The notes beneath the pieces were generated by a model. The model was not told where the DNA came from, did not search any database, and saw only the letters and a list, made by a program, of their open reading frames with translations. A stretch of 64,000 bases of DNA from sequence record OQ067374.1. One strand, 5' to 3'. The position numbers were made by a program, and so were the translations under genes. This document shows positions 1 to 64,000 of the stretch, in pieces. Numbering within the stretch: the first letter of the stretch is position 1; every line of letters begins with the position of its first letter. Source of the DNA: Escherichia phage a20.

Positions 1-225
1 GTTCAACGTGATAAGAAAATTCATGAACTCTATAAATTATTCAGTGTTTTAAGTTCTCTTATTGACGCAGAGGTTGCTAATAGAGAAGAAAAACGAAAAT
101 TTAAAGAGCTCAAAAAATTCTTTGCTCTTTTAGAAAAACATGAACATCTTGGCGGCGAATTCCCTAAATTCCCTGACCTTGAAAACAAATCTATTGTCAA
201 AGCGATTATAAATATCTTTAAGTAA
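1..225 (+). CDS. 3' end of an upstream late gene, 5'-truncated by the window edge; position immediately upstream of holin t matches gene 38 (distal tail-fibre assembly/adhesin) in T4 synteny
   Basis: Open frame from nt 1 to TAA at 223-225 (...LGGEFPKFPDLENKSIVKAIINIFK*); synteny only, no motif recognised. Confidence 0.4.
   Translation, partial: VQRDKKIHELYKLFSVLSSLIDAEVANREEKRKFKELKKFFALLEKHEHLGGEFPKFPDLENKSIVKAIINIFK
207..214 (+). promoter_or_regulatory. T4-type late promoter box TATAAATA upstream of holin t
   Basis: Exact TATAAATA on plus strand about 20 nt upstream of the SD (AAGGAGG) and ATG at 235; t is a late gene in T4. Confidence 0.55.
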
Positions 226-234
226 GGAGGTATT

Positions 235-894
235 ATGGCAACACCAAAAGTGTCATTTTCGCCTAGTGATATTCTATTTGGGTTGCTAGATCGTATTTTC
301 AAAGATAACGCTACTGGAAAGGTTTTAATGTCCCGAGTAGCGGTAATTATTCTTTTGTTCCTAATGGCACTAATATGGTACAAAGGAAGTATTTTGCTGG
401 ATTATTATGTAAGAGCTAAGTATGATACTTATACTGAAATAATCCAAAAAGAACGAGCTTTACGTTTTGAATCTGCGGCTCTAGAACAACTGCAAATAGT
501 TCATATCTCATCTGGTGCAGATTTTAGTGCTGTGTATTCTTTCAGACCTAAAAACTTAAATTATTTTGTCGACCTTATAGCTTATGAAGGCAAACTACCT
601 AGCACAATTTCTGAAAAGTCCCTTGGCGGATTCCCGGTGGATAAAACGGCCGATGAATATATAATTCATTTAAGCGGCCGTCATTTCTCATCTAAATCAG
701 AATTTGCATTTTTGCCTACAAAATCTAAGACTGCCGAACTTTCTTATATGTATAGCTGTCCATACTTTAATTTGGATAACATCTATGCCGGAACTGTGAC
801 GATGTATTGGTATAAGGGGAATAATATACTTGAGGAGGACCGCTTAGCGGCTATATGCAACCAAGCGGTCCGAATACTAGGAAGGGCTAAATAA
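235..894 (+). CDS. t: holin (lysis timing protein T)
   Basis: 219 aa; MATPKVSFSPSDILFGLLDRIFKDNATGKVL... with single TM segment VAVIILLFLMALIWY and large periplasmic domain; strong SD; recognised as T4 t-type holin. Confidence 0.9.
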   Translation: MATPKVSFSPSDILFGLLDRIFKDNATGKVLMSRVAVIILLFLMALIWYKGSILLDYYVRAKYDTYTEIIQKERALRFESAALEQLQIVHISSGADFSAVYSFRPKNLNYFVDLIAYEGKLPSTISEKSLGGFPVDKTADEYIIHLSGRHFSSKSEFAFLPTKSKTAELSYMYSCPYFNLDNIYAGTVTMYWYKGNNILEEDRLAAICNQAVRILGRAK

Positions 895-1167
895 TTAGTT
901 GTTAGAATACATCGCTAAATGACGATAAATATTTTCAAAACCTTCATTGAATTCACTAATCAGTGTTTTCTTTTCTTCGGCAGTTAAATTTGTAATTAGT
1001 TTTCTAAAAGAATTCTGATTTAGCTGCCGACCATCTTTTTTAATTCCAATCTCATTCAAGAATCCGATGAAACTTGCTCGGTCTTCAACAATATCTTCCC
1101 TAGAGAATTTAATCAAAATAGAAGCAATAGTAATAATTTCACGTACGATTTCAATGTCTTTATTCAT
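895..1167 (-). CDS. asiA: anti-sigma70 factor AsiA
   Basis: 90 aa; MNKDIEIVREIITIASILIKFSREDIVEDRASF...EFNEGFENIYRHLAMY; length and sequence match T4 AsiA; adjacent to t as in T4. Confidence 0.9.
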   Translation of the reverse strand: MNKDIEIVREIITIASILIKFSREDIVEDRASFIGFLNEIGIKKDGRQLNQNSFRKLITNLTAEEKKTLISEFNEGFENIYRHLAMYSNN

Positions 1168-1213
1168 AACGTTTTATTCATTCCACTTAGTTGATATGGA
1201 TATAGTACCATTA

Positions 1214-1429
1214 TCAGTGTTGATTGTAAACGGCTTTTTCTACGCTTTTAACGTAATCAATGTAGTCTTCCTGTTCGTACGAGTTTAAGGCTAAGAACGA
1301 GGCTAATAGTTCATTATAGACTAAAGCCTCACGCTCACGTTCGGCCTCTACTACGTTCTGAAGATTATGACTCATATTGTTCCTTATAACTATCAATGTA
1401 ATCCTGTATGTCAAAGAATGACATTTCAT
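1214..1429 (-). CDS. hypothetical small protein (arn region); true start may be the internal ATG near 1375
   Basis: ORF track; acidic C-terminal half; overlaps next gene by 65 nt if the longest start is used. Confidence 0.4.
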   Translation of the reverse strand: MKCHSLTYRITLIVIRNNMSHNLQNVVEAEREREALVYNELLASFLALNSYEQEDYIDYVKSVEKAVYNQH

Positions 1430-1751
1430 ATTCTAGGACATTAAGAGCCCGTTCTTCAGTATAGTCAGAACCAAAGACGATAGTGATTTCACCAGGCTTC
1501 ATATGATTGAAATCGACACTAAAAGGAATACGAGAACATACTTCGTCTGCCATATCTACGATAACACTACGACACACTTCTCGGTTAACCTGATAAAGCT
1601 CTGCAAGTTCTTCACATCGAATAACAAGTTCAGTGGCAGGATTTTCTTTGATTTTAGTAAGCATAGTCTTTACCCTTATGTTTTTGTTTACGTTTAGATT
1701 GAAGTTCTGATTTCTTTTTGTCCTTATGGACGGAAGCCTTATTGAAATCAT
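1365..1751 (-). CDS. hypothetical protein
   Basis: ORF track, 128 aa; ATGA-type overlap with upstream gene; N-terminal 29 aa basic/low complexity so start uncertain. Confidence 0.45.
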   Translation of the reverse strand: MISIRLPSIRTKRNQNFNLNVNKNIRVKTMLTKIKENPATELVIRCEELAELYQVNREVCRSVIVDMADEVCSRIPFSVDFNHMKPGEITIVFGSDYTEERALNVLEYEMSFFDIQDYIDSYKEQYES

Positions 1752-1966
1752 GTTTTGCTACAAGATTGTTCATAATGCTTTATAACCTCGTTTAAACATT
1801 TACTAGTGAAAGAAAACTTTTTAGCCACAGAACATTCGATAATGTGCTCTTTCAAATCTTTAGAGTCAGTATAACCCATCTCAGTAATAAAGTGGCGAAT
1901 TAAAGCTTTATTCTTATCATTAACAGAATTAAAATAATCTGCTTTAGAATCAATTATTCTCATCAT
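1748..1966 (-). CDS. hypothetical protein
   Basis: ORF track, 72 aa, tightly packed between neighbours. Confidence 0.45.
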   Translation of the reverse strand: MMRIIDSKADYFNSVNDKNKALIRHFITEMGYTDSKDLKEHIIECSVAKKFSFTSKCLNEVIKHYEQSCSKT

Positions 1967-2231
1967 CTAATTTCCTTAATTGATATTGCAACGAGCTAAT
2001 AATTTCTTCATTCATTTTAATATACATGTCGCGCAAGAAAGGTTTTAACCCATCACGAATAATTGCTAACGTATCACCTTTACATAAATTAACCAAATAA
2101 GGATGGTCTAAAGCATCCCAACCAGGCTGATTAGCATACATACCATAATTTTCTTCCATCATAGCATTCAGGCGTTTGATATGATTAATGTGGGCTTCAA
2201 TAGCATCAATCTGGAGTTGTTTAAGATTCAT
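1950..2231 (-). CDS. hypothetical protein
   Basis: ORF track, 93 aa. Confidence 0.45.
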   Translation of the reverse strand: MNLKQLQIDAIEAHINHIKRLNAMMEENYGMYANQPGWDALDHPYLVNLCKGDTLAIIRDGLKPFLRDMYIKMNEEIISSLQYQLRKLDDENN

Positions 2232-2692
2232 TAGTAAAGGTCCTCAGAGTAAAGTTCTTTTTCATTACCGCCACGTTCAATACGTACCTGTCCAGCATAC
2301 GTTGCAATAATCATTGCTTCTTCACGAGTCCAGTAATTAGAGTATTGATCAATAAAGCCTTGGTCGTCGCCACAAACTTGCTGCGAGACTAATTGAGGAC
2401 CAACTATATCAAGTACTTCAGCCATATCTTTAGAGTAATGACGAGCACCTGGAATAATAAGAGTTCGTCCATCTTTTAATTTAAAACGGTTGGCTGCACA
2501 GACAATTCGTCGTTGGTACTTTTGGTTTTCATCCCAATACAGAGTCTGCCAACATATTTCAGGAACTTCATCTAAAACATTTTGTTCTGTATATTCACCG
2601 CCGTAAGAAGCTAATTTAGCAGCCAGACTTTCCGGAGTCTCACGAGATAAAGCTTTATCTAACAGAGCTAAACGTTCTTTAAAAGTTTTCAT
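2231..2692 (-). CDS. hypothetical protein
   Basis: ORF track, 153 aa; 1-nt overlap with downstream gene. Confidence 0.5.
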
Positions 2693-3018
2693 TTAAACCA
2701 TCCTTTAATACGTTGCCAAATAGATTTTTGTGCTTGTTTATTTACACCAAACGAACGAATAACCGGTTGTGACTGCTGATATTCTTTATAATCTTCTTTA
2801 TAGATTTCGTAAGCTGCATCAACAAATGAACTGATCGCTGCCATGTAGTTTTTACGAAGGCCAAATGGCGCGTCATTATTTTCACGAATAACCGTATATT
2901 GGCCTGCTTTAATCTTTACAATTGTCCCTAAATAAGCCCCGTGGTACCAAATATCCCATCCTTCCTGAGTAGGTTCTGCACATTTACGAAGTTCGTTAAT
3001 AATATTCAGCTTATTCAT
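2689..3018 (-). CDS. hypothetical protein
   Basis: ORF track, 109 aa; ATGA overlap with upstream gene. Confidence 0.5.
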
Positions 3019-3028
3019 TATGTATTCC

Positions 3029-3661
3029 TCACAGTACGTTAGTTACAAGGGTAATGATTTCTTTGGACACATTAGGGAAGTCAATGTAAGTATATTTACC
3101 ACCGATCTTAATCTTAACATCATTTTCAAGAGAAGTAAACAGCTTTGATTCAGTTTCTGACATGTTGTATGCAAAGATTCTAAGAGCGCCATCTCGACGA
3201 ATTTCGATCTGACGAATACCTAGAACTCGTTTTGCAAATCGAACTTCCAAGTTACTACGGTTTTCACCAATTTCTTTAACTTCAACTTTATCTTTAATAT
3301 TTTCAAAAACAAAGTTTGCTAGTTCATGCATTTCAGGAGTAACTCCACGTGCTTTTCTAGTGTTACGTTTCTGAAGAAGTTCTGGAGCATTTTCTTGGGC
3401 AAAGAGGTCTGCAGCTTTTTGGATAATATCCATTGCTTCGCCTGTTGCTATAAGTCCATCACCGGATTTTTCGACTAAACCTTTCTTAATCAATACACCA
3501 ATGTTAGAGTTAACAACCGATGCATTGTATTCCGCTTCTAGAGCTTCACGGACATTGGCAGCAGTGGTGAAGTTGTTCTTAATGATATAAACCATTATTG
3601 CAGCAGTTTTTTCATTCAGAGCGTTTTCAGAAGCTTTGATGATGTAAGTAACTTTAGACAT
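3029..3661 (-). CDS. motA: middle-transcription activator MotA
   Basis: 210 aa; MSKVTYIIKASENALNEKTAAIMVYIIKNNFTTAANVRE...NSNIGVLIKKGLVEKSGDGLI; T4 MotA is 211 aa with the same N-terminus; synteny between asiA and gene 52. Confidence 0.85.
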   Translation of the reverse strand: MSKVTYIIKASENALNEKTAAIMVYIIKNNFTTAANVREALEAEYNASVVNSNIGVLIKKGLVEKSGDGLIATGEAMDIIQKAADLFAQENAPELLQKRNTRKARGVTPEMHELANFVFENIKDKVEVKEIGENRSNLEVRFAKRVLGIRQIEIRRDGALRIFAYNMSETESKLFTSLENDVKIKIGGKYTYIDFPNVSKEIITLVTNVL

Positions 3662-3698
3662 TTTATTTCTCCAATTTGGTTGTTTTGTTTTGATAGGT

Positions 3699-3730
3699 CT
3701 ATAATATCATGTTTGAAGCATATGTAAACT
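3699..3730 (-). promoter_or_regulatory. sigma70-type early promoter for motA (-35 GTTTAC, ~17 nt spacer, -10 TATTAT read on minus strand)
   Basis: Plus-strand text ...ataggtctATAATAtcatgtttgaagcatatGTAAACt...; approx coordinates. Confidence 0.6.
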
Positions 3731-3737
3731 GTTTTGT

Positions 3738-3772
3738 GAGAAAAAAATGCACAAAAGGGAGCCGAAGCTCCC
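3738..3772 (-). terminator. rho-independent terminator after gene 52 (GC stem, UUCG loop, U-tract)
   Basis: gggagc-cgaa-gctccc hairpin preceded on plus strand by A-run (U-tract on minus-strand RNA). Confidence 0.7.
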
Positions 3773-3848
3773 TAATCATGTTTGTCTAACCAATACAGCC
3801 AAATCACTAGTACAGCTATTGCACCGAGAAATCCTAAGGCTAGGGCAC

Positions 3849-5174
3849 TCAAAGTGCCTCCAAGTCTTTAGTGTACTCTGTCACAACATCAGTAGACTTC
3901 CAATACTCATTTTCTTCTTTCTTAGCTTTAGCTTCTTCTGCTAGTTTACGTGCTTCGTCGGAAGTGATATGGAAGATGTTAAGACCTACCAGTTTATCGA
4001 CATGTTCTTTATACATTTCGATTTGTGCTAGCTCTTCAGTCAAAGCTTTACGAGTCTTGTCCTGAATCACAATTTCACCACTGATAACTTTTTTGATGAA
4101 GTGTGCCTTAGCAAAAGCAAGTTTAAATGCTTTTTCAGATTCAAGGATTTTGTTGTCAATACGTTTCTGAACGTAAGTCTTACGGACTTCAACAAAATCT
4201 TTGATTAAGTCCACTACGTTATCGTAGACAGCTAATTTACCCTTTTCATTAATCACTGTGATGTTTTGTGAACGACGTTCGATGAGACTAAAATCTTTCA
4301 TGATTTTTTCATGACGTAGCTCTTCATCATCAGGAAGCGAGTACTCTTTACGGAACTTCACCTTAAACCCAAAGCCGTGTTCACCACAATCATCTTCCCA
4401 AGAGATTAGACCTTTGTCTTCCAACGGGTCAAGAACCTTACTCACATACGTTTCACGGTCGAATTTATATGGGATTTCAGTTATCTGCATTTGAGTGCGA
4501 GATGTGAACTTATATGTTCCGTGAATCTCATAACGCCCATCAACTTCATGTACTTCGCCACGGAATTCCGGGAATTCAACTTTTGGCTTAGTGACATTTT
4601 TACCTTGAAGAGCTTGTAATACAGCCTTTTTTACCGATTTAAAACTATGAGGCAGAATATTTGTTGCGTAACCGGTTGCAATACCAGAAACACCATTCAA
4701 AAGAACTGTCGGAATAATAGGAAGATAGAATTTTGGTGGAATGTGTTCTTTATCTTCATGAGCTGGAGCATATTCAGTATCTTTATATACGTTATAGAAA
4801 TTTTTACTTACACGAGCAAAAATATAACGAGATGCTGCAGCTTTTTGGACTGTTCTAGAACCAAAGTTGCCCTGGCCATCTAACAGTGGATAGTTGTTGT
4901 TCCATGTGTTAGCCATTAATGCACCTGCATCTTGTGCAGAAGATTCACCGTGGTGATAACCTAAATCTGCAACACCGCCTGCAATTGACGCAAGTTTATG
5001 AAATTTTTCTTTATTACCACGAGCCAAATCTAATGCACGATGAACCACAAAACGTTGAACCGGTTTAAATCCATCAATCATGTTTGGGATTGCACGGTTT
5101 TCAACGGTGTACATCGCATATGCTAAGGCTTCGTTATCAATAATACTTTTTAGATTACGAGAATTCAATTGCAT
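3849..5174 (-). CDS. 52: DNA topoisomerase II medium subunit (GyrA-like, gp52)
   Basis: 441 aa; ...AYAMYTVENRAIPNMIDGFKPVQRFVVHRAL...; catalytic-Tyr region typical of type IIA topoisomerase A subunit; T4 gp52 is 442 aa. Confidence 0.93.
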   Translation of the reverse strand: MQLNSRNLKSIIDNEALAYAMYTVENRAIPNMIDGFKPVQRFVVHRALDLARGNKEKFHKLASIAGGVADLGYHHGESSAQDAGALMANTWNNNYPLLDGQGNFGSRTVQKAAASRYIFARVSKNFYNVYKDTEYAPAHEDKEHIPPKFYLPIIPTVLLNGVSGIATGYATNILPHSFKSVKKAVLQALQGKNVTKPKVEFPEFRGEVHEVDGRYEIHGTYKFTSRTQMQITEIPYKFDRETYVSKVLDPLEDKGLISWEDDCGEHGFGFKVKFRKEYSLPDDEELRHEKIMKDFSLIERRSQNITVINEKGKLAVYDNVVDLIKDFVEVRKTYVQKRIDNKILESEKAFKLAFAKAHFIKKVISGEIVIQDKTRKALTEELAQIEMYKEHVDKLVGLNIFHITSDEARKLAEEAKAKKEENEYWKSTDVVTEYTKDLEAL

Positions 5175-5178
5175 ATTT

Positions 5179-5319
5179 TCACCATATTAATGAACGAATA
5201 ATCATTATAACATCTGAAATGAAAAGCACTACTTGGATTAGTCCAAACATCACACCATAGTACAGAACCGTAAGCAACAACAAGAGCCCGAAGGCTCCTG
5301 CTAAGATTTTCTTAATCAT
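5179..5319 (-). CDS. small hydrophobic membrane peptide (46 aa), immediately upstream of gene 52
   Basis: Hand-translated MIKKILAGAFGLLLLLTVLYYGVMFGLIQVVLFISDVIMIIRSLIW; TAATG overlap with upstream peptide; below the 60-aa ORF-track cutoff. Confidence 0.4.
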   Translation of the reverse strand: MIKKILAGAFGLLLLLTVLYYGVMFGLIQVVLFISDVIMIIRSLIW

Positions 5320-5465
5320 TACTCGCCTTTTAATACGTTAAGAAGCGCTAAGACCGCTAAGGTACCTTGTGATACGGCCTGTTGAAATACTGTTGTTTCG
5401 CCTGTAACTAAAGTGCTAACGAATAAAAACGACCAACACAGCAATGCAATAATCCATGCTACCAT
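5319..5465 (-). CDS. small hydrophobic membrane peptide (48 aa; ac/stp-region)
   Basis: Hand-translated MVAWIIALLCWSFLFVSTLVTGETTVFQQAVSQGTLAVLALLNVLKGE; SD GAGGT 9 nt upstream. Confidence 0.4.
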   Translation of the reverse strand: MVAWIIALLCWSFLFVSTLVTGETTVFQQAVSQGTLAVLALLNVLKGE

Positions 5466-5474
5466 TTTAATTAC

Positions 5475-5510
5475 CTCAAAAATAAATTAAAGGCCTATTA
5501 AGCTAGGCCT
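5475..5510 (-). terminator. terminator-like hairpin after ndd
   Basis: aggccta-ttaagc-taggcct hairpin with U-rich tract on minus-strand RNA; approx coordinates. Confidence 0.5.
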
Positions 5511-5517
5511 ATATAAA

Positions 5518-5964
5518 TTAGTAACTCTGCAGAATGAATTTGAAATTATCTGCCAGAAGACGGTTCATTTCAGTGAGTGTTTGATATTCTGATGTATGGT
5601 TGCGAGTGAATGCCAGAGCCAATTGTCCTTTACCGTAACCAGTGGTCAGTGGTTTCATGTTCTTAGCTGCAACAAAGATTACATCATATTCAATATTGTT
5701 AGTGCCCATAGTACGGGCTAGTTGCGAACGGCCTTGACGAATGTGAGAAAGAATTGCATCCAACCCTTGTTTAGAACGTTGACGTCCTACAAAGAATCGT
5801 GCTGCAACTTGACGCCAGTCAGATGAACCTTTAACAAAGAAGTAAAAACCTTCACGAGAACGAAACTCTTTAGAAACTTCAGAACCGTATTCGCCATTAC
5901 GAACTACTGCAACAACTTCACCGCCAACTGCCAGAAGGTCTTTACGAGTTAAATATTTGGACAT
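5518..5964 (-). CDS. ndd: nucleoid disruption protein Ndd
   Basis: 148 aa; ...[29 protein letters not shown]...[45 protein letters not shown]; recognised as T4 Ndd (151 aa). Confidence 0.85.
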
Positions 5965-6006
5965 GCTAATTTCCTCAATTGATTAATGTTTTTGTAATCC
6001 ATGAGA

Positions 6007-6040
6007 GCATTATACTCTGCTCTCAAGAGTTTGTACAATT
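6007..6040 (-). promoter_or_regulatory. early promoter for ndd (-35 TGTACA, 17 nt, -10 TATAAT) with -10 inside a short inverted repeat gagagc...gctctc
   Basis: Plus text gagagcATTATActctgctctcaagagtttGTACAatt. Confidence 0.6.
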
Positions 6041-6241
6041 TTATTCGGTTATATCAGAACGTTCAAAAAGCTCTTCAACAGTTAAACATTCGGTGTCATC
6101 CTCAATAAAGAATCGGGTCCAATACGTTGGGGCGATGCAGTTATGAGTTTGTCCGGCTATAGAAGCTACACGAATAAGCTGCTGACCATTATTCAGGACA
6201 AATTTTTCACCAATTTCAACATCTTTAAAAAGCTTAGCCAT
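6041..6241 (-). CDS. hypothetical small protein (ndd.x)
   Basis: ORF track, 66 aa; own promoter upstream. Confidence 0.5.
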   Translation of the reverse strand: MAKLFKDVEIGEKFVLNNGQQLIRVASIAGQTHNCIAPTYWTRFFIEDDTECLTVEELFERSDITE

Positions 6242-6267
6242 TTTGTGTTCCTCATATTTTGATAGGA

Positions 6268-6300
6268 CTACTATACCATAATCCTACCTTGTTGTAAACA
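6268..6300 (-). promoter_or_regulatory. early promoter (-35 GTTTAC, -10 TATAGT)
   Basis: Plus text gataggactACTATAccataatcctaccttgttGTAAAC. Confidence 0.55.
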
Positions 6301-6491
6301 ATTAAATTACATTAAAATATGTTAAAGCCAACCATGTTCCAGTGAACGAACATGCGATGTAAAAACCCGTATCACAAATTGTTCTTAGTACAATAAGAAG
6401 TGCATTTTTCATAAGTACCTCAATGCAATTGAAAATATTATACAAATCATAGGGATACTAAGCAACCATATTCCAATCCACATTTTAGAGC

Positions 6492-6755
6492 TCATATCTC
6501 AACTTCCGCGAGTTCCATATATCCTTTGTTGATAACCTCTTTAAGGTCTTTAGAAAGAATAACACCAAAATGGTCGTTCATATGTCCGTTAACTAAACGA
6601 GTTATTTCGGCTTCAGATGACATATAAGGCACGTCCGAGTCCCAGTGAGATAGGCCTAAATGGGTATAAATCATCCCTTCGTCATCTGCAGTGTTGTACA
6701 TTGAAACAAATTCGCCTGTTACTTTATGTTTTGCGTAGAAAAATTTAAATTTCAT
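6492..6755 (-). CDS. hypothetical small protein
   Basis: ORF track, 87 aa; own promoter upstream. Confidence 0.5.
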   Translation of the reverse strand: MKFKFFYAKHKVTGEFVSMYNTADDEGMIYTHLGLSHWDSDVPYMSSEAEITRLVNGHMNDHFGVILSKDLKEVINKGYMELAEVEI

Positions 6756-6779
6756 GATGTTATCCTCTTTTAGATAGGA

Positions 6780-6812
6780 CTACTATATCATAGTCCTACT
6801 TAGTTGTAAACA
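6780..6812 (-). promoter_or_regulatory. early promoter (-35 GTTTAC, -10 TATAGT)
   Basis: Plus text tagataggactACTATAtcatagtcctacttagttGTAAAC. Confidence 0.55.
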
Positions 6813-6823
6813 CTTTTATGAAA

Positions 6824-7381
6824 TTAAAGATGAAGATACCACCCGTTGTAGTTGCTCTTGCGGACGATTTTCTTTAGGTCTTCATGGTCTCCCACGAACT
6901 TTATAGAATAAGAGAAGACGTCAGGTGAGGTTTCTTTGACATCTAATATAATAATGCAATCTGCGACTCGATGGTTCAAGAAGGGCCCTATATTGATTCC
7001 ATTACCACCCGGATAATCACCACTGTATCCTGTGGTAACCGAAATCCATTTCGAATCCATCTGATGGGTCTTTACTTCTACGCGTAGACCACAGTACTTA
7101 GGATGAGCTAAAACGTCCCATGCATACGTGTAAGGGTCTTCTACGTCTTCATTACCTTTATTAACATATCCGTCTAGCCAATTTGCTACTACATACTCTG
7201 CAAAGACTGCAACCTTACAACGTCGAACAACGTCTTCTTTTATTTGACCTGGATCTTGTTTCAACGAGTACCGAGCAGTATCAGCGATCTTAACCTTCAT
7301 TTCGCTAGTCAAAAACTCATTCGACAGGATAAATGTCGGAAGACTCTTCAGCCTCAACAGCCCCAAGTTCGTCTTTACCAT
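6824..7381 (-). CDS. candidate endonuclease IV (DenB) by position and size; start chosen at internal ATG with SD GAGG (185 aa), longest ORF would extend to 7444
   Basis: Between ndd and rIIB as in T4; 185 aa matches T4 DenB length; no catalytic motif verified. Confidence 0.4.
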   Translation of the reverse strand: MVKTNLGLLRLKSLPTFILSNEFLTSEMKVKIADTARYSLKQDPGQIKEDVVRRCKVAVFAEYVVANWLDGYVNKGNEDVEDPYTYAWDVLAHPKYCGLRVEVKTHQMDSKWISVTTGYSGDYPGGNGINIGPFLNHRVADCIIILDVKETSPDVFSYSIKFVGDHEDLKKIVRKSNYNGWYLHL

Positions 7382-7604
7382 AGATACCTCTGATGTGTAG
7401 TTCGCCAAAATAAATGCGGTCACCTTCTTCAAGATATTCTGCATCTACAGGCGGAATTTCAATAACAACTTCGTCGCATTCTAACCAGCCGTAGTGTGCA
7501 TCGCCAGGATGTTTTACCAATTTAGCGCAATACACTGATTTACATTTATGATGGCCACGAAGATTAGCGATTTTGGATTCTGATACGTCAAATGGATGAA
7601 TCAT
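7317..7604 (-). CDS. hypothetical acidic protein immediately downstream of rIIB terminator
   Basis: ORF track, 95 aa (...CDEVVIEIPPVDAEYLEEGDRIYFGELH...); overlaps the denB candidate start by about 65 nt. Confidence 0.45.
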   Translation of the reverse strand: MIHPFDVSESKIANLRGHHKCKSVYCAKLVKHPGDAHYGWLECDEVVIEIPPVDAEYLEEGDRIYFGELHIRGIYGKDELGAVEAEESSDIYPVE

Positions 7605-7611
7605 AATTACC

Positions 7612-7640
7612 CCTAAAGAAAAAAGGGGACCGAAGTCCCC
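7612..7640 (-). terminator. rho-independent terminator after rIIB (UUCG-loop hairpin)
   Basis: ggggac-cgaa-gtcccc flanked by A-run on plus strand. Confidence 0.7.
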
Positions 7641-7645
7641 AATTA

Positions 7646-8593
7646 TTATTCTGCAAATAATTCAGTAACGTCTGAAATTACTTCATAACGACATGTACGC
7701 ATCTTAGCATCACCATAGTCAACCGGGATGGATACAACATCACGTGGATGAACTTTAACTTTCACAACTTTATCTGAGCTTGAACCAAAGTGGCGAATAT
7801 AAGATTTAGCACAAACGTGGAGACCGCGAGAACAGGTTTGAGTATCATCGTCGTTAACTCGAGTACGAGGCATTGAAACAACTTTACCAGGCGAGTTATC
7901 AAATGTACCACTATAACAGTCTAAATAGTCCTTACGAACTACTTTCCATGCATAGAAATGTCCGTCTTCAGTGATTTCAATATCATTTGCAACCAAGAAG
8001 TCGAATAAACGTTGTACAGCTTTTTCGCTCGGGTTTTCTAACAGGTTTTCAAGGAACGGCAGATAGAATTTAAAGTCTTCACCTTTTTCCATTGAATCAA
8101 TAATACGGTTAACCAGCCCTGAACGAATCTCTATACCTTGATAAAATAAACTACCACCTTCAATAGTAACATTACCATCAACAAACTTAGTAATAGCTTT
8201 CTTGATGTTAATAAGTTCGACAGCTTTACTAAGGTTTCCTGCGACCAGATTAGCTTTAATTTCTTCAAAATTTGCATGACTTGATGGAGTCGCATTGTAT
8301 GCTACGCGTCCTTCAATAATTGAAATAAATTTAGATGACGCGTTCCATACGATTTCAGGACGATGTCCGCCGATAATAGGTTCATCATTTTCTGGAACTT
8401 CTTCGATTACATAAGAGGCATCGTTTGCTTCAGGGACAACGCCTTCCGCTTTAAAATTCTTAACAATCTTACGAAGAGTATCTGTTGAAATGTCGAAGTA
8501 ATCGGCAATTTCTTTACGGGTCCATTTGCCTGATTCAACCAGGCCGTAAGCTTCTAACTGTTCTTCTTGGGACAAGCATTTGATATTATACAT
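7646..8593 (-). CDS. rIIB: rIIB membrane-associated lysis-inhibition protein
   Basis: 315 aa; MYNIKCLSQEEQ...GSLFYQGIEIRSGLVNRIIDSMEKGEDFKFYLPFLENLLENPSEKAVQRLFDFLVANDIEITEDGHFYAWKVV...; recognised as T4 rIIB (312 aa). Confidence 0.9.
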   Translation of the reverse strand: MYNIKCLSQEEQLEAYGLVESGKWTRKEIADYFDISTDTLRKIVKNFKAEGVVPEANDASYVIEEVPENDEPIIGGHRPEIVWNASSKFISIIEGRVAYNATPSSHANFEEIKANLVAGNLSKAVELINIKKAITKFVDGNVTIEGGSLFYQGIEIRSGLVNRIIDSMEKGEDFKFYLPFLENLLENPSEKAVQRLFDFLVANDIEITEDGHFYAWKVVRKDYLDCYSGTFDNSPGKVVSMPRTRVNDDDTQTCSRGLHVCAKSYIRHFGSSSDKVVKVKVHPRDVVSIPVDYGDAKMRTCRYEVISDVTELFAE

Positions 8594-8602
8594 AATGTTT
8601 CC

Positions 8603-10816
8603 TTATTTGGCCGCTTCCACGGCCTTCATGAATTTAACGATTTGAGCGACCTGTTCTTTTGAAAGAGTACCACGTCGTCCCATGTATTCTGACACAATAT
8701 GATAATTGGTTTCGAATTCAATAACCATTTTATCATCATTATCGTAAGCATTATCTTTAAGCTTATCGAAAATTTTAGCACACAATTCTAACTTCTTATT
8801 CAGTTCTCTGTTAGTAGCACCTGAGAATCGATTCCATCCCCAACGATTATTTACTGTTGAAAGTTTTGCAAAATCTTTACTGATTTCTTTGTTCTTAGAG
8901 CTAAAATACTTACTAAGGAAGTTAAGCTCTTCATTACGAGTAATATGATTCAAATAAGGCTGTGCTCTACGACTTGGTGATACATACTCATCATAATCCA
9001 CTTTATCAATTAGCGTAATATAGTCATTAATTGATTTTTCGAACAAGCATTCTACTTCACCAAGTTTACGAACTTTCTTAGCAATCTGTGGACGGACTAC
9101 AGTGAACTCTTTAATACCTGACAAATCAGCAATACGAGTCAAGAAATTAGAATCATAGTTCAACCAACCTTTATCTGCGTCAAGACATTCAGCGTTAGAA
9201 CGATTACGAATTACAACATAACCTTGAATCTCATCAGCTTTACCGGCCGGAATAAAGAGATCTTCTGATACCCAAACATCGTTTTCATTCTTAAAGAACC
9301 GATGAGCACTTGGGGATTTAGGACGAGGCTGCGATGAACGTTCTTTAACTTCAATCCATGGTTTAACTAATGCAAGAATTTCAGAGGTCTTATAAAATTT
9401 AAGGCTATCACCAGCGAAAATAACCTTTAATCGTTCCAGAAGTTTCATTGCAACTTCATCTTCCGGGTTAATGAATAATACGCTACTACCCCGTCCGGAA
9501 GGAACCTTATCAACGAGTGTTGATGCATCGGTGGAAGTCAAAGCATCGTTCAGAGCACGCATCATTGGTACGCGGCCTTTCACATCGTCAATAACAATAT
9601 CAATATGCTTACGACTAATACCTAGCAGGCTATTAATTGAAATAGTTGCAGACGAGCTTCCGCTTTCACGAATACGACGAAGTCGTGGATCTGAAACGAT
9701 ATCATATACAACGCCAAGGTTGCACCATTCAGGTCCCATTTTAAAACGTTTGTACAACTCAGAATAAGTTAGTTGTTCTTTAGAATATTTCAGTGATTCA
9801 ATATTAGAACCGGCTTTTTCCATGTATTTACGAGCAGAGTAACCAAGAGAATCGATTTCACGGAATACATGACGTGGATATTCACAATCAATCCATTTCT
9901 TAGAATCTTCAGCAAATAATTTTGCATCAATTTCTGCAACACGTTTATGAATATTTGCTACTGTACGTTTATCAAATGACAATGCTTCACGAGACGGGGC
10001 TACATCTAGTTCACCCATAGGGAATTTGATATAAGCTGTAGTGCATCGCGTCATCATCCATGTTTGTTCTTTAATAACACTTCCGATTGGATATACAATA
10101 CCACCATAAACAGCCATGATATTACCACGTTCACCCCATGGAGCTTCCTTGGCCAAATATACATCGTCAAATTCAGGAAAGTATTTAATATCTTTAACAC
10201 CACGAACTTCTGCAATATCGCCGAGAGGACGCATAACATAAGCAATTTCGGATGCGAACTTTTCAAAATCTTCTGGGTTAACCGGTACAACTACTTCTAC
10301 ACCCGTACGGTCATCGGGGCCCATCTTATCTACAAAGGTTGGCTTAATTTGTGGACCTGTGTCATCTTGGTAGATTACGTAACCACGAACTTCACCGTTG
10401 TGATAAGACGTAAGGTTAAACGTATCGGTATATGCTAGTGGAGCTTTAGAGCCGAGTCCGAATCCACCAATGAAATCGTTACTCGATGTTTTAGTTGAAG
10501 CAAAATACGAGTTATAGATTCCTGGCTCTTCGTCATTACCTCGAATGGTGAAATCACTCATACCAGGACCAAAGTCTCGAACTACAAAACGCGGGTCTAA
10601 ACGACCTGGAGCCTGAACAATAAACTTATCAGTGCAACCATTAAGAATTTGTCCATCGATACAGTTTGTGATTAATTCACGTACACAAGCCAATTCTTTG
10701 TTTGTATAAAGGTCATTAGACAAAATCTTATAAACTTTACTATTGCCTTGAATAGTGAATGCTGTGCTCTTACCGCCTGAACCAATAATCGTTTCTTTAG
10801 CCGTTTCAATAATCAT
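8603..10816 (-). CDS. rIIA: rIIA protein (GHKL ATPase-like N-terminal domain)
   Basis: 737 aa; N-terminus ...ELACVRELITNCIDGQ...VVRDFGPGMS...GGFGLGSKAP (histidine-kinase-like ATPase motifs); T4 rIIA is 725 aa; adjacent to rIIB. Confidence 0.9.
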   Translation of the reverse strand: MIIETAKETIIGSGGKSTAFTIQGNSKVYKILSNDLYTNKELACVRELITNCIDGQILNGCTDKFIVQAPGRLDPRFVVRDFGPGMSDFTIRGNDEEPGIYNSYFASTKTSSNDFIGGFGLGSKAPLAYTDTFNLTSYHNGEVRGYVIYQDDTGPQIKPTFVDKMGPDDRTGVEVVVPVNPEDFEKFASEIAYVMRPLGDIAEVRGVKDIKYFPEFDDVYLAKEAPWGERGNIMAVYGGIVYPIGSVIKEQTWMMTRCTTAYIKFPMGELDVAPSREALSFDKRTVANIHKRVAEIDAKLFAEDSKKWIDCEYPRHVFREIDSLGYSARKYMEKAGSNIESLKYSKEQLTYSELYKRFKMGPEWCNLGVVYDIVSDPRLRRIRESGSSSATISINSLLGISRKHIDIVIDDVKGRVPMMRALNDALTSTDASTLVDKVPSGRGSSVLFINPEDEVAMKLLERLKVIFAGDSLKFYKTSEILALVKPWIEVKERSSQPRPKSPSAHRFFKNENDVWVSEDLFIPAGKADEIQGYVVIRNRSNAECLDADKGWLNYDSNFLTRIADLSGIKEFTVVRPQIAKKVRKLGEVECLFEKSINDYITLIDKVDYDEYVSPSRRAQPYLNHITRNEELNFLSKYFSSKNKEISKDFAKLSTVNNRWGWNRFSGATNRELNKKLELCAKIFDKLKDNAYDNDDKMVIEFETNYHIVSEYMGRRGTLSKEQVAQIVKFMKAVEAAK

Positions 10817-10828
10817 ATTTTTCTCTCA

Positions 10829-11029
10829 TCACAAGTTACGTTTAAAAATTTCTGCTACTTCAAGAAGTTCTTCTTTAGTAGCTGTATCGGTTTGTATTTT
10901 ATATCGAATTTCTTTAAAGCGTTCTTTAAAGGACTCTGCCGACTCGATATCAAAAAATCTTTGGATAAGCCGGAATTCCCGGAGCACTGCTTTATCAAAA
11001 AGTTCCAAGTCCACGTTATATGTTCTCAT
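10829..11029 (-). CDS. rIIA.1: small protein in rIIA.1 position
   Basis: ORF track, 66 aa; synteny only. Confidence 0.55.
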   Translation of the reverse strand: MRTYNVDLELFDKAVLREFRLIQRFFDIESAESFKERFKEIRYKIQTDTATKEELLEVAEIFKRNL

Positions 11030-11050
11030 AATATTCTCTTCAGTAGATTC

Positions 11051-11106
11051 CTAGGGCACTATTACTAAAGACCATATAATCTATCATCTTATGTGTAATA
11101 GTGCCT
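11051..11106. repeat. long imperfect inverted repeat (about 14-16 bp arms, ~29-nt AT-rich loop containing TATAAT) between glycosyltransferase gene and rIIA.1
   Basis: cctagggcactattac ... gtaatagtgcctcagg. Confidence 0.6.
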
Positions 11107-11121
11107 CAGGCTATTCAGGAT

Positions 11122-12222
11122 TTACGCTGTGAAGATTTTATCCCACATCGCAACAACTGCATCTCGGTTATACTTCTTCCATACTGCTTCAGCACGTTTA
11201 ACTCGAGCTTCGTATGTGTCAGTGAATTCTAATACAGCTTTTGTGTAAAGCGCAACTACTTCTTTCTTAGGAGTAGAGGAATCAATTTCTACACGCACAG
11301 TATCTGGGTCGTATTCGAATGTCGCATGAGGATAATCCTTAAAAACTAACTGGATTACAGGGACACCTTTAGAGATGGCTTCAATAGAACTATTCTCTAC
11401 CGTACCTGTGTCAGGACACGTATTAATAAGTGCTTTAGCCGTTTTAAGACGTTCCATGATTTCACTGTGTGGAGCATCAATAATAACAGGATATTTAGCT
11501 GGTGGTGCCCATTTACTAGGACAGTATCCTACACCATTTTCGCCTAGTGCTTTAATCGCTTCAAGAGCAACATCAGTACGACGCATTTTAGTGTCATAAC
11601 GTTGTGCACTAATAATCAGATCAGTCGCCGGAAGAACTTCAGGTTTCTCATTCAAACAAATAACCGGATAATCTTCGGCTTCAAACAACGGATTTGCTCG
11701 CCAATAATCATAATCGATTTTGTCAGTCAGACCTGAAGTCATATAACAATATTTGCGTTCAAATTCACGGAAGGCTTTAGTAGGAGCATAACTCTTACCG
11801 CCATTCTTATGAATTTGAATAGTCTGGTCCCAAATTTGAACAATGCCACGAGATACTGGTTCAAATGGTGTTGCCATAAAATTCTTATGAACTTTAGAGA
11901 GACCTGCGTCTTTAATTGCCTGAACGGTTAGTTTAGTCGGTTCCATAGTAACAACAAAATCGTATTCATGGATGCCGGCTAGTTCAACAATCTTACGAGC
12001 CATAGTATAACTCATACCTAGACTGAATTTAGTCAGATGACCAACAGGATGGTGTGTAACTTTCCAGTCACCAAACATGTCATTATCAAAGCCGATATAA
12101 TCAATATCGGCACCGATAGAAACTAAATATTTCAACACGTTCAAATGAACCGCTTCAAGACCACCTTGTACACGGTCAGGATTAAATGGGACTGCACGAG
12201 ATGGGATAAACATAACTTTCAT
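11122..12222 (-). CDS. putative GT-B fold glycosyltransferase (candidate DNA hmC sugar transferase)
   Basis: 366 aa; N-terminal MKVMFIP...GGLEAV...LVSIG and C-terminal ...ENSSIEAISKGVPVIQ motif typical of GT-B (GT4-like) enzymes; sits between rIIA.1 and gene 39 where T4 has gene 60/mobA. Confidence 0.55.
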   Translation of the reverse strand: MKVMFIPSRAVPFNPDRVQGGLEAVHLNVLKYLVSIGADIDYIGFDNDMFGDWKVTHHPVGHLTKFSLGMSYTMARKIVELAGIHEYDFVVTMEPTKLTVQAIKDAGLSKVHKNFMATPFEPVSRGIVQIWDQTIQIHKNGGKSYAPTKAFREFERKYCYMTSGLTDKIDYDYWRANPLFEAEDYPVICLNEKPEVLPATDLIISAQRYDTKMRRTDVALEAIKALGENGVGYCPSKWAPPAKYPVIIDAPHSEIMERLKTAKALINTCPDTGTVENSSIEAISKGVPVIQLVFKDYPHATFEYDPDTVRVEIDSSTPKKEVVALYTKAVLEFTDTYEARVKRAEAVWKKYNRDAVVAMWDKIFTA

Positions 12223-12235
12223 AATTAAGCCTTAT

Positions 12236-12266
12236 TAAAATTAAAATGAAGCTCCCGAAGGAGCTT
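12236..12266 (-). terminator. terminator-like hairpin overlapping the stop of the HNH gene
   Basis: aagctcc-cgaa-ggagctt with downstream U-rich tract on minus-strand RNA. Confidence 0.55.
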
Positions 12267-13062
12267 AGGACATCCAACACATTTTATAACCTTTGCAGGT
12301 TCTGTTAGGATTATTTAATGCTTTCAATATATTAGAAGACCCTATATCTAAATACTCTCTTAATTCATAAAGATAGTTAAAATCAATAGTTTCACCTGTT
12401 TTTACACTTGTGATTCTTATAGGCCTTCTTTCATATTTAGATTTATACAACTCTCTAGTCTTAGCTTTAGTTTCTTCCGACCTAGGAGTGTATGGTTTAA
12501 ATCCTTTTGTTTTAAATGTTTCCATTCTTGATTTAGTTATTTTATCCTGGTGTTCTTTTGTTTTTACAGGTGCTTTTCGCCCATTCTCCCAAGATAACTT
12601 GTTGGCCTGTATTATTTTATCTATTGCTTCTTGCGTATGAGTTTTACCATAAAATGGATTTAATTCGCCTATACGTTGTGAAGCAATATGTGACATTAAT
12701 TCTCTTGTTGCTTTAGTATGTTTTTTACCTTTAAATGGGTTGCCGTTTTTAGCAATCCATTCTTTCATAAATCTAGAGTGCTCTTTAGAGAATTCTTGTT
12801 TAAGCCAATCATAATCTCTAGAATTTCTAGCTCCCATGTAAAAAGCTCTAATAGCCATAAGCATAGAACGGTTCTTATGAATTTTATAAAGCAATAAATG
12901 GGCGATAAAATGCTCTCTAGGGGTCATTTTAACTAGATTTGATTTATCATTACTCCCACCCATAGATTTTGGCAATATATGATGTGTCTCAGTATAATTA
13001 GGAATAATGCTGCGGTTTTTAGCCGCAGCGATAAGTTTATCATAAATTTTACGATAATTCAT
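12265..13062 (-). CDS. HNH-family homing endonuclease (Mob-like) with NUMOD3-type repeats
   Basis: ...ETHHILPKSMGGSNDKSNLVKMTPREHFIAHLLLYKIH... plus repeated NPF(Y/K)GK(T/K)HT; start taken at MNYRKIY giving TAATG overlap with gene 39 stop. Confidence 0.8.
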   Translation of the reverse strand: MNYRKIYDKLIAAAKNRSIIPNYTETHHILPKSMGGSNDKSNLVKMTPREHFIAHLLLYKIHKNRSMLMAIRAFYMGARNSRDYDWLKQEFSKEHSRFMKEWIAKNGNPFKGKKHTKATRELMSHIASQRIGELNPFYGKTHTQEAIDKIIQANKLSWENGRKAPVKTKEHQDKITKSRMETFKTKGFKPYTPRSEETKAKTRELYKSKYERRPIRITSVKTGETIDFNYLYELREYLDIGSSNILKALNNPNRTCKGYKMCWMS

Positions 13063-14882
13063 TATCCTAGCATCCAATCTTTACGGAGTTCAGGGTCGTT
13101 ACCCATGAGCATTTCAAATAGTTCTTTCCAATTTTCAGGAAGTTTAACTACGTCGTACACAGGGTTTTGAATCATTTCTTTATATTCATCTCGCTGAAGT
13201 GAGCCCAATCCCTTGATGTATCGAATACTATGCTTAGGCAGTGTATCTTTAGCTTCTTCATACTCAGCTACAGTATAAAACCATTTTTGAGTTTTGCCAA
13301 TTTGTGCAATAATTACAGGCGTTTTAACAAAGCGAATACGTCCTTGTTCAAACAATTCAGGCCAATTACTAAAGAAAGCAAGCAAAGCTGGATAGATACT
13401 TCCAAGACCGTCATGATCGGCATCGGTCATAATTGCAATATTACGATAGTTCGTATTCTCTGCCTTTTCACCAAGAATAAGACCTGTGATAGCACAGATA
13501 TCAAAGAGCTCTTTGTTCTTCATCATATCAGCATATGACATACCCCAGCTATTCATCACCTTACCACGTAATGGGAATCCGCCGTGTAGTTCACGGTCAC
13601 GAACATCAATGAGATAACCAATTGCCGAATCACCTTCTGTTAAAAACAATGTCGTATCTGCATCTTTACCACATTGGTTAGCTTTAATATGCTTATGAAC
13701 CTTAGCTTTAGTTGCCTTTTTAGCTGCTTTAGTTTCTGCAGCCTTTTCTGCCGCCAATTTACGAGCTAATGCTGCTTCAACAATAGGCATAATCAAGGCT
13801 TCGTTTTTAAGAAGTGCCTGAGCAATTTTCTTAGCATCTAATTGGATATGATTACGAATATCACCATACGTTGACGTTAAACGTTCTTTAGTCTGAGAAT
13901 CAAAACGCATGTTGCTCATGTCTCTAATAAACATCAACATTGTGAGACATTCTTTAACACGAGCTTTAGTGACTTCAATACCCTTATATTTCTTTTTAAT
14001 ACCCGGCAAAAGATGTTCACAGATATCATCCATTACACATTCAACATGATGACCACCGTTTTTAGTATGGATGTTATTCACATAAGTTAAATGACGGAAG
14101 CCATCTGGTGATGTTGTGAATGCTATAGAGACTTTATCATTTTCTTGAATGATGTTATCTTCACCAAATTGTTTAGCAAATCGTTTAAAATTACCATCAA
14201 CCTTTTTACCATTAAATGTGAACTTGATATCAGGATAAACGACTGCCAATGTTTGAAGTCGGTCTAAAGTAATATCTAAATAAATTTGAGATAAATTATG
14301 CTCTTCAAATGAAGAGAAATCAGGAGTGAAGATTACTTTAGTGCCTTTACCTTTAGATTTCTTAGAAGACCATGATTTGTTTTCCATTCCGTTTGAACAG
14401 TTAACAGTGATTTCATTTTCGCCATCTGACGTGATGCCTGTAAACAACGTAGAGAAGATATTAGTTAAACTACTCCCGACGCCGTTCATACCACCAGTCT
14501 TGCGTTCAGAGTCATCACCAAAGTTACCACCAGCCTTTGGAATAGTCCAGGCTGCTACAGGCCCAGGAATTTGTTCACCTGTTTGGTCGGTAACTAAACC
14601 TTGAGGAATACCACGTCCGTTATCTTCCACCGAAACTTGATTATTTTTAATTTGCACATCAATTTTATTTGCAAACTTAAATGATGTACGAATAGCTTCA
14701 TCAACCGAGTTGTCAATAATCTCATCGATTAATTTAACCAGACCAGGAACATATTCAACTTGTTGATATTTACCAAACAAAAAACGCTCGTGTGCTTCTT
14801 TAGCCGAAGAACCAATATACATACCACTACGTTTCTTAATATGTTCTACATCTGACAATACCTTAATTTCATTTTTAATCAT
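13062..14882 (-). CDS. 39: DNA topoisomerase II large subunit, unsplit (gp39 fused with gp60-equivalent C-terminus)
   Basis: 606 aa; GyrB-like ATPase motifs (EIIDNSVDEA, VEDNGRGIP, GGxxGxG region) then TOPRIM region LFLTEGDSA...MTDADHDGLGS; one continuous ORF, no gene 60 split. Confidence 0.92.
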   Translation of the reverse strand: MIKNEIKVLSDVEHIKKRSGMYIGSSAKEAHERFLFGKYQQVEYVPGLVKLIDEIIDNSVDEAIRTSFKFANKIDVQIKNNQVSVEDNGRGIPQGLVTDQTGEQIPGPVAAWTIPKAGGNFGDDSERKTGGMNGVGSSLTNIFSTLFTGITSDGENEITVNCSNGMENKSWSSKKSKGKGTKVIFTPDFSSFEEHNLSQIYLDITLDRLQTLAVVYPDIKFTFNGKKVDGNFKRFAKQFGEDNIIQENDKVSIAFTTSPDGFRHLTYVNNIHTKNGGHHVECVMDDICEHLLPGIKKKYKGIEVTKARVKECLTMLMFIRDMSNMRFDSQTKERLTSTYGDIRNHIQLDAKKIAQALLKNEALIMPIVEAALARKLAAEKAAETKAAKKATKAKVHKHIKANQCGKDADTTLFLTEGDSAIGYLIDVRDRELHGGFPLRGKVMNSWGMSYADMMKNKELFDICAITGLILGEKAENTNYRNIAIMTDADHDGLGSIYPALLAFFSNWPELFEQGRIRFVKTPVIIAQIGKTQKWFYTVAEYEEAKDTLPKHSIRYIKGLGSLQRDEYKEMIQNPVYDVVKLPENWKELFEMLMGNDPELRKDWMLG

Positions 14883-14914
14883 GTTGTCTCCTCGTTATGA
14901 AGGTATTCTATCAT

Positions 14915-14947
14915 CCGAAATCTAAAGCAAAAAGGGCCGAAGCCCTT
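14915..14947 (-). terminator. UUCG-loop hairpin terminator upstream of gene 39 (overlaps stop of preceding gene)
   Basis: aagggc-cgaa-gccctt with A-run on plus strand. Confidence 0.6.
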
Positions 14948-15368
14948 ATTTAAATTTAATTTTCTGAAGTGCATCAATTGCAGCCAAACGCCCTTGTTCA
15001 CTTTTAACTGTAATGACCACATCGCCTGATACGATCACCGAACCATCAACAAATTCTATAGAGCCTTTTTTGAAATCGACAGCTGTATCTGGTTCCGGAA
15101 CTTCTTCAAAGAATTTAAATTCTGCACCATAAAGCAGAATATCACCTTGCATACTAATGATTGTACGTCCAGGTCCATCGGTTTCAGCGGCAATCATTGA
15201 AACACCATAACCAATCATCTCTTCTACAATAAAATCTCTTGATAATAAAACTGTATGCAGAGTAGTGTTAAGACGTTTACCAGTCGTATTAAGAATTCTC
15301 AAGAAATTATCTTCCTGTCCTTTGATAATACGATATTTCTTACCAACTTCAAAACCTTTAAAAGCCAT
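14946..15368 (-). CDS. hypothetical protein (goF/39.x position)
   Basis: ORF track, 140 aa; ...MIGYGVSMIAAETDGPGRTIISMQGDILLYGAEFK... Confidence 0.5.
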   Translation of the reverse strand: MAFKGFEVGKKYRIIKGQEDNFLRILNTTGKRLNTTLHTVLLSRDFIVEEMIGYGVSMIAAETDGPGRTIISMQGDILLYGAEFKFFEEVPEPDTAVDFKKGSIEFVDGSVIVSGDVVITVKSEQGRLAAIDALQKIKFK

Positions 15369-15370
15369 AA

Positions 15371-15550
15371 TTAACCCTTCTTAAGTAAGTCGTAAAAACC
15401 ACCGTTCACATGTTTAGGAGCAGAAACCCGACGAGTAGACAGACGATGACATTCAGGGCAAACATCGTTTTCTCGTTCAGAAATTCTTTTAATTTTTTCA
15501 TATTCATGACCACAATCTTCAGATTGACATTTATAGTCGTATAACGGCAT
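15371..15550 (-). CDS. small zinc-ribbon protein (59 aa)
   Basis: Hand-translated [37 protein letters not shown]...; C-x4-C ... C-x2-C; TAATG overlap with upstream gene; fits exactly between neighbours. Confidence 0.5.
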   Translation of the reverse strand: MPLYDYKCQSEDCGHEYEKIKRISERENDVCPECHRLSTRRVSAPKHVNGGFYDLLKKG

Positions 15551-15981
15551 TATTGTTCCTTAAAGTGAGCTTTCAACATTTGATACAAAGACCATGCCTG
15601 GTCATTATTTTCGATAGTAATAGTCATCACAGGAAATTCAGACAATTCATCAAGTTCACCAGAATCTTGCTCTTCGGACGCTTGATACGGATTTCCAACT
15701 TCGTCAAAGAACTCTGCTTCATTCGTGGAGAGCCAGATAAAGTTTTCATCAAGGATATCACCGCCTGTTGCGTATCCAACCGTGCCAGTAGATGTCACAA
15801 TTTTAGTAGGACGACCAAGATGGTCAACATCTAATACTTTAAATGGTTCCATGCCAAGACGTCGTGCATAAATCCCATTATCAGTGTGGTCTTTAATAAA
15901 CTCTTCTTGGGCACGTTTATCTTTAAATTGGTACCATGAGTTAACGCGGAATTTATTAGCCATTAGTAAGTTTCCTTCCAA
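15550..15981 (-). CDS. hypothetical protein
   Basis: ORF track, 143 aa. Confidence 0.55.
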
Positions 15982-16190
15982 TAAGTTGTACCGTTTTCAG
16001 TGATTTCACGGAAGATACCATAGATAGGCATTTCATCGCCGAGTTTTTCGTAAACGTAAACCACTTCAGTGTAGCATAAAAATTCGGTCCAGTTTTTCTG
16101 TACAACAACTAAATCAGGATTAAACAGAACATCTTCAAACTCATCGATGTTTGAATCAGTAGTTACGTTTTTAATGATTTGACGTTTCAT
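15963..16190 (-). CDS. hypothetical small protein; start moved to internal ATG with SD AGAGGAG because the longer ORF start lies inside the promoter
   Basis: ORF track 15963..16235 trimmed to MKRQIIKNV... (75 aa). Confidence 0.5.
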
Positions 16191-16216
16191 AATATTCTCC
16201 TCTTGTTTTGATAGGT

Positions 16217-16249
16217 CTATAGTATCATAGACCATAGTTGTTGTACATC
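16217..16249 (-). promoter_or_regulatory. early promoter (-35 TGTACA, 17 nt, -10 TACTAT) with -10 embedded in inverted repeat ggtctat...atagacc
   Basis: Plus text gataggtctATAGTAtcatagaccatagttgtTGTACA. Confidence 0.55.
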
Positions 16250-16772
16250 ATTTTAGCAAAATAAAATCAACTTGTTCTGCCAATGAACGTCTAAACATTA
16301 ATTGACAACTTCCGAGGATGAAATCAGGTGCTTCATAGACCGCGATGTAGTATCCTTTAGCTTTCAAGAGTTCAACATCCACCTGGTCATCAAACCATGC
16401 ATAAACCGCGTCAACACTTTCAAATCCAAAATAGAACCCTTGAGCCCAATCTTCACTCAATTCAAATGTGTGCTCAATTCTATAGTATCTTAAGATATTT
16501 TGTTCAAGGAGTTTGTCTTCATTTACTGTAGGACGATTAGGGACATTATAGTTGTCGCCGTGATGGTAGAAGTTACCTGAGAGTATTCCATGCTTATCAA
16601 GGAACTCCCATGTTTCTTCAGAGTTGTCGGTGCCCGACCAACCGTATGGCGAACGAGGTTCTTTATTCCAAGAGGTTTCCCAAATTCTGACGGCTTTACC
16701 GTCTTCGATAGCAATTCCCGGTAATGATTCACGTTGAGTACAAAAACTACGTTCTACGCGGTAAACTAACAT
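16248..16772 (-). CDS. hypothetical protein
   Basis: ORF track, 174 aa; strong SD GAGGAG. Confidence 0.55.
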   Translation of the reverse strand: MLVYRVERSFCTQRESLPGIAIEDGKAVRIWETSWNKEPRSPYGWSGTDNSEETWEFLDKHGILSGNFYHHGDNYNVPNRPTVNEDKLLEQNILRYYRIEHTFELSEDWAQGFYFGFESVDAVYAWFDDQVDVELLKAKGYYIAVYEAPDFILGSCQLMFRRSLAEQVDFILLK

Positions 16773-16796
16773 ATTATTCTCCTCTGGTTGATATGG

Positions 16797-16829
16797 TTAT
16801 AATACCAAAACCAGAGGAGAAGTAAACAA
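16797..16829 (-). promoter_or_regulatory. early promoter (-35 GTTTAC, 17 nt, -10 TATTAT) lying in the loop of an 11-bp perfect inverted repeat that includes the SD of the downstream gene
   Basis: ctcctctggtt gatatggttATAATAcca aaccagaggag aaGTAAAC. Confidence 0.55.
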
Positions 16830-16831
16830 CT

Positions 16832-17251
16832 TTATGCGAAAGCAGCTGGGCTATATTTTTTAATTTGGAATTCAGGAACTACCATGAACTGTCCAGCGAA
16901 AACGATGTTATAAAGCTTAACACCATCTTCTACCCAACGGTCGCTAATAAATCCGGCGATTTGCTTAGTTTTCCACGGTGTTCCATCAGTTGCCGCAGCA
17001 ATAGTGAATTCATGGTCTTTTTCAACAGAAACTGATCTGCATAGTCCCCATTTGAACGCTTTTTCTTCTGGTTCAATGAATTGGCTTTTAACGTAACCAA
17101 TGTTACCATCAGCGTCACGAACTTTAACTTCATTACGTCCAAAAACCGGATCGCTCACAGAAAGAACTTCAACCAACTTCCCGGCAACTTTAGAGCGAGA
17201 AGCAACAGATACATATACGTAATCACCTGTAGAGAGATTTACAATATTCAT
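16832..17251 (-). CDS. paralog A of a three-member tandem family (MotB-position)
   Basis: 139 aa; shares VSVASRSKVAGKLVEV, KAFKWGLC and GFISDRWVEDGVKLYNIVFAGQF with next gene. Confidence 0.6.
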   Translation of the reverse strand: MNIVNLSTGDYVYVSVASRSKVAGKLVEVLSVSDPVFGRNEVKVRDADGNIGYVKSQFIEPEEKAFKWGLCRSVSVEKDHEFTIAAATDGTPWKTKQIAGFISDRWVEDGVKLYNIVFAGQFMVVPEFQIKKYSPAAFA

Positions 17252-17260
17252 AATAATTCC

Positions 17261-17734
17261 TTAAGCTTTACGAGGAGACACATAGCGAGTGATTTCAGAT
17301 TCTTTAACAACTCGGAAGTCACCTAAGAATACGATATTGTATAACTTTTCACCATCTTCAACCCATTGGTCACTAATGAAGCCACACATAGTATCAGTTT
17401 TGCTTGGATAACCGTATTCGTCGATGAAATCAAATTCTTTATCAGTCTGGAATTCAACACCTTTACACAAGGCCCATTTGAACTGTACATTAGGCTCTGT
17501 GGATTCAACTTTTTCTCTTGAAGCAAGAGCACCACTCACAGGAGTTTCCAAAAATTTAGGACTTACGTAAGCGTACTGAGTTTCAGTTTTTCCAGAACTA
17601 GGAATGATTCGAACTTTAACTTCTTTAACACGACCAGTACCATTAGTACGAAGTCCTACCACTTCAACTAGACGACCTGCAGCTTTAGAACGAGATGCAG
17701 ACGATACACGCTTAATTTCACCAATAGTAATCAT
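17261..17734 (-). CDS. paralog B of tandem family (MotB-position)
   Basis: 157 aa; VSSASRSKAAGRLVEV...FKWALC...GFISDQWVEDGEKLYNIVFLGDF. Confidence 0.6.
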   Translation of the reverse strand: MITIGEIKRVSSASRSKAAGRLVEVVGLRTNGTGRVKEVKVRIIPSSGKTETQYAYVSPKFLETPVSGALASREKVESTEPNVQFKWALCKGVEFQTDKEFDFIDEYGYPSKTDTMCGFISDQWVEDGEKLYNIVFLGDFRVVKESEITRYVSPRKA

Positions 17735-17761
17735 AATTTCTCTCTTTGTTTAAATTGAATT

Positions 17762-17792
17762 CACTATACTCCATCCATCCTTGGATGTACAA
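17762..17792 (-). promoter_or_regulatory. early promoter (-35 TGTACA, 17 nt, -10 TATAGT)
   Basis: Plus text tcACTATActccatccatccttggaTGTACAac. Confidence 0.6.
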
Positions 17793-17794
17793 CA

Positions 17795-18289
17795 TTAATT
17801 AAGGATATTAACCACAGCACTACGTGGAACTACACTAAAATCACCTGCATGAACAACGTTCAGAAGTTCAACACCATTTTCAATCCATTGGTCAGTTACC
17901 CATCCATTTACTGGACCGGCGAACGGTCGACGAATTGAAACATATTTACACAACAAATCAGTAGGCTCAATAGGCTTAATCAGAGTACCGTACATACAAG
18001 CGATATCCATATCAATACAGATGTCTTTAACGGGTTCTACTTCTTCAATCAACAGTTCAAAGTCGGTGCTTGGAAGGGCGGTAGTAGAAATTGTACCGTA
18101 TGAATTTTTAATTTCTAAGAATAACCAAGGGCCTTCAGCTTGTTTGATAAAGTTAACAATAGTGAAACTATTACCTTGAGTGGCACCTAAAATTTCACAA
18201 AACTTTTCATAAGCTCGCACTGAAGCACCGTACCAGTTGATTTGTTTTTCGTCTTTCAGGATGTAAGTAGCCGTAGTATTGATATTCAT
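17795..18289 (-). CDS. paralog C of tandem family (shares C-terminal module only)
   Basis: 164 aa; ...GWVTDQWIENGVELLNVVHAGDFSVVPRS. Confidence 0.55.
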   Translation of the reverse strand: MNINTTATYILKDEKQINWYGASVRAYEKFCEILGATQGNSFTIVNFIKQAEGPWLFLEIKNSYGTISTTALPSTDFELLIEEVEPVKDICIDMDIACMYGTLIKPIEPTDLLCKYVSIRRPFAGPVNGWVTDQWIENGVELLNVVHAGDFSVVPRSAVVNILN

Positions 18290-18318
18290 AATGTTTTTCC
18301 TGTTTGGTTAAGATAGAA

Positions 18319-18351
18319 AGATTATACTCCAACCATCCTTGGTTGTAAACT
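18319..18351 (-). promoter_or_regulatory. early promoter; 30-mer attatactccaaccatccttggttgtaaac repeated near-identically at ~60483 and ~61503
   Basis: Plus text gATTATActccaaccatccttggttGTAAAC. Confidence 0.6.
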
Positions 18352-18355
18352 GGTT

Positions 18356-19033
18356 TTATCGCTGTTTTACACTTAACGGGTCAGGATTCTCAGGGACATC
18401 TTCAAGGCCAAGCGCATAACGCTGAGCATATTTTAACATCAAAATATCTTTAGCACAATCATGAATACTATCATGGGCAACGAATCCTTTTAGCGTACCC
18501 ATCGGTAATGGACACATACTTAATCCTCGTGTCAAAGAGTAAGCTTCGATTGCCGTACGAATATCACGTTGAGCCCAGAATTTAACAGGTTCTAATTTAT
18601 CAGTATCAATATCTGGTTCAAGAACACCTTCATCACGATAGAGGTCACGAATCAAATCGACCAAGATCGGGAAGTCAAAGCTCATACCACGGCACCACAT
18701 CTGTGATTTCCATTGGTCAACTTTATTAGCTCGGCAATAGTCTAAAAAGATTTTAATGCCTTCAAGCGTAGTGACATCGTCTTCAGACGGAGCCAAGTTT
18801 TTACGCGCTTCAACCGATTGTTCTTTCCACCATTTCATAGTTGATTTAGCGAAAACTCGCTTCCCTTTCTGAGAAGCTAAATTAAATTTAATTCGCTTAC
18901 CTCGTTGAACAAGTTCTTCAAATGATTCAACAACTTCAGGGTCGGAATTATATGCAATAACCGCAAGGTCAATAACAGCCGCTTTTGATGTATTGCCGAA
19001 TGTTTCAAAGTCTATAATAACATCAGTGCTCAT
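18356..19033 (-). CDS. dexA: exonuclease A (DEDDh 3'-5' exonuclease)
   Basis: 225 aa; VIIDFETFG (Exo I motif) and ...HDSIHDCAKD; T4 DexA 227 aa; synteny next to dda. Confidence 0.85.
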   Translation of the reverse strand: MSTDVIIDFETFGNTSKAAVIDLAVIAYNSDPEVVESFEELVQRGKRIKFNLASQKGKRVFAKSTMKWWKEQSVEARKNLAPSEDDVTTLEGIKIFLDYCRANKVDQWKSQMWCRGMSFDFPILVDLIRDLYRDEGVLEPDIDTDKLEPVKFWAQRDIRTAIEAYSLTRGLSMCPLPMGTLKGFVAHDSIHDCAKDILMLKYAQRYALGLEDVPENPDPLSVKQR

Positions 19034-19042
19034 AATTTTCTC

Positions 19043-20356
19043 TCAAATAAAATGGACGTCAAAACGACCACGAGTCGTGCCGACATACAATAACTGTTTA
19101 GCTAATTCTGAATCAGCATAATGGATACACGGTGTATAAACAAAGGCCGTGTCAACAGACATACCCTGGGCCTTATGGAAGGTTGATACTGGTAGTGCCT
19201 TCACCTTAGTGAACATACGTTTAGCATCCCAGAATTCGCTCCATGGAGCTTTACCACCTTTATTCCAGAATTTGTATGTTTCTGCAGTCTTAGCCAAAAA
19301 CAAATTGAATTTATAAAGCTCTTCTTCAGAAGAAATAACCTTTATATCTTCGCGGATATATTCTTCATCATCCCCATATGTTTCTACTGTAAGATTCCAG
19401 TATCGTATCATATATTCGCCTGAAACACCACGTGCTTTAACGAATGTAGACGTTTCTACAGCATCTCGAATACGAACGAATTGCCCGTTATTGAAAAGCA
19501 TTTCGGTCATATTTTTACCATCTAGCTTATATGTCTTAGTAAATGGCTCTTGTAGAACAATGACTTCGTCTTTAATAAATGGTTTTTCTGTTTCAAGAAG
19601 TTTTCGGCGAATAATTGAATTTAACTTGTCCACCGACTTATTTGTGAATGCCATCATTCGATTTTCGAAAAGGTCTTCAGGAGTTTTAACGACGTTAAAA
19701 TAGTTCATCATATACGATTTAAGGTCTGTATATCCATGAACACCGTGTCCATCAACTACTTTATCGTAAATCCATTTGCCATTACGAATATCAGTCGCAA
19801 CATCAATAATTGGTGCATTGCTACGTTTAACTTCTGTAAGGTTGCATTGCACGAAGTCTTTGTGAGTGAAGAAAGGACTTAGATACGCAGTTGATTCGCC
19901 TGGGTCTACCGGACGAATCTGGCATCGGTCGCCGATTCCAATTACTGTACACCATTTAGGGATACTAGCTAACATTATTTTAAACAGAGAACGGTCACAC
20001 ATTGACGCTTCATCAAATAACAGTACACGGCACAAGGCTAAGTCGGGAACCTTTTTCTGTTCAAACAATACGTTTTCTTCGTATGTAGTTGGGTTGATTT
20101 TAAGAATGCTATGAATAGTCGATGCTTCTTGACCTGCAAGTTTGCTTAGAACCTTTTTAGCAGCATGTGTAGGGGCTGCTAAAATAATACCTGATTCTCC
20201 AGAAGAAATAAGGGCTTCAACGATGAATCTAGTAAGGGTTGTTTTACCTGTACCAGCAGGCCCATTAATAGTTACGTGATGTTTCTTTTCTTTAATAGCG
20301 TTCATAACAACGTTGAAGGCGTTTTTCTGGCCTTCAGTCAAATCATCAAATGTCAT
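19043..20356 (-). CDS. dda: Dda DNA helicase (SF1B)
   Basis: 437 aa; Walker A GPAGTGKTT, ...LLFDEASM (Walker B); T4 Dda 439 aa. Confidence 0.9.
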   Translation of the reverse strand: MTFDDLTEGQKNAFNVVMNAIKEKKHHVTINGPAGTGKTTLTRFIVEALISSGESGIILAAPTHAAKKVLSKLAGQEASTIHSILKINPTTYEENVLFEQKKVPDLALCRVLLFDEASMCDRSLFKIMLASIPKWCTVIGIGDRCQIRPVDPGESTAYLSPFFTHKDFVQCNLTEVKRSNAPIIDVATDIRNGKWIYDKVVDGHGVHGYTDLKSYMMNYFNVVKTPEDLFENRMMAFTNKSVDKLNSIIRRKLLETEKPFIKDEVIVLQEPFTKTYKLDGKNMTEMLFNNGQFVRIRDAVETSTFVKARGVSGEYMIRYWNLTVETYGDDEEYIREDIKVISSEEELYKFNLFLAKTAETYKFWNKGGKAPWSEFWDAKRMFTKVKALPVSTFHKAQGMSVDTAFVYTPCIHYADSELAKQLLYVGTTRGRFDVHFI

Positions 20357-20664
20357 CGTAAAGTCCCTGCAATTGGAATACTAACAATACGGCCTGTGTC
20401 CAGGATTCGTTGATACAATCTTTGCGTCTCCGCATCTAGTTTAACGTGTTTCATTTCAAGCTTATTAAACCAGAACTTACGCGGAGTTTCGACCATTCTT
20501 AGAACTCCCATTTTTAAATCTGTTTTATACTGTGTTTTCAAAGTATCGAAAACTTTATCTGCAATATCCTTTCTAAAAAATACTGCAGGACGATGCTCAT
20601 CAAGTGGAACCGGGACAGTAAATCCTTCCATATCTCGATAAACTATTGCATATACATAAACCAT
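20353..20664 (-). CDS. hypothetical protein (dda.1 position)
   Basis: ORF track, 103 aa; ATGA overlap with dda. Confidence 0.55.
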   Translation of the reverse strand: MVYVYAIVYRDMEGFTVPVPLDEHRPAVFFRKDIADKVFDTLKTQYKTDLKMGVLRMVETPRKFWFNKLEMKHVKLDAETQRLYQRILDTGRIVSIPIAGTLR

Positions 20665-20666
20665 AA

Positions 20667-21413
20667 TTAACCTTTAATCAGTTGGAATAATGATGCGCTA
20701 AGTGGTAAGCCACGTTTCAATTTTAATTTACCAATGAAACCAATCTTTTCAAAACGTTGCAGACCTTGGATAACTTTATCATATGTATCGAAAAGCGATT
20801 CAGCGTCAGTTAATTTAGTTTTAGTTTTCCAGTCAGAGCCTTTAAGAAGAACGTTGAGTTTAGTAAGTTCATGGCCTTCTGCTTGATGTGAGCCATTAAT
20901 GCGTGCTTTCAAAGCAACAATTCTAAGTTTAGATTCGTTAGATAAAGGTTGATTTTTCATCATGTTCGCCATATGCTTAACACGATTTTCACGTTTTGCT
21001 CGGATTTTTAAAATAGTACCATAAACATTTTTAATTTGGGCCCATTTCTTCTCGTCGAGATTAAGTTTCTCTACTTTACGGGCAGAAGGATTAGCAATAC
21101 GTCTTGCAACAGCGTCACGTTTCTCAATAAGTTCTTCTAGTGTTAAATCAGAACGAGCCGTGTTATATTTTTTCTTAACTGGGATAACATTACCTTTAAT
21201 GTAGCCTATATCATTATTAAAACGTTCTAAGGATAATTTCTCACCTTCAACAGAGTTATTAAAAGATTCACCTGAGTAAGCGCAGACCTTTTGATCAAGA
21301 ATGTTTTTAAGGTAATTAAAGTCTAAGTTAAAATCCTTGGAGCGTCTCTTCGCAGAAGCTCTGGTGTGGTCAAGACGACGATTGATTTTGTTAATTTTAT
21401 TATTTGATAACAT
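20667..21413 (-). CDS. basic protein in srd position (sigma-related/transcription modifier candidate)
   Basis: ORF track, 248 aa, Lys/Arg-rich; synteny between dda.1 and modA; no motif verified. Confidence 0.45.
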   Translation of the reverse strand: MLSNNKINKINRRLDHTRASAKRRSKDFNLDFNYLKNILDQKVCAYSGESFNNSVEGEKLSLERFNNDIGYIKGNVIPVKKKYNTARSDLTLEELIEKRDAVARRIANPSARKVEKLNLDEKKWAQIKNVYGTILKIRAKRENRVKHMANMMKNQPLSNESKLRIVALKARINGSHQAEGHELTKLNVLLKGSDWKTKTKLTDAESLFDTYDKVIQGLQRFEKIGFIGKLKLKRGLPLSASLFQLIKG

Positions 21414-21459
21414 AATATTTTCCTCTGTCTTACGGACGTTAAGGTCATTTAGCTGATAA

Positions 21460-21492
21460 GTCTATAATATCATGCCCTCAGGTAGTGTACAC
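21460..21492 (-). promoter_or_regulatory. early promoter (-35 TGTACA, -10 TATTAT/ATTATA)
   Basis: Plus text gataagtctATAATATcatgccctcaggtagTGTACAc. Confidence 0.5.
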
Positions 21493-21566
21493 TCTTTTTT
21501 CGTAAAATGCTTTAATTTTTTATGTGTTATAATGGTTCTGAGTTCCATCCGGTTATTCCAATTCAG

Positions 21567-22175
21567 TCAGTAACTGACAATAGACAGATTCCAGATTGTA
21601 TAACGTCCATCTTGAATAATAGAATCTACACGCAGTGTAGTCCCTATAGGGAGCATAAATTCACATTCGTCAGATATAAGTCTAGCATTAGACCGTCTTG
21701 TCGCTTCAGGGAAAGCTCCATTGAACTCACAAGATGGCGCAGCCAGAATCATGTTAAGCATATGTTCGCGGAAGTTGAAAGCAAATGGTGCATCTTTGAT
21801 GCAGAACATATTAAATGTTCCGTAAAAATTATACGAAGCAAAGTTACGTGCTACACCGAACACTGGGCTGAAGCTCATTACTCTGTCAAATTTAATAATA
21901 CTACCAATGCCTTTATCATCGAGTGTGGCCATAGTTTTCTTAGAGATTCCACGATACATTGTCTCAGGAACAGAAGACGACCAATTTCTACGAACAATTG
22001 CACTTAAATCTTGTTGGATGCTATCGGGCTTGTTTTCCATACACTGCCACAGTACACTTTGTTCAATGTCGCTGAATTGCTCATCGATTTTGTACTGAAG
22101 CATATCTTGATAATCTGGACATTGAGCACGACGAACCATTTCTTCAATTTCACACTCGTTATACGGCATAAACAT
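21567..22175 (-). CDS. modA: ADP-ribosyltransferase ModA-like
   Basis: 202 aa; ...YRGISKKTMATL...SFSPVFGVARNF...; R / S-x-S / E-type layout shared with next gene; T4 ModA 200 aa. Confidence 0.7.
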   Translation of the reverse strand: MFMPYNECEIEEMVRRAQCPDYQDMLQYKIDEQFSDIEQSVLWQCMENKPDSIQQDLSAIVRRNWSSSVPETMYRGISKKTMATLDDKGIGSIIKFDRVMSFSPVFGVARNFASYNFYGTFNMFCIKDAPFAFNFREHMLNMILAAPSCEFNGAFPEATRRSNARLISDECEFMLPIGTTLRVDSIIQDGRYTIWNLSIVSY

Positions 22176-22202
22176 TTAGGTTTCTCCTGTGGTTGATAAA
22201 GG

Positions 22203-22233
22203 TATAGTATCATCGTCTGTAGAGTTTGTACAC
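22203..22233 (-). promoter_or_regulatory. early promoter upstream of modA (-35 TGTACA, -10 TACTAT)
   Basis: Plus text ggtATAGTAtcatcgtctgtagagttTGTACAc. Confidence 0.5.
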
Positions 22234-22814
22234 TAAAAATTCAACATTTTCAAATGAATGATTTTGTATAATCGAGATAAAGGGTCATATTCTAAGTCTT
22301 CAATTTCCACAATCTCAAATCTAGAGATACCTGAGACCATGTACTCTCGTTCAGATTCAATCATATCTAGGACGTCAACACGCTTTTCTTCCATAACATG
22401 CTTAGGGTTCTTTCCGGCGAGTACAATGTTAATCATGTTTTGGTAGTAATCAAAAATGAATGGAGCATTCCTGAGACTAAGAATAGTGTACGTCTGATAT
22501 TCCCATCTCCCGGAGAATTGACGAGCTGTACTGAAATCAGTTGTGAATGATGTTACTCGTCCAGGAGACCAATGGCATCCAACAGAAAGAAGGGAAAGAC
22601 GTTCTACTTCTTCTGGAGTTACACCACGGTAGAGTTCTACTGGTACTGTAGAAGTCATATGCTTACGAACAAGATGGTCTAATTCATAGTGGAAATCCGG
22701 GTCTTCCTTAGAATCAGTGCAAGCCCAGAGAATGTTTTGTTCTTGGCGGGTGAATTTGCTATCAATCAGATTTGTTAGGTATTCACGTTCTTGAAGTTCA
22801 GATTGACATGTCAT
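22233..22814 (-). CDS. modB: ADP-ribosyltransferase ModB-like (paralog of modA)
   Basis: 193 aa; ...YRGVTPEEVERL...HWSPGRVTSFTTDFSTARQF...ESEREYMVS. Confidence 0.7.
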   Translation of the reverse strand: MTCQSELQEREYLTNLIDSKFTRQEQNILWACTDSKEDPDFHYELDHLVRKHMTSTVPVELYRGVTPEEVERLSLLSVGCHWSPGRVTSFTTDFSTARQFSGRWEYQTYTILSLRNAPFIFDYYQNMINIVLAGKNPKHVMEEKRVDVLDMIESEREYMVSGISRFEIVEIEDLEYDPLSRLYKIIHLKMLNF

Positions 22815-22869
22815 GATAGACCTCCATTTAAAGATAAGCCTATCATAACACGAGAGGAGGGAATGTAAA

Positions 22870-23037
22870 CTACTTTTTAAGCTTTCCTACTAAAGGTCCA
22901 TCAGGACCAGGTTGTTCTAACATGAATAAGGACGCTTTAAAAAGCAATGTCAACCCTTTCACCATTCGATACCATGTCTCGAAGTCTTTTTCCTTGATTT
23001 CTAGTAAGAATTTCTCTTTCATTTCCAAGGACTCCAT
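22870..23037 (-). CDS. possible small ORF (55 aa)
   Basis: Hand-translated MESLEMKEKFLLEIKEKDFETWYRMVKGLTLLFKASLFMLEQPGPDGPLVGKLKK; approx coordinates. Confidence 0.3.
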   Translation of the reverse strand: MESLEMKEKFLLEIKEKDFETWYRMVKGLTLLFKASLFMLEQPGPDGPLVGKLKK

Positions 23038-23207
23038 GGTGGAGGGTCATCATAATAAGAGGCAAGGTCTTTCAGGGCTTCAACAGGTAAACTAAAGCCG
23101 TGTCGTTGTATAATACTATCTAGTTCATCAACAAGTTCACTACGATGCACTTTAGGAGCCTCAACTTCAGGCTCGTCAAACATACTCATAAGGTCCATAT
23201 TATTCAC
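23019..23207 (-). CDS. hypothetical small acidic protein
   Basis: ORF track, 62 aa. Confidence 0.45.
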   Translation of the reverse strand: MNNMDLMSMFDEPEVEAPKVHRSELVDELDSIIQRHGFSLPVEALKDLASYYDDPPPWSPWK

Positions 23208-23664
23208 CTAAATAAAAACTAGGCTGCTCGGAGAATGTTTCTAGTGCTACACCTTTTGTCTTAAAAAATTTCCAAATGGCTCGTTGCAAATGGATTAAAT
23301 CTGCTAATGATGTAATAAAGTATTTTTTGGCAAAATACTTATGGTCTCGCTTTTCAAACAAGTCTAAACGCTTTTCAGGATTCACATAAACTGCATTTTC
23401 CGTAGATTCATACCCTAAGTCCTTTATGCCTTCTTCAAGACTAAACGGAGAATTTTTAGAATGAGTAATAGCTCCAACTCGCTCTACACGAATTTTGTAA
23501 CCTTTAGGAATCTGCAATTTGCAGAATTCTTCTACGATATATTGCGGATTATTTAGACTTTTGTTAATGAGAATAGCTATTTCTAGTGGAGTCTTATCTT
23601 CCACTGGTATATGTTTAAATGACTTGGCTTCAAGCAAATACATTTTAAATAACATAGCATCCAT
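23200..23664 (-). CDS. hypothetical protein (mrh position)
   Basis: ORF track, 154 aa. Confidence 0.5.
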   Translation of the reverse strand: MDAMLFKMYLLEAKSFKHIPVEDKTPLEIAILINKSLNNPQYIVEEFCKLQIPKGYKIRVERVGAITHSKNSPFSLEEGIKDLGYESTENAVYVNPEKRLDLFEKRDHKYFAKKYFITSLADLIHLQRAIWKFFKTKGVALETFSEQPSFYLGE

Positions 23665-23870
23665 TATAATTTCCTCGATGGTTCACCCATATAAAGTTTT
23701 ACAATACGTTCGCCTTCATCTTCGACGAGCTTTTCTTCATGTTTCTGGAATTCTTTAGCCATATTCTCTTCAAGAACATCCAGCCAATCTTCTGGACCGA
23801 CACCATCGTCCCAGCTTTTAAACCATTTAACTATCTTGTTCATTCGCAGCTCCCTGAGCTTGAACCACAA
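23664..23870 (-). CDS. hypothetical small protein (srh position)
   Basis: ORF track, 68 aa. Confidence 0.45.
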   Translation of the reverse strand: MWFKLRELRMNKIVKWFKSWDDGVGPEDWLDVLEENMAKEFQKHEEKLVEDEGERIVKLYMGEPSRKL

Positions 23871-24088
23871 TCAGAATAACTTGACCCAGAATCACCAGGC
23901 CAAGACGATACGTATGAATGATTATAACTTGAAGAGCTTGAAGCATTAACATGTTTTGTTTTTGGACGAACAACTTCTTCTATCATGCCGTCACCAATGT
24001 ATTCCCAAGCCTTTTCATGTGTATCAGGAATAGGCATCATACCTTCGCCTGGTTTAACAGCAAACAACTTCTTCAGCATCGTAAGCAT
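23840..24088 (-). CDS. hypothetical Ser-rich small protein; start placed at internal ATG with SD GAGGA
   Basis: ORF track 23840..24160 trimmed; C-terminus ...SSSSSYNHSYVSSWPGDSGSSYSDCGSSSGSCE. Confidence 0.4.
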   Translation of the reverse strand: MLTMLKKLFAVKPGEGMMPIPDTHEKAWEYIGDGMIEEVVRPKTKHVNASSSSSYNHSYVSSWPGDSGSSYSDCGSSSGSCE

Positions 24089-24281
24089 TAATTGTTCCTC
24101 GAACAAAACGAACACCACCATCATCCCAACGGATTTCGGCATTAAATTTGATGTCTTCACCGTCCATCATGAATGAGTGTACGACTACGTCGTCATAATA
24201 TCCAAGACCGTACTTTAATGAAACTTCTTGAGCAATCAAAGCACCTAATGTGTTATTAGGTTTAATCCAACGATTTAACAT
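24054..24281 (-). CDS. hypothetical small protein; start placed at internal ATG with strong SD AGGAG
   Basis: ORF track 24054..24350 trimmed to MLNRWIKPNNTLGALIAQEV... (75 aa). Confidence 0.45.
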   Translation of the reverse strand: MLNRWIKPNNTLGALIAQEVSLKYGLGYYDDVVVHSFMMDGEDIKFNAEIRWDDGGVRFVRGTINAYDAEEVVCC

Positions 24282-24343
24282 ATTGTTCTCCTCTTGAGTA
24301 AGTAAGAATATCTTAACACAGTTTTTAGTGGTTGTAAACTGTA

Positions 24344-24376
24344 GAAACAAAAAAAGGAATCCCGAAGGATTCCTTA
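24344..24376 (-). terminator. rho-independent terminator after soc (UUCG-type loop, long U-tract)
   Basis: ggaatcc-cgaa-ggattcc preceded on plus strand by aaaaaaa. Confidence 0.7.
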
Positions 24377-24382
24377 AATTAT

Positions 24383-24619
24383 TTAACCGCTTACTGGTGT
24401 AGGGGTAAACATTGCAGCGTTCTTAGTTTTCCAAGTTGCTGCATCAGAAACGACATCAGAATAAGCTGCCTTTTCTGATGGAAAGATTTGGTAATGAGAA
24501 TCTGCAATCCGATGTTCGTTTGAATAAATCTCAAACGGTACAGAAACTTCCATACCTTTAACTTCTTTGCCTTCACCAGCCGGATGTGTAAAGGTTTTGA
24601 TATTAACGTAACCACCCAT
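24383..24619 (-). CDS. soc: small outer capsid protein Soc
   Basis: 78 aa; MGGYVNIKTF...HYQIFPSEKAAYS...; recognised as T4 Soc (80 aa). Confidence 0.9.
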   Translation of the reverse strand: MGGYVNIKTFTHPAGEGKEVKGMEVSVPFEIYSNEHRIADSHYQIFPSEKAAYSDVVSDAATWKTKNAAMFTPTPVSG

Positions 24620-24650
24620 AATTAACTCCTTTGTTGTTTAATTACAGGTG

Positions 24651-24658
24651 TATTTATA
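24651..24658 (-). promoter_or_regulatory. late promoter box TATAAATA upstream of soc
   Basis: Plus-strand tatttata about 30 nt upstream of soc ATG; leader contains AAGGAG inside a taattaa...ttaatta inverted repeat; approx coordinates. Confidence 0.5.
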
Positions 24659-24664
24659 ACTTAA

Positions 24665-25186
24665 TCAGTAACCATTATCCTGACGTTCAAAGTTGTGTTG
24701 GTTTTTCAAGTAGTAAAGTTTAAAGATTTCTTCAGCGGAAAGACCCAGACCTTGGAACATATTCAGAACAAAGTGGAGGATATCAATCATCTCGAATTTA
24801 ATTTCAAGCTGGTCTTCAGGAGACAGTTCATCGATACGACGATTTCGATATTCAGCATGTTGTGCTTTCCATGGCTTCCATACAGAGCTAGCGGTTTTCT
24901 CACCATTGCTCATACCACCAAGTGAAGTCAGCAGTTCACGGAATTCATCATCAATATAATCTTTCTGATTACGCAGCCAATCAACAACATCACCAGCAGT
25001 GGCCAATTCATCAGGATGTTTGTTATGTTCAGGCTTGTCATTTGCCAGACGAACCTGTAAAGATTTCTGCATATCAAGCATTACCTGCAGTGGGTCTTTA
25101 TCTTCGTGAATCAGAGCATTAAAATAAGCTTCTTCTGCTTTATCAACACCAGAAATAAGTTGTGAACATTCGTTAAAGTGTGCCAT
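24665..25186 (-). CDS. 56: dCTP/dUTP pyrophosphatase (MazG-like dCTPase, gp56)
   Basis: 173 aa from MAHFNECSQLISGVDKAEEAYF...; longest ORF begins with a non-ATG codon 15 nt upstream; T4 gp56 171 aa. Confidence 0.85.
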   Translation of the reverse strand: MAHFNECSQLISGVDKAEEAYFNALIHEDKDPLQVMLDMQKSLQVRLANDKPEHNKHPDELATAGDVVDWLRNQKDYIDDEFRELLTSLGGMSNGEKTASSVWKPWKAQHAEYRNRRIDELSPEDQLEIKFEMIDILHFVLNMFQGLGLSAEEIFKLYYLKNQHNFERQDNGY

Positions 25187-25274
25187 TATTTTTCCTTTCA
25201 ATTCAGTATAAGAGAGTTAATTCTAACATTAATTTTATAAAGCGTAATAAATAATAGGTAACTAAGGAGATATT

Positions 25275-25463
25275 ATGTTTAAACTTCCATCGTTAATCAA
25301 CGCTATTAAAGGCAATAAAAAGAAAACTGCAATAGTTGTAGGTGGCATTATTTCATGGAACTTCGGGATTGCACCGTTGTTAGTTGCCCATGGTGTTATG
25401 GTTCCTTCTGTTCCATTGGATACTGTAGTTGATTTGGCCTTTGCTATTATAGGGCTTGTTTAA
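25275..25463 (+). CDS. small hydrophobic protein on the plus strand
   Basis: 62 aa; strong SD TAAGGAG 7 nt upstream; two predicted TM segments (AIVVGGIISWNFGIAPLLVAHGV / VDLAFAIIGLV). Confidence 0.55.
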   Translation: MFKLPSLINAIKGNKKKTAIVVGGIISWNFGIAPLLVAHGVMVPSVPLDTVVDLAFAIIGLV

Positions 25464-26482
25464 ATCTTCGAATAACGAGATAATCTCATTTTAGCATGCA
25501 ACCCACTTGAAATATTCTGTTTCATATATTCTAAAATTTCTTGTGGTGTTGCATTTTCTTTCATTACCATATCATTCACATCCTTTGATCTCCATGGAGC
25601 TCGGTCCCAGAACATGACACGTTCGTCTGCATCAACTAATCGCTTCATGCGAGCTATAGTATCCGGATGCCTAGGTTCATTATCCATTACCCATACCCGA
25701 CGTTCTTTAAATGGTACCACATCTAAATCTATTGAGCCGCCTGTAATAGCGATTGCATTGGGTATGAATAAACTATCAATAGGGCCTTCCATTACCCAGA
25801 CGTCTCCTTCCTTAACACGTTCAACACCATAAATTTTTGTTGCAGACTCAAACGCTTTAATAGTGATATATTTCTGAGGAGCATCTTTACGAAGTGCACG
25901 TCCTTGGAATGACTCAGCCTTCCCATCTTTATTAAAAATAGGAATCACTAAACGTGGTTCGTGGATCTCTTTCTTATACGTACCAGGTTGAATCTTGTTG
26001 ACCAATTTGGGCCATTCTAATGTGAACCATAATCTGTTCCATGATTCTTTAGGAATACACCGAGACTTAACATATTTCACAATAGGATGCTCTTCAGGCA
26101 ACTTGTCCAGACGAGAACAAGACGGCAAAGAATTTATAGTCTTTTTCTCTGGCTCCGGCTTAGCTTCAGGAACCTTTTCAATCTTTGGTTCCATTCTAGC
26201 TTTTTCTTTACGAACTTCCATTAGATATTCGCGATAAAGCTCTTCATCATACTCTTTTAAGTATCCGGAAATTGTATTGTGGTATTGACAGTTATAGCAA
26301 TGTACATTACCAGGAGTACCGCCATAATACCAACCGCGAGCTTTCATTGCATCTGTCTGAGAGTCGCCACAAACTGGACAACGAAACGTTAATTTAAATG
26401 TGCTTGAATTATTGATTTGTCTAAAACGAGGGAGGTGAGAAAACGCACGATAAGCAAATTCATTATCTATCCATTCAGCCAT
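25460..26482 (-). CDS. 61: DNA primase (gp61)
   Basis: 340 aa; N-terminal zinc ribbon CPVCGDSQTD...HCYNCQYH followed by TOPRIM-like region; T4 gp61 342 aa. Confidence 0.9.
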   Translation of the reverse strand: MAEWIDNEFAYRAFSHLPRFRQINNSSTFKLTFRCPVCGDSQTDAMKARGWYYGGTPGNVHCYNCQYHNTISGYLKEYDEELYREYLMEVRKEKARMEPKIEKVPEAKPEPEKKTINSLPSCSRLDKLPEEHPIVKYVKSRCIPKESWNRLWFTLEWPKLVNKIQPGTYKKEIHEPRLVIPIFNKDGKAESFQGRALRKDAPQKYITIKAFESATKIYGVERVKEGDVWVMEGPIDSLFIPNAIAITGGSIDLDVVPFKERRVWVMDNEPRHPDTIARMKRLVDADERVMFWDRAPWRSKDVNDMVMKENATPQEILEYMKQNISSGLHAKMRLSRYSKI

Positions 26483-26523
26483 AGTATTCTCCAGAGGCCT
26501 TAAATTAATTTAAGGCCATCATA

Positions 26524-27018
26524 TCACAACTTATTAATATTTACTTTAATTCGCTTTCTTTTCTTGGAAGGAATTTGGTCTGGACCTTTATTTACGACTG
26601 CACCTGTAGTTGTTCCTGATGCAATAGCTTGAGGACTGCCGCCTGAATCACCAGCAACCATATCCTCAAATAAAGGGAGTTCTTTAAATATTTCTTTCTG
26701 TTGTTCTTCCGTAATGTTATAGCGTGAAGCTACAGCACTCCAGGCAGACATCATTGAGGCCATTCCATTAAGACCCGGAACAGTGCTCATCATTCGCTTC
26801 ATTGAACGAACTGAAGCATGAAAAGGTGTATAAGCCGCTTTCTCTTCGGGAGTAGAAGGACGTTTAAGAACACTTCCACGTTCATCGATGATTTTGGCTT
26901 CGTATGCTTTCCATTCGGTAAAAGGTTTTTGCATTAGTCGAATAAACTTATATGCGTAAACAGAATCTATTGCAGTGTTAATAATACCCATAGGTACCTC
27001 CTGAGTATATTTAATCAA
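26524..27018 (-). CDS. hypothetical protein (61.1 position)
   Basis: ORF track, 164 aa. Confidence 0.5.
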   Translation of the reverse strand: MIKYTQEVPMGIINTAIDSVYAYKFIRLMQKPFTEWKAYEAKIIDERGSVLKRPSTPEEKAAYTPFHASVRSMKRMMSTVPGLNGMASMMSAWSAVASRYNITEEQQKEIFKELPLFEDMVAGDSGGSPQAIASGTTTGAVVNKGPDQIPSKKRKRIKVNINKL

Positions 27019-27208
27019 TTACAAAGATTGCTTTGTCACCATTTATATCTGTGACTTCATATGTAGTGCCTTCATACCGTGGAATATTCCAAATTACACC
27101 GTCATTAGCTTTTACGCTAATATGGCATTGGTGTTTTGAAACAACTTCATAATCTTCAAAACTTGTAAAAACACTAATTTTAGAACCAGTGCAAATTGCA
27201 GTAGTCAT
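27011..27208 (-). CDS. hypothetical small protein
   Basis: ORF track, 65 aa. Confidence 0.45.
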   Translation of the reverse strand: MTTAICTGSKISVFTSFEDYEVVSKHQCHISVKANDGVIWNIPRYEGTTYEVTDINGDKAIFVID

Positions 27209-27209
27209 T

Positions 27210-27869
27210 TTAACCTCGATTCATAAATGCATTAAATATTTGGTCATCAACAGAAATTTCTAATTCGACTTCAATTGCTTCGGCCTTTTCTTCAGGTGGT
27301 AATTCGTATCCACACACTACAATTTTTTCATCGATATCAAAATATACAGAAGCAATACGATTAATGTTATTTTCAGTTAAGTCTAAATCAACATCAACAT
27401 CTTTTTGACCTACACTTAAAGGATAACTAATACGGGTTATTTTATTATCTTTAACAAAGAGTCCACCAACATACTCTGTACTACGTTTGAAGTTTACACG
27501 TTTCCGAATTGAAAGATATGATGCATCTTTACCGTGAGCTCGGCTCATAGGACATAATGAATAGCTAGAATAAGAGATGTCAAATCCTACACCTTCAATA
27601 TGAGCCAACGTGTCATGATTAAACCAATTATAATCATATGCCAAATCCATTATATTGTAATATGTGAAAGGCACAGGATTAACATCATATGTTGTACCTT
27701 TAAAATCTGCCCAGGCAACGATTTCGTTATCTTTAACAATTACAAAAATTACACCGAGATGGTATCCGTTATTATTTTCATTCGGCGTTATATTATAACA
27801 TTGTGCATTAGGAAATTTACCATATTTAAATGGCGCATTTTTGTGCATATAATAAATCATATTATTCAC
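27210..27869 (-). CDS. hypothetical protein
   Basis: ORF track, 219 aa. Confidence 0.5.
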   Translation of the reverse strand: MNNMIYYMHKNAPFKYGKFPNAQCYNITPNENNNGYHLGVIFVIVKDNEIVAWADFKGTTYDVNPVPFTYYNIMDLAYDYNWFNHDTLAHIEGVGFDISYSSYSLCPMSRAHGKDASYLSIRKRVNFKRSTEYVGGLFVKDNKITRISYPLSVGQKDVDVDLDLTENNINRIASVYFDIDEKIVVCGYELPPEEKAEAIEVELEISVDDQIFNAFMNRG

Positions 27870-28155
27870 CTGTGATTTCGGTTACGATATCTTTGTTATC
27901 GAAATTAGGGTCACAATACAAAACATAGTTGTACTGCATGATACCGCCAGACTTAAGTTGTTCAACAACTTTATTAACCATATTAGGACGGTCTCGTTTA
28001 GTGATGTTCATGATATCAGAGAAGATTTGTTGTTCAACATCTTCTTGATTTGCAGTCATTGACCACTCACAGAGGTCTTTATCATAACCTGCCGTAACTG
28101 GAGCCGGTGCACATGATACTGCAAGTAAGATTGCTGCCAATGATAACTTTTTCAT
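27862..28155 (-). CDS. sp: periplasmic spackle protein (lysozyme inhibitor / superinfection exclusion)
   Basis: 97 aa; signal peptide MKKLSLAAILLAVSCAPAPVTAGYDKDLCEWSMTA...SGGIMQYNYVLYCD; recognised as T4 Sp (97 aa). Confidence 0.8.
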   Translation of the reverse strand: MKKLSLAAILLAVSCAPAPVTAGYDKDLCEWSMTANQEDVEQQIFSDIMNITKRDRPNMVNKVVEQLKSGGIMQYNYVLYCDPNFDNKDIVTEITGE

Positions 28156-28183
28156 TTTAACTCCTTAGTTGATTTGATAGGAC

Positions 28184-28214
28184 TACTATACTATAGTACA
28201 TCTATAATGTAAAC
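28184..28214 (-). promoter_or_regulatory. early promoter upstream of sp (-35 GTTTAC, -10 TATAGT)
   Basis: Plus text gactACTATActatagtacatctataatGTAAAC. Confidence 0.55.
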
Positions 28215-28218
28215 AAGT

Positions 28219-28467
28219 TTATTCTTTTTCGCGAATAATAATTACTTGTTGAGGCTGCTGAGCAGATTTCTTTTCGGCAACGATAGACCAAATTAAAGTT
28301 CCAATCCAACCAACCATCGTCCAGTTAAAGAGTAAAGATACAAAGAAGATTGCTGTTGTGCTTTTTGTGCCACGAATAAGTGCGATTACCCAAGGCAACA
28401 TGTAAATGATGATTGAACCAATACCTGCGATTAAAACTGCTACTGAACTAGCCACGAGTAATTCCAT
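28219..28467 (-). CDS. small inner-membrane protein (two TM segments)
   Basis: ORF track trimmed to MELLVASSVAVLIAGIGSIIIYMLPWVIALI... (82 aa) with SD AGAGGA. Confidence 0.5.
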   Translation of the reverse strand: MELLVASSVAVLIAGIGSIIIYMLPWVIALIRGTKSTTAIFFVSLLFNWTMVGWIGTLIWSIVAEKKSAQQPQQVIIIREKE

Positions 28468-28493
28468 GTTAATTTCCTCTTGATTTGTTATGT

Positions 28494-28526
28494 TTATAGT
28501 ATCTTGTTTTAACTTTGGTGTAACCA
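28494..28526 (-). promoter_or_regulatory. early promoter (-35 GTTACA, -10 TACTAT)
   Basis: Plus text tgtttATAGTAtcttgttttaactttggTGTAAC. Confidence 0.45.
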
Positions 28527-28527
28527 A

Positions 28528-28896
28528 TTAATTAAATTTGTTTAAACGTTCAATACACTGGACGTAGTTATTCGCGATTTGTTTCTGGGTAGGCTCTTTA
28601 CCAGTTGTTTCAACATAGCGAATGAATGCGATTTCAGTAGCCTGTAAGCAATGTTCTTTAACGCGTTGTTCTTTTGACAATGCTACAGTATCAGAGTCAC
28701 GATAACGTTGAGCATGGGCATCAGCTTGAATCATTCGATTACCTACAGTAACCGGGTCTTCCACTTCAACTTTAGGTTGGTCGTACTGTTTAACATTCGG
28801 ATTGTAAATCAGTTGGCCAACGTTATTAGGGATAAAGCCATGGGCACCACATCCTGTTAATCCAAATACCATTGCTAAAGCGATTAATTTTTTCAT
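28528..28896 (-). CDS. predicted lipoprotein
   Basis: 122 aa; MKKLIALAMVFGLTGCGAHG (signal peptide with lipobox LTGC). Confidence 0.6.
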   Translation of the reverse strand: MKKLIALAMVFGLTGCGAHGFIPNNVGQLIYNPNVKQYDQPKVEVEDPVTVGNRMIQADAHAQRYRDSDTVALSKEQRVKEHCLQATEIAFIRYVETTGKEPTQKQIANNYVQCIERLNKFN

Positions 28897-28922
28897 TTCA
28901 ATTTCCTCTGTAGTTGATAGAA

Positions 28923-28955
28923 AGATAGTAACACAGTATGTGGGGCTTGTAAACA
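28923..28955 (-). promoter_or_regulatory. early promoter upstream of lipoprotein gene
   Basis: Plus text aaagATAGTAacacagtatgtggggcttGTAAAC; approx coordinates. Confidence 0.5.
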
Positions 28956-28967
28956 GTTATTTTAAAA

Positions 28968-29156
28968 TTATCGAAAATCTGCTTCGAAAACTTTCTCGTC
29001 ATTAACAAATGCTTTAACTAATGCTTTGTTCACTTCAGCAAGTTGTACCGTAACCCACTCGATTTCTTCGCGATCACCTGATAACATCATATCTTTAGTG
29101 AACATCTCACCGCTTTTAAACCAACCGATAAAAGTAACTTTAGTTAATTTGCTCAT
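28968..29156 (-). CDS. dmd: Dmd-like antitoxin (discriminator of mRNA degradation; inhibits host RnlA/LsoA-type toxins)
   Basis: 62 aa from MSKLTKVTFIGWFKSGEMFTKDMM...AEVNKALVKAFVNDEKVFEADFR; recognised from T4 Dmd (60 aa); ATGA overlap with upstream gene. Confidence 0.65.
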   Translation of the reverse strand: MSKLTKVTFIGWFKSGEMFTKDMMLSGDREEIEWVTVQLAEVNKALVKAFVNDEKVFEADFR

Positions 29157-29470
29157 ATTTCCTCGCAAAATGCCCATTCAGCGTGATAAACTGTAGCGCC
29201 TTTAGTATCATTCATTTGAACTACATCTACCGGAGAAATTACTCGGTAGAGACGTGGTTCACCTCCATAAGAGCGTGCTGCTCGTCCTGCATAAATCTTT
29301 GCTAAACCGATATCTTCAGTAAAGAATACACGATCCAAGTTTTTCTTACGTCCAGTTTCAGACAGAACTCCTGTTTCTTCAGGAGGACAAAGCATGTTTT
29401 CGATGTTAGCTGAACTACTTGAACCGTGATAAAAAATCTTAAATTCTGCTTTACAATCGATGGTTTTCAT
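29153..29470 (-). CDS. hypothetical protein
   Basis: ORF track, 105 aa. Confidence 0.5.
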   Translation of the reverse strand: MKTIDCKAEFKIFYHGSSSSANIENMLCPPEETGVLSETGRKKNLDRVFFTEDIGLAKIYAGRAARSYGGEPRLYRVISPVDVVQMNDTKGATVYHAEWAFCEEI

Positions 29471-29494
29471 TTTGTTCTCCAGTAGTTGATAGGT

Positions 29495-29526
29495 CTATAA
29501 TAACACAACTACTGGAGAAGTAAACT
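29495..29526 (-). promoter_or_regulatory. early promoter (-35 GTTTAC, 17 nt, -10 TATTAT) within the loop of a 12-bp perfect inverted repeat that contains the downstream SD
   Basis: ctccagtagttg ataggtctATAATAaca caactactggag aaGTAAAC. Confidence 0.6.
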
Positions 29527-29900
29527 TAAAAACGTAATTTAGATATATCTGCGTTGATTTCGTTTTGGTTTGCGTCGTATGCAATTAAACGAACCGCTTT
29601 AGATGGGTCATTCAATGCATAGAAATGATGGAACATTGCTCGAACGATATCACCATTTACGAGTTCTACCTGGATAGGAGAACCTTTTTCGAGTTGGAAA
29701 TGTTCATAAGCTTTGATGGTTCGTAGATAATCAAGTTTTTGATTTCCGGCTCCAACTATTTGTACGATACGTTTGCCCATATTTTCCATACGAGATACAA
29801 TAGTTTTAGGAGCAAGAATAACGTAGGTTGCCAGTGGAGAAACTACTTCAACAGTTGTGTTTTCGGTGATTGCAGTAAAAATTGCTTGAGACATATTCAT
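29526..29900 (-). CDS. hypothetical protein
   Basis: ORF track, 124 aa. Confidence 0.5.
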   Translation of the reverse strand: MNMSQAIFTAITENTTVEVVSPLATYVILAPKTIVSRMENMGKRIVQIVGAGNQKLDYLRTIKAYEHFQLEKGSPIQVELVNGDIVRAMFHHFYALNDPSKAVRLIAYDANQNEINADISKLRF

Positions 29901-29959
29901 AATGTTTTCCTCTTGGTTGGTGTAAGTACATCATATCATGCCTAGAGGAAGATGTAAAC

Positions 29960-29990
29960 CCCGAAAGGAGACCGAAGTCTCCTTTTTATT
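29960..29990. terminator. stable hairpin immediately after gene 41 stop; U-tract is better on the plus-strand side, so orientation is ambiguous
   Basis: aggagac-cgaa-gtctcct followed by ttttt on plus strand. Confidence 0.5.
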
Positions 29991-31431
29991 AAAATTTTAA
30001 CTCATTGGCTAAGCTATCTAGGTCAGCACGTGTTGCTTTGGCTTTACCTACGCGTTCCGTACGATTCACCTCTGCCTGACGCATCTGAGCACCTGCGTTT
30101 TCATTTACTGTGTTAGGTGTGTTCATGCCTTCTTGCTCAATCTCAATCCATTTCTGGTTGCCTTTACGTACACCCATCAGGAATTTATTCCACTTATTCT
30201 TATCACCATATCGTGATTTGATTTGTTTGATAAGTTGTTGTTCAGCTTGTGCAAGTTCTTCGGTTTCAATTACGGCCAACATGAAATCTGCCGTTGCTGG
30301 TAAACCTGCTGATTCTGCAATATCGCTCATGTTCATATCCGAAGCATCCCATGCTGCACGTCCTACTTGAGCTGCAGTCCATAGAACTGTTTCAGATTCT
30401 ACTGCTAATGCACGAAGTTCTTCTGCGATAGCTTTAACTAATGTGTAGCTATTTTCAGTGTAAACTCTGATACGACAAGACCCACAAATACCTAAGTAAT
30501 CAACCATGATTACAGATGGCACAAAGTTCTTCTTAAGTTTTAACTCATTAAGCAATGCACGAAATGTATTAGCATTAGCTCCACCGGTAGGATACTGTTT
30601 AACTACTAAACGTCCTAATGTGGATTTTGAACGCCATTTTTCCATCTTGGCTTTATATTCAGCATAAGATACGTTACCATCATCGATATCATCAAGTGAT
30701 ACGTCAAGCATGTTTGCATCTATACGCTTAGCGCAAACTTCTTCAGCCATTTCCATGGAAATATAAAGAACATTATGACCTGTTTGAAGATAATCTGCAG
30801 CAAGTGAACAAAGGCCTAAAGATTTACCAACGTTAACACCGGCCATTAAAACATTCAGTGTACCGGTTTCAGCACCACCTTTAGTGATTTTATTCAGAAT
30901 GTTTAATTTGAACGGGACCTTACGTGCTTTATTTAGATAAGAAAGCCAGCGTGCTTCGTAGTCTTCCATCCAGTCATGTCCAACATAACTATCAAACGAA
31001 ATTGAAAGTGCTTGACGCATAATATCAGGAATAGCTCCTACATCAGGCATTTTCTTGTTACGTTGTTCTGGAGGTAGTTCAGCATTAGACTGAATCTCAA
31101 TGATTTTGGATGTAGCATTATACATCGCTTTTTGCTGGACATATTTCTCAGTTTCTTTAACCAACCATTCGTGGTCTTCAGGAGTATCAGCCAATTTTTC
31201 AATTAGGTCTGAAGTTCCTTTATATTCGGCTTCAGTTAAAGAACTGTTATCTAAAGCCACCTTTAATGCATTGATAGATGGCATTGCATTATATTCGTTA
31301 ACGTGGCTCTTTATAATTTTAAAGACATTTTTTGCCGGTCCACGCTCAAAATACTCAGAATCCATATAAGGCCAGACCTTAGAAAAATAAGCCTGGTCGT
31401 ATACTAGATGAGACAAAATAATTTCTACCAC
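29989..31431 (-). CDS. 41: replicative DNA helicase (DnaB-like, gp41); GTG start
   Basis: 480 aa; MVEIILSHLVYDQAYFSKVWPYMDSEYF...; Walker A GVNVGKS; T4 gp41 475 aa. Confidence 0.92.
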   Translation of the reverse strand: MVEIILSHLVYDQAYFSKVWPYMDSEYFERGPAKNVFKIIKSHVNEYNAMPSINALKVALDNSSLTEAEYKGTSDLIEKLADTPEDHEWLVKETEKYVQQKAMYNATSKIIEIQSNAELPPEQRNKKMPDVGAIPDIMRQALSISFDSYVGHDWMEDYEARWLSYLNKARKVPFKLNILNKITKGGAETGTLNVLMAGVNVGKSLGLCSLAADYLQTGHNVLYISMEMAEEVCAKRIDANMLDVSLDDIDDGNVSYAEYKAKMEKWRSKSTLGRLVVKQYPTGGANANTFRALLNELKLKKNFVPSVIMVDYLGICGSCRIRVYTENSYTLVKAIAEELRALAVESETVLWTAAQVGRAAWDASDMNMSDIAESAGLPATADFMLAVIETEELAQAEQQLIKQIKSRYGDKNKWNKFLMGVRKGNQKWIEIEQEGMNTPNTVNENAGAQMRQAEVNRTERVGKAKATRADLDSLANELKF

Positions 31432-31440
31432 GATAACTCC

Positions 31441-31803
31441 TTAAAAGAATTTAAATTTTTTCTTGGTTCGTTCATTAAAAGCTTGTTGTACTTGCATTGT
31501 AACACATTTTTCAACATGTGGTGCAAGTTCTGCTTTTCTGTCCTGGTCAAGAACTGCAAAGTCCATTACGATTTTACCATCAACCCAGTCTAGTTTTGTA
31601 ATATAGACTATATGATGGGAACCGTCTTCAAGTGTAATCAGAATCTCTTGAATGACATTTTCCATTGCTGAACGGATAATTTTAAGAGATTCATTAAACA
31701 CTCGTTCTTTGCGAATGTCTTCCCCTTCCGAAGAAGGGGATTCATCAACGATTTCTAGATTTAAATCATCGAGATTATTCATCGAAATCTTCCATTTCGT
31801 CAA
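31441..31803 (-). CDS. 40: gp40-position protein (head vertex assembly chaperone in T4)
   Basis: 120 aa; synteny between uvsX and 41; no motif verified. Confidence 0.55.
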   Translation of the reverse strand: MTKWKISMNNLDDLNLEIVDESPSSEGEDIRKERVFNESLKIIRSAMENVIQEILITLEDGSHHIVYITKLDWVDGKIVMDFAVLDQDRKAELAPHVEKCVTMQVQQAFNERTKKKFKFF

Positions 31804-32947
31804 GGTCGTTTTCTATATCTGCTGCAGACGGAGCATCAGAAGTTTTAACCGGAACTTTAGTTGTTGCTTTGCAATTAATAAGGTCATTAACAGCGTCATC
31901 AACTTCTTTAATAGAAGAGATAGCACCTAGTTTATATTTAGTTTCAATTGCATCTCGGAAAGGTTTGTGTTTAAACAAAGGTCCCCAGAATTCTACACAA
32001 TCAGTAGCTTTAGCACGCCATGATTTCTCTTCACGAATCATTTCACCTGTTTCTTCGTCAAGGAATTCGCGAGCATACCAACCGGCTTTAGGCTTAACTA
32101 CAAAACCAATTTCAGTTGCCATTTCTAACAAGCCACTGAATGGGTCAATACCGCCATCAAAATTAACCGTGATCGGGAAAGTAGATTTCTCTTTAACTGT
32201 GCGAGATTTTTCTGCTTTCAACGTGAAGTCATAACCGGTCAATTCTGTACCTTCTTTAACCTGACGTTTAGAGATAAAAAATACCGTGTTGGCAGAATAA
32301 AGAATACCTGTACCACCGCCCATAATCTCTTTAGGATACAATCCGCCAATTTCCATTGCTGTATGGTTAATTGCAACACACGGAATATCTTTAATAGTCA
32401 GATACGGGGTCACAATGCGGAACAGAGATTTAAGTGCCTTAGCACGAGACATATCACCTACAACTTTCTCGTTCAATGCATCTTCGGTTTCTTTCTTAGA
32501 TGCAGTATTACCAATCGAGTCAATAAAGATAATAACTTTATCACCGCGTTCAATAGCGTCAAGCTGATTAGTCATATCGACTTTAAGTTGTTCGACAGAT
32601 TGAATCGGAGTATGAACTACACGGTCTAAATCAACACCCATTGAACGAAAATAAGATTCTGAAGCACCGAATTCTGAGTCATAAAACAAACAGATTGCAT
32701 CTTTATATTTCTTCATATACGCTGCAACCATAGTCAGCCCAAACAACGTTTTAAAGTGTTTAGAAGGAGCAGCAAAAATAGTTAAGCCTGATTGCAACCC
32801 TGCATTCAGTGCACCACCTAATGCAATATTCAACATCGGAATACGAGTAGGGACTTCATCACGATTATTAAACAGCTTAGACTTAGTCAAGTCTGCAGTC
32901 ATTTTAGAAGTAGAAGCTTTAATCAGACGAGATTTTAAATCAGACAT
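31775..32947 (-). CDS. uvsX: UvsX recombinase (RecA/Rad51 family)
   Basis: 390 aa; ...GLTIFAAPSKHFKT (Walker A-like) ...; T4 UvsX 391 aa. Confidence 0.92.
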   Translation of the reverse strand: MSDLKSRLIKASTSKMTADLTKSKLFNNRDEVPTRIPMLNIALGGALNAGLQSGLTIFAAPSKHFKTLFGLTMVAAYMKKYKDAICLFYDSEFGASESYFRSMGVDLDRVVHTPIQSVEQLKVDMTNQLDAIERGDKVIIFIDSIGNTASKKETEDALNEKVVGDMSRAKALKSLFRIVTPYLTIKDIPCVAINHTAMEIGGLYPKEIMGGGTGILYSANTVFFISKRQVKEGTELTGYDFTLKAEKSRTVKEKSTFPITVNFDGGIDPFSGLLEMATEIGFVVKPKAGWYAREFLDEETGEMIREEKSWRAKATDCVEFWGPLFKHKPFRDAIETKYKLGAISSIKEVDDAVNDLINCKATTKVPVKTSDAPSAADIENDLDEMEDFDE

Positions 32948-32998
32948 TGTATTTTTCCATAGGCATCATTATATTTTACTCATGTTTAAAAGATAAGA

Positions 32999-33030
32999 TG
33001 ATTATATACTAAGGGTTATACAGCATTTAA
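32999..33030 (-). promoter_or_regulatory. MotA-dependent middle promoter candidate for uvsX (MotA box TGCTGTA, 12-nt spacer, -10 TATAAT)
   Basis: Plus text ATTATAtactaagggttaTACAGCAttt; uvsX is a middle gene in T4. Confidence 0.5.
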
Positions 33031-33045
33031 AACTTTAAATGGCTC

Positions 33046-33594
33046 TTAACGAGCCCATTTGATGATTTCTGTAATCAAAACATTACGTTCGCTTGCATTA
33101 AATCCTATAACTTTGTTAGCACCATCATGATTAAGTAATTGATACGTTTGGATTTTGTTATGAATTGCAAACTCTTCAAAATGTGAAATGACTGTATTAA
33201 AACCGAATGAAGACAAAGTAATAAGGTCGTCTTCAAAACTTTCAGTCATTTCGTTACGTGTTAAAATAATTGTGAACACATCATGGTTTTGGCAAAGACG
33301 AACATAATCCTGTTCATAAACGTCAAGAACCGAGTCCGCATCTTGTCGAATACGTCCATAAACCCAGTTACTAATATATCCACGGTCTAACAGATAAATC
33401 TTAGTAGGGTCTAAATAATTCAACATCGTTTCGAAACAGCCAACTTCATTTCGAGACTTAACATCGAAACGTCCATCAACTGTTCGTTTAGGGAAATCAA
33501 TCTTTACATATCTTTCACTAATTTCCATTATGTCATTAATGAAAGTTGTTTTACCAGCATTATCCGGGCCATCTACTAAAATAATTTTAGCCAT
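33046..33594 (-). CDS. P-loop nucleotide/nucleoside monophosphate kinase-like protein (thymidylate-kinase-like)
   Basis: 182 aa; Walker A LVDGPDNAGKTT and LLDRGYIS (DR-Y motif) as in dNMP/thymidylate kinases. Confidence 0.55.
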   Translation of the reverse strand: MAKIILVDGPDNAGKTTFINDIMEISERYVKIDFPKRTVDGRFDVKSRNEVGCFETMLNYLDPTKIYLLDRGYISNWVYGRIRQDADSVLDVYEQDYVRLCQNHDVFTIILTRNEMTESFEDDLITLSSFGFNTVISHFEEFAIHNKIQTYQLLNHDGANKVIGFNASERNVLITEIIKWAR

Positions 33595-33595
33595 T

Positions 33596-34495
33596 TTATT
33601 CCTCGATTACGACATCTTCATATTTAGGTATATTATACGGTGAAGAAATTAAAGCATTAAAGTAGATGAACTCACCAAGACCTGGATGAAATACTTCTTC
33701 AGGATTTTCGAAATATTGAATCTTCGGACGTCCTTTAAGAATTTGATAGTATTCAGTTTTAGTTGGTTTAAAAATTCGAATCAACGCTTCTTCAGGATAC
33801 TTATTTCTGTCGAAGCTATTATTTGGATCGGTTATATAAAGCGGTTGGCCTAATTGAATTGCACATTCAACCACTTGTTCAAAACGATAGCATGGGTCAC
33901 TAATTCGAAATGGATGAAAAATACCATCTAGATGAATAGGAGCCAAATCACCTACAAGACGCTGCATGATGGAAGGACGTATAACTTTCTGCGTTACGAT
34001 AATCTTATTACCATCTGCACCTGCGTTAACCAGCACTTCTTTTTGACGTTCATTCAACACAGTAGTTTGAAGTGAACGATTAACCGACAACATATCGGTT
34101 TTTAAGAATTCGTCAATATAAAAACGTGGTTTATTAGGGTCTGCAGTGATATTGAAATTGAATTCTACATCAAAAGCGCCGTCATATCCGGTGATATCTG
34201 TGATTAGAAAATCACAATCATAATAAGCAATTAATGAATCAACCACAAATTCATTTTCAGTCCAGAAATATTTACGAGTGTTATACGCGTTATCTTTATA
34301 CCATAATGGAACAAACTTAAATTCTGGGAAAAGACGTTCACATTCTTTAATATCAGATGCATTACGTGGATATGTAATCACATCACCTGGATTAGCACGG
34401 TGCAAATGAAGTTGGAAGTTGCCATCCTTAAGGATAGCATACTGCCCAGTTTCATAAGACCGCATACTCAAAATAGGTACGCGGAAAATAGCCAT
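33596..34495 (-). CDS. protein of unassigned family occupying the T4 beta-glucosyltransferase position (candidate DNA-modifying transferase)
   Basis: 299 aa; no motif recognised; adjacent to the hydroxymethylase; T4 has bgt between uvsX and 42. Confidence 0.5.
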   Translation of the reverse strand: MAIFRVPILSMRSYETGQYAILKDGNFQLHLHRANPGDVITYPRNASDIKECERLFPEFKFVPLWYKDNAYNTRKYFWTENEFVVDSLIAYYDCDFLITDITGYDGAFDVEFNFNITADPNKPRFYIDEFLKTDMLSVNRSLQTTVLNERQKEVLVNAGADGNKIIVTQKVIRPSIMQRLVGDLAPIHLDGIFHPFRISDPCYRFEQVVECAIQLGQPLYITDPNNSFDRNKYPEEALIRIFKPTKTEYYQILKGRPKIQYFENPEEVFHPGLGEFIYFNALISSPYNIPKYEDVVIEE

Positions 34496-35211
34496 TAGTC
34501 AAGGAATCCTTTAACATAATCAAAATCACGTTCAAACACATGGGCACTTACCATGGTATGAGTATAATCACCAACTTCTACACCACATTCGTTAGCGATA
34601 TAATGAAGTAATTTTCCTTGGAGATAAAAATCCAACTGCATAACAACAGCACAGTTCTGAGAACGCATATGACAGTGGGTATAAAGCTTACCATCACGAA
34701 TATAATAAGTCACTGAGTCAGTACATGGATATTCAAGAGTTTCGTCCGAATCAAGCAAAGCCTGATCAGAACTTTCTAGAATTTGGAACACAACTCTTCG
34801 AGAGTTAGGCTTCTCTTTAAGTTCTTTTAGAAGAGCTGGTAATTGGGCCGCAATGCGAGGACCATAGAAAGTGTTGAAGTTCGCCGGCAAAACATCTGAT
34901 TTTGGTTTAGAAATAAATTTAGCGACATTAGGATATGCCTTAAACGCTTCTTCTGCGTTGGTACCACCAGAAATCATAAACTTCCAGAAGTCTTCGGCAT
35001 ATTCATAAGAGATGCGGTTAATACGTGGGTCAGTCATTTTGAATGATGATGGAGTGTCAACAACTACTGTCATAGACCCAATTTCATTACAACGTCCAAT
35101 ACGAGAATCAGTTACGAATTCCGGGTTTTCTAAAATTTCACGATTGACTGCTTTAAATGCGGTTTGAAAATCTGCGGCTTTGATATATTTCATTGTGTTA
35201 TGTTTTCCCAT
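34495..35211 (-). CDS. 42: thymidylate-synthase-superfamily pyrimidine hydroxymethylase (gp42-like, divergent)
   Basis: 238 aa; ...KPNSRRVVFQI...EYPCTDSVTYYIRDGKLYTHCHMRSQN... (catalytic Cys context and R-S-x-N/D region of TS/dCMP-HMase fold); position of T4 gene 42. Confidence 0.7.
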   Translation of the reverse strand: MGKHNTMKYIKAADFQTAFKAVNREILENPEFVTDSRIGRCNEIGSMTVVVDTPSSFKMTDPRINRISYEYAEDFWKFMISGGTNAEEAFKAYPNVAKFISKPKSDVLPANFNTFYGPRIAAQLPALLKELKEKPNSRRVVFQILESSDQALLDSDETLEYPCTDSVTYYIRDGKLYTHCHMRSQNCAVVMQLDFYLQGKLLHYIANECGVEVGDYTHTMVSAHVFERDFDYVKGFLD

Positions 35212-35253
35212 GTTTACCTCAATACAATTTATTATATACTCAATTCATAAAGC

Positions 35254-35493
35254 TTATTTGAATTTCTTAGCGATGTTGATATAACGTAAAGCTTCAGCAT
35301 CGATACTTCCAAGAACACTATGAAGAAATGCATCAGCGTAGTATTCCAATTGAACAGGTTCTTTAATCACTTTAGCCGCTTTGGTTCCAAACAGGCCCAT
35401 AAGGGCCTTTTTAAGAATTTGTTCATTAGTGTTCAGTTTCATAGTCAAAATCTCTTCATTAAGTTGGTGGTTAAAAGTTTTTCTAGAAATCAT
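35254..35493 (-). CDS. hypothetical small protein
   Basis: ORF track, 79 aa. Confidence 0.45.
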   Translation of the reverse strand: MISRKTFNHQLNEEILTMKLNTNEQILKKALMGLFGTKAAKVIKEPVQLEYYADAFLHSVLGSIDAEALRYINIAKKFK

Positions 35494-36650
35494 TCTGGGT
35501 ACCTCAAAGCGTCATCAGAGTTAGTTATATCAATAATAGATATAGAATTTTCTGATAACCCATTTTTAGATAACTGACGTTTATAATATCTTTCACAATA
35601 TGTACACGTCGTCCCGCAGATTTCATTAGCACAATCGAAATCTGGATGTCTGAACCACCTTTTTTCTAAAAAGCCATCTAACAAAGAGGTTTCAATATTT
35701 ACTGTATGTGAAAACTCAGTTTCGTTTTCAAGAGTGAAAATAGTCTCTAAAGGCTTCCACAGTTCTAACAAATTACCTTCAAACTTTTCAGAAGCGTATG
35801 CTTCAAGAACTTTCAAAATGTAGTCTGTGCTACCTGTACGTCCTGAAACTTTGAATTGAGTGATACCAATATCATTATAAAGTTTCAAATCTTGAGGACG
35901 AACAAAACGAGTTCTCAACCAGTTAAATGGGTCTGTATCACGAGCTTTAATGCAGTGTTGCATTGGATATCCGTTTAAGGATTTAGCATCATCAGCTGTA
36001 ACATCAGTACTATGGAAAATATAGCAAGAGTCACGATAGCTACAATGTGTTGTATACCCTTTACCAGCATTAGAACAGAACTCATTTACAAGAACTTCAA
36101 ATATTATATTGTTCTTATTGCAAAACTCTGCTGCACGCTTCAGGAAAGAAACTGAACGGTTCTTATGAATTCCACAGCAGACCTTTTTGATATTATATTG
36201 GTCATGCAAGTATTTGATTTGAGTTACAGCATCGACATGTAGAATTGTTGAAACTTCAATCTCAATGTCTTTATTGACTTCACGAACAATTTCCATAACA
36301 ACAGGGTTAGCGATAGTAATACGCCATACGCCTATTGACCAAAGATACTGAACATAATCCTGAATAGCTTTCTTCTTCCACTCAACTAGTTCTCTTTTTG
36401 AACCAGGATTTATCGTGTTGAGTGTATAGTTAAAGCAAATACCTAATTCGTTACAACGTTTAACGTAATCTTCTAACATCTTTTTGTCAACGTCAGGAAG
36501 CCTAAAATCAGGTCTGGCTGCTACAAAAGCCATTTCTCTTGTAGAGCCGTATACTTCGTTTATCAAGCTATTAGGATAAGTTTTATTGAGCTCTACGATT
36601 TTATCAAGAAGAGCTAAATCAAAATTCGTTCCAATTTTAAAAGTATTCAT
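35490..36650 (-). CDS. Cys-rich putative Fe-S enzyme of unassigned family
   Basis: 386 aa; clusters KKVCCGIH, EFCSNAGKGYTTHCSYRDSCY and C-terminal DCANEICGTTCTYCERYY (contains a CxxxCxxC spacing). Confidence 0.5.
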   Translation of the reverse strand: MNTFKIGTNFDLALLDKIVELNKTYPNSLINEVYGSTREMAFVAARPDFRLPDVDKKMLEDYVKRCNELGICFNYTLNTINPGSKRELVEWKKKAIQDYVQYLWSIGVWRITIANPVVMEIVREVNKDIEIEVSTILHVDAVTQIKYLHDQYNIKKVCCGIHKNRSVSFLKRAAEFCNKNNIIFEVLVNEFCSNAGKGYTTHCSYRDSCYIFHSTDVTADDAKSLNGYPMQHCIKARDTDPFNWLRTRFVRPQDLKLYNDIGITQFKVSGRTGSTDYILKVLEAYASEKFEGNLLELWKPLETIFTLENETEFSHTVNIETSLLDGFLEKRWFRHPDFDCANEICGTTCTYCERYYKRQLSKNGLSENSISIIDITNSDDALRYPE

Positions 36651-36707
36651 TTTTTTTGCATCTCACGTTAATTGATGCGATGGTTTTTGCAGGTCTTACT
36701 TAAATTA

Positions 36708-37097
36708 TTATAGATTCGGTTTATATGATTTAAATGTTTCGAATTCGCCTTTATTCATAAGAGCTTTGAATTCGTCAGGACGCATAGCTTTGTCGTCGAT
36801 AATCCAATCATATACTGGTTTATGTGTTAGCAAATTATGGTACTTCAAACCAATGTTTTCCAAGTTCTGAATCAGACTTGGGAGAATGTCAATTGCTATA
36901 CGTCCAGGACCTACTGACTTCATACCGCGAGCAGTGTAAAGCGTTATGGTATGCCCTGCATCATACAGAGCATTAATAGCAGTCACCATTTCGACGTCTG
37001 GTTTGAAGTTCACGTAATCACGATTGTTATTCCACTCTGTTATACAATCATCGACGTCCACGCAAAGATGTAATGGTTTCATAGCAATATCCTTCAA
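36708..37097 (-). CDS. small HAD-superfamily phosphatase
   Basis: 129 aa; motif I LCVDVDDCIT (DxDx[T/V]), ITLYTAR, and K...IIDD; start may be the ATG 15 nt downstream. Confidence 0.6.
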   Translation of the reverse strand: MKDIAMKPLHLCVDVDDCITEWNNNRDYVNFKPDVEMVTAINALYDAGHTITLYTARGMKSVGPGRIAIDILPSLIQNLENIGLKYHNLLTHKPVYDWIIDDKAMRPDEFKALMNKGEFETFKSYKPNL

Positions 37098-37809
37098 TAG
37101 AATTTTTAATATTATCAGCTATACGCTTTCTAGGAATACCCGTTTTCTTTTCAGCTATCCTAAGAGATTCATAGTAATTTTCGTTTATTTTAACAAATTT
37201 TTGAGACTTGTGAGCATTTTTGCTTTCGTCCTGATATCGATAATTAAGATATTTAGGCGATTTTACTCTCTTTTGAATCGTGGCAGAAGATATACCCAAA
37301 TCTTTAGCCGCTTCCCGACAGGATTCATAATATTTGCCATCTACATTAATCTTTAGACCATGTAATGCAGGTTTACCATACCTCCTGTGCTTTTCTTTAC
37401 CCCTAGCTATAGATTCAGCTGACAAAGTTTTACCCCATCTTGGGTTTTTATCACCAACTAAACGTCCTTTATTTGCCTTAGAAATTTTATCCTTGGACCT
37501 TTGGGATAACCCGTCAGAACCGCCTTCGCCACCAGTTTTAAGATTGTAATAATTTGGGTCTTTAACTATGTCTAATGTTATTAGAGCCTTTTCAGCTATT
37601 TTTAATTCTTCTCTCGAGCTATGGTAGGAAATGATTTCTTTAAGAAAATTTTCCTTCCCGTATTTCCTTTCAGCCTTTTTATATAATTTACCAGAACCTT
37701 TATATAAATCTAAAGGCTCGGCTTCTTCAGCCGAGTGCATTCCTAAATAAACTTTACCGTTTATAAGATTAGTAGTTTTGTAGAGATAATGTATCAAATT
37801 CGTTCCCAT
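37048..37809 (-). CDS. GIY-YIG homing endonuclease (Seg-like)
   Basis: 253 aa; N-terminal HYLYKTTNLINGKVYLGMHS...YKGSG (GIY-YIG module), basic DNA-binding C-terminal region; overlaps both neighbours. Confidence 0.8.
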   Translation of the reverse strand: MGTNLIHYLYKTTNLINGKVYLGMHSAEEAEPLDLYKGSGKLYKKAERKYGKENFLKEIISYHSSREELKIAEKALITLDIVKDPNYYNLKTGGEGGSDGLSQRSKDKISKANKGRLVGDKNPRWGKTLSAESIARGKEKHRRYGKPALHGLKINVDGKYYESCREAAKDLGISSATIQKRVKSPKYLNYRYQDESKNAHKSQKFVKINENYYESLRIAEKKTGIPRKRIADNIKNSIEGYCYETITSLRGRR

Positions 37810-39479
37810 TGATGAGTGATATCGCCACCGATTGGACGATAGGAAACACCAGTTTCTTTATCAGTTAGTACCCATTTACCAGGATTTTTTGTAATCAGAG
37901 TAGCCGTTACAGGTTCTGCTACGTCATAACTAATAGAGCCGTCTTGAAGTACACGGCCCATATTACGTAATTGCTTAGTCAGAAGTTCCATACCTTTATA
38001 ATATGCGGCTACCGCTTTAAGTGGATTATTCTTGAAATAACCACCTAATGCAATCCAGATAATTGCCACTGCCAAATGATGATACTCGTTAAACGAACTC
38101 ATCTTTCCATATTTGTAAACTAATGGATTGATGTTAATAGTCACATTACAAGTTGTTTCATCAATAGTAAACTGTCCCCAGGTCGGATTAGCATTGAATT
38201 CATCATAACCTGAAACAGCATAAAGCACTTTAGCTTCATCATACAATTTTGGCCCGTAAATCTTGGTTTCGCCAAAATATCCACGAGGGTCGATAAACTT
38301 AACTTCGCCGTTATCAGTAATCATAGTATTACTGAAGTTCGGGTCACCATGAATAACAGAGTACTGTCCCTGAGAACGGTTATGATAACGAATAAGATGT
38401 TCTAAAGCTTGTTTCAGCATTGGCTTCAGACGTCCAATCTTAGTGTAGTTCACATGTGTGATTTTACCAAATGAATCAATCAATGGTTGAATGCTTTCAC
38501 AACGATCAATAACTTTCGTATAGAATTCTTTAGTGAAATCACGACGAACAGTTTCAGGACTTACAAAATAAGTGTCTGTGCTGAATTTCAGTGCATCTAA
38601 AATTGTATCAACAATTTGTGGACGAGCAAGACTTGATTTGGATTTAATATATTCAAATGCCGGCTTACCTTTAATGCGTTCCATTTCAAAGTTATTTTCA
38701 TTAACAGAAACTAACTGAGGGACTGAATCTGATTTCACTTTCAAATACCACGAAATCTCATCTTTCTGAAGAGCTCGGCCCTGTTCGGTTAATGCGAATT
38801 TAGTTACAGTTTCTTCACCGATTTCAACTGCATTAAAACTACGATTAAGTTCACGAACTTCATGAGCTTTTTCAAGTTTAGGCATATCACCTAAATCAAT
38901 TAGATTCATAAGCTCTGATTTATTGAATGCGCCGCTGTAAAGGAATTCTACGAAATCACGTCCTTTGCAGTATTCATGAATTTCTTCATCAGTAGAACCC
39001 ATATAGAATTCCCAGTCTTTGAACTGATAAATTCCTACAACATTACCACCTGTTGAACCTACGTTAGTGATATTTTCACCGTCGAAATTATATCGACATT
39101 CGTCGCCCTTAACATAGATTGCGTTAACATTCCAAGACCATGAACCAAAATCGGGAATAATATCACACCAGTTAACAATTACATTATGGCCGTCTAAATC
39201 TTTGTGTAATTTAGCAAGAGCATAAGCAGATCCATACGCTTCATCAACTGTACGAATAGTCACATTGAACCCTTCTTGCTCACAATAAGCTCGAACAGTT
39301 TCAGCAAATTTTGAATGAACTACTACAATAATTTCATCTGCGCCTAGGTCAGAATAAATTGTATACAAATTGCTCAGAATAGTGTCTTGTTTATAGTTAA
39401 CAAGCACCTTAGGAATATGGTGAGTAATTGGATATAAACGAGTTGCCAGTCCAGCACCAAGAATAACAGCTTTTTTCAT
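37794..39479 (-). CDS. bifunctional sugar-1-phosphate nucleotidyltransferase (N-terminal) / APH-ChoK-type kinase (C-terminal)
   Basis: 561 aa; N-term MKKAVILGAGLATRLYPIT...PKVLV (G-x-G-x-x-R-L nucleotidyltransferase signature, LicC/RmlA-like); C-term HGDPNFSNTMIT...VKFIDPRGY (Brenner HxDxxxxN and DxxG of aminoglycoside/choline kinase fold). Confidence 0.7.
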   Translation of the reverse strand: MKKAVILGAGLATRLYPITHHIPKVLVNYKQDTILSNLYTIYSDLGADEIIVVVHSKFAETVRAYCEQEGFNVTIRTVDEAYGSAYALAKLHKDLDGHNVIVNWCDIIPDFGSWSWNVNAIYVKGDECRYNFDGENITNVGSTGGNVVGIYQFKDWEFYMGSTDEEIHEYCKGRDFVEFLYSGAFNKSELMNLIDLGDMPKLEKAHEVRELNRSFNAVEIGEETVTKFALTEQGRALQKDEISWYLKVKSDSVPQLVSVNENNFEMERIKGKPAFEYIKSKSSLARPQIVDTILDALKFSTDTYFVSPETVRRDFTKEFYTKVIDRCESIQPLIDSFGKITHVNYTKIGRLKPMLKQALEHLIRYHNRSQGQYSVIHGDPNFSNTMITDNGEVKFIDPRGYFGETKIYGPKLYDEAKVLYAVSGYDEFNANPTWGQFTIDETTCNVTININPLVYKYGKMSSFNEYHHLAVAIIWIALGGYFKNNPLKAVAAYYKGMELLTKQLRNMGRVLQDGSISYDVAEPVTATLITKNPGKWVLTDKETGVSYRPIGGDITHQWERI

Positions 39480-39520
39480 GTTGTGGTCCTCATTGGTAAG
39501 TAGGAGTATTGTACACTATT

Positions 39521-39664
39521 CTAGTTAAAGCATTCATACTTTGCTTGTAGTCCAATCATAATCCATCCAATTACAAGTGTTGGAATCATTACCGGAGCCG
39601 TTAAGCTCCAGTAGATAGTCATGACAAGCATCAATAGTAAAAGTCCTATTGCTATTGCTTTCAT
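39521..39664 (-). CDS. small hydrophobic membrane peptide (47 aa) between the sugar-isomerase gene and the fused kinase gene
   Basis: Hand-translated MKAIAIGLLLLMLVMTIYWSLTAPVMIPTLVIGWIMIGLQAKYECFN; TAATG overlap with SIS gene stop; imm-like position. Confidence 0.4.
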   Translation of the reverse strand: MKAIAIGLLLLMLVMTIYWSLTAPVMIPTLVIGWIMIGLQAKYECFN

Positions 39665-40296
39665 TATTCGCCTCGTAACATGGCACCTAGTGCACCACCA
39701 GGGTGGAACTTAAGGAAATCATTAGAGGTAAATCCACGTTCAGACGAAAGGTTGATAGCAAACGTATCGATAAGCGCTAACAACAATGTAGTGGACATAG
39801 TCGGAGCCAGAGAATTCTCATCAACCTCTACTGCGATGCCTGTACAGAAAGAGTAATCAAAAAGGGCTTCATTTTCTTGTGGAATGTCTGGGTTACAATG
39901 CAACAGAATCTGTTTGACGTTCGGACGAATCATTTTAAGATGCTTAGCCACGCCTATCATTTCTTCAGTTTTACCAGAACGACTAATATGAATCAACACA
40001 TCATTAGGCGCAATGAATCCTGCATCACCGTGAGAATAATGCCCAGTGTTCAAGTACATACTCGGGATACCTAGTGAAGCAAAAGTCTCGGAAGCTTTAG
40101 TTGCGATATTAGCATTCTTACCAACACCTGTAATAATTACTCGGCTTTCATAATTACTAAGTCCCGGGCGTCGAAGAGTTTCTAGAATAGCATTATAACG
40201 AGCAGGGTTTTGACTAATTACTTTGGCCATAGCGGCCAAAGAAGAAGCTTGTTTTATGATTGCGTCAATAGCGATAGTAATAGGAGTAGTTTTCAT
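39664..40296 (-). CDS. single-domain SIS sugar-phosphate isomerase, KdsD/GutQ-type (arabinose-5-phosphate isomerase-like)
   Basis: 210 aa; VIITGVGKNANIATKASETFASLGIPSMYLN...SHGDAGFIAPNDVLIHISRSGKTEE...LAPTMSTTLLLAL...GFTSNDFLKFHPGGALG closely parallels KdsD core motifs; lacks CBS domains. Confidence 0.8.
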   Translation of the reverse strand: MKTTPITIAIDAIIKQASSLAAMAKVISQNPARYNAILETLRRPGLSNYESRVIITGVGKNANIATKASETFASLGIPSMYLNTGHYSHGDAGFIAPNDVLIHISRSGKTEEMIGVAKHLKMIRPNVKQILLHCNPDIPQENEALFDYSFCTGIAVEVDENSLAPTMSTTLLLALIDTFAINLSSERGFTSNDFLKFHPGGALGAMLRGE

Positions 40297-40336
40297 ATTT
40301 CTCTCATTTAATTAGTTTACCGTCCATGGCATTATA

Positions 40337-43048
40337 TCAAAAATCGAACATATCGAACAGAGATGCTTTCTTCTCGTAATCGAGTTTCGCTGCTGATGTG
40401 AATCCTTCAAGTGGTTTAATAAATGTCTTCTCAAGGAGAACAGTGTAGTCCATCCAATGAAGTACGTCGTCTTTAATTAAATCTGTGATTTCAGTGCCAG
40501 AAGGCCATGCGATACATTTATCACCGAATGGGTTTCCTTCACGTAAAGGCAGAACATATACTTTTTCACCTTCTACAACTTGCGGTGCATCGATATTACC
40601 TTTGATAGCCCGGTTATATGTCAGAATTCCACGAATATGGAACGGACATTTGGGACCAGGGAATCCACCTACGTCATATTTAGCAATGTTATTCGCAGAA
40701 GATACCGACGCGATGCTAATATAATTCAATTGGCGGAATTCTTTTTCAAACTCTTTAAAATATTCTTGTAATGATTCTTCACCTTCTTGAAGCATACGAC
40801 GAATACATTCTTTAAGAGCTTTCTGTACTGCTTTAGGAGTCGAAGATTTCTGTGTTTCGAGACCCATGATTTTAAGCTTAGGTTCAGCGTATCTGGTTCC
40901 TTCCATATCCCACACGTTTAATGCATAACGTTTCTTACCAGTCCAGAATCCACCAATACCTTTAGAACCGAGCGGAGGACCAGCGATAGCTTCTCGGTCC
41001 ATGAACATCAAATGTTGCTTATTATTCATGTATTCGCACATTTCACGGAAACCTCTATCAATAGCAGGTTCCATACGTTCACGAGCGAACTTATCTAAGA
41101 AGTCTACCCAATGGTTGGTATCACGGAATTTAGATTCACCAACCTTATCGATAATTTTATCAGCAGATACGTAAATAGAGTCTGTATCACCATATAGAAC
41201 GAAAGCTTCACCTTCTGTACCACAAACTTCATTCAGATATTCATTAACTTTACGTTCAATCCACTGTAAAGCCATTTGACCAAATGTTGTGATTGCAGTA
41301 GCATTACGCAAATCATAATAACGGAACCAAACGTTGCCAAGTGCACCATAAAGTGAGTTGATAAGCAATTTACGGTTAATCTGTGCAGTCATACCTGCAA
41401 CTTCAGTACGTTGAGCTCTAAACAACATTTCATTAAGAGATTTAGCAGACAACTTTTTAATCTTTTCTTTAATCTCATCACTGAAGTCGAAACGATAATC
41501 AACATCTAATGGTTCGTCAACAGAAAGATTAGGATTATGCAATGCCTCTTTAATTATTTCACCATTACGTTGAGCTGCAAGCATGTAACCTTTATGTTCT
41601 TTACGTTGATTAAAGACCTTAGTGATTTCAGTTGGAACTACACCATCACGGTCTTTATAATACATCATGCCGTTAGGAGAGCAACTGTACACATCTGAAG
41701 GACGTTCAGCGATTGCGTTAATATAATCATGCAGTGGAGCTACTTTAAACGTTCCTGCTATTGTTTCCGGGCTAATATTCACTTGGCGAATAATACTTGG
41801 ATACAGAGATGTAAGGTCGAAACTCATTACATATTTGTATCGATTTGGAATAGGTTCCTTAACAAAAGCGCCAGGATAAGGTTGAACCGGGTGAGAACGA
41901 CCTTGTGGAATCACCTTGTTCTGCTCTTTAAGGCTATTAAAAATAATAGCATCCCATGTTTTAATTGGACTGAACACAGATTGAATCTGAATTTTAGCAT
42001 AATAACCCATGTCCAAGCTCAAGTTAATGAACTGGCGTTTAGCATCAATTTGCAATACACGATATACGTCGATGATGTTATAGCTTATATATCGTTGATG
42101 ATTACTTTCGCGAAGTTTAGAAATAGGACCGTCATATTTCAGTTTACCAACGTTCAATTCAAATTCTGAAATGTAATCCAGAGAATACGACGGTTGATTG
42201 GTAAAAGAGAATTTTTTGTAAAGGTCAATGTAATCAAGAACAGAGATACCGAACAATGTAATGATTTCACGAGAACCATACATGTTTTCGATAACTTTAA
42301 CACGAGTTTTACGATGCGGTGATAAACGTTTCGCAGTAGATTCGCCAAAAATATTCTTGATTCGGTTATACACATATGGAATATCAAATGACTCAACGTT
42401 CCATCCAGTCAAAATGACAGGAGTTTTCTGTTGCCAGAAGTTGAGATATTCCATCAACAATTCTTTTTCGTTATCGAACGGCATATAAATGATTTTATCG
42501 ATAATTTCAGATGGAACTTCATCACCGCCTTGTTCTTGAAGCTTAGCAGCGATTTCAATAGACCATTCTTCTACATTACCATACGGAGAATTCAATAGAT
42601 CAAATACGTAGAACCTGTCGTCAATTGAGTCATAATGGGTGATAGCATCAATCGGATGTTTTGCTTGTGACGGCTCAGGGAACCCATCCGGAGATGTTAC
42701 TTCGATGTCGAAGTTAGCCACACGAATTTTTGTATGGTCGTATTTGATTTCATAGTTATAAGTGTCAGACAAATACGCCAATTTGAAATCGTCCATGCCA
42801 AGTGCTTCAAGTCCGATATCTTCCATGCGTTTAATCCATTGGGAGGCATCACGCATATTAGCGAACAACTTACGAGTACACGGTTTACCGTAGATATCGA
42901 AATATTTCGTAGCCTGACTTTCTGGACAATGAGCAAACAGTGATGGTTTATATTCTACTTCACGAGTACGTTCACGGCCATTAGAATCGATGTAACGTTC
43001 AAAAATTGAATCACCAATCTGTTCAACCGTTAAGTAAAATTCTTTCAT
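40337..43048 (-). CDS. 43: family-B DNA polymerase with 3'-5' exonuclease (gp43), RB69-type
   Basis: 903 aa; exo motifs FDIEV / YNIIDV, polymerase motifs DxxSLYPS, K(x3)NSxYG, YGDTDS; N-terminus MKEFYLTVEQIGDSIFERYIDSNGRERTREV. Confidence 0.97.
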   Translation of the reverse strand: MKEFYLTVEQIGDSIFERYIDSNGRERTREVEYKPSLFAHCPESQATKYFDIYGKPCTRKLFANMRDASQWIKRMEDIGLEALGMDDFKLAYLSDTYNYEIKYDHTKIRVANFDIEVTSPDGFPEPSQAKHPIDAITHYDSIDDRFYVFDLLNSPYGNVEEWSIEIAAKLQEQGGDEVPSEIIDKIIYMPFDNEKELLMEYLNFWQQKTPVILTGWNVESFDIPYVYNRIKNIFGESTAKRLSPHRKTRVKVIENMYGSREIITLFGISVLDYIDLYKKFSFTNQPSYSLDYISEFELNVGKLKYDGPISKLRESNHQRYISYNIIDVYRVLQIDAKRQFINLSLDMGYYAKIQIQSVFSPIKTWDAIIFNSLKEQNKVIPQGRSHPVQPYPGAFVKEPIPNRYKYVMSFDLTSLYPSIIRQVNISPETIAGTFKVAPLHDYINAIAERPSDVYSCSPNGMMYYKDRDGVVPTEITKVFNQRKEHKGYMLAAQRNGEIIKEALHNPNLSVDEPLDVDYRFDFSDEIKEKIKKLSAKSLNEMLFRAQRTEVAGMTAQINRKLLINSLYGALGNVWFRYYDLRNATAITTFGQMALQWIERKVNEYLNEVCGTEGEAFVLYGDTDSIYVSADKIIDKVGESKFRDTNHWVDFLDKFARERMEPAIDRGFREMCEYMNNKQHLMFMDREAIAGPPLGSKGIGGFWTGKKRYALNVWDMEGTRYAEPKLKIMGLETQKSSTPKAVQKALKECIRRMLQEGEESLQEYFKEFEKEFRQLNYISIASVSSANNIAKYDVGGFPGPKCPFHIRGILTYNRAIKGNIDAPQVVEGEKVYVLPLREGNPFGDKCIAWPSGTEITDLIKDDVLHWMDYTVLLEKTFIKPLEGFTSAAKLDYEKKASLFDMFDF

Positions 43049-43078
43049 TTAATTTCCTTTAGACGAGTTATTGTCTTT
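43049..43078 (-). promoter_or_regulatory. candidate gp43 translational operator: small hairpin with 8-nt loop AAUAACUC immediately 5' of the gene 43 SD
   Basis: mRNA sense agac-aauaacuc-gucu then aaaGGAaauuaa AUG; T4-type gp43 autogenously represses translation via such a hairpin. Confidence 0.5.
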
Positions 43079-43094
43079 TGTTTGTTGATGAACT

Positions 43095-43125
43095 TATTAT
43101 ACTCCAAATGGGACCGAAGTCCCAT
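43095..43125 (-). terminator. UUCG-loop hairpin between regA and gene 43, overlapping a TATAAT -10-like element
   Basis: atgggac-cgaa-gtcccat; adjacent plus-strand attata. Confidence 0.5.
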
Positions 43126-43129
43126 TGCT

Positions 43130-43498
43130 TTAATTACCAATTGTATATTTTGCTTTCAAAGTCCAGTCATCTTTCTGTTTAAAAGAGATAACACGAAAGT
43201 TATTAGTCAGGCCAAACAGATCTTCACGAGCAGAGTCTTCAATAACAATCAAGCCCCAGTCTTCAAGCAACTGGGCAATCGAATCACGTCGCTGATAGTC
43301 TTCACCGTCAATATCAACCTGACGTCCATCCATACGCAACATTTCTTTAAAGTGGACGATGTAATATTTACCTTGCTTTTGGAGTATATGACAGGACTGA
43401 TAAAGGACTTTATCCTTGTTATTAGCGATGCCCATACGGGTCAAAGTCTCTTTGACTTTCAGAAAATCTTCAGGGTTCTTCAATTTAATTTCGATCAT
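43130..43498 (-). CDS. regA: translational repressor RegA
   Basis: 122 aa from MIEIKLKNPEDFLKVKETLTRMGIANNKDKVLYQSCHILQKQGKYYIVHFKEMLRMDGRQV...; recognised as T4 RegA. Confidence 0.9.
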   Translation of the reverse strand: MIEIKLKNPEDFLKVKETLTRMGIANNKDKVLYQSCHILQKQGKYYIVHFKEMLRMDGRQVDIDGEDYQRRDSIAQLLEDWGLIVIEDSAREDLFGLTNNFRVISFKQKDDWTLKAKYTIGN

Positions 43499-43500
43499 TT

Positions 43501-44064
43501 TTACCATTCCAATGCTAATTTTTTAAATTGTTTTTGTTCTTTCACATTTTTTGTAACTTCTTTGAGAAACTCATCAGTGACCATGGCCTTCAGTTCTTTA
43601 AGGACTATTGGCAACTTGTTATTTTTTTCAAGGAGCCGCTTATACTCGGTAGCATCATTCATGTTGATTGTGTAATGTTTCATCAACAGTTTGATAACTA
43701 GTAACTCTGAAGTGTCTTCAACTAGTTTAGCCCATTTAGAGAATCGACGACCACGCGGAATTGCCGCCATCATATAGTTGAAGTGTGCTTCATCACTTAA
43801 TTCAGAACCGACTAAGTTCATCATGTAAACAGCTGGCATACATTCCGGGAACTGGGATAATGAGTTCTCAACCATAAATTTTGAGTAGTCGACCTGAGCA
43901 ATTGACATAGATTTCTTTTCATTAATAGCATTAATGATTTTAAAGAATTCATTCTCAGGTTTTTCTTTAAACATATCAGCACATTTTTGAATCGCATCAG
44001 CGTCATTAGACTTCCATGCAATTTGGTGCTCGTTAAGCCGGACGTCATCATCGAATAAGTTCAT
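43501..44064 (-). CDS. 62: clamp-loader small subunit (gp62)
   Basis: 187 aa, same length as T4 gp62; synteny between regA and 44. Confidence 0.8.
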
Positions 44065-44065
44065 A

Positions 44066-45028
44066 TTATTTCCAAGTCAGTTCACAAGTCAATTGAAGAA
44101 GCATATACATAACATGTAATTCAATATTACTAGCTAGTCCATGAAACTTATTATTTTCGCCTGCAATTTCGTAAAGCGAAATAATACTTTTACCAGGTGC
44201 AACTTGGTCATAACATTCTGAAACTAATTTATCGATGAACCATGAATAATCTGCAGCATATTTTGGAGCTAATGCACGAAGTTGTTTGATATCTTTGTTC
44301 TTCATTGCTTCGATAACATCAGAGACTGTGCCACGGTCATTAGTTACGATAGACAGAATACCTGCATCGAGAACACCTTTAGACGAGTACTGGTCTAATT
44401 GTCCAATTGTACGACGAAAGTCCGGGAAGTTCTTTTTAACCAGAGCTGCAACAACTTTCATATCAGCGATTTCGATATTTTCGTTCTTACAGATTTCAAC
44501 CATACGATGAATCATTTTCTTCATCATCGAGATTTTATCTTCTTCGGTTGGACGTCCGAATTCGATAACTCGACAACGACTACGTAATGGTTCAATAATT
44601 CCATCGATGTTGTTAGCAGTAATAATAATAGAACAGTTACTAGAGAATTCTTCCATGAATGTACGAAGGTGCCGTTGTGATTCAGCAAGGCCACTACGGT
44701 CAAATTCATCGATAACGATAACTTTCGGCTTGCCTTCCATTGAGACTGAACGAGCGAATGCAGTTAACGGACCACGCACAAAATCAATCTTACAATCAGA
44801 ACCGTTGACGAACATCATTTCAGCGTTGATATCGTTACATAATGCTTTTGCTACGGTTGTTTTACCTGTACCAGGAGAAGGAGAGTGCAAAATAATATGA
44901 GGAAGTTTTCCTTTAGATACTAAAGACTTGAATGTTTCATGGTCATACGCAGGCAGAATACATTCGTCAATGGAAGAAGGACGATATTTCTGTTCTAGAA
45001 TGTGTTCTTTGGAATTGATAGTAATCAT
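44066..45028 (-). CDS. 44: clamp-loader ATPase subunit (gp44, AAA+)
   Basis: 320 aa; Walker [11 protein letters not shown], Walker [12 protein letters not shown] motif (LRSRC). Confidence 0.92.
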
Positions 45029-45103
45029 GTAATTTTCCTCATTATCATTAAACTGGAGGATTTCTCCTCCATAATCGTACTACATTAAACGTAAAGCTTT
45101 GAC

Positions 45104-45790
45104 TTAGAAGTCGTGAGTAGAATCGGCTTCCATCGCAATAACATAACTTACTTGAGAGCTTTCAAACTTGGCTGCAACTTTATCACCAGCTCCCCACAAC
45201 ATTACTTTATAGTTACCTGGCTGGATTTTCATATTAGCCATATTGATTACGAAGTTAAAGTTGTTAGAACCATCATAATCGGTAAGAGTCAAAGAATACT
45301 TAGGACGAGTTAGTCCAGAATCTTCAACTTTATTATAGCCGTTGATAACAATTTTACCATCTTTATTTGTAATAGCAATTGTATCAATCTGAAGACCACG
45401 TGAAACTCGAAGCAATTGTTGAAGGTCTTCGGCTTTAATTTCAGTAATCACAGAAGCCACTGGGAATTGAATTGGCTTATTAGGAAAAACAATGGTGCTC
45501 TTGTCAGCGGCAGGCCAATAAACTGTGGAACGTGTGTCTGCAATTTTAATATTGCCATCAGTGTGCATTGAAATTTCAGCATCATCAGACACTAGACTCA
45601 AAATGCTTAAGAAGCTATTCAAATCATAAAGTGCTACGTCAAAATCAATTTCATCGGAGATATTTGCTTCCGCATAAGTGGTGCCATTAACTGCACGAGT
45701 CATAATAAATTTACCTTGACTCAGCAGAATGCCGGAGTTAATAGAGGCAAAGTTTTTCAGAATAGCGATAGTATCTTTAGACAGTTTCAT
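45104..45790 (-). CDS. 45: sliding clamp (gp45)
   Basis: 228 aa from MKLSKDTIAILKNFASINSGILLSQGKFIMTRAVNGTTYAEANISDEIDFDVALYDLN...; recognised as T4/RB69 gp45. Confidence 0.92.
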   Translation of the reverse strand: MKLSKDTIAILKNFASINSGILLSQGKFIMTRAVNGTTYAEANISDEIDFDVALYDLNSFLSILSLVSDDAEISMHTDGNIKIADTRSTVYWPAADKSTIVFPNKPIQFPVASVITEIKAEDLQQLLRVSRGLQIDTIAITNKDGKIVINGYNKVEDSGLTRPKYSLTLTDYDGSNNFNFVINMANMKIQPGNYKVMLWGAGDKVAAKFESSQVSYVIAMEADSTHDF

Positions 45791-45832
45791 TTTATTTCCT
45801 TTCAAGACAATTCAAAGTTTATAACAAATTTA

Positions 45833-46249
45833 TTATGCAGCAACCATCTGCTTTTTAATAGCTTCAGGCAGTGATTCAATATATTCTGGAATTTTAGAAG
45901 CAACAATTTCGCCAGCTGCAATTAGTTGTTCGTCGGCATCAACACAATAGAAATCTTCCAGACGCTCAGAACCGTCTTTATCAAGAACGATTTTTCCGCC
46001 AGCTTCAATAGAATCTTTATAGTGCTTACGCATCAGATGAATCCACATATCAGATACATCGTTATCAATAAAACCATAAATCATAAAACGAGTTTCTTGT
46101 GGCAAAGATTGGAGTTTTTTAGCACTTGCGTCATCACAATGCAGGACCCATGCTTTACGAACACGATTATGGTTATGTGGGTTAGCGTCAGTACGGATAG
46201 AAGTAACTTTCAGATCAGCAGCAGTGAAACCTTTAGCAGTAGTAAACAT
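45833..46249 (-). CDS. rpbA: RNA polymerase-binding protein RpbA-position protein
   Basis: 138 aa; synteny immediately downstream of gene 45. Confidence 0.5.
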   Translation of the reverse strand: MFTTAKGFTAADLKVTSIRTDANPHNHNRVRKAWVLHCDDASAKKLQSLPQETRFMIYGFIDNDVSDMWIHLMRKHYKDSIEAGGKIVLDKDGSERLEDFYCVDADEQLIAAGEIVASKIPEYIESLPEAIKKQMVAA

Positions 46250-46261
46250 ATTATTTCTCTC

Positions 46262-46453
46262 TTATTCGTAGAAGTCGGTAACTGTCCATGCGGAATTGCG
46301 ATTAGACATTATTTTATTATACTCATCTTTAAAAGCAGATTTGAGCATTTGTTCAGTAACAATATGTTCTTCACCTGAAAACGTATTGGTCAAAACATAT
46401 CTTTTAATTTCAGGGACAACGAGAAGATGTTGTCCGGTTGAATACTCCGCCAT
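46262..46453 (-). CDS. hypothetical small protein (45.2 position)
   Basis: ORF track, 63 aa. Confidence 0.45.
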   Translation of the reverse strand: MAEYSTGQHLLVVPEIKRYVLTNTFSGEEHIVTEQMLKSAFKDEYNKIMSNRNSAWTVTDFYE

Positions 46454-46530
46454 TATAAATCTCCGTGATTAAAGCAATATAAATAGGTTTATCAATTTAT
46501 CTGTTGCTGTATCAAATAAGGATTTAGTAA

Positions 46531-47247
46531 ATGAATTATAACTCAATATACGAAAAGCTTATCACCAATGCTAAATCAAGAAGTTTAGATGGTTATACAG
46601 AACGTCATCACATTATACCACAATGTTTAGGTGGAAGTGATGATGCTTTAAACTTAGTAGACTTAACACCGGAAGAACATTATTTGGCACATCAACTGTT
46701 GGTAAAAATCCATCCAGATAATGCCTCTTTAATATATGCCGCTCGTATGATGACCATATCATCTCCTAAAGCAGATAGAAGCAAAAACAAATTATTTGGA
46801 TGGCTTCGACGTAAGAATCAAGAAGTTCAAAAGAATAAAGAATTCACTGCTGAAACCCGTAAGAAAATGTCCGAGTCTGCAAAAAATAAACCAAAGATTA
46901 CCTGTCCACATTGTGGTTTAACTGGAACTGAAGGAAACATGCGACGTTGGCATTTTGATAATTGTAAACAAGGTCCAACGCCTAAAATAGTAAAACTTGA
47001 TCAAGAAACAAAAGATAAAATAATTAAAACCATGGCCACGAAAATTTGGAAAGAAGATTCTTGCCCGTTTTGTGGCTTAACTACTAAGTTATCGGCGTTA
47101 AAGCCACATATAAAATTCTGTAAATCAAATCCTAACAGAAAGAAAAAAGAGGACAAGAAAATTAAATGTCCTCATTGCGATAAAATAGGGATCCCTGCTA
47201 ATATGCATCGTTGGCATTTCGATAATTGTAAATATAAGCCTCATTAA
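46531..47247 (+). CDS. HNH-family homing endonuclease with three C-terminal CxxC...C zinc-finger repeats, plus strand
   Basis: 238 aa; ...YTERHHIIPQCLGGSDDALNLVDLTPEEHYLAHQLLVKIH...; repeats CPHCGLTGTEGNMRRWHFDNCK / CPFCGLTTK / CPHCDKIGIPANMHRWHFDNCK; SD AAGGA; convergent with gene 46. Confidence 0.8.
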   Translation: MNYNSIYEKLITNAKSRSLDGYTERHHIIPQCLGGSDDALNLVDLTPEEHYLAHQLLVKIHPDNASLIYAARMMTISSPKADRSKNKLFGWLRRKNQEVQKNKEFTAETRKKMSESAKNKPKITCPHCGLTGTEGNMRRWHFDNCKQGPTPKIVKLDQETKDKIIKTMATKIWKEDSCPFCGLTTKLSALKPHIKFCKSNPNRKKKEDKKIKCPHCDKIGIPANMHRWHFDNCKYKPH

Positions 47248-48932
47248 GAGGCTTTCATTACAGTAAATCGTCCAACTTTGCTCATTTGAAGATGTTGTCC
47301 ATAAGCTTGTGGGTCATGGTCTCTGTGACTAATTATAAACACGTTTGCATCGGTTAGAGAGTTAAGAATTGTTGAAATAGCTTTAATACCTTCAGAATCA
47401 GTCGCGGAATCCATGACTTCGTCCATAATTAATGTATTGATTCTAACGCCAGAGACCTTTTCAGCGATATCTCGCCATGTAAACAACAATGCGATATCGA
47501 TACGTGCCTTTTCACCTTGACTAAACGAAGCATAACTGAATTCTTCACGTCCACGTGATTTTATAGATTCATTGAATTCTTCGTCAATAGAAAACACATA
47601 ATCAGCTTCCATGATTTTAAGATAATGGTTAATCTGCTTGTTGAACAGAGGCACATATTTTTTAATGATAGCACCTTTAATACCAGAATCTTTTAACATA
47701 TCTGTGATAATACCGCGATGGTATTTTTCAAGAACGATATCCGATTTTGTTTTAATGATTTTATCAAGTTCTTTTTGAAGCAAAGCTATCTCATCGGCAT
47801 GGTCGATAAATTCCGCCGAGGCTTGTTCTATTGCAGCTTTAACTTTCTTAGCTTTATCAATAGTGGCAATCATTGCTTGTTTCTTGGTACGAATATCAGA
47901 TGCAAGGTCCTGTTTAGTCTTAACATTAGCTCTATATTCGTCCACTAGGACACTCAGATTATCTCTGTGACATGTAAGTTGCTCGAATGAGTGATTACAT
48001 TCGTGAAGCTTATCGGTAATCTTAGAGACAATAGGATCACCCTGGTGCAACTGTGATGCACAAGTAGGACATGTACCGCCATCATGATACATCTTAATAA
48101 CTTTGTTATATGAGTCAATTTTAGATTTAATCAAGAATGCTTCTTGTCCTATCTTGTTGAATGCCTCAGTAGGGTCTTCGTCAAGAACGATATTAAGTAG
48201 ACGCTCGTTAGCTTCTTCGATTTCTGCTTTTAATGAACGAGCTTCTTTGGCTAGGTCGTCATACATATTCTGTAGACGCGCTACATTATCACCAGATAAT
48301 TTCTTTTGGCGTTCGATATTCTCGTTATAAATCTTAATTTGTTGGATAACACCATCTTTCTTGGCATCGAGAACTTGTCCCTGGGAATTAAGTTCTCGAA
48401 CTTGAGACTTATTGATTTTATCCATTTCAGCGAGTGTGCCGACTTCTAAAAGGTCTTCGACAAGTTTTCTACGAGCAGGGGTGCTAAGAGCCATGAAAGG
48501 GGTATACCCTGCCGTCCCAAGCACAACGATTTGTTTAAAAGACGCGTATGACATTCCGATGCTACGTTCAAATTCTTCTTGGAAGTCACGACTGCTGGCA
48601 GATTCATCAAGACGAACACCGTCAACGGAGATTTCGAAAATATTGGGCTTTTGGCCACGTCTAATGAAGTATTTTTTATCATCGAATTCCATCCAAAGCT
48701 CAACTAAGAGCTCTTTCTTGTTCGTGCTATTAATGATTTGTCCTTTCTTAACATCACGAAATGGTTTACCGAAAAGTCCGAAAGTAATGGCTTCTAACAT
48801 CGTAGATTTACCACCGCCATTTTTACCAGTGATTAATGTCTTTTGGACTTTATCTAATTGGATATCAATAGGATTCCCACCTACCGACATGATGTTTTGA
48901 TAACGAACACGATTTAATTTAAATGATTTCAT
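47244..48932 (-). CDS. 46: recombination endonuclease subunit gp46 (Rad50/SbcC-like ATPase)
   Basis: 562 aa; Walker A GKNGGGKST, long coiled-coil middle, zinc hook CPTC, signature SGGE-like and Walker B LIMDEV. Confidence 0.9.
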   Translation of the reverse strand: MKSFKLNRVRYQNIMSVGGNPIDIQLDKVQKTLITGKNGGGKSTMLEAITFGLFGKPFRDVKKGQIINSTNKKELLVELWMEFDDKKYFIRRGQKPNIFEISVDGVRLDESASSRDFQEEFERSIGMSYASFKQIVVLGTAGYTPFMALSTPARRKLVEDLLEVGTLAEMDKINKSQVRELNSQGQVLDAKKDGVIQQIKIYNENIERQKKLSGDNVARLQNMYDDLAKEARSLKAEIEEANERLLNIVLDEDPTEAFNKIGQEAFLIKSKIDSYNKVIKMYHDGGTCPTCASQLHQGDPIVSKITDKLHECNHSFEQLTCHRDNLSVLVDEYRANVKTKQDLASDIRTKKQAMIATIDKAKKVKAAIEQASAEFIDHADEIALLQKELDKIIKTKSDIVLEKYHRGIITDMLKDSGIKGAIIKKYVPLFNKQINHYLKIMEADYVFSIDEEFNESIKSRGREEFSYASFSQGEKARIDIALLFTWRDIAEKVSGVRINTLIMDEVMDSATDSEGIKAISTILNSLTDANVFIISHRDHDPQAYGQHLQMSKVGRFTVMKAS

Positions 48933-49183
48933 ATGTATTCTCTTCGAATGAAGTCCTCTACATATTTTAACATGTCATCCCTATCAGCAAAATATTCATC
49001 TAGTTCTGCATACATAACAACACCTGGTGCGTACTCACAGGTAACATACATTGTTCCAAAGAAACGAGGAGTTGATTCCTCGTAATTCTCAGTCCATTCA
49101 ACGATACCAATATAACCGTCACCAATACTAAATTCATGACGATGGATTTCATAATCAGTCTTCGTCATTATACGCATCCTCAA
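48929..49183 (-). CDS. hypothetical small protein (46.1)
   Basis: ORF track, 84 aa. Confidence 0.45.
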   Translation of the reverse strand: MRMRIMTKTDYEIHRHEFSIGDGYIGIVEWTENYEESTPRFFGTMYVTCEYAPGVVMYAELDEYFADRDDMLKYVEDFIRREYI

Positions 49184-49412
49184 TACACGCTTCAGCCATT
49201 TTAAGAATAGAGCCAGGAGTATCGTTGTCCATTATATTAAAGCTAAATTCAATAGCCCAGTCGGTGCAGACATGAACTGCTTTAACTTCATTGCCTTCAA
49301 CGCGTAATGGCTCAATCCAATACTTGATAGTGTTCTCGAATCCATCATCATCTTTAACGTCCATTTCAACTTCAAGCCTGAGTCCAGCATTGTTAAATTC
49401 ATCTAAAGTCAT
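49155..49412 (-). CDS. hypothetical small protein (46.2)
   Basis: ORF track, 85 aa. Confidence 0.45.
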   Translation of the reverse strand: MTLDEFNNAGLRLEVEMDVKDDDGFENTIKYWIEPLRVEGNEVKAVHVCTDWAIEFSFNIMDNDTPGSILKMAEACIEDAYNDED

Positions 49413-50428
49413 TGTGTTGCCTCAATATAAAGTTCGTTGGAATATTTGACCAGCGCTTCTCTGTCTTCGTCTGAGATATCTGGAATCGCGTCAATATATT
49501 CTTTAATGATATCTTGAAGTGATTTAATCTCGATTTCCTGGTCGTCATCAGATTCAACACTGTTATCAACTTTAGAAACCATACGAAGAGAGTGAACTAC
49601 TTTTTCAAGTTCAGATTCAAACTTAGTCAACTCTGAATCAATTTCTGATACTATAACACGTACAGCTAGATTAGTATAATCAGAATAATTGATTTTGCCT
49701 TTAAACGGATAAGTGATTCGTCGATGCCATGTTGTTTCATTAGGAATAAATTCCATACGTTCAACATCAGTGTCAAATACCCAGAATCCGCGCGGGTCGT
49801 TCTCATCACCTGCAGTAAGGGTCCATGGTGTCCCAATATATTTGACGTTAGCAGCTTCAGAGATTGTGTGGAAGTGGCCAGACCAGACTTGTTTATAAGT
49901 CTTTAAGAAATCAGGTTCAAGCCCATGAGACTTCATCCCTTTATAGAAATAAAAGCCATTCAGTTCCCAGTGCCCAACACAATACGCTGCAGAAGAAGTC
50001 TTGATGTGCTCTAAGATTTCACCTGTATTTTCTTCACACATCCATGGAACGATATCAATCAGACATCCGTCAAAATCTACAGTAGTTGGATGCTCGTAAA
50101 TAGTAAAGTTTTCAAATTGAGTTAACAATTCAGAAACAGTGTTAGGTGTTATTGTATTCTTAAACGCCATGTCATGGTTTCCTATCGTGACATGAACGTG
50201 AATGCCTGCTTTAGAAATCATATCAACGATTTCACGATTGAATTCCATTGTACGATGTGTTATTGCTTTACGGACGTCGAACCAATCACCGTACTGAATC
50301 CAAGTTTTAATCCCGTGTTTCTTAGAGTATTCAATTGCTTGACGAATACCATCACGTTGAATATCTTGAACCCATGGGTCGTCTTGTTTGACTCCGATAT
50401 GGAAGTCGCCTAAGTGCAAAATTTTCAT
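49409..50428 (-). CDS. 47: recombination nuclease subunit gp47 (Mre11/SbcD-like phosphoesterase)
   Basis: 339 aa; MKILHLGDFHIG..., GDWFD, GNHD, calcineurin-like phosphoesterase motifs. Confidence 0.9.
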   Translation of the reverse strand: MKILHLGDFHIGVKQDDPWVQDIQRDGIRQAIEYSKKHGIKTWIQYGDWFDVRKAITHRTMEFNREIVDMISKAGIHVHVTIGNHDMAFKNTITPNTVSELLTQFENFTIYEHPTTVDFDGCLIDIVPWMCEENTGEILEHIKTSSAAYCVGHWELNGFYFYKGMKSHGLEPDFLKTYKQVWSGHFHTISEAANVKYIGTPWTLTAGDENDPRGFWVFDTDVERMEFIPNETTWHRRITYPFKGKINYSDYTNLAVRVIVSEIDSELTKFESELEKVVHSLRMVSKVDNSVESDDDQEIEIKSLQDIIKEYIDAIPDISDEDREALVKYSNELYIEATQ

Positions 50429-50466
50429 ATTATTTCCTCATTAGTTAATTCATTTTATCATCCGTT

Positions 50467-50499
50467 TATAAAGCAAAAAAGGAACTCCGAAGAGTTCCT
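50467..50499 (-). terminator. rho-independent terminator upstream of gene 47
   Basis: aggaactc-cgaa-gagttcct with aaaaaa on plus strand (U-tract on RNA). Confidence 0.65.
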
Positions 50500-50671
50500 A
50501 TCCACATAGTACACCGTACAGAGGCTCATTTGAACTTTTAAATCGAATGGGCTTGTACGTAATAGTTCCTTCGGCTTTAGCTTTATCATAAGACTCTTTA
50601 AAACGTCTCGTTCTTTCTGCTTTGCCTTTACGGATTTTATCGAAATTTTCAGAAGTCGGGATGTTCGTCAT
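50498..50671 (-). CDS. possible small basic protein (57 aa)
   Basis: Hand-translated MTNIPTSENFDKIRKGKAERTRRFKESYDKAKAEG...; SD GAGAGGTG; approx coordinates. Confidence 0.35.
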   Translation of the reverse strand: MTNIPTSENFDKIRKGKAERTRRFKESYDKAKAEGTITYKPIRFKSSNEPLYGVLCG

Positions 50672-50710
50672 GCATAAGCACCTCTCAGAAAATGCCTAAA
50701 TCAATTTCTC

Positions 50711-50932
50711 TCATCGTTTCCACCATTTCTTAACTTGAAATGAATCGACCCACACGAGTTGTTTTGGGTCTGCCTTTACAATAGGCGGACAAATTTCTGT
50801 AATAGAACCGTCGTGATATTCCTTTTCAGAAATTTTAACACAAAGAGGACCTCCCAATTTAAGGGTGAACCCTGCGTTCAGCTTCAGACGTTTAAACTTT
50901 GTTTGAACTAGCGCCATTAATGATGTCCTCAA
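50711..50932 (-). CDS. hypothetical small protein
   Basis: ORF track, 73 aa. Confidence 0.45.
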   Translation of the reverse strand: MRTSLMALVQTKFKRLKLNAGFTLKLGGPLCVKISEKEYHDGSITEICPPIVKADPKQLVWVDSFQVKKWWKR

Positions 50933-51215
50933 TAGCCTGACGAGTAGTAACCCACTGGATTTTAATTAACTTGTCATTATATGGTTGTCGTAGAATATCC
51001 CGAGATTTCTTAATAGCATATTCGTAAGCTTCGAAGTTGTTTTGAATTGCTGCTTCTTGAGCATGAGCATAAAGACGGTTTAGTTCAAAACGATTCTTTT
51101 TAAGAATCTTTTCGGATTTTTTACGTGCTTCAGCTTCATTTTTCTTTTGGATTTCTTGTAGCATTTTAGCTACTGCATCTTCTGCTTCTTTATTTTCAAT
51201 AATCTCGGTAGTCAT
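50892..51215 (-). CDS. hypothetical protein (coiled-coil, Lys/Glu-rich)
   Basis: ORF track, 107 aa. Confidence 0.45.
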   Translation of the reverse strand: MTTEIIENKEAEDAVAKMLQEIQKKNEAEARKKSEKILKKNRFELNRLYAHAQEAAIQNNFEAYEYAIKKSRDILRQPYNDKLIKIQWVTTRQAIEDIINGASSNKV

Positions 51216-51216
51216 A

Positions 51217-51510
51217 TTATCTCATTAAATTAAAATAAAAACGTCCATCCTCTTCAATACAGAACTCATACTCAACCGGAGTCCCATTTATCGAAAATGA
51301 CACGTCATGTGGGTTCAAAGGGTCGATGTCAAAATTAATTTTAAATTCACGACCCAACAGTTTTACCAAATAAGGGATTGCTTCGTCAAAAGGTTCTTCT
51401 AAGTAGTTAGAGATGTCAATTGTCATCCTCATATAAAAAATCCAAACTAGGCGAATCGCTAACAACTTCCTTCTTTTCAGCCCCAGGAGCTTTATAAGCG
51501 GATTCTTCAT
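51217..51510 (-). CDS. hypothetical small protein; start uncertain, overlaps 3' end of gene 55 in every candidate frame start
   Basis: ORF track, 97 aa; internal ATGs at about 51432/51426. Confidence 0.35.
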
Positions 51511-51973
51511 AATGCGTCATTTTATCGTAGATGTCTTGAATAAACGTTTCATCTACCAACGCTACCATATCATCGTCATGACTGTCGTAGACATTATGAA
51601 CGAAGTAACTATATTTCTTTGCAACTTCCTTACGTTCTTTTTTGATACGTTGGACAAAAGCATTAAAACAAGCTCGAGTTATGTATGCATGTGGGTTATT
51701 GTACTTAGTTTCGTCGAAATTATGAAGTCCCTTAATAGAGGCTTCAATCCCATCTGCAATCATCTCCTGCTTCCAAGACTGGGTATATCCTGAAAAGTTG
51801 AAACGTTTGGACAGGCCTTCGGCGATAAGCATAATTGCTAAACCGATGGTATCATTCTGACGAATAATTTTGTTTGGGTCTTTATTATTTAAGAGCTCCT
51901 TTTTCCACTCGATTATAGCGGCGAGAAGCTCTTTATTATTCACATAGTTATTTTTAGGTTTTTGTTCAGTCAT
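51416..51973 (-). CDS. 55: late-transcription sigma factor gp55
   Basis: 185 aa; [26 protein letters not shown]...; same length as T4 gp55; strong SD. Confidence 0.9.
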
Positions 51974-52045
51974 AAGTACCTCTTAGCTCAATTCATAGGT
52001 CTATTATATCATAATATTTAGAGACCTATCTTAAAGCACGAGATA

Positions 52046-52315
52046 CTATCGGAGCAAACAATAAGCCTGAAACACTTTTTCCATTAAACGTTTGAACTCA
52101 TGGATATCGATATAAAGCTCAGTAAGACCGGCATTATAAAGAAAATCTAAAAAGTTCTCATGTGTTTCGTTATAGTCGCCTTCGTTTAATTGAGATACAT
52201 GAGTTTCCCAAAAACCAACACCTTTAACGAATGGAAAATACGTGACTTTCATGTATTCGTCAACATAAAATTCGCCCAGCTTTTCTTCAGTTATACTGAT
52301 TCGAGTTAATTTCAT
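52046..52315 (-). CDS. hypothetical protein
   Basis: ORF track, 89 aa. Confidence 0.45.
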   Translation of the reverse strand: MKLTRISITEEKLGEFYVDEYMKVTYFPFVKGVGFWETHVSQLNEGDYNETHENFLDFLYNAGLTELYIDIHEFKRLMEKVFQAYCLLR

Positions 52316-52539
52316 TCTAGTTCCTTTGCTGCTTCAAGAGCAGCATCCAGCGAATCAAATTGGTCAACGAAATCAATATTCAACGCATCGTCAACCGTAG
52401 CATATAACCACCATTGTTTGAATTCATATTCTAGGATAAATCCAGGCCCTTCAATCTGAGGAAGACCTAGGCTATTTGTACCAACTTCGTAACCAGCTAG
52501 ACGCAGGTCATTAATCAAAGTTTCTGTTAATACGCTCAT
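52312..52539 (-). CDS. hypothetical protein
   Basis: ORF track, 75 aa; ATGA overlaps on both sides. Confidence 0.45.
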   Translation of the reverse strand: MSVLTETLINDLRLAGYEVGTNSLGLPQIEGPGFILEYEFKQWWLYATVDDALNIDFVDQFDSLDAALEAAKELE

Positions 52540-52868
52540 TTTACCGCCTTAACAATTTTCAGGTCAACGAATTTTTTCTTACGTTGATTTTTCATACGAC
52601 GGATAGTCTTTTCAGAGATTTCATGTTTCTGATAAGCTTTAGATTCAACACCAAATGCAGTAACGTCAAATTCAGAAAGAATATATTGTACTAGAATTTC
52701 ACGAATAGAATTACGTCCAATTTTCTGGTCGTGTTTTTGCATGATTTCATAAAGACGGAATTCCCACGCGTCAAGAACTTGAGGAGTAACAATATTGCCG
52801 GATTCCAGAAGAGCAACAACTTTATCGAAAGCGAAAGAATTAACTACGTTTTTGATTTTAGTAGACAT
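52536..52868 (-). CDS. hypothetical protein; start moved to internal ATG with SD GAGGA because longer start lies inside the promoter
   Basis: ORF track 52536..52916 trimmed to MSTKIKNVVNSF... (110 aa). Confidence 0.45.
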   Translation of the reverse strand: MSTKIKNVVNSFAFDKVVALLESGNIVTPQVLDAWEFRLYEIMQKHDQKIGRNSIREILVQYILSEFDVTAFGVESKAYQKHEISEKTIRRMKNQRKKKFVDLKIVKAVK

Positions 52869-52903
52869 ATTATTTTCCTCGGTTATTTTATTATCCAACG
52901 AGA

Positions 52904-52936
52904 GAATTATACTCATCTCTCAAGAGTTTGTATACT
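52904..52936 (-). promoter_or_regulatory. early promoter (-35 TATACA/TGTATA, 17 nt, -10 TATAAT) with -10 inside inverted repeat gagag...ctctc
   Basis: Plus text gagagaATTATActcatctctcaagagttTGTATAc. Confidence 0.5.
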
Positions 52937-53174
52937 ATTTTTTAAGCATGAAAAGTAAGTAATTTGTATCACGTGGAGTAATATCAACACCCATATCAAA
53001 GATGCCTTTATAGATTGGGTATTTGTTTTCGGTTGTATCGAAGCTGAAACTATTTCCATCACAACTAACAGTAATAGCATCTGTTAAAATGTCATACTCA
53101 ATCCTAACAATTGAATCCCCAATTTTAACGTCGAGGTGTTTTTTGAATTTGATAAAATCTAATTCTTGGGCCAT
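52935..53174 (-). CDS. hypothetical protein
   Basis: ORF track, 79 aa. Confidence 0.45.
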   Translation of the reverse strand: MAQELDFIKFKKHLDVKIGDSIVRIEYDILTDAITVSCDGNSFSFDTTENKYPIYKGIFDMGVDITPRDTNYLLFMLKK

Positions 53175-53203
53175 GATATTTTCCTCATTTTAAGACGATA
53201 GGA

Positions 53204-53236
53204 AGATAATAACATGACTTCCTATCGTTGTACATT
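53204..53236 (-). promoter_or_regulatory. early promoter (-35 TGTACA, 17 nt, -10 TATTAT) inside inverted repeat gataggaag...cttcctatc
   Basis: Plus text gataggaagATAATAacatgacttcctatcgtTGTACA. Confidence 0.55.
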
Positions 53237-53237
53237 A

Positions 53238-53438
53238 TTAACCGAACTTTTTAGCGCCTTTCCAGCCTTCGTACATAACTGCACAAGTCAGTAGTACAGC
53301 GTGCTGGCATTCTTTGTATTTGTAAATCCAGAACCAGCGTAAGAAGTCTTCATCCTCAACGCCGTTGAGTTTCATATTGGCAAAGAATTCGGCACGTTCT
53401 TCACGAAGTTTTTGAGATAACATAGATTCAGGATTCAT
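53238..53438 (-). CDS. hypothetical small protein
   Basis: ORF track, 66 aa. Confidence 0.45.
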   Translation of the reverse strand: MNPESMLSQKLREERAEFFANMKLNGVEDEDFLRWFWIYKYKECQHAVLLTCAVMYEGWKGAKKFG

Positions 53439-53569
53439 TTTATATTCCAGACCCCATTTTCATCGATGAACTTAATCCAGTCATTTACAGACCATTTAGT
53501 TGTATCACCCTTTGGATTAACATTTAAAGTGTAGAACCCTTGCTTAAAAAGCCAGCGTTTGATATTCAT
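53435..53569 (-). CDS. hypothetical small protein; start moved to internal ATG with strong SD GAGGA
   Basis: ORF track 53435..53662 trimmed to MNIKRWLFKQGFYTLNVNPKGD... (44 aa). Confidence 0.35.
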   Translation of the reverse strand: MNIKRWLFKQGFYTLNVNPKGDTTKWSVNDWIKFIDENGVWNIK

Positions 53570-53576
53570 AATTTCC

Positions 53577-53897
53577 TCAACTGTAACGATAACATTCGTT
53601 AGCTTTACGTTTGGCTTCAGTATGAGAAGTATTATAATCATAATCTTCTTTACTGTAAACATCTTTTTTCAACTTACGAACTTCTTTGCGGAGTTGTCGA
53701 TTCATTTCATTCTTGACTTCAGAATCAACGCCTTTCATACGTTTCCATTTATCTGAGCGGAAAATGTTTTCAACCATGTCTTTGTGGCTAACACCGTCAG
53801 GAGCTTTACGCTTACCAAAATAGTCGTAATCGCGAACTTTCAAATCTTTACGACGATATGTTTTACCCATAAGTACCTCAGAGGTTGATTGATACAA
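53577..53897 (-). CDS. hypothetical basic protein
   Basis: ORF track, 106 aa, Lys/Arg-rich. Confidence 0.45.
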   Translation of the reverse strand: MYQSTSEVLMGKTYRRKDLKVRDYDYFGKRKAPDGVSHKDMVENIFRSDKWKRMKGVDSEVKNEMNRQLRKEVRKLKKDVYSKEDYDYNTSHTEAKRKANECYRYS

Positions 53898-54126
53898 TGC
53901 GTTTGATAAAATTCACTTCACTTACTGAAAGGTCTTTAAGGCCAATTGCTTCTAAACGCTGAGTAAGCGTCAACATCGGGATATAATCCCATTGAGTTTT
54001 ATTTGCTTGATAAGTACGAACGCCATTAGCAATTTCAACATGCAAATCGGAAATGGTAACGAATACCGGTCGCTCGTCATTAACTTTAAGGGTTAGAACA
54101 ACTTTCTTTGAATCTAAACTAATCAT
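53878..54126 (-). CDS. hypothetical protein
   Basis: ORF track, 82 aa. Confidence 0.45.
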   Translation of the reverse strand: MISLDSKKVVLTLKVNDERPVFVTISDLHVEIANGVRTYQANKTQWDYIPMLTLTQRLEAIGLKDLSVSEVNFIKRIVSINL

Positions 54127-54305
54127 GGCTTAATTTCCTTCGCAATTGAACAGAAGATACCACGGTCACAAAGCATTTCGCCAATTTCTGGATATTTGAT
54201 TGAACGGTACCAAACATCCAGGCTTGAAACTCTGGTTATCTGTACTGCATTACCGTTGACGGAATAGTACTGGTCAACCTTAATTTCTTTATCTTCAATT
54301 GTCAT
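54123..54305 (-). CDS. hypothetical small protein; start moved to internal ATG with strong SD AGAGGAAA
   Basis: ORF track 54123..54425 trimmed to MTIEDKEIKVDQYYSVNGNAVQ... (60 aa). Confidence 0.4.
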   Translation of the reverse strand: MTIEDKEIKVDQYYSVNGNAVQITRVSSLDVWYRSIKYPEIGEMLCDRGIFCSIAKEIKP

Positions 54306-54470
54306 TTTATTTTCCTCTATAGTAGATGGTTTAATCTTAACACGTCTATTGAGGATGTAAACTGTTTTATGAAAATATTTTCGATTTGAGAGGGGCACAA
54401 GGAGATAGTGAAGTGAAGATTCCAATGGATTATATTAGAAATGAGATAAAGAAGACCAGGCGGCACCTGG

Positions 54471-54779
54471 TCAATCTTCTATGATATCAGAGTCATATCC
54501 TAATGAAATCAAGGACTTTTTAAACTCTGCAATATTCTTTTGTTTCTTATCATTTAAAAATATGACAGGATAACGAATATTAAGTGAAGTGAATCCTGCA
54601 CGTTTAGCAAGAGATACGATTAAAGGACGGTCATATTCAATCTTACCATTATTAGTGAGGACTTTATAAAATGTATAAGGAGCATTGAGCTCCTTTAAAA
54701 GTTTTGTAACAGTATAACATCCTGGACAACGTCCTACTTCTTCAGGGATGCCATAAATTTCAATCTTGTTGTGTTCCAC
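54471..54779 (-). CDS. nrdH: glutaredoxin-like protein NrdH
   Basis: 102 aa; redox motif CPGC near N-terminus; adjacent to nrdG/nrdD. Confidence 0.75.
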   Translation of the reverse strand: MEHNKIEIYGIPEEVGRCPGCYTVTKLLKELNAPYTFYKVLTNNGKIEYDRPLIVSLAKRAGFTSLNIRYPVIFLNDKKQKNIAEFKKSLISLGYDSDIIED

Positions 54780-54781
54780 AA

Positions 54782-54994
54782 TTATTCCTTGCCAAGAACA
54801 GAATTCAGTTTATTAGTAATTTTGTCCAAACGTTCATTGAATTCGCTGGAGGATAAACCCTTTTCCGGAGAAATTAAACTAATCACGAAAAATACAACAG
54901 TAAAAGGAATAAGAAAAATAGCTCCAACTGCCATAAACAAAAAGAATGTTACAGTTGTAAGAAAATCAGCTAAACCTTTACGAAATTTATACAT
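54782..54994 (-). CDS. small membrane protein
   Basis: ORF track, 70 aa; two hydrophobic segments. Confidence 0.45.
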   Translation of the reverse strand: MYKFRKGLADFLTTVTFFLFMAVGAIFLIPFTVVFFVISLISPEKGLSSSEFNERLDKITNKLNSVLGKE

Positions 54995-55104
54995 ATTTAC
55001 CCTTAATTAACTAAGCATTGATAAGCACTAAACTATATTGGGAATAAAATTCTGGACCAAAATGAAAAATCATATCATTTATAGTATCCATAATATAATT
55101 CAAT

Positions 55105-55575
55105 TTAATCATGTTTCCACACCCCATCGGTATTTGTCCAAAGTCGCTGATTATCTGATCCTCGCCACAGCTTTTTAGTCGGAAGATTTTTCTCATACTT
55201 CCCATCAATAATAACATCAACATATTTAAGCATTTCTAGCTGTTTAATATCTTCAAACTTATATCCTGTCCACAACCAAATGCTTTTATTTGGATAAAGA
55301 TTTTTTACTGTTTGAGCAATGCAATGAATAACATCTCGATTGTCAGGATAGAGAGGGTCTCCTCCAGTTATAGTCAATCCTTCTATATAATCATTATTCA
55401 AACATTCAATTAATTGTTCTAGTGTTTCACCGGTGAATGGAATACCATTTCTAGCATTCCATGTTGATTTATTATAACACCCTTCGCATTTATGCAAACA
55501 ACCTGTAACGAAAAGAACGACCCTGCAACCAGGGCCATTCACAAAATCGCAAGGATAAAATCTATCATAATTCAT
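55105..55575 (-). CDS. nrdG: anaerobic ribonucleotide reductase activating protein (radical SAM)
   Basis: 156 aa; CDFVNGPGCRVVLFVTGCLHKCEGCYN (radical-SAM-type Cys cluster of NrdG); ATGA overlap with nrdD. Confidence 0.9.
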   Translation of the reverse strand: MNYDRFYPCDFVNGPGCRVVLFVTGCLHKCEGCYNKSTWNARNGIPFTGETLEQLIECLNNDYIEGLTITGGDPLYPDNRDVIHCIAQTVKNLYPNKSIWLWTGYKFEDIKQLEMLKYVDVIIDGKYEKNLPTKKLWRGSDNQRLWTNTDGVWKHD

Positions 55576-57389
55576 TGGTGTTTAACCCTATGCATGATTT
55601 CTTTATTTTTGCCTAGATTAAATCCGCGTTCGTTCGGATTTCCAAGATAACCGCATGTTCTTCTTATGGTGTTCATCTTTTTAGGATCAGTTTCTCCACA
55701 AACTGAACAAACAAATCCGTTTTCAGTAGGAGTCATTTCATGGGTACTTCCGCATGTAAAACATTTATCTACTGGCATATTAACACCAAAATAATCTAAA
55801 TGTTGTGCAGCATAATCCCATACAGCCTCAAGTCCTTTTAAGTTATTTTTCATATCAGGAAGTTCAACATAAGAAATATGACCGCCGGTCGCTATGAAAT
55901 GATATGGCGCTTCACGAGAAATCTTTTCAAACGGAGTAATATTTTCTTCTACTGAAACATGGAAACTATTAGTGTACCAGCCTTTATCAGTGACATCCTT
56001 TACACTTCCATATTTTTCTGTGTCGAGTTTACAGAAACGATAACACAAGTTTTCGGCAGGAGTAGAATATAAACTAAAAGCAAAACCGGTTCTTTCGGTC
56101 CACTGCTTAAGACGAGCATTCATTTTAGTTAAAATTTCCTGTCCAATATCACGACCGACAAGAATATTCAATTCGTGAATACCAATGTATCCTAGGGACA
56201 CTGAACTTCTACCGTTTTTAAATAACTCAATTATATCGTCATCAGGTTTAAGACGAACCCCGAATGCACCTTCTTGGTAAAGAATAGGAGCAACAGTCGC
56301 TTTAACTCCTTTTAAGGAACTAATTCTACACATCAAGGCTTCAAAACACAGGTCCATTCGTTCGTTAAATAGCTCAACAAATTTCTGTTCATTGAACTGT
56401 GTTCCAATATAAGAATCTAATGCTATACGAGGAAGATTCAGTGTTACAACGCCAAGATTATTACGACCGTCAAGAATTTCATTTCCAGTTGAATCTTTCC
56501 ATACACTCAAGAAACTACGGCAGCCCATTGGAGAAACAGGAACAGATGAACCGGTAATAGCTTTATTATTCTTAACCGAAATAACGTCAGGATACATTCT
56601 TTTGCTTGCACATTCTAACGCAAGTTGTTTAATATCATAGTTTGGATCGTCTTTATAAAGATTAACACCTTCTTCAATGAACATAACAAGCTTAGGGAAA
56701 ATAGGAGTTATCCCATCACGACCAAGACCTTTAATACGATTTTTCAGAATTGCTTTCTGAATCATTCGTTCAGTCCAGTCAGTTCCCGTACCAAATGTAA
56801 TTGTTACAAAAGGCGTTTGTCCGTTTGAACTAAAGAGAGTGTTTACTTCATATTCATAAGCTTGGAATGCGTCATAGACATCTTTTTCTGTTTTGGATTG
56901 AGCATAATTCAACGCATCAGCGATTTGCCATTTTTCTGCATCTTCAATATGTTTTGCATAGGTGCGTTTAACATAAGGAGAAAGTACTTTATCTACATTA
57001 GCAAAAGTCGTTCCGCCGTATTGGTGAGAAGCAACCTGTGCAGTAATTTGTGCCATAATTGCAGTAGCAACGCCAATTGATTTAGGAGTTTCAATCTGCG
57101 CATTACCTAGCTTAAATCCGTTTTCAAGCATTCCTTTTAAATCTACTAAACAACAATTAGTAAATGGAAGAGCAGGGGAATAATCAATATCATGGAAATG
57201 GATAATTCCGCTTTCATGTGCTTTCATAATAAAAGACGGGACCATATTTTTGGCAATGTGTTTAGACACAATACCAGCCATAAGGTCCCGTTGAGTTGGA
57301 AAAACACGAGAATCTTTATTAGCATTCTCGTTTAAAAGGTCTTTATTAGTTTTATGAATCAATCCTTCAATTTCTTTTTCAATTGTCAT
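55572..57389 (-). CDS. nrdD: anaerobic ribonucleoside-triphosphate reductase (glycyl radical enzyme), uninterrupted
   Basis: 605 aa; C-terminal Zn site CxxC...CxxC and glycyl-radical motif RTCGYLG; no intron. Confidence 0.95.
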   Translation of the reverse strand: MTIEKEIEGLIHKTNKDLLNENANKDSRVFPTQRDLMAGIVSKHIAKNMVPSFIMKAHESGIIHFHDIDYSPALPFTNCCLVDLKGMLENGFKLGNAQIETPKSIGVATAIMAQITAQVASHQYGGTTFANVDKVLSPYVKRTYAKHIEDAEKWQIADALNYAQSKTEKDVYDAFQAYEYEVNTLFSSNGQTPFVTITFGTGTDWTERMIQKAILKNRIKGLGRDGITPIFPKLVMFIEEGVNLYKDDPNYDIKQLALECASKRMYPDVISVKNNKAITGSSVPVSPMGCRSFLSVWKDSTGNEILDGRNNLGVVTLNLPRIALDSYIGTQFNEQKFVELFNERMDLCFEALMCRISSLKGVKATVAPILYQEGAFGVRLKPDDDIIELFKNGRSSVSLGYIGIHELNILVGRDIGQEILTKMNARLKQWTERTGFAFSLYSTPAENLCYRFCKLDTEKYGSVKDVTDKGWYTNSFHVSVEENITPFEKISREAPYHFIATGGHISYVELPDMKNNLKGLEAVWDYAAQHLDYFGVNMPVDKCFTCGSTHEMTPTENGFVCSVCGETDPKKMNTIRRTCGYLGNPNERGFNLGKNKEIMHRVKHQ

Positions 57390-57859
57390 TTTAAACTCTT
57401 TCTAAGTTGCTTCTTAAATGAAGCTATTAACTGTGTTTTGGTGTCAGATTCATTATATTCAAATCCTCTTTGAAGCATCTCAGCCATCATTTCCTCTTTA
57501 CCTAGTCTTGAGAACTCTTTAGTTTTGTCTGGAACAAAATTAGGATGGATATTATTATAAGAATAATCTTGTTTCAAATAAGCAAGAAGAGCTTCAAGCC
57601 ATTCGAGGTAGTCAACATCACGTCCTTTAAGACCGGAACGGTTGAACTTATGCTTCATTTGACCTTCTGCTGCGTTGCACAGATTACAGAGTAATCCACG
57701 AACTCTACCGGCTTTTGGCCCGTTTAATTCGTGGTCGTGGTCAAGATGGTTACCTTGAACATCAGGGTCTAATTCACGGTGGCAAATAGGACACTTACCA
57801 TTCTGTGCATCATAAAATTTTTGTTTTTCTTCTTTATATTTTGCGCCTGATAATAACAT
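57386..57859 (-). CDS. 49: endonuclease VII (Holliday junction resolvase, gp49)
   Basis: 157 aa; ...KFYDAQNGKCPICHRELDPDVQGNHLDHDHELNGPKAGRVRGLLCNLCNAAEGQ...; recognised as T4 EndoVII. Confidence 0.92.
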   Translation of the reverse strand: MLLSGAKYKEEKQKFYDAQNGKCPICHRELDPDVQGNHLDHDHELNGPKAGRVRGLLCNLCNAAEGQMKHKFNRSGLKGRDVDYLEWLEALLAYLKQDYSYNNIHPNFVPDKTKEFSRLGKEEMMAEMLQRGFEYNESDTKTQLIASFKKQLRKSLK

Positions 57860-57888
57860 GATAAACCCTTACCTTAAATAGATAAGGG

Positions 57889-57896
57889 TATTTATA
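57889..57896 (-). promoter_or_regulatory. late promoter box TATAAATA upstream of gene 49, positioned at the 5' arm of a hairpin that contains the gene 49 SD
   Basis: Plus-strand tatttata; hairpin accctta-(11 nt)-taagggt between box and ATG. Confidence 0.55.
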
Positions 57897-57898
57897 AT

Positions 57899-58069
57899 TT
57901 AGTAAACGTTATAAAAGTTACGATGAGAACGTTTAGCTTTGCGAAGCTGACGTTTAGTAGGACGAACTGTAAATGGTTGTCCGGAGAAAAAATTCGGATC
58001 GGTTTTAATAAGCAAATACCAATCATGCTTGCCATTTTTTAATAAACGGTACAATAATTTAACTTGCAT
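57899..58069 (-). CDS. possible small basic protein (56 aa)
   Basis: Hand-translated MQVKLLYRLLKNGKHDWYLLIKTDPNFFSGQPFTVRPTKRQLRKAKRSHRNFYNVY. Confidence 0.3.
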   Translation of the reverse strand: MQVKLLYRLLKNGKHDWYLLIKTDPNFFSGQPFTVRPTKRQLRKAKRSHRNFYNVY

Positions 58070-58197
58070 AATAATCTCTTCCCATTTCCATATTAATTAA
58101 TTCATTTATTGAAGGTTCATCATAACACGTTTCTTCGTCGTTGTAAACTGTTTCGACGTCTGGCTCGACTGTCTCCCATCGAGCCGAATACCACGGT

Positions 58198-58533
58198 TTA
58201 ACCGCGGAGCTTATCGAGCTCTTCATAATCAATCCAGGATTCTAGTCCGGACGGCAAATCAGATTCAACATTCCACAGAAGCTCTTCGATGGCTTGTAGG
58301 CGATTATATTCTTCAACAGTAATAGTAACCATTGTTTCAGGCTTTTTAACCATCATGTCATTCATCAGAATGTACAGGTCTTCACAAACAGCTGGGTCGT
58401 CCCATGTCCATATTTCAGCATCTCGAACCAATGAAGCCGGAATCAAATTTAAAACTTCAAGCTTAGTAGGAGCGTCAGGGCCGAGAAGAGTTGCTACAAA
58501 TTTATATGCTTTGGCGAAATCAATATTGTTCAT
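58198..58533 (-). CDS. hypothetical acidic protein
   Basis: ORF track, 111 aa. Confidence 0.45.
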   Translation of the reverse strand: MNNIDFAKAYKFVATLLGPDAPTKLEVLNLIPASLVRDAEIWTWDDPAVCEDLYILMNDMMVKKPETMVTITVEEYNRLQAIEELLWNVESDLPSGLESWIDYEELDKLRG

Positions 58534-58793
58534 TTAAAATATTCTCGCAGTTGGTCAAATCCACCAATGTGACTTCCGTCAGGAGCAAACACTTGAGGCA
58601 TAGTCAATCCGACTTGTGATTCACGACCAAGCTTAACCAGAAGCTCAGCAATTTTCTCATCATCGAACACACCTTTTTCTGGCATAACATTAATGAATTC
58701 GAATGGCTGTTTCTTAACAGTCAGCAATCTTTTCGCATTATCACAGAAAACACAACGGTGAATAGTAGAGTCATACCCGTACACTTTAAACAT
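58530..58793 (-). CDS. nrdC: thioredoxin/glutaredoxin NrdC
   Basis: 87 aa from MFKVYGYDSTIHRCVFCDNAKRLLTVKKQPFEFINVMPEKGVFDDEKIAELL...; CxxC active site; recognised as T4 NrdC. Confidence 0.88.
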   Translation of the reverse strand: MFKVYGYDSTIHRCVFCDNAKRLLTVKKQPFEFINVMPEKGVFDDEKIAELLVKLGRESQVGLTMPQVFAPDGSHIGGFDQLREYFK

Positions 58794-59199
58794 TATTTTT
58801 CCTTTCATCGATTAAATATGCAACACCAAATACAATACATGTAATAAAACCTGTGATACCGATAGAGAACATCAACACTGTACCAAAGAACCAAATCAGG
58901 TTATCTTTAGTAGTTTGTTTGATATCCATCTCACGAATTTCTATAGCTATCGTATCACCTTTATTCAGAAGCGTATAAAACGACGGTGATACACGCCTGT
59001 CAAAAACTCGTCCTTGCTCATCTTTATAGACGGCAATAAATTCTAATTTAGAATATTTTCCTGTAGATTGACCTGAAATTAATTCCACTACCTCCACAGG
59101 AATTACTTTAGTTTCCATGTAAGTATTCTGGCTGTTCCAAATGAATGGAATGATGGCAAAAACTAAAGCTGCAATAAAACAACGAAGGCTATATCTCAT
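58786..59199 (-). CDS. membrane protein (N-terminal and C-terminal TM segments)
   Basis: ORF track, 137 aa. Confidence 0.5.
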   Translation of the reverse strand: MRYSLRCFIAALVFAIIPFIWNSQNTYMETKVIPVEVVELISGQSTGKYSKLEFIAVYKDEQGRVFDRRVSPSFYTLLNKGDTIAIEIREMDIKQTTKDNLIWFFGTVLMFSIGITGFITCIVFGVAYLIDERKNNV

Positions 59200-59504
59200 T
59201 ATAATGTTCTCTCAAATTTGTGGAAGCATTTACGGCATTTCAATTTCAAGTTATCAGTGGTCCAGTTAACCAGTTGGACTTGGATAGTTCCACATTCTGG
59301 GCATGGATGTTTTGCTGCCGATTTGGCAGCATTTTCACGTCGTTCAACCATTTTCATGATTTCGTTCCATGCCGGAGGAACGAACTCTTCTTCACCGTGG
59401 ATTTTATCTCGCTGAACAAATTCAATCTTTGAACTATCATCAATAAACTTAACCAAGTCATGATTAGTGCTCATATCAATATCCTCTAAAAGACGTAGTT
59501 TCAT
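59199..59504 (-). CDS. zinc-ribbon protein
   Basis: 101 aa; CPECG...CRKC. Confidence 0.5.
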   Translation of the reverse strand: MKLRLLEDIDMSTNHDLVKFIDDSSKIEFVQRDKIHGEEEFVPPAWNEIMKMVERRENAAKSAAKHPCPECGTIQVQLVNWTTDNLKLKCRKCFHKFERTL

Positions 59505-60454
59505 TATAAAACCTCAATGGCATTTCGTAAACCATCCGCTTTCGCATTCAGAGCTTTTAACGATTTAGTTTGTTCTGCAATCTGGGCTTCGACTTCTTTC
59601 AGACGAGATTTGAGATATTCGCGTTCTTCTCTTAAGTTATCAACTTTTTCTGCTTTAGGCTCTTTAATAGGCTTAGGTTTATACGTATTAGGGTTCTTCA
59701 GTTTAATTTGAATTCGAGAACTGAATAACATTGAACCGTTATCTTCGGTTTCACTGTGTATTTCTACCACGTCCATGATTCTTAACATCATGCGAAGTTT
59801 ATAAGACAGCGAACGAACGGTTTTATTGTGCTTCTTAATTTCTTCAGCTTTCATGGTGCCGAGATTACGTGAGTAGTAATAAGGAACCTGAATATCAATT
59901 GATAATGATGCGGTACCATTACCGGTTGGTTTGAACACTGCAGTAACCCAATCTTTAGCATGAACTGTATTTGTACGATCATCGCCGCCTGTGAATAATT
60001 TACGAGAATGTTTAAAAAGCATATTCACTTGGTTATTGAATTCACAAGCAAATTTATCAGCAAATTTAGTTTCAGGAATGGTAGTTAACCAATCAGCCAA
60101 ATGAGTCTTTTTAACATCATTAACAATAGTGAATTCAACCAAATCGGTTTTAGATGTCACAGATTTAATAAAGCTCGGCTTCATAAAGTTTTTAATGTTA
60201 TCGCGAGCTACAGTAGAAGATAATAAACGAGAACGTTTGAACCATTGAAGCAACGTCCCTAACGAATGAGAATACGCATTTTGAGTATCTTTACAGATAT
60301 GATTTTCTTGGCCTATGTATGTACCAAAATCGCGAAGAATACCACTTACTACATCTCGGTGTGGAACATCAAATCCTAGTGCACCAGAAGCACGTTGGGC
60401 ATGAACGTTAGCGATAAGACCTGCAAAGTATTCAATGTAATGTGAACGTGTCAT
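59504..60454 (-). CDS. hypothetical protein with C-terminal coiled-coil (member 1 of three adjacent ~320-aa proteins)
   Basis: 316 aa; C-terminus ...EEREYLKSRLKEVEAQIAEQTKSLKALNAKADGLRNAIEVL. Confidence 0.55.
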   Translation of the reverse strand: MTRSHYIEYFAGLIANVHAQRASGALGFDVPHRDVVSGILRDFGTYIGQENHICKDTQNAYSHSLGTLLQWFKRSRLLSSTVARDNIKNFMKPSFIKSVTSKTDLVEFTIVNDVKKTHLADWLTTIPETKFADKFACEFNNQVNMLFKHSRKLFTGGDDRTNTVHAKDWVTAVFKPTGNGTASLSIDIQVPYYYSRNLGTMKAEEIKKHNKTVRSLSYKLRMMLRIMDVVEIHSETEDNGSMLFSSRIQIKLKNPNTYKPKPIKEPKAEKVDNLREEREYLKSRLKEVEAQIAEQTKSLKALNAKADGLRNAIEVL

Positions 60455-60480
60455 AATATTTTCCTCTCGTTAAGATAGAT

Positions 60481-60513
60481 TCATTATACTCCAACCATCC
60501 TTGGTTGTAAACT
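60481..60513 (-). promoter_or_regulatory. early promoter; near-identical copy of the 18319 promoter 30-mer
   Basis: Plus text tcATTATActccaaccatccttggttGTAAAC. Confidence 0.6.
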
Positions 60514-60516
60514 ATT

Positions 60517-61476
60517 TTATGATTTTAACGCATTCATTGCGTTAAAAAGTTTAGAATACTGCAACTGGAGATTCGTTACAACACTTTGAGCATCACGAAG
60601 CTTAGCTTGTGCTTTGTCAAGTTCAACAGACAGTTGGTCCATAGTGGCCTTGATTTGATTGTAACGGTAATCTTCGGCCGGAAGAAGGTCATTAGAAACA
60701 TTTAGTTTTACTGCAGACAGTTTGCACACATTTGGCAAACCTTTAAACATTGATTTACCCGAAGTAGAATAAGCACTTAGGACTTCGGCCTGTTCAATTG
60801 GGGTCCCAGTAAGCGATGCTTCAAACAATGCATTTTCCTTTTTAAGATTTTGATAATATTCGGAGTCTTTGTGCCACCATGGCGCAGGAACCTTTTTACC
60901 AATAGATACACGAGCCTGGATAGCGATATGGCCCTTATTCTTGATAGGGTCGATAATATTAAGCTCACGAGAATAAATTGCTTTAATCTGGTGGATATTA
61001 TCACCTAAAACTTCCAACGCTTGGTGGAATACACGAGCAACGTTATCATTCTTAGGTTTATACGTAAGAGTGAACTCGTTCTCACTGATAACCATGATTT
61101 CTAACTTATCGTAAGTATATTTCAAATGTTTCATGTTAATTGCTTGAGGACGAATACGAGAAGCAATGGCCATCAGATTGTTAAGGTTATTCCGGAACTG
61201 CTTAGCGAAATATTGTCCTTCACCACCAATACAAAAATTACGAAGTTTCTGTTTGGCTAATAAACGGCTGAACTCACCATTTTTAATGAACTCTTTAACG
61301 GGTGTGTTAGTAACGCATTCAAATTGAGTAAACTTACGAGAAGTAATCCCATAATATGAACAGATTTCCTCAATCTCTTCAGGAGTCTTTACAGGCATAC
61401 GGATAGGATTAGGTCCTGGAGTATATGCGTTCGAGGTAAATTCTTTGATAAGTTCTCTACGTGTAATAAAAGCCAT
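60517..61476 (-). CDS. hypothetical protein with C-terminal coiled-coil (member 2)
   Basis: 319 aa; C-terminus ...MDQLSVELDKAQAKLRDAQSVVTNLQLQYSKLFNAMNALKS. Confidence 0.55.
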   Translation of the reverse strand: MAFITRRELIKEFTSNAYTPGPNPIRMPVKTPEEIEEICSYYGITSRKFTQFECVTNTPVKEFIKNGEFSRLLAKQKLRNFCIGGEGQYFAKQFRNNLNNLMAIASRIRPQAINMKHLKYTYDKLEIMVISENEFTLTYKPKNDNVARVFHQALEVLGDNIHQIKAIYSRELNIIDPIKNKGHIAIQARVSIGKKVPAPWWHKDSEYYQNLKKENALFEASLTGTPIEQAEVLSAYSTSGKSMFKGLPNVCKLSAVKLNVSNDLLPAEDYRYNQIKATMDQLSVELDKAQAKLRDAQSVVTNLQLQYSKLFNAMNALKS

Positions 61477-61500
61477 TTTATATTCCTCATGTTGAAAAAT

Positions 61501-61533
61501 TTATTATACTCCAACCATCCTTGGTTGTACATC
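61501..61533 (-). promoter_or_regulatory. early promoter; third copy of the repeated promoter (one substitution in -35: TGTACA)
   Basis: Plus text ttATTATActccaaccatccttggttGTACAtc. Confidence 0.6.
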
Positions 61534-62527
61534 ATTCCTTAAGAAGTTTTACTACTTGAATAAGATTAGCTCGTTCTGTTTTATTTTTACCGTTTAAGCC
61601 TGCTAATCGTGAGATTTCATCGTCAGTCTGTTGAATAGTTACATTAAGTTCGTTAATCAAAGCTTCAAAGTATTTGATTTGCTCAGCATGTTTTGATTCA
61701 AATTTCTGAACCGGAATAACGTCTTGATTCAGTTCATCAATAAGGTCTTTAAGAGCATCTTCTTGGTTGATATCATATTCAACTTCTTTTATTTCTTCAA
61801 CGAGCTCGTCTTTATATCTAACGTCTTTTAGTCCTGGAGCTGGTCCTAAAATCTCTTCTTTAAGAGTACAAACATATCCAATACGATATCCAGTGCCGTC
61901 TCGCTTGATATCAACTTCGTCGATAAATCCACAATGTTTAAGACCAGAGCCGATTAGGTTAAAATATCCTTGACGTCGTCCTTCAAACGTTACACGAACT
62001 ACTAAGACGGTTTTGCCACTGACCTTTTGAAGCTCACATTTATAAAAGTCTGTTGAACCTGAATAACATGGATGAGTTTTAAAGTTCATCTGACGATCTA
62101 GACCCATTTGTAAGCGTGCTGATACGGCCATAAAACGTGTTTGGTTCTCGTTAAGATGAGCAACAATCCATTTCAAAGGCATTTTACACTGTTCACGACC
62201 GAACAAATCAGTACGTCCTAGATTACGCAGGATGTTGTTAGAGTTAATCATCGACAGAACGTTAAGTTTATTCAGCGCGCTGAAGATTCCATCAGCCATT
62301 GATTTTCCGTAACCTTTACACGCTTTAATAAGCGCTCGCGGCAGATTAGTATAGATTTCAGACGGCATATGAAAATCAAATTTACTAGTCAGTAATTGAT
62401 GAACTTGGATAGCAATTTGCTCATAATTAAGTGCTCTGCGATCATTATGGTCTTTAAACCACACTTTAATCTGTGAAGCACATAAACCGTTAATTTCATG
62501 TTTTACCGCATCAGATGTAATGCTCAT
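61532..62527 (-). CDS. hypothetical protein with C-terminal coiled-coil (member 3)
   Basis: 331 aa; C-terminus ...EALINELNVTIQQTDDEISRLAGLNGKNKTERANLIQVVKLLKE. Confidence 0.55.
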   Translation of the reverse strand: MSITSDAVKHEINGLCASQIKVWFKDHNDRRALNYEQIAIQVHQLLTSKFDFHMPSEIYTNLPRALIKACKGYGKSMADGIFSALNKLNVLSMINSNNILRNLGRTDLFGREQCKMPLKWIVAHLNENQTRFMAVSARLQMGLDRQMNFKTHPCYSGSTDFYKCELQKVSGKTVLVVRVTFEGRRQGYFNLIGSGLKHCGFIDEVDIKRDGTGYRIGYVCTLKEEILGPAPGLKDVRYKDELVEEIKEVEYDINQEDALKDLIDELNQDVIPVQKFESKHAEQIKYFEALINELNVTIQQTDDEISRLAGLNGKNKTERANLIQVVKLLKE

Positions 62528-62589
62528 AACTATTTCCTCAGATTGAATTGGAACTCAAAACCATTATAACCCGTCCTTGGGTAAAGCGT

Positions 62590-63117
62590 TTATGCGTGAA
62601 CCGTCTTTAAACGTTCTTCAAATTTCCGAAGAGTACTAATACGTTCTGCTTTCTGTTTTGTATAGTTTGCAATACGTTCTGAAGTGAGAGCGTATCGTTC
62701 GTTTACTGTTTCTTTCATGAAGTCAGGGATTTCACGAGAAGCTTTAATTTCATCAAACTTATCGAGTACTGCCTGGTCTTCAGCGATTAAATTTTCGTAC
62801 ATCTCGATATCTTTCTTGATAAACTCGATATCTTCCTGGGTTACTTTGGATAAACGAGACGCTTTATCCTTTTTGTACTGCTCGTTAGTTTCACGAGACC
62901 AGAATAATGTACGTTTTTTGTTAGTGTTTTTGTAGACTTCCACAATTCCAACTGAATCGATGATAGCAATCCAATTCCAGCGAGATTTGAAAATCTGACC
63001 TCCATCCACGGTAATCTCGTTACCATAAGCAACGTCATTAAAGAACTTGCTTTGTGCTTCAGATTTAAATTTACCGTCGTTATAATTTACCAGGTTGAAA
63101 ATATCTTTAGCGTTCAT
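62590..63117 (-). CDS. hypothetical protein
   Basis: ORF track, 175 aa; SD GGAGGT. Confidence 0.5.
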   Translation of the reverse strand: MNAKDIFNLVNYNDGKFKSEAQSKFFNDVAYGNEITVDGGQIFKSRWNWIAIIDSVGIVEVYKNTNKKRTLFWSRETNEQYKKDKASRLSKVTQEDIEFIKKDIEMYENLIAEDQAVLDKFDEIKASREIPDFMKETVNERYALTSERIANYTKQKAERISTLRKFEERLKTVHA

Positions 63118-63142
63118 GTTTTACCTCCAGTAGTTGATAGGT

Positions 63143-63174
63143 CTATAATAACATAACCATAGACCTTGTAAACA
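63143..63174 (-). promoter_or_regulatory. early promoter (-35 GTTTAC, 17 nt, -10 TATTAT); 5' leader shares ~27 nt with the 29495 promoter region
   Basis: Plus text ctccagtagttgataggtctATAATAacataaccatagaccttGTAAAC. Confidence 0.6.
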
Positions 63175-63175
63175 A

Positions 63176-63463
63176 CTAAAAGAAACTTTTTTCGGTATTT
63201 TTTCCACTGAACCAAACAGACTTCGGTATTTTTTGTAATTTTTCAGATTTAAGTTTCTCTTCCTGTTCTTTCTTATATGCATCCTTGTCGTACTGGAACA
63301 ACTCTAGGGCATTCTTTTGTAGACGGTCTAAGGTAATTAAGGCTTTAGTTTTTCCTTTCAAGGAAGAGTCCTGGCGAACCTCCTCGCTATATTGCATCGT
63401 AGAACTAACCATACGATGAGCATACAGTTCGACTGCGGCTTTAATTTTTTGCATAAAATCCAT
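63176..63463 (-). CDS. hypothetical Lys/Glu-rich protein
   Basis: ORF track, 95 aa; SD AGAGGA. Confidence 0.5.
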   Translation of the reverse strand: MDFMQKIKAAVELYAHRMVSSTMQYSEEVRQDSSLKGKTKALITLDRLQKNALELFQYDKDAYKKEQEEKLKSEKLQKIPKSVWFSGKNTEKSFF

Positions 63464-63601
63464 AACATATCCTCTTTGATTTGTACACCATTATTTTTAA
63501 ATATTTCTATGCCCTCAGTAAGTTCCTGGTGTCCTTCTTTGAGGTAAGCCATATGATTATTCATCTTTATGGCTTTTGTTACCTCAGAACTTCCTATAAG
63601 C

Positions 63602-64000
63602 TTATTTCAGTAAAGTTACTTCAGAGATTTCCTCCCAACCATCTTTATCAGTTGAAATAAAATCCGCTACATAAAGAGCCGTACGTAATGATACATTGCG
63701 AAGACGAGATACGTTAGCCTTCATCCAGGACAATGCTTTATACGTTTCTGCATCCGTCAGGCCACGTTTCTGCATCATGTCAGTAGATAATATTACATCT
63801 TCAACTCGAACCATAATCTCTTCATTAGAGTGTACTCCAAGGTCCAAATACACTGAACGAGATACTAAAGCTTGAAGGTGCGGAGCAAGTTTCGAACCGC
63901 GTTCTAACTCTTTATCGATATCAACGTTTGTAATGAAAACGATAGTACCTTCAAACTCAAATTCTTTATCAATACCCTTATCATCGAGATAAGATGACGC
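63602..64000 (-). CDS. 3' portion of a gene whose 5' end lies beyond the right window edge (hypothetical protein)
   Basis: Open frame continues in-frame from nt 64000 through the 63602..63853 ORF (...FEGTIVFITNVDIDKELERGSKLAPHLQALVSRSVYLDLGVHSNEE...); the ORF-track start at 63853 is an internal GTG. Confidence 0.55.
   Translation of the reverse strand, partial: ASSYLDDKGIDKEFEFEGTIVFITNVDIDKELERGSKLAPHLQALVSRSVYLDLGVHSNEEIMVRVEDVILSTDMMQKRGLTDAETYKALSWMKANVSRLRNVSLRTALYVADFISTDKDGWEEISEVTLLK

Follow-up and report, generated by a model that had tools for sequence, protein, structure and literature searches.

An a-gt-less slot between genes 47 and 55 in an RB69-group T-even phage

In phage T4, genes 47 and 55 flank the alpha-glucosyltransferase gene a-gt, as the gene order confirms (47, 47.1, a-gt, mobB, a-gt.2 to a-gt.5, 55; RB14 has the same order without mobB). 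In Escherichia phage a20 (sequence record OQ067374.1) the same flanking genes enclose about 1 kb with small open reading frames only. This raises the question of whether a glucosyltransferase was lost from this site, and whether its absence says anything about the sugar carried on the phage DNA. We analysed a stretch of 64,000 nucleotides, hereafter the window. Very probably the locus consists of an a-gt.5-a-gt.2 block and a single PmSL-type (stem-loop plus middle promoter) module, with no a-gt, in a genome with an RB69-like arabinosyl pathway.

The interval between genes 47 and 55

The window belongs to a Mosigvirus genome, that is, to a T-even phage of the RB69 group. The segment from gene 47 to gene 55 has a contiguous match in 146 phage records (best 99.3%), all of those inspected being Mosigvirus, and NicPhage is 99.2% identical to the window over this segment. 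The interval itself (50429-51416) aligns without gaps to RB69 39992-40979 (NC_004928) at 98.2% nucleotide identity, with 18 substitutions, and RB69 has the same four genes in the same order and the same terminator. The window differs from RB69 in three homing-endonuclease insertions elsewhere, missing from RB69, and in an intact 299-aa gene (described below) that is split into two ORFs, 046c and 047c, in the RB69 record. The genes of the segment are as follows.

49409..50428, minus strand: gene 47 (SbcD-like recombination endonuclease subunit), bounding the slot downstream
50498..50671, minus strand: a-gt.2 orthologue, 57 aa, DUF5486; 74% identity to T4 a-gt.2
50711..50917, minus strand: a-gt.3 orthologue, 68 aa; 71% identity to T4 a-gt.3
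50892..51215, minus strand: a-gt.4 orthologue, 107 aa, DUF2654; 60% identity to T4 a-gt.4
51217..51432, minus strand: a-gt.5 orthologue, 71 aa, DUF5491; 48% identity to T4 a-gt.5
51416..51973, minus strand: gene 55 (late sigma factor), bounding the interval upstream

The gene 47 product is 76% identical to T4 gp47 over 339 aa (PHROG 100, E = 1.6e-135), and the gene 55 product is 91% identical to T4 gp55 (PHROG 234, E = 4e-68). The longest ORF of the interval is 107 aa. An initial annotation had described a terminator and four small ORFs without a transferase, and ORFs, hairpin and homology searches all confirm this content. Its layout needs two corrections: the last 17 nt of gene 55 also belong to the fourth ORF, and the first bases of the hairpin overlap the stop codon of the first ORF, a-gt.2.

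All four small ORFs match T4 counterparts (E = 3e-27 to 3e-18; PHROGs 2140, 1648, 951 and 1169), and the RB69 RefSeq record names them a-gt.2, a-gt.3, a-gt.4 and a-gt.5. The a-gt.2 protein is 96.5% identical to its RB69 counterpart and the other three are 100% identical to theirs; Pfam assigns a-gt.2 to DUF5486 (E = 1e-26), a-gt.4 to DUF2654 (E = 1e-27) and a-gt.5 to DUF5491 (E = 1.4e-12), and a-gt.3 matches PHROG 1648 (E = 2e-34). For a-gt.3, an ATG with a GAGGA ribosome-binding site gives 68 aa and an upstream TTG gives 73 aa; the mechanical ORF of a-gt.5 is 97 aa, with its start further upstream, within gene 55. The genes are tightly packed, overlapping or abutting, each with its own ribosome-binding site, and they follow gene 55 directly, ordered and oriented as in T4. 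They form a single minus-strand block (a-gt.5, a-gt.4, a-gt.3, a-gt.2) directly downstream of the late-sigma gene.

These genes do not fill the a-gt site, as had first been supposed, but are orthologues of genes that in T4 lie between a-gt and 55. The position matching T4 a-gt is instead the 69-bp spacer at 50429-50497, between a-gt.2 and 47; no ORF of ~400 aa lies between those two genes, just this spacer. The a-gt.5 to a-gt.2 block is present in most sampled Tevenvirinae, and since its genes are kept in alpha-glucosyl, beta-glucosyl and arabinosyl lineages alike, a tie to any particular sugar is unlikely. PDB sequence searches with the four small proteins gave nothing below E = 0.7, and NCBIfam covers neither these four nor the two transferases described below; Pfam has no family for a-gt.3 or either transferase. 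A full-text literature search on 'a-gt.2' to 'a-gt.5' found no papers.

Glucosyltransferases and the arabinose genes

Searches for a-gt, b-gt and ba-gt covered the 64-kb window and the complete genome of ChristianSchoenbein, a relative with 94-98% identity, and none of the three genes was detectable in either; for a-gt and b-gt this agrees with the initial annotation. Comparison of the interval by blastp, tblastn and blastx with a-gt of T4 and of Mineola, T4 b-gt and RB14 ba-gt revealed no similarity. The best tblastn E value for a-gt was 2.6 in the window and 0.066 in the full ChristianSchoenbein genome, where the match pairs T4 a-gt residues 18-86 with an unrelated 200-aa ORF and was dismissed as noise. 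For b-gt and ba-gt the best values in the window were 2.5 and 0.31, and the full ChristianSchoenbein genome gave nothing significant. Additionally, 47.1 was found neither in the window nor in that complete genome, and the 69-bp spacer has no a-gt remnant.

RB69 and NicPhage DNA carries mono- and di-arabinosylated 5-hydroxycytosine (PMC6024577, PMC13326640, PMC13390438); the modified base in the RB69 group is now reported to be 5-hydroxycytosine and not hydroxymethylcytosine. All named components of this RB69-type arabosyl (arabinosyl) 5-hydroxycytosine system (Thomas et al. 2018, PMC6024577; Lee et al. 2026, PMC13326640) are present in the window, at 98-100% protein identity and in the same genomic positions.

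11122..12222, minus strand: RB69 ORF003c/gp3 orthologue, putative second (beta) arabinosyltransferase; 98.9% identity to RB69p003
33596..34495, minus strand: 299-aa RB69 gp46:47 orthologue, putative first arabinosyltransferase; 98-100% identity to the RB69p047 and RB69p046 halves
34495..35211, minus strand: thymidylate-synthase-family enzyme, RB69 gp48 (5-hydroxy-dCMP synthase) orthologue; 99.2% identity to RB69p048
35490..40296, minus strand: pentose (putative UDP-arabinose) biosynthesis cluster, from Pfam and relatives' annotation

The 299-aa gene lies, by synteny, at the T4 b-gt position, between uvsX and the gene 42 homologue. The claim that both gt genes had been lost is thus overstated for b-gt, whose T4 position is not empty but holds the match to RB69 gp46:47. 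A role for gp46:47 as putative first arabinosyltransferase has been proposed (PMC13326640), and its fold assignment is also published; our single-sequence AlphaFold2 model of the ORF was too poor for use (mean pLDDT 36, pTM 0.24). The ORF003c orthologue is found outside the interval, next to rIIA, and its match in the PDB is 9iqz ('Glycosyltransferase subfamily 4-like N-terminal domain-containing protein'; E = 3e-250); an arabinosyltransferase role for RB69 ORF003c/gp3 was proposed in PMC6024577 and PMC13326640. In the literature, the entry codes 9IQZ and 9IR0 led to nothing but chemistry papers on other subjects. The gp48 orthologue (99.2% over 238 aa; Pfam Thymidylat_synt) has only 25% identity to T4 gp42, and 5-hydroxy-dCMP synthase activity has been shown for RB69 gp48 (PMC13326640).

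Flanked by the ThyA homologue and gene 43, the pentose cluster runs colinearly with its RB69 counterpart (97-98%). It encodes a U32-like protein, a phosphatase, a nucleotidyltransferase/kinase fusion and a SIS isomerase (Pfam matches Peptidase_U32, NTP_transferase plus kinase-like, and SIS), for which a pathway has been proposed (PMC13326640, Table 1). Nothing substantive sets the window apart from the RB69-type system; a GIY-YIG homing endonuclease gene (37048-37809) splits its pentose cluster.

On the basis of the 98-100% protein identity to RB69, we infer that dCMP would be converted to 5-hydroxy-dCMP by the thymidylate-synthase homologue (34495-35211), and that 5-hydroxycytosine would be arabinosylated once or twice by the GT-B-type glycosyltransferases at 33596-34495 and 11122-12222, with a sugar donor supplied by the pentose cluster (35490-40296). 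The arabinosyltransferases' order of action and substrates are proposals of PMC13326640, which reports no single-enzyme activity on 5hoC DNA. The window phage DNA is thus predicted to be free of glucosylation by a-gt or b-gt, and its identity to RB69 and NicPhage points to arabinosyl chemistry.

Could an alpha-glucosyltransferase nonetheless be present in another form? One of the small ORFs might be a glycosyltransferase fragment or miniature, or the interval might encode a cryptic transferase. The one similarity pointing this way joins window a-gt.5 to a-gt residues 317-342, over 26 aa and at 22.7 bits; its E value is 2.7 at realistic database size, and the a-gt.5 proteins of T4, Mineola, JS10 and X20 have no a-gt match among the top-scoring pairs. 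Six-frame blastx of the interval is empty, and Pfam places three of the four proteins in DUF families and none in a glycosyltransferase family. Because T4 and Mineola have a full-length a-gt alongside all four small genes, these cannot be deletion remnants. At the level of sequence this reading is already refuted, and we give it next to no chance. Relocation of a true a-gt orthologue to another part of the genome is also very improbable. Two GT-B-type enzymes are indeed encoded elsewhere, RB69 ORF003c is remotely related to T4 a-gt by HMM/HHpred (E = 1.9e-24 to PDB 1XV5; Thomas et al., PMC6024577), and PDB 9iqz is described as GT4-like. However, tblastn gave no similarity at E <= 0.05 in the window or the relative's full genome, ORF003c does not preserve the a-gt residues that contact glucose (PMC6024577), and the DNA sugar of RB69 and NicPhage is arabinose, not glucose. 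The two enzymes are fold-level relatives with another donor and acceptor, and not a-gt genes that have moved.

A probable stem-loop and promoter module at the slot

The spacer that takes the place of a-gt contains two sequence elements, the first of which reaches into the end of a-gt.2.

50480..50499, minus strand: predicted intrinsic terminator hairpin with a C(UUCG)G tetraloop, from terminator scan, RNA fold and relatives' annotation
50452..50475, minus strand: MotA-type middle-promoter-like site (TGCTTTA, 11 nt, TAAAAT), from pattern search

Read on the minus strand, the hairpin (50499-50480) is AGGAACTC-TTCG-GAGTTCCT, followed by TTTTTT (T-run at 50474-50479). Its RNA fold has an energy of -13.9 kcal/mol (z = -3.3), and it is annotated as a rho-independent terminator in a 99.3% identical relative; the motif suggests that it functions as an intrinsic terminator. 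The MotA-type pattern occurs 19 times in the window, where chance would give 2.3, and the site in the slot is colinear with the modules of T4, RB14, JS10 and X20. Downstream of it are a GAGGA ribosome-binding site and the gene 47 ATG, and its agreement with the consensus suggests promoter activity. The T4 late-promoter motif (TATAAATA) is absent from the interval, and Rfam at gathering thresholds found no family in the whole window. A plus-strand terminator-like hairpin at 50768-50790 was rejected: it falls within the a-gt.3 gene but on the strand that is not transcribed, and two such hairpins were found against 1.6 expected.

The a-gt.2 to a-gt.5 block would end at the C(UUCG)G hairpin, and the MotA box with its -10 element would act as a middle promoter restarting transcription into genes 47, 46.2, 46.1 and 46. 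Together they probably constitute a 'stem-loop + middle promoter' (PmSL-type) module, one of the composite PeSL/PmSL terminator-promoter modules described in T4-like phages (Arbiol et al. 2010, PMC2839356; Comeau et al. 2014, PMC4122927). A PmSL is defined as a stable stem-loop followed directly by a promoter with a Mot box TGCTT and a properly spaced -10 (PMC4122927). In the window, too, a stem-loop is directly followed by a promoter-like site of the Mot-box middle type. As in the published modules, the site lies exactly at an indel between related genomes, and in genomes that have a-gt the cassette lies between two stem-loop elements. In contrast to those modules, the window site is within a conserved replication/recombination gene block, not a hyperplastic region. 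Recombination between such modules, with mini-circle formation, was studied in PMC2839356 by inverse PCR on infected cells. The first stem-loop of Mineola is without an obvious promoter behind it.

The window module aligns colinearly with the modules at T4 a-gt.2|mobB and JS10 a-gt.2|47.1. In T4, as in the window, the flanking genes and four small genes keep the same order, and a stem-loop and MotA-box module directly follows a-gt.2. T4 then has ~2.2 kb extra (mobB, a-gt, a second stem-loop/promoter module and 47.1), whereas in the window the module runs straight into gene 47, at whose ATG homology with T4 picks up again.

Gain or loss of a-gt across T4-like phages

Among the sampled lineages, a-gt was in the slot only in Tequatrovirus and Jiaodavirus, between two stem-loops; its distribution spans about 500 Tequatrovirus-like records and 143 Klebsiella/Raoultella records, and Mineola (Jiaodavirus) has it in the same slot as T4. 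Seven sampled lineages have an empty slot. Besides the RB69 group, a-gt is missing there from Dhakavirus, Gelderlandvirus, Winklervirus, Karamvirus, Krischvirus and an Acinetobacter T4-like phage; JS10, STP4-a, X20, Pet-CM3-4, Konradin and Aragogtheria all have the empty slot. Two stem-loops surround a-gt in T4, RB14 and Mineola, and one is present in the window, JS10 and X20. In Tequatrovirus and the Klebsiella Jiaodavirus, a-gt sits exactly at the stem-loop module (in T4 together with mobB, a homing endonuclease gene), and the window phage, like most sampled T4-like lineages, has a single module and no a-gt, with 47.1 missing too.

As the slot is equally empty in seven lineages, the 'loss' of a-gt claimed at the outset is not established. 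The accompanying proposal of a different DNA sugar chemistry matches what is published for RB69 and NicPhage, but the empty slot is no guide to it. Being the common state among T4-like phages, an empty slot is unusable for inferring sugar chemistry, and it gives no information on this point because STP4-a, whose slot is empty, has been reported with b-gt and ba-gt homologues (PMC6024577).

We consider it slightly better than an even chance that a-gt was never gained in this lineage: the single-module slot without a-gt would be ancestral and retained by Mosigvirus, and Tequatrovirus and Jiaodavirus would have acquired the a-gt cassette at the module already there, through insertion or lateral transfer. 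Along with the seven lineages with an empty slot, genes 47 and 55 are directly adjacent in cyanophages and Ackermannviridae. A neighbour-joining tree of gp47+gp55 makes T4 the sister of the window (100% bootstrap) and groups Mineola weakly with X20, which is without a-gt; this topology needs two gains, against one gain and at least four losses. The tree, however, rests on two genes, with weak deep nodes, and T4-like genomes are mosaic. Two stem-loops flank the cassette in T4, RB14 and Mineola, the module closest to that of the window is from JS10, a lineage without a-gt, and PeSL/PmSL-mediated insertion and excision are documented in T4-like phages (PMC2839356, PMC4122927). Against insertion stands the a-gt identity between T4 and Mineola (67%), which is close to that of the flanking gp47 (71%). 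Recent a-gt transfer is thus not apparent, and vertical descent fits equally well.

The same figures favour secondary loss, the view of the initial annotation, which we hold to be plausible and somewhat improbable. The common ancestor of Tequatrovirus and Mosigvirus would then have had a-gt, and Mosigvirus would have deleted a-gt and 47.1 by recombination between the flanking modules, after or while acquiring the arabinose pathway. Two genera that are not sisters have homologous a-gt genes at the identical position, diverged about as much as the flanking core genes, and direct repeats of the stem-loop plus GCTTTATA flank the cassette, which would ease excision. Since Mosigvirus is without the 47.1 that JS10, X20, STP4-a and T4 all have, some deletion at the 47/a-gt.2 junction did occur. 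However, loss of a-gt calls for at least four independent events on the sampled tree, and the spacer is free of any a-gt remnant. Lineages with b-gt and ba-gt homologues share the empty slot, so a loss of a-gt would be unlinked to a change of sugar. A bolder reading, to which we give a little below an even chance, makes a-gt a mobile cassette bounded by PmSL modules. Tequatrovirus and Jiaodavirus would have received it by insertion or exchange at the same module, with Mosigvirus keeping the unoccupied ancestral site.

The empty a-gt slot of the RB69 group is a correct observation, but an ordinary one and already described. Publications from 2018 onwards describe this group as using arabinose and lacking a-gt and b-gt, the RB69 record has carried names for the four small genes ever since its genome annotation, and work of 2026 specified the chemistry as arabinosyl-5-hydroxycytosine. 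The b-gt position is a slot for a glycosyltransferase, with its content exchanged and not lost. The precise point of a-gt insertion coincides with a stem-loop/middle-promoter module, which is consistent with the published cassette-shuffling model and testable. If a-gt is indeed a mobile cassette, the 'canonical' a-gt site of T4 would be derived, and cassette traffic at PmSL modules would have shaped which sugar T-even phages put on their DNA.

Gene content between genes 47 and 55

The interval between genes 47 and 55 (50429-51416, minus strand) contains a terminator and four small ORFs and no transferase, as the initial annotation described, with ORF starts here slightly corrected.

Features from gene 47 to gene 55
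49409-50428, minus: gene 47, 76% identical to T4 gp47
50499-50480, minus: terminator-like hairpin, AGGAACTC-TTCG-GAGTTCCT, then a T-run
50498-50671, minus: small ORF, 57 aa, a-gt.2 orthologue (74% identity to T4)
50711-50917, minus: small ORF, 68 aa, a-gt.3 orthologue (71%)
50892-51215, minus: small ORF, 107 aa, a-gt.4 orthologue (60%)
51217-51432, minus: small ORF, 71 aa, a-gt.5 orthologue (48%)
51416-51973, minus: gene 55, 91% identical to T4 gp55

T4 does carry its alpha-glucosyltransferase gene (a-gt) here, in the order 47, 47.1, a-gt, mobB, a-gt.2, a-gt.3, a-gt.4, a-gt.5, 55. Because the small ORFs are orthologues of T4 a-gt.2 to a-gt.5 (E from 3e-27 to 3e-18), names already used in the RefSeq record of the Mosigvirus RB69 (NC_004928), they are the usual neighbours of the a-gt site and not, as first proposed, its occupants. 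RB69 and the window share three of these proteins without a single difference. The four fall into Pfam DUF5486, DUF2654 and DUF5491 and four PHROGs of unknown function, and within the interval, where the longest ORF is 107 aa, no glycosyltransferase resemblance was found.

The possibility, raised initially, that a small ORF is a transferase fragment was rejected: T4, RB14 and Mineola (both T4-like phages) hold the small genes beside a full-length a-gt. The sole similarity to a-gt spans 26 aa (22.7 bits, E = 2.7 at realistic database size), and a-gt.5 proteins of other lineages show no a-gt match among top-scoring pairs. Searches for the four proteins found no PDB relative and no NCBIfam model, and a literature search found no paper naming a-gt.2 to a-gt.5. 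As the block occurs in alpha-glucosylating, beta-glucosylating and arabinosylating lineages, a role bound to one particular sugar is unlikely. The a-gt.2 proteins of Jiaodavirus (Mineola 3174-3431) and Winklervirus (X20 2878-3138) are ~85 aa long, with an N-terminal four-cysteine (CxxC...CxxC) extension missing from the 57-aa forms of Mosigvirus, Dhakavirus and T4.

In a search with the 2.6-kb stretch from gene 47 to gene 55, 709 phage records matched, 146 of them contiguously (best 99.3%), and the matching records inspected all belong to Mosigvirus, the RB69 group of Tevenvirinae; NicPhage is 99.2% identical over these genes. From position 8603 on, the window runs colinear with the first 45 kb of RB69 at 96.5-98% identity, three insertions excepted, and RB69 39992-40979 aligns to the interval ungapped at 98.2%. 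The complete 169-kb genome of the relative ChristianSchoenbein is 94-98% identical to the window. Downstream of endonuclease VII (pin region), 57902-58529 matches it at just 89% over 582 nt with flanks unaligned; neighbouring DNA is 95-98% identical, making this a local mosaic patch.

Transferases and DNA sugar chemistry

By tblastn, T4 a-gt, Mineola a-gt, T4 b-gt (beta-glucosyltransferase) and RB14 ba-gt (the T2-type gene) gave no significant match in the window or in the complete ChristianSchoenbein genome, which upholds the proposed absence of canonical transferase genes. In the phage collection, a-gt homologues comprise ~500 records at >=90% identity, matching Tequatrovirus, 143 at 60-80%, matching Klebsiella/Raoultella Jiaodavirus, and about ten distant ones; the roughly 150 Mosigvirus records fit in none of these bands.

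Candidate sugar genes in the window
11122-12222: glycosyltransferase candidate, RB69 ORF003c orthologue (98.9% identity)
33596-34495: glycosyltransferase candidate, 299 aa, RB69 ORFs 047c and 046c joined (98-100% identity)
34495-35211: gene 42 homologue, 99% identical to RB69 gp48 and 25% to T4 dCMP hydroxymethylase gp42

The first product matches PDB 9iqz, a 'glycosyltransferase subfamily 4-like' protein (E = 3e-250), and ORF003c has been described as a remote GT-B relative (Thomas et al. 2018, PMC6024577). The second is flanked by uvsX and the gene 42 homologue, the very place where T4 carries b-gt and T2-type phages ba-gt. It is one intact ORF here and two (ORF046c and ORF047c) in the RB69 RefSeq record, which agrees with the literature, where the RB69 split is put down to a sequencing error (PMC13326640).

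RB69 lacks a-gt, b-gt and ba-gt homologues and uses arabinose in place of glucose (Thomas et al. 2018, PMC6024577). Its modified base is mono- and di-arabinosylated 5-hydroxycytosine; the thymidylate-synthase homologue gp48 makes 5-hydroxy-dCMP, gp46:47 and gp3 are the proposed first and second arabinosyltransferases, and gp50-55 the proposed sugar-nucleotide pathway (Lee et al. 2026, PMC13326640). The identities of the gene 42 homologue fit this different product; older annotations of relatives still label its counterpart dCMP hydroxymethylase. The same nucleosides were found in Mosigvirus NicPhage (Durham Collection paper, PMC13390438). As window counterparts of the RB69 sugar-system proteins are 98-100% identical, the different sugar chemistry suggested initially is correct, and already established.

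The missing a-gt does not itself support that chemistry. Salmonella phage STP4-a also has an empty a-gt slot (the place between 47 and 55), yet b-gt and ba-gt homologues are reported for it (PMC6024577); thus, an empty slot is compatible with glucosylation and is no evidence for another sugar. Overall, the observation is confirmed, its interpretation is partly supported, and the finding is already known.

Origin of the a-gt-free junction

Small ORFs without a-gt also lie between 55 and 47 in JS10 (Dhakavirus), STP4-a (Gelderlandvirus), X20 (Winklervirus), Pet-CM3-4 (Karamvirus), Aragogtheria (Krischvirus) and Acinetobacter phage Konradin, and 47 directly adjoins 55 in several cyanophages and Ackermannviridae. 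Among the lineages inspected, only Tequatrovirus and Jiaodavirus carry a-gt in the slot.

The 69-bp spacer from a-gt.2 to 47 reads TAG-GAACTC-TTCG-GAGTTCC-TTTTTTGCTTTATAAACGGATGATAAAATGAATTAACTAATGAGGAAATAAT-ATG on the coding strand. Its C(UUCG)G hairpin (-13.9 kcal/mol, z = -3.3), whose first bases lie within the a-gt.2 stop codon, carries a rho-independent terminator label in the annotation of a 99.3% identical relative; it is followed by the T-run, a MotA-box-like TGCTTTA, 11 nt, TAAAAT, a GAGGA ribosome-binding site and the gene 47 start codon. With 19 window matches to TGCTTYA-N10-13-TANNNT where chance would give 2.3, this pattern behaves as a real signal class, and the site before gene 47 is predicted from the T4 MotA consensus to act as a middle promoter.

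This stem-loop/middle-promoter module is colinear with the T4/RB14 module 3' of a-gt.2 leading into mobB or a-gt, and aligns more closely with the JS10 module leading into 47.1. Homology to T4 is regained only at the gene 47 ATG; thus, the window lacks ~2.2 kb of T4 (mobB, a-gt, a second hairpin/promoter module and 47.1), of which no remnant was found at the junction. Two stem-loops bracket a-gt in T4, RB14 and Mineola, whereas the window, JS10 and X20 have one; this is the arrangement known from the literature as PeSL/PmSL composite terminator-promoter modules. When two of these recombine, the cassette between them is excised, as has been shown, and its insertion by the same route has been proposed (PMC2839356, PMC4122927).

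The initial annotation spoke of loss; the absence stands, but loss itself does not follow, the slot lacking a-gt in most lineages inspected. We lean slightly towards a Mosigvirus lineage without a-gt from the start. A neighbour-joining tree built from gp47+gp55 joins T4 and the window as sisters (100% bootstrap) and pairs Mineola weakly with X20, which lacks a-gt; on this topology, two gains compete with a history of one gain and four or more losses. However, a-gt is about as similar between T4 and Mineola (67%) as gp47 (71%) and hence bears no signature of recent transfer. Secondary loss in Mosigvirus, for which a repeat-flanked and easily lost cassette speaks, is possible but, given those four or more losses, somewhat less likely. 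Under either reading, 47.1 was removed from Mosigvirus by a junction deletion: no homologue was found in the window or a Mosigvirus relative. Unannotated ORFs upstream of 47 in X20 (~3205-3345) and STP4-a (~3457-3599) clearly encode homologues of 47.1, the T4 membrane peptide, with the motif ...RACWIGFFSTPDGFIS...

Homing endonucleases and slot plasticity

Three homing-endonuclease-like insertions are absent from both ChristianSchoenbein and RB69.

Insertions in the window
12277-13070 (ORF 12265-13077, minus): 270-aa HNH/NUMOD3 gene, 46% identical to the T4 MobB N-terminus, between the putative ORF003c-type arabinosyltransferase gene and topoisomerase gene 39
37074-37797 (ORF 37048-37809, minus): 253-aa GIY-YIG / I-TevI-type gene, SegA-like (45% identity), within the pentose-biosynthesis cluster between phosphatase and nucleotidyltransferase-kinase genes
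46449-47254 (ORF 46531-47247, plus): 238-aa MobB-like gene, 44% identical to the T4 MobB N-terminus, on the opposite strand between 45.2 and gene 46, with a perfect late-promoter motif TATAAATA just upstream (46478-46485)

In Escherichia phage AV115, a Mosigvirus, the slot (47/a-gt.3; 3001-4167) is filled by a 267-aa gene, likely a homing endonuclease, whose match to the GIY-YIG domain is weak (E = 0.005, below Pfam's cut-off). Its a-gt.3 is divergent, a-gt.2 is missing and the 5' part of gene 47 (the N-terminal third of gp47) is altered; this looks like a homing event in which the flanks were co-converted, for which such changes are expected. At this junction T4 has mobB, which encodes an HNH endonuclease; the slot is plastic. 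Only this is mildly new: a-gt is inserted right where a stem-loop/middle-promoter module lies, and among T4-like phages it is T4 whose arrangement is the exception.

What the first reader, a model, noticed from the sequence alone, without database searches (positions are those of the whole stretch)
59504..62527. Three adjacent ~320-aa proteins, each ending in a ~50-aa coiled coil, two with near-identical promoters
The three consecutive genes (316, 319 and 331 aa) have unrelated-looking globular N-terminal regions but all end in a heptad-like K/E/Q/L-rich helix. The promoters upstream of the first two are the same 30-mer that also drives gene C at 18319. This could be a modular family sharing an oligomerisation or targeting tail, and the repeated promoter could mediate recombinational shuffling.
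Basis: seen in the sequence. Interest (0 to 1): 0.55.

Follow-up and report, generated by a model that had tools for sequence, protein, structure and literature searches.

The report
T4 nrdC.3/.5/.6 paralogues on promoter cassettes
The three genes are a T4-like coliphage's copies of the accessory genes nrdC.3, nrdC.5 and nrdC.6: very diverged relatives of one another with fast-changing bodies and conserved coiled-coil-like tails, one of them in the family of a known T4 anti-defence protein, and each sits behind a repeated promoter at which related phages have precisely gained or lost a gene.

Summary
Three minus-strand genes (316, 319 and 331 aa) each end in a heptad-patterned helix. A 27-nt promoter segment is identical upstream of the first two and at 18.3 kb.

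The window is a Mosigvirus, a T4-like coliphage. The genes correspond to T4 nrdC.3 (A), nrdC.5 (B, Pfam DUF7235) and nrdC.6 (C).

The N-terminal regions are not unrelated. Profile comparisons link NrdC.3, NrdC.4 and NrdC.5 over their full length. NrdC.6 joins them more weakly, through a shared motif, a pairwise profile match (P 4e-4) and a Foldseek hit. This is a tandem array of diverged paralogues, not different heads on one tail. Among orthologues the tails are mostly better conserved than the bodies.

No function was tested here. T4 NrdC.5 is published as overcoming the Dsr1 sirtuin defence, so an anti-defence or host-targeting role is the best inference.

The recombination idea is supported. 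Of 153 related phages, 21 lack B, and the two junctions I read carry one hybrid promoter copy. A second cassette at 17.8-18.3 kb behaves the same way. This matches the published PeSL concept for T4-like phages.

The promoters also contain a conserved hairpin (CC-AAGGAY-GG) with a covarying stem, between -35 and -10. That placement differs from published PeSLs, and its role is unknown.

Overall this is mostly known biology with two modest new points.

The parts
59504..60454 (-). Gene A, 316 aa: orthologue of T4 nrdC.3
   Evidence: ORF. 56% identity over the full length to T4 NrdC.3, E 2e-119. Matches phrog_1435. Close homologues carry the precomputed Pfam label PF26897.
60517..61476 (-). Gene B, 319 aa: NrdC.5-type protein (Pfam DUF7235). 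A dispensable cassette, absent from 21 of 153 relatives.
   Evidence: PF23882 at 411 bits against a cut-off of 30. T4 NrdC.5 hits the same model at 421 bits. 25% identity to T4 NrdC.5, E 4e-9. Absence in relatives.
61532..62527 (-). Gene C, 331 aa: NrdC.6-type protein
   Evidence: 30-33% identity to T4/slur11 NrdC.6. Homologues carry the precomputed label PF26899. AF2 model.
59507..59656 (-). Tail of A (aa 267-316): uninterrupted heptad pattern
   Evidence: Coordinates converted from residue numbers.
60520..60672 (-). Tail of B (aa 269-319): uninterrupted heptad pattern, predicted as a single helix
61538..61687 (-). Tail of C (aa 281-330): a 29-residue heptad segment, a conserved Gly-containing turn, then a second helix
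60483..60511 (-). Promoter P_A: T4 early type, TTTACA-N17-TATAAT, with hairpin CAACC-AAGGAT-GGTTG (60492-60507) in the spacer
   Evidence: A promoter is annotated at the equivalent site in phage NBG1.
61503..61531 (-). Promoter P_B: TGTACA-N17-TATAAT, with the same 27-mer and hairpin (61512-61527). Its -35 overlaps the stop codon of C.
62563..62590 (-). Promoter-like site upstream of C: a MotA-box-like CGCTTTA, 13 nt, then TATAAT (T4 middle type, inferred). The hairpin ACCC-AAGGAC-GGGT lies at 62569-62582.
   Evidence: The middle-promoter assignment is by consensus only.
18321..18349 (-). Third exact copy of the hairpin promoter, upstream of a 164-aa MotB-like gene
17763..17791 (-). Diverged copy of the hairpin promoter (stem CATCC/GGATG, a compensatory change), upstream of a 157-aa MotB-like gene

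Best explanation
The three genes are the Mosigvirus versions of the T4 accessory genes nrdC.3, nrdC.5 and nrdC.6. They form a tandem array of very diverged paralogues of a family seen at sequence level only in T-even-type enterobacterial phages. Only the helical N-terminal domain (residues 1-141) and the terminal helices of the C model are confidently predicted. The small alpha/beta region and the linker between them are low-confidence, so the architecture in that part is tentative. Each gene has its own early or middle promoter.

Inferred function: they are host-directed accessory proteins, most likely counter-defence factors. The fast-evolving body would set target specificity, and the conserved tail would mediate oligomerisation or a shared interaction. 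This rests on T4 NrdC.5, which belongs to the same Pfam family as B and has been shown to neutralise the Dsr1 sirtuin defence.

Shown by comparison: the identical 27-bp promoter copies flanking B are the place where B is gained or lost among relatives. The mechanism would be homologous recombination between direct repeats, as in the published PeSL model.
For: Identity and orthology:
- The window belongs to a Mosigvirus.
- BLASTP to T4 proteins assigns A, B and C to NrdC.3, NrdC.5 and NrdC.6.
- B and T4 NrdC.5 both hit DUF7235 far above the cut-off.

Paralogy:
- hhalign F3-F4: probability 97.5%, E 8e-12.
- hhalign F4-F5: probability 86%, E 5e-6. Both hold with the tails removed.
- NrdC.6 profile against the NrdC.3/4/5 profile: P 4.3e-4 over 112 columns.
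- Shared motifs are visible in the alignment: SRLLS..L.NF, FR.N...L...A.R and a terminal L..A...LK.
- Foldseek of the C model hits ~300-aa proteins of other T4-like phages.

Tails:
- Heptad scans single out the tails.
- Tail versus body identity among orthologues is 60 vs 27%, 57 vs 23%, 41 vs 24% and 64 vs 54%. One pair shows almost no difference (B vs VR7 NrdC.5, 25 vs 21%).

Function:
- T4 nrdC.5 expressed from a plasmid restores plating of a deletion phage on Dsr1-carrying cells (PMC9391042).

Cassette behaviour:
- 21 of 153 relatives have C directly next to A. The two junctions I read, in F2 and ESCO47, each carry one hybrid promoter copy. F2's promoter core is identical to the window's 27-mer; ESCO47's differs at two bases.
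- The 164-aa gene at 17.8-18.3 kb is missing in AV115, also with a hybrid promoter at the junction.
- PeSL literature.
Against: - No function was tested for any of the three proteins.
- B is only 25% identical to T4 NrdC.5, so the target may differ.
- The link of C to the others is weak at sequence level (hhalign probability 34%, local comparisons P about 0.01).
- The Foldseek TM-scores are low (0.2-0.5), and the C model is only moderately confident (pLDDT 68).
- The B model failed (pLDDT 40).
- Oligomerisation of the tails is inferred from heptad pattern only. In the monomer model C's tail folds as a helical hairpin.
- A precise single-repeat junction cannot tell deletion from insertion.
- Other rearrangements at this locus did not use the promoters (ACG-C40, Manna).
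Confidence: 0.6

Rival explanations
1. This is the first reader's model: unrelated globular heads have been joined by recombination to a common coiled-coil tail module, which acts as an oligomerisation or targeting signal.
For: - Pairwise BLASTP finds no similarity between the bodies.
- The extreme C-terminal motif L..A...LK is shared.
- A natural in-frame chimera exists. Salmonella phage Manna carries roughly the first 265 residues of NrdC.6 fused to residues 251-333 of NrdC.4.
Against: - Profile comparisons align the bodies colinearly and significantly without the tails, for NrdC.3-NrdC.4 and NrdC.4-NrdC.5.
- The order of secondary-structure elements is the same in the B and C models, although the B model is poor.
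- Tail sequences differ as much between paralogues as the bodies do (24% vs 23% for A against T4 NrdC.4). A recently shared module would be more similar than that.
Confidence: 0.12
2. The identical promoter segments are kept alike by selection on promoter or hairpin function, or by gene conversion. They play no causal part in gene gain and loss, and the coincidence with indel ends reflects only that genes are bounded by promoters.
For: - The hairpin core CC-AAGGAY-GG with a covarying stem is conserved across four genera and in both early- and middle-type promoters. That argues for function rather than recent copying.
- Other deletions at the locus used microhomology inside genes.
- T4 is known to recombine at 2-10 bp microhomologies (PMC9391042).
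Against: - Two independent indels have both ends inside the repeat and leave one hybrid copy. Its left half matches the upstream promoter and its right half the downstream one.
- Other early promoters in the window have unrelated spacers, so promoter function alone does not need this sequence.
- Recombination between PeSL copies was shown experimentally in RB49/phi1.
Confidence: 0.2
3. The C-terminal helices are not intermolecular coiled coils. They pack back on the protein's own body or form an intramolecular helical hairpin, so no oligomerisation module exists.
For: - In the C model the tail is two helices (281-307, 313-330) separated by a conserved Gly-containing turn.
- The heptad score used here is home-made and cannot tell an amphipathic helix from a coiled coil.
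Against: - A and B have 50 uninterrupted heptad residues with no helix breaker.
- The tail is separated from the body by a low-confidence linker.
- The weak Pfam, NCBIfam and PDB matches of the tails are all to coiled-coil proteins.
Confidence: 0.2
4. The proteins are thioredoxin-like or nucleotide-metabolism proteins, as many GenBank records label them.
For: The product name 'thioredoxin' appears on these genes in many phage records.
Against: - Pfam and NCBIfam give no thioredoxin or redox-domain hit for any of them.
- The label appears on every gene of the nrdC.1-nrdC.11 block, including an obvious nucleotidyltransferase neighbour. I therefore read it as carried over from the gene names.
Confidence: 0.02

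Closest known systems
T4 NrdC.5 (Pfam DUF7235), reported to counteract the Dsr1 sirtuin defence (Srikant et al. 2022, eLife, PMC9391042)
   Same: B hits the same Pfam model over its full length (411 bits, against 421 bits for T4 NrdC.5). It has the same length class, the same locus between nrdC and nrdC.8, and a similar tail sequence (41% identity).
   Different: Overall identity is only 25%. B has its own early promoter, whereas in T4 nrdC.5 follows nrdC.6 directly with no promoter-like sequence between them. Activity against Dsr1 has not been tested for B, and B is dispensable in 21 of 153 relatives.
T4 nrdC.3, nrdC.4 and nrdC.6 (uncharacterised early genes of T4)
   Same: A is 56% identical to NrdC.3 and C is 30-33% identical to NrdC.6. 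Gene order is the same, and so is the hairpin-promoter type.
   Different: This phage has no nrdC.4, and its nrdC.7 homologue sits next to nrdC instead. C is about 36 aa longer than Tequatrovirus NrdC.6, through a longer linker.
PeSLs, promoter-early stem-loop cassettes of T4-like phages (Arbiol et al. 2010, PMC2839356; Comeau et al. 2014, PMC4122927)
   Same: Strong sigma-70-like early promoter plus a stem-loop, repeated between accessory ORFs of a hyperplastic region. The copies coincide with insertions and deletions between close relatives. The promoter consensus TTTACW-N17-TAYWAT reported for T4/PST fits P_A exactly.
   Different: Here the stem-loop lies inside the promoter, between -35 and -10, or between the MotA-like box and -10. 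In the PST legend it lies just upstream of the promoter. In RB49/phi1 its placement relative to an AT-rich region is mentioned. The loop sequence AAGGAY is invariant across four genera. The hairpin is short (5-6 bp) with no U-run, so a terminator role is doubtful.
DSAD1, the anti-DSR2 protein of Bacillus phages
   Same: It is a phage protein that blocks a SIR2-domain NAD-depleting defence (abstracts listed).
   Different: I did not compare its sequence or structure with A, B or C. It comes from a different phage group and acts on a different defence protein, so any link is functional analogy at most.

Membership tests
Pfam PF23882 (DUF7235, the NrdC.5 family), for gene B | Score above the curated gathering threshold over the full model | tested here: met
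   411.4 bits against a cut-off of 30; residues 15-318 match model positions 1-307. T4 NrdC.5 scores 420.6 bits.
Anti-Dsr1 counter-defence proteins, for gene B | Restores phage growth on cells expressing Dsr1 | not testable with these tools
   Shown only for T4 NrdC.5 (PMC9391042).
T4 NrdC.3 orthologues, for gene A | Full-length sequence similarity and the same position upstream of nrdC.2 | tested here: met
   56% identity over 316 aa, E 2e-119. The next gene downstream (59199-59504) is 51% identical to NrdC.2. The Pfam label PF26897 is seen only on homologues, because the model is absent from the local Pfam copy.
T4 NrdC.6 orthologues, for gene C | Full-length sequence similarity and a position downstream of nrdC.8 | tested here: met
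   30-33% identity over about 92% of the length, E down to 1e-27 by tblastn. nrdC.8 (83% identical) lies directly upstream.
One NrdC.3/4/5/6 superfamily (proposed here) | Significant profile-profile similarity of the bodies, tails excluded | tested here: inconclusive
   Met for NrdC.3-NrdC.4 (E 5e-12) and NrdC.4-NrdC.5 (E 4e-6). For NrdC.6 the evidence is only P about 0.01 locally, P 4.3e-4 with larger alignments, and one Foldseek hit at E 1.6e-3 to a 308-aa Tequatrovirus protein that I take to be NrdC.3.
Coiled coil | At least four uninterrupted heptads with hydrophobic a/d positions in a predicted helix | tested here: met
   A 267-316, B 269-319 and C 281-309 are the only segments above the 99th percentile of shuffles. 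Helices are predicted there. The score is home-made, not COILS or MARCOIL.
Coiled coil | Forms an intermolecular helical bundle (oligomer) | not testable with these tools
   Only monomer prediction was available.
PeSL (promoter-early stem-loop cassette) | Sigma-70-like early promoter in an intergenic space of a hyperplastic region | tested here: met
   P_A is TTTACA-17-TATAAT and P_B is TGTACA-17-TATAAT, among the best-scoring sites in the region. The total number of consensus sites in the region equals chance, so the scan alone proves nothing. A promoter is annotated at the same site in NBG1.
PeSL (promoter-early stem-loop cassette) | Stem-loop just upstream of the promoter that acts as a terminator | tested here: not met
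   The hairpin lies inside the spacer, not upstream. It is weak, at -7 to -9 kcal/mol, and its z-scores against shuffles are near zero. No T-run follows it. Covariation nevertheless supports a real structure.
PeSL (promoter-early stem-loop cassette) | Copies coincide with indels between close relatives | tested here: met
   The B cassette and the 164-aa MotB-like cassette each leave one hybrid copy at the junctions examined.
PeSL (promoter-early stem-loop cassette) | Recombination between copies yields excised mini-circles | not testable with these tools
   This needs inverse PCR on infected cells, as in PMC2839356.

The most novel reading that the evidence does not exclude
NrdC.3, NrdC.4, NrdC.5 and NrdC.6 are one expanding family of counter-defence proteins. 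Each paralogue's fast-evolving body disables a different host immune protein (Dsr1 for NrdC.5). The conserved coiled-coil tails let the paralogues assemble into homo- or hetero-oligomers. The promoter-embedded CC-AAGGAY-GG hairpin is a dedicated signal, for RNA processing or for recombination, that makes each gene an exchangeable expression cassette across T-even genera.
Probability: 0.2. Interest if true: 0.65.

Novelty: new member of a known kind. Interest (0 to 1): 0.38.

Why it matters
One member of this gene block, T4 nrdC.5, is a proven counter-defence gene whose mechanism is unknown. If its neighbours are diverged paralogues with conserved tails and fast-changing bodies, then nrdC.3, nrdC.4 and nrdC.6 become direct candidates for further anti-defence functions. 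It would also suggest how the family is built, with a variable binding body and a constant tail. The precise promoter-bounded loss of B gives a clean natural example of the PeSL shuffling model in a genus where it had not been described in the papers I read. The B-less phages are also natural mutants for host-range tests.

Tried and rejected
Searches and predictions that gave little:
- A single-sequence search of B against 1.84 billion representatives returned only two close relatives. T4 NrdC.5 is too distant at that library size.
- Word-indexed homologue searches returned only the query's own subfamilies, even with a mixed NrdC.3/4/5 alignment.
- AlphaFold2 of B with a mixed alignment failed (pLDDT 39.7). 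I used it only for the order of secondary-structure elements and the tail helix.
- Profile searches of PDB sequences gave nothing significant.
- The afdb50 library was not available.
- NCBIfam gave nothing.

Tests that were negative or weak:
- RNA folding energies of the promoter hairpins are no better than shuffles. The case for the hairpin rests on covariation alone.
- The syntenic 325-aa Acinetobacter phage protein Acj9p122 shows no sequence-level link to the family. I inferred that it is the Foldseek hit E5EPQ6 from its length and organism only.

Interpretation rejected:
- The 'thioredoxin' annotation in GenBank records looks like a label carried over from the gene names.
Full report
**What the window is**

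The 3.3 kb around the finding matches more than 130 Escherichia and Shigella phage genomes at 95-99% identity over its full length. The best hits are assigned to Mosigvirus, species mar005P1. All genes here lie on the minus strand. The neighbours are nrdD, endonuclease VII and the nrdC glutaredoxin. This is therefore the nrdC.1-nrdC.11 accessory block of a T4-like genome, which I compared with the T4 reference annotation.

**Checking the observation**

- **ORFs.** The three ORFs are at 59504-60454 (316 aa, called A here), 60517-61476 (319 aa, B) and 61532-62527 (331 aa, C).
- **No pairwise similarity.** BLASTP between them finds nothing.
- **Heptad tails.** I scored each protein with a simple 28-residue heptad score and 200 shuffles. 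In each protein exactly one segment exceeds the 99th percentile of shuffles, and it is the C-terminal tail: A 267-316, B 269-319 and C 281-309.
- **Comparison with the rest of the window.** Among 65 minus-strand ORFs of at least 100 aa, only five reach this score. Three are these genes. The other two are a 562-aa and a 339-aa ORF at 47-50 kb. By size and position I take them to be gp46 (Rad50-like, so a natural positive control) and gp47, but I did not verify this.
- **Predicted helices.** AlphaFold2 places helices on the tails: C 281-307 and 313-330, and B 267-318.
- **Promoter repeat.** The 27-mer TACAACCAAGGATGGTTGGAGTATAAT is present exactly at 60483-60509, 61503-61529 and 18321-18347. A diverged copy lies at 17763-17789. 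None is expected by chance.

**What the genes are**

BLASTP against the T4 proteins gives:

| Window gene | T4 counterpart | Identity | E-value |
|---|---|---|---|
| A | NrdC.3 | 56%, full length | 2e-119 |
| B | NrdC.5 | 25% over 308 aa | 4e-9 |
| C | NrdC.6 | 30% | 2e-19 |

The flanking genes match nrdC.2, nrdC.7, nrdC.8 and nrdC.9. B and T4 NrdC.5 both hit Pfam DUF7235 (PF23882) at more than 400 bits, against a cut-off of 30. Homologues of A and C carry the precomputed labels PF26897 and PF26899. By tblastn the families occur only in T-even-type enterobacterial phages. NrdC.6-type genes are found in 741 records, NrdC.3-type in 653, T4-type NrdC.5 in 582, NrdC.4 in 554 and Mosigvirus-type NrdC.5 in 132. 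The 'thioredoxin' product names in many records have no support from any domain search. I read them as labels carried over from the gene names.

**Are the bodies unrelated?**

No, at least not for A and B. I built small family alignments from ten phages of four genera.

- **NrdC.3 against NrdC.4.** hhalign gives probability 97.5%, E 8e-12, full length.
- **NrdC.4 against NrdC.5.** hhalign gives probability 86%, E 5e-6.
- **Tails removed.** Removing the last 65 residues leaves both results unchanged.
- **Shared motifs.** A joint alignment shows an N-terminal M-x-TR, FK-SRLLS-x5-L-NF, FA-x-FR-N-x3-L-x3-A-R, and a terminal L-x2-A-x3-LK.

The link to NrdC.6, and so to C, is weaker. Local comparisons give P about 0.01. 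Larger alignments give P 4.3e-4 over 112 colinear columns covering the same motifs. The AlphaFold2 model of C has pLDDT 68, with a good helical domain at 1-141. Searched against BFVD, it hits its own family and then ~300-aa uncharacterised proteins of other T4-like phages. These come from Pectobacterium PM2, Acinetobacter 133, Acj9 and Acj61, and Klebsiella Mineola. It also hits a 308-aa protein of the Tequatrovirus fPS-65, which has the length of NrdC.3. The E-values run from 7e-7 to 2e-3, but the TM-scores are low. The B model is poor, yet it shows the same order of elements as C: helices, a beta-hairpin, a helix, a strand, a linker and a long terminal helix.

I conclude that A and B are diverged paralogues, and that C probably is too.

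**Tails against bodies**

Among orthologues the tail is better conserved than the body in four of five pairs:

| Pair | Tail identity | Body identity |
|---|---|---|
| C vs slur11 NrdC.6 | 60% | 27% |
| C vs VR7 NrdC.6 | 57% | 23% |
| B vs T4 NrdC.5 | 41% | 24% |
| A vs T4 NrdC.3 | 64% | 54% |
| B vs VR7 NrdC.5 | 25% | 21% |
| A vs T4 NrdC.4 (paralogues) | 24% | 23% |

This fits a constant interaction or oligomerisation element attached to a fast-evolving, target-binding body. It does not fit a tail module recently shared between different heads.

**Function**

Nothing here tests function. The only experimental anchor is T4 nrdC.5. A T4 deletion clone could not plate on ECOR17, or on MG1655 carrying the ECOR17 dsr1 gene. 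Expressing nrdC.5 from a plasmid restored plating (PMC9391042). I found no later paper on the mechanism or on the other family members. No solved structure or known fold matches the family. My best inference is that the array encodes host-directed accessory proteins, probably counter-defence factors. I put about 45% on that functional part.

**The promoters and gene gain and loss**

P_A (TTTACA-N17-TATAAT) and P_B (TGTACA-N17-TATAAT) fit the T4/PST early-promoter consensus TTTACW-N17-TAYWAT quoted by Comeau et al.. They are among the best consensus matches in the region. A promoter is annotated at the P_A site in phage NBG1. Upstream of C the sequence reads CGCTTTA-N13-TATAAT. By my own knowledge of the MotA-box consensus this looks like a T4 middle promoter, but that is an inference.

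- **The B cassette.** Of 153 related records, 21 have C directly next to A. I read two of those junctions. In phage F2 the junction is the 3' end of C, then the P_B left half through TATAAT, then the P_A right half (CTATCTTAACGAGAGG...). ESCO47 has the same hybrid arrangement, with two base differences in the promoter core. In the B-containing records listed, the junction query splits at the start of the promoter.
- **A second cassette.** At the second locus, the 164-aa gene between the 18.3 kb and 17.8 kb promoter copies is missing in phage AV115. The junction there is again a hybrid promoter.

Two independent indels with both ends inside the repeat are what recombination between direct repeats predicts. 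This is the PeSL model, for which recombination between copies and excised mini-circles were shown in RB49/phi1. Not every rearrangement at this locus uses the promoters. ACG-C40 has an out-of-frame deletion from within nrdC.5 to within nrdC.3. Salmonella phage Manna has an in-frame NrdC.6::NrdC.4 fusion at a DEI microhomology.

**A hairpin inside the promoters**

All five copies of CCAAGGAYGG in the window lie in these minus-strand intergenic promoters, where 0.07 copies are expected. The same core occurs in the equivalent promoters of Tequatrovirus, Dhakavirus and Gaprivervirus, in both early- and middle-type contexts. The flanking bases change in a compensatory way: ACC/GGT, TCC/GGA, GCC/GGC, CCC/GGG and CCAC/GTGG.

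On 12 distinct sequences, 91.7% of cells pair, against 65.7% in shuffles. There are 14 double changes against 4.7 expected (0 of 500 shuffles reach this). One pair shows all four Watson-Crick types, and slid registers score far lower. The predicted stability is modest and no better than shuffles. The sequences are few and related, so this is suggestive rather than proven.

The hairpin lies between -35 and -10, unlike the stem-loops described for PeSLs. In the early-type copies it is followed by GGAG. From my own knowledge GGAG is the RegB cleavage motif; I did not test this. What the hairpin does is unexplained.

**Verdict**

The finding is real but mostly ordinary. The genes are known T4-family accessory genes and the promoter cassettes are of a known kind. 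The idea of unrelated heads on a common tail is not. Three modest points appear new relative to the papers and family databases I could search:
- the grouping of NrdC.3, NrdC.4, NrdC.5 and probably NrdC.6 into one family with conserved tails;
- the clean promoter-bounded polymorphism of B;
- the covarying hairpin inside the promoter.

Noticed in passing
window 60492-60507, 61512-61527, 62569-62582, 18330-18345 and 17772-17787 (minus strand); also L002, L004-L006 and L009-L012: A conserved hairpin with an invariant CC-AAGGAY-GG core and a covarying outer stem lies inside promoter spacers, in both early and middle types. It is found across Mosigvirus, Tequatrovirus, Dhakavirus and Gaprivervirus. 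In the early-type copies GGAG follows it. Its role is unknown: RNA processing, RNA stability, a DNA-level signal, or something else.
   Followed up: partly
window 16832-18289 (minus strand), downstream of the 437-aa (19043-20356) and 225-aa (18356-19033) ORFs that I take to be dda and dexA: A second tandem array of three paralogues (164, 157 and 139 aa), annotated in relatives as MotB-like transcriptional regulators. They share a C-terminal motif, D-[QR]-W-[IV]-E-[ND]-G...VVP. The first two are driven by the same hairpin promoter. Phage AV115 lacks the 164-aa gene and has a hybrid promoter at the junction.
   Followed up: partly
L010 (Salmonella phage Manna) 5215-6252: A natural in-frame chimera. 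Roughly the first 265 residues of NrdC.6 are fused to residues 251-333 of NrdC.4 at a shared DEI microhomology, with nrdC.5 and most of nrdC.4 deleted.
   Followed up: partly
L002 (T4) 8067-8894, compared with L009 (slur11) 2962-3849: The reference T4 NrdC.6 (275 aa) ends in ...EELIFLFNNMMMKFSDYLD. Close relatives (295 aa) continue ...EELNISIQQYDDEIFRLSGL...LLKS, and the T4 DNA just downstream still encodes that ending. A frameshift in T4 has probably cut off the tail of its NrdC.6.
   Followed up: no
L003 (ACG-C40) 5805-6213: A deletion from codon ~68 of nrdC.5 to codon ~245 of nrdC.3 removes nrdC.4. It leaves an out-of-frame remnant of the nrdC.3 tail, and the breakpoints are not at promoters.
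   Followed up: partly
L008 (moha) 5699-5990; also L004 5733-5948 and L005 5742-5951: Some relatives carry a 62-71-aa ORF whose sequence looks like a small two-helix membrane protein, between nrdC.6 and nrdC.5; this window lacks it. In moha about 22 nt identical to the 3' end of B (AATGAATGCATTAAAATCATAA) are repeated just upstream of P_B. This may be a remnant of an earlier duplicate.
   Followed up: no
L013 (Acinetobacter phage Acj9) 36836-37813: A 325-aa protein lies in the syntenic position, between gene 49 and nrdC.10, and has a heptad-like C-terminal tail by eye. By length and organism it is probably the Foldseek hit E5EPQ6 (E 1.2e-5 to the C model). It shows no sequence-level similarity to any NrdC.3-6 profile.
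   Followed up: partly
window, minus strand: 63172, 53234, 52934, 29524, 28213, 6810, 6298 and 6037 (positions of -35 hexamers): Many other early-type promoters in the window carry inverted repeats that bracket the -10 hexamer, for example GGTCTAT...ATAGACC and TAGGACT...AGTCCTA. Promoter-embedded hairpins therefore seem to be a general habit of this genome.
   Followed up: no
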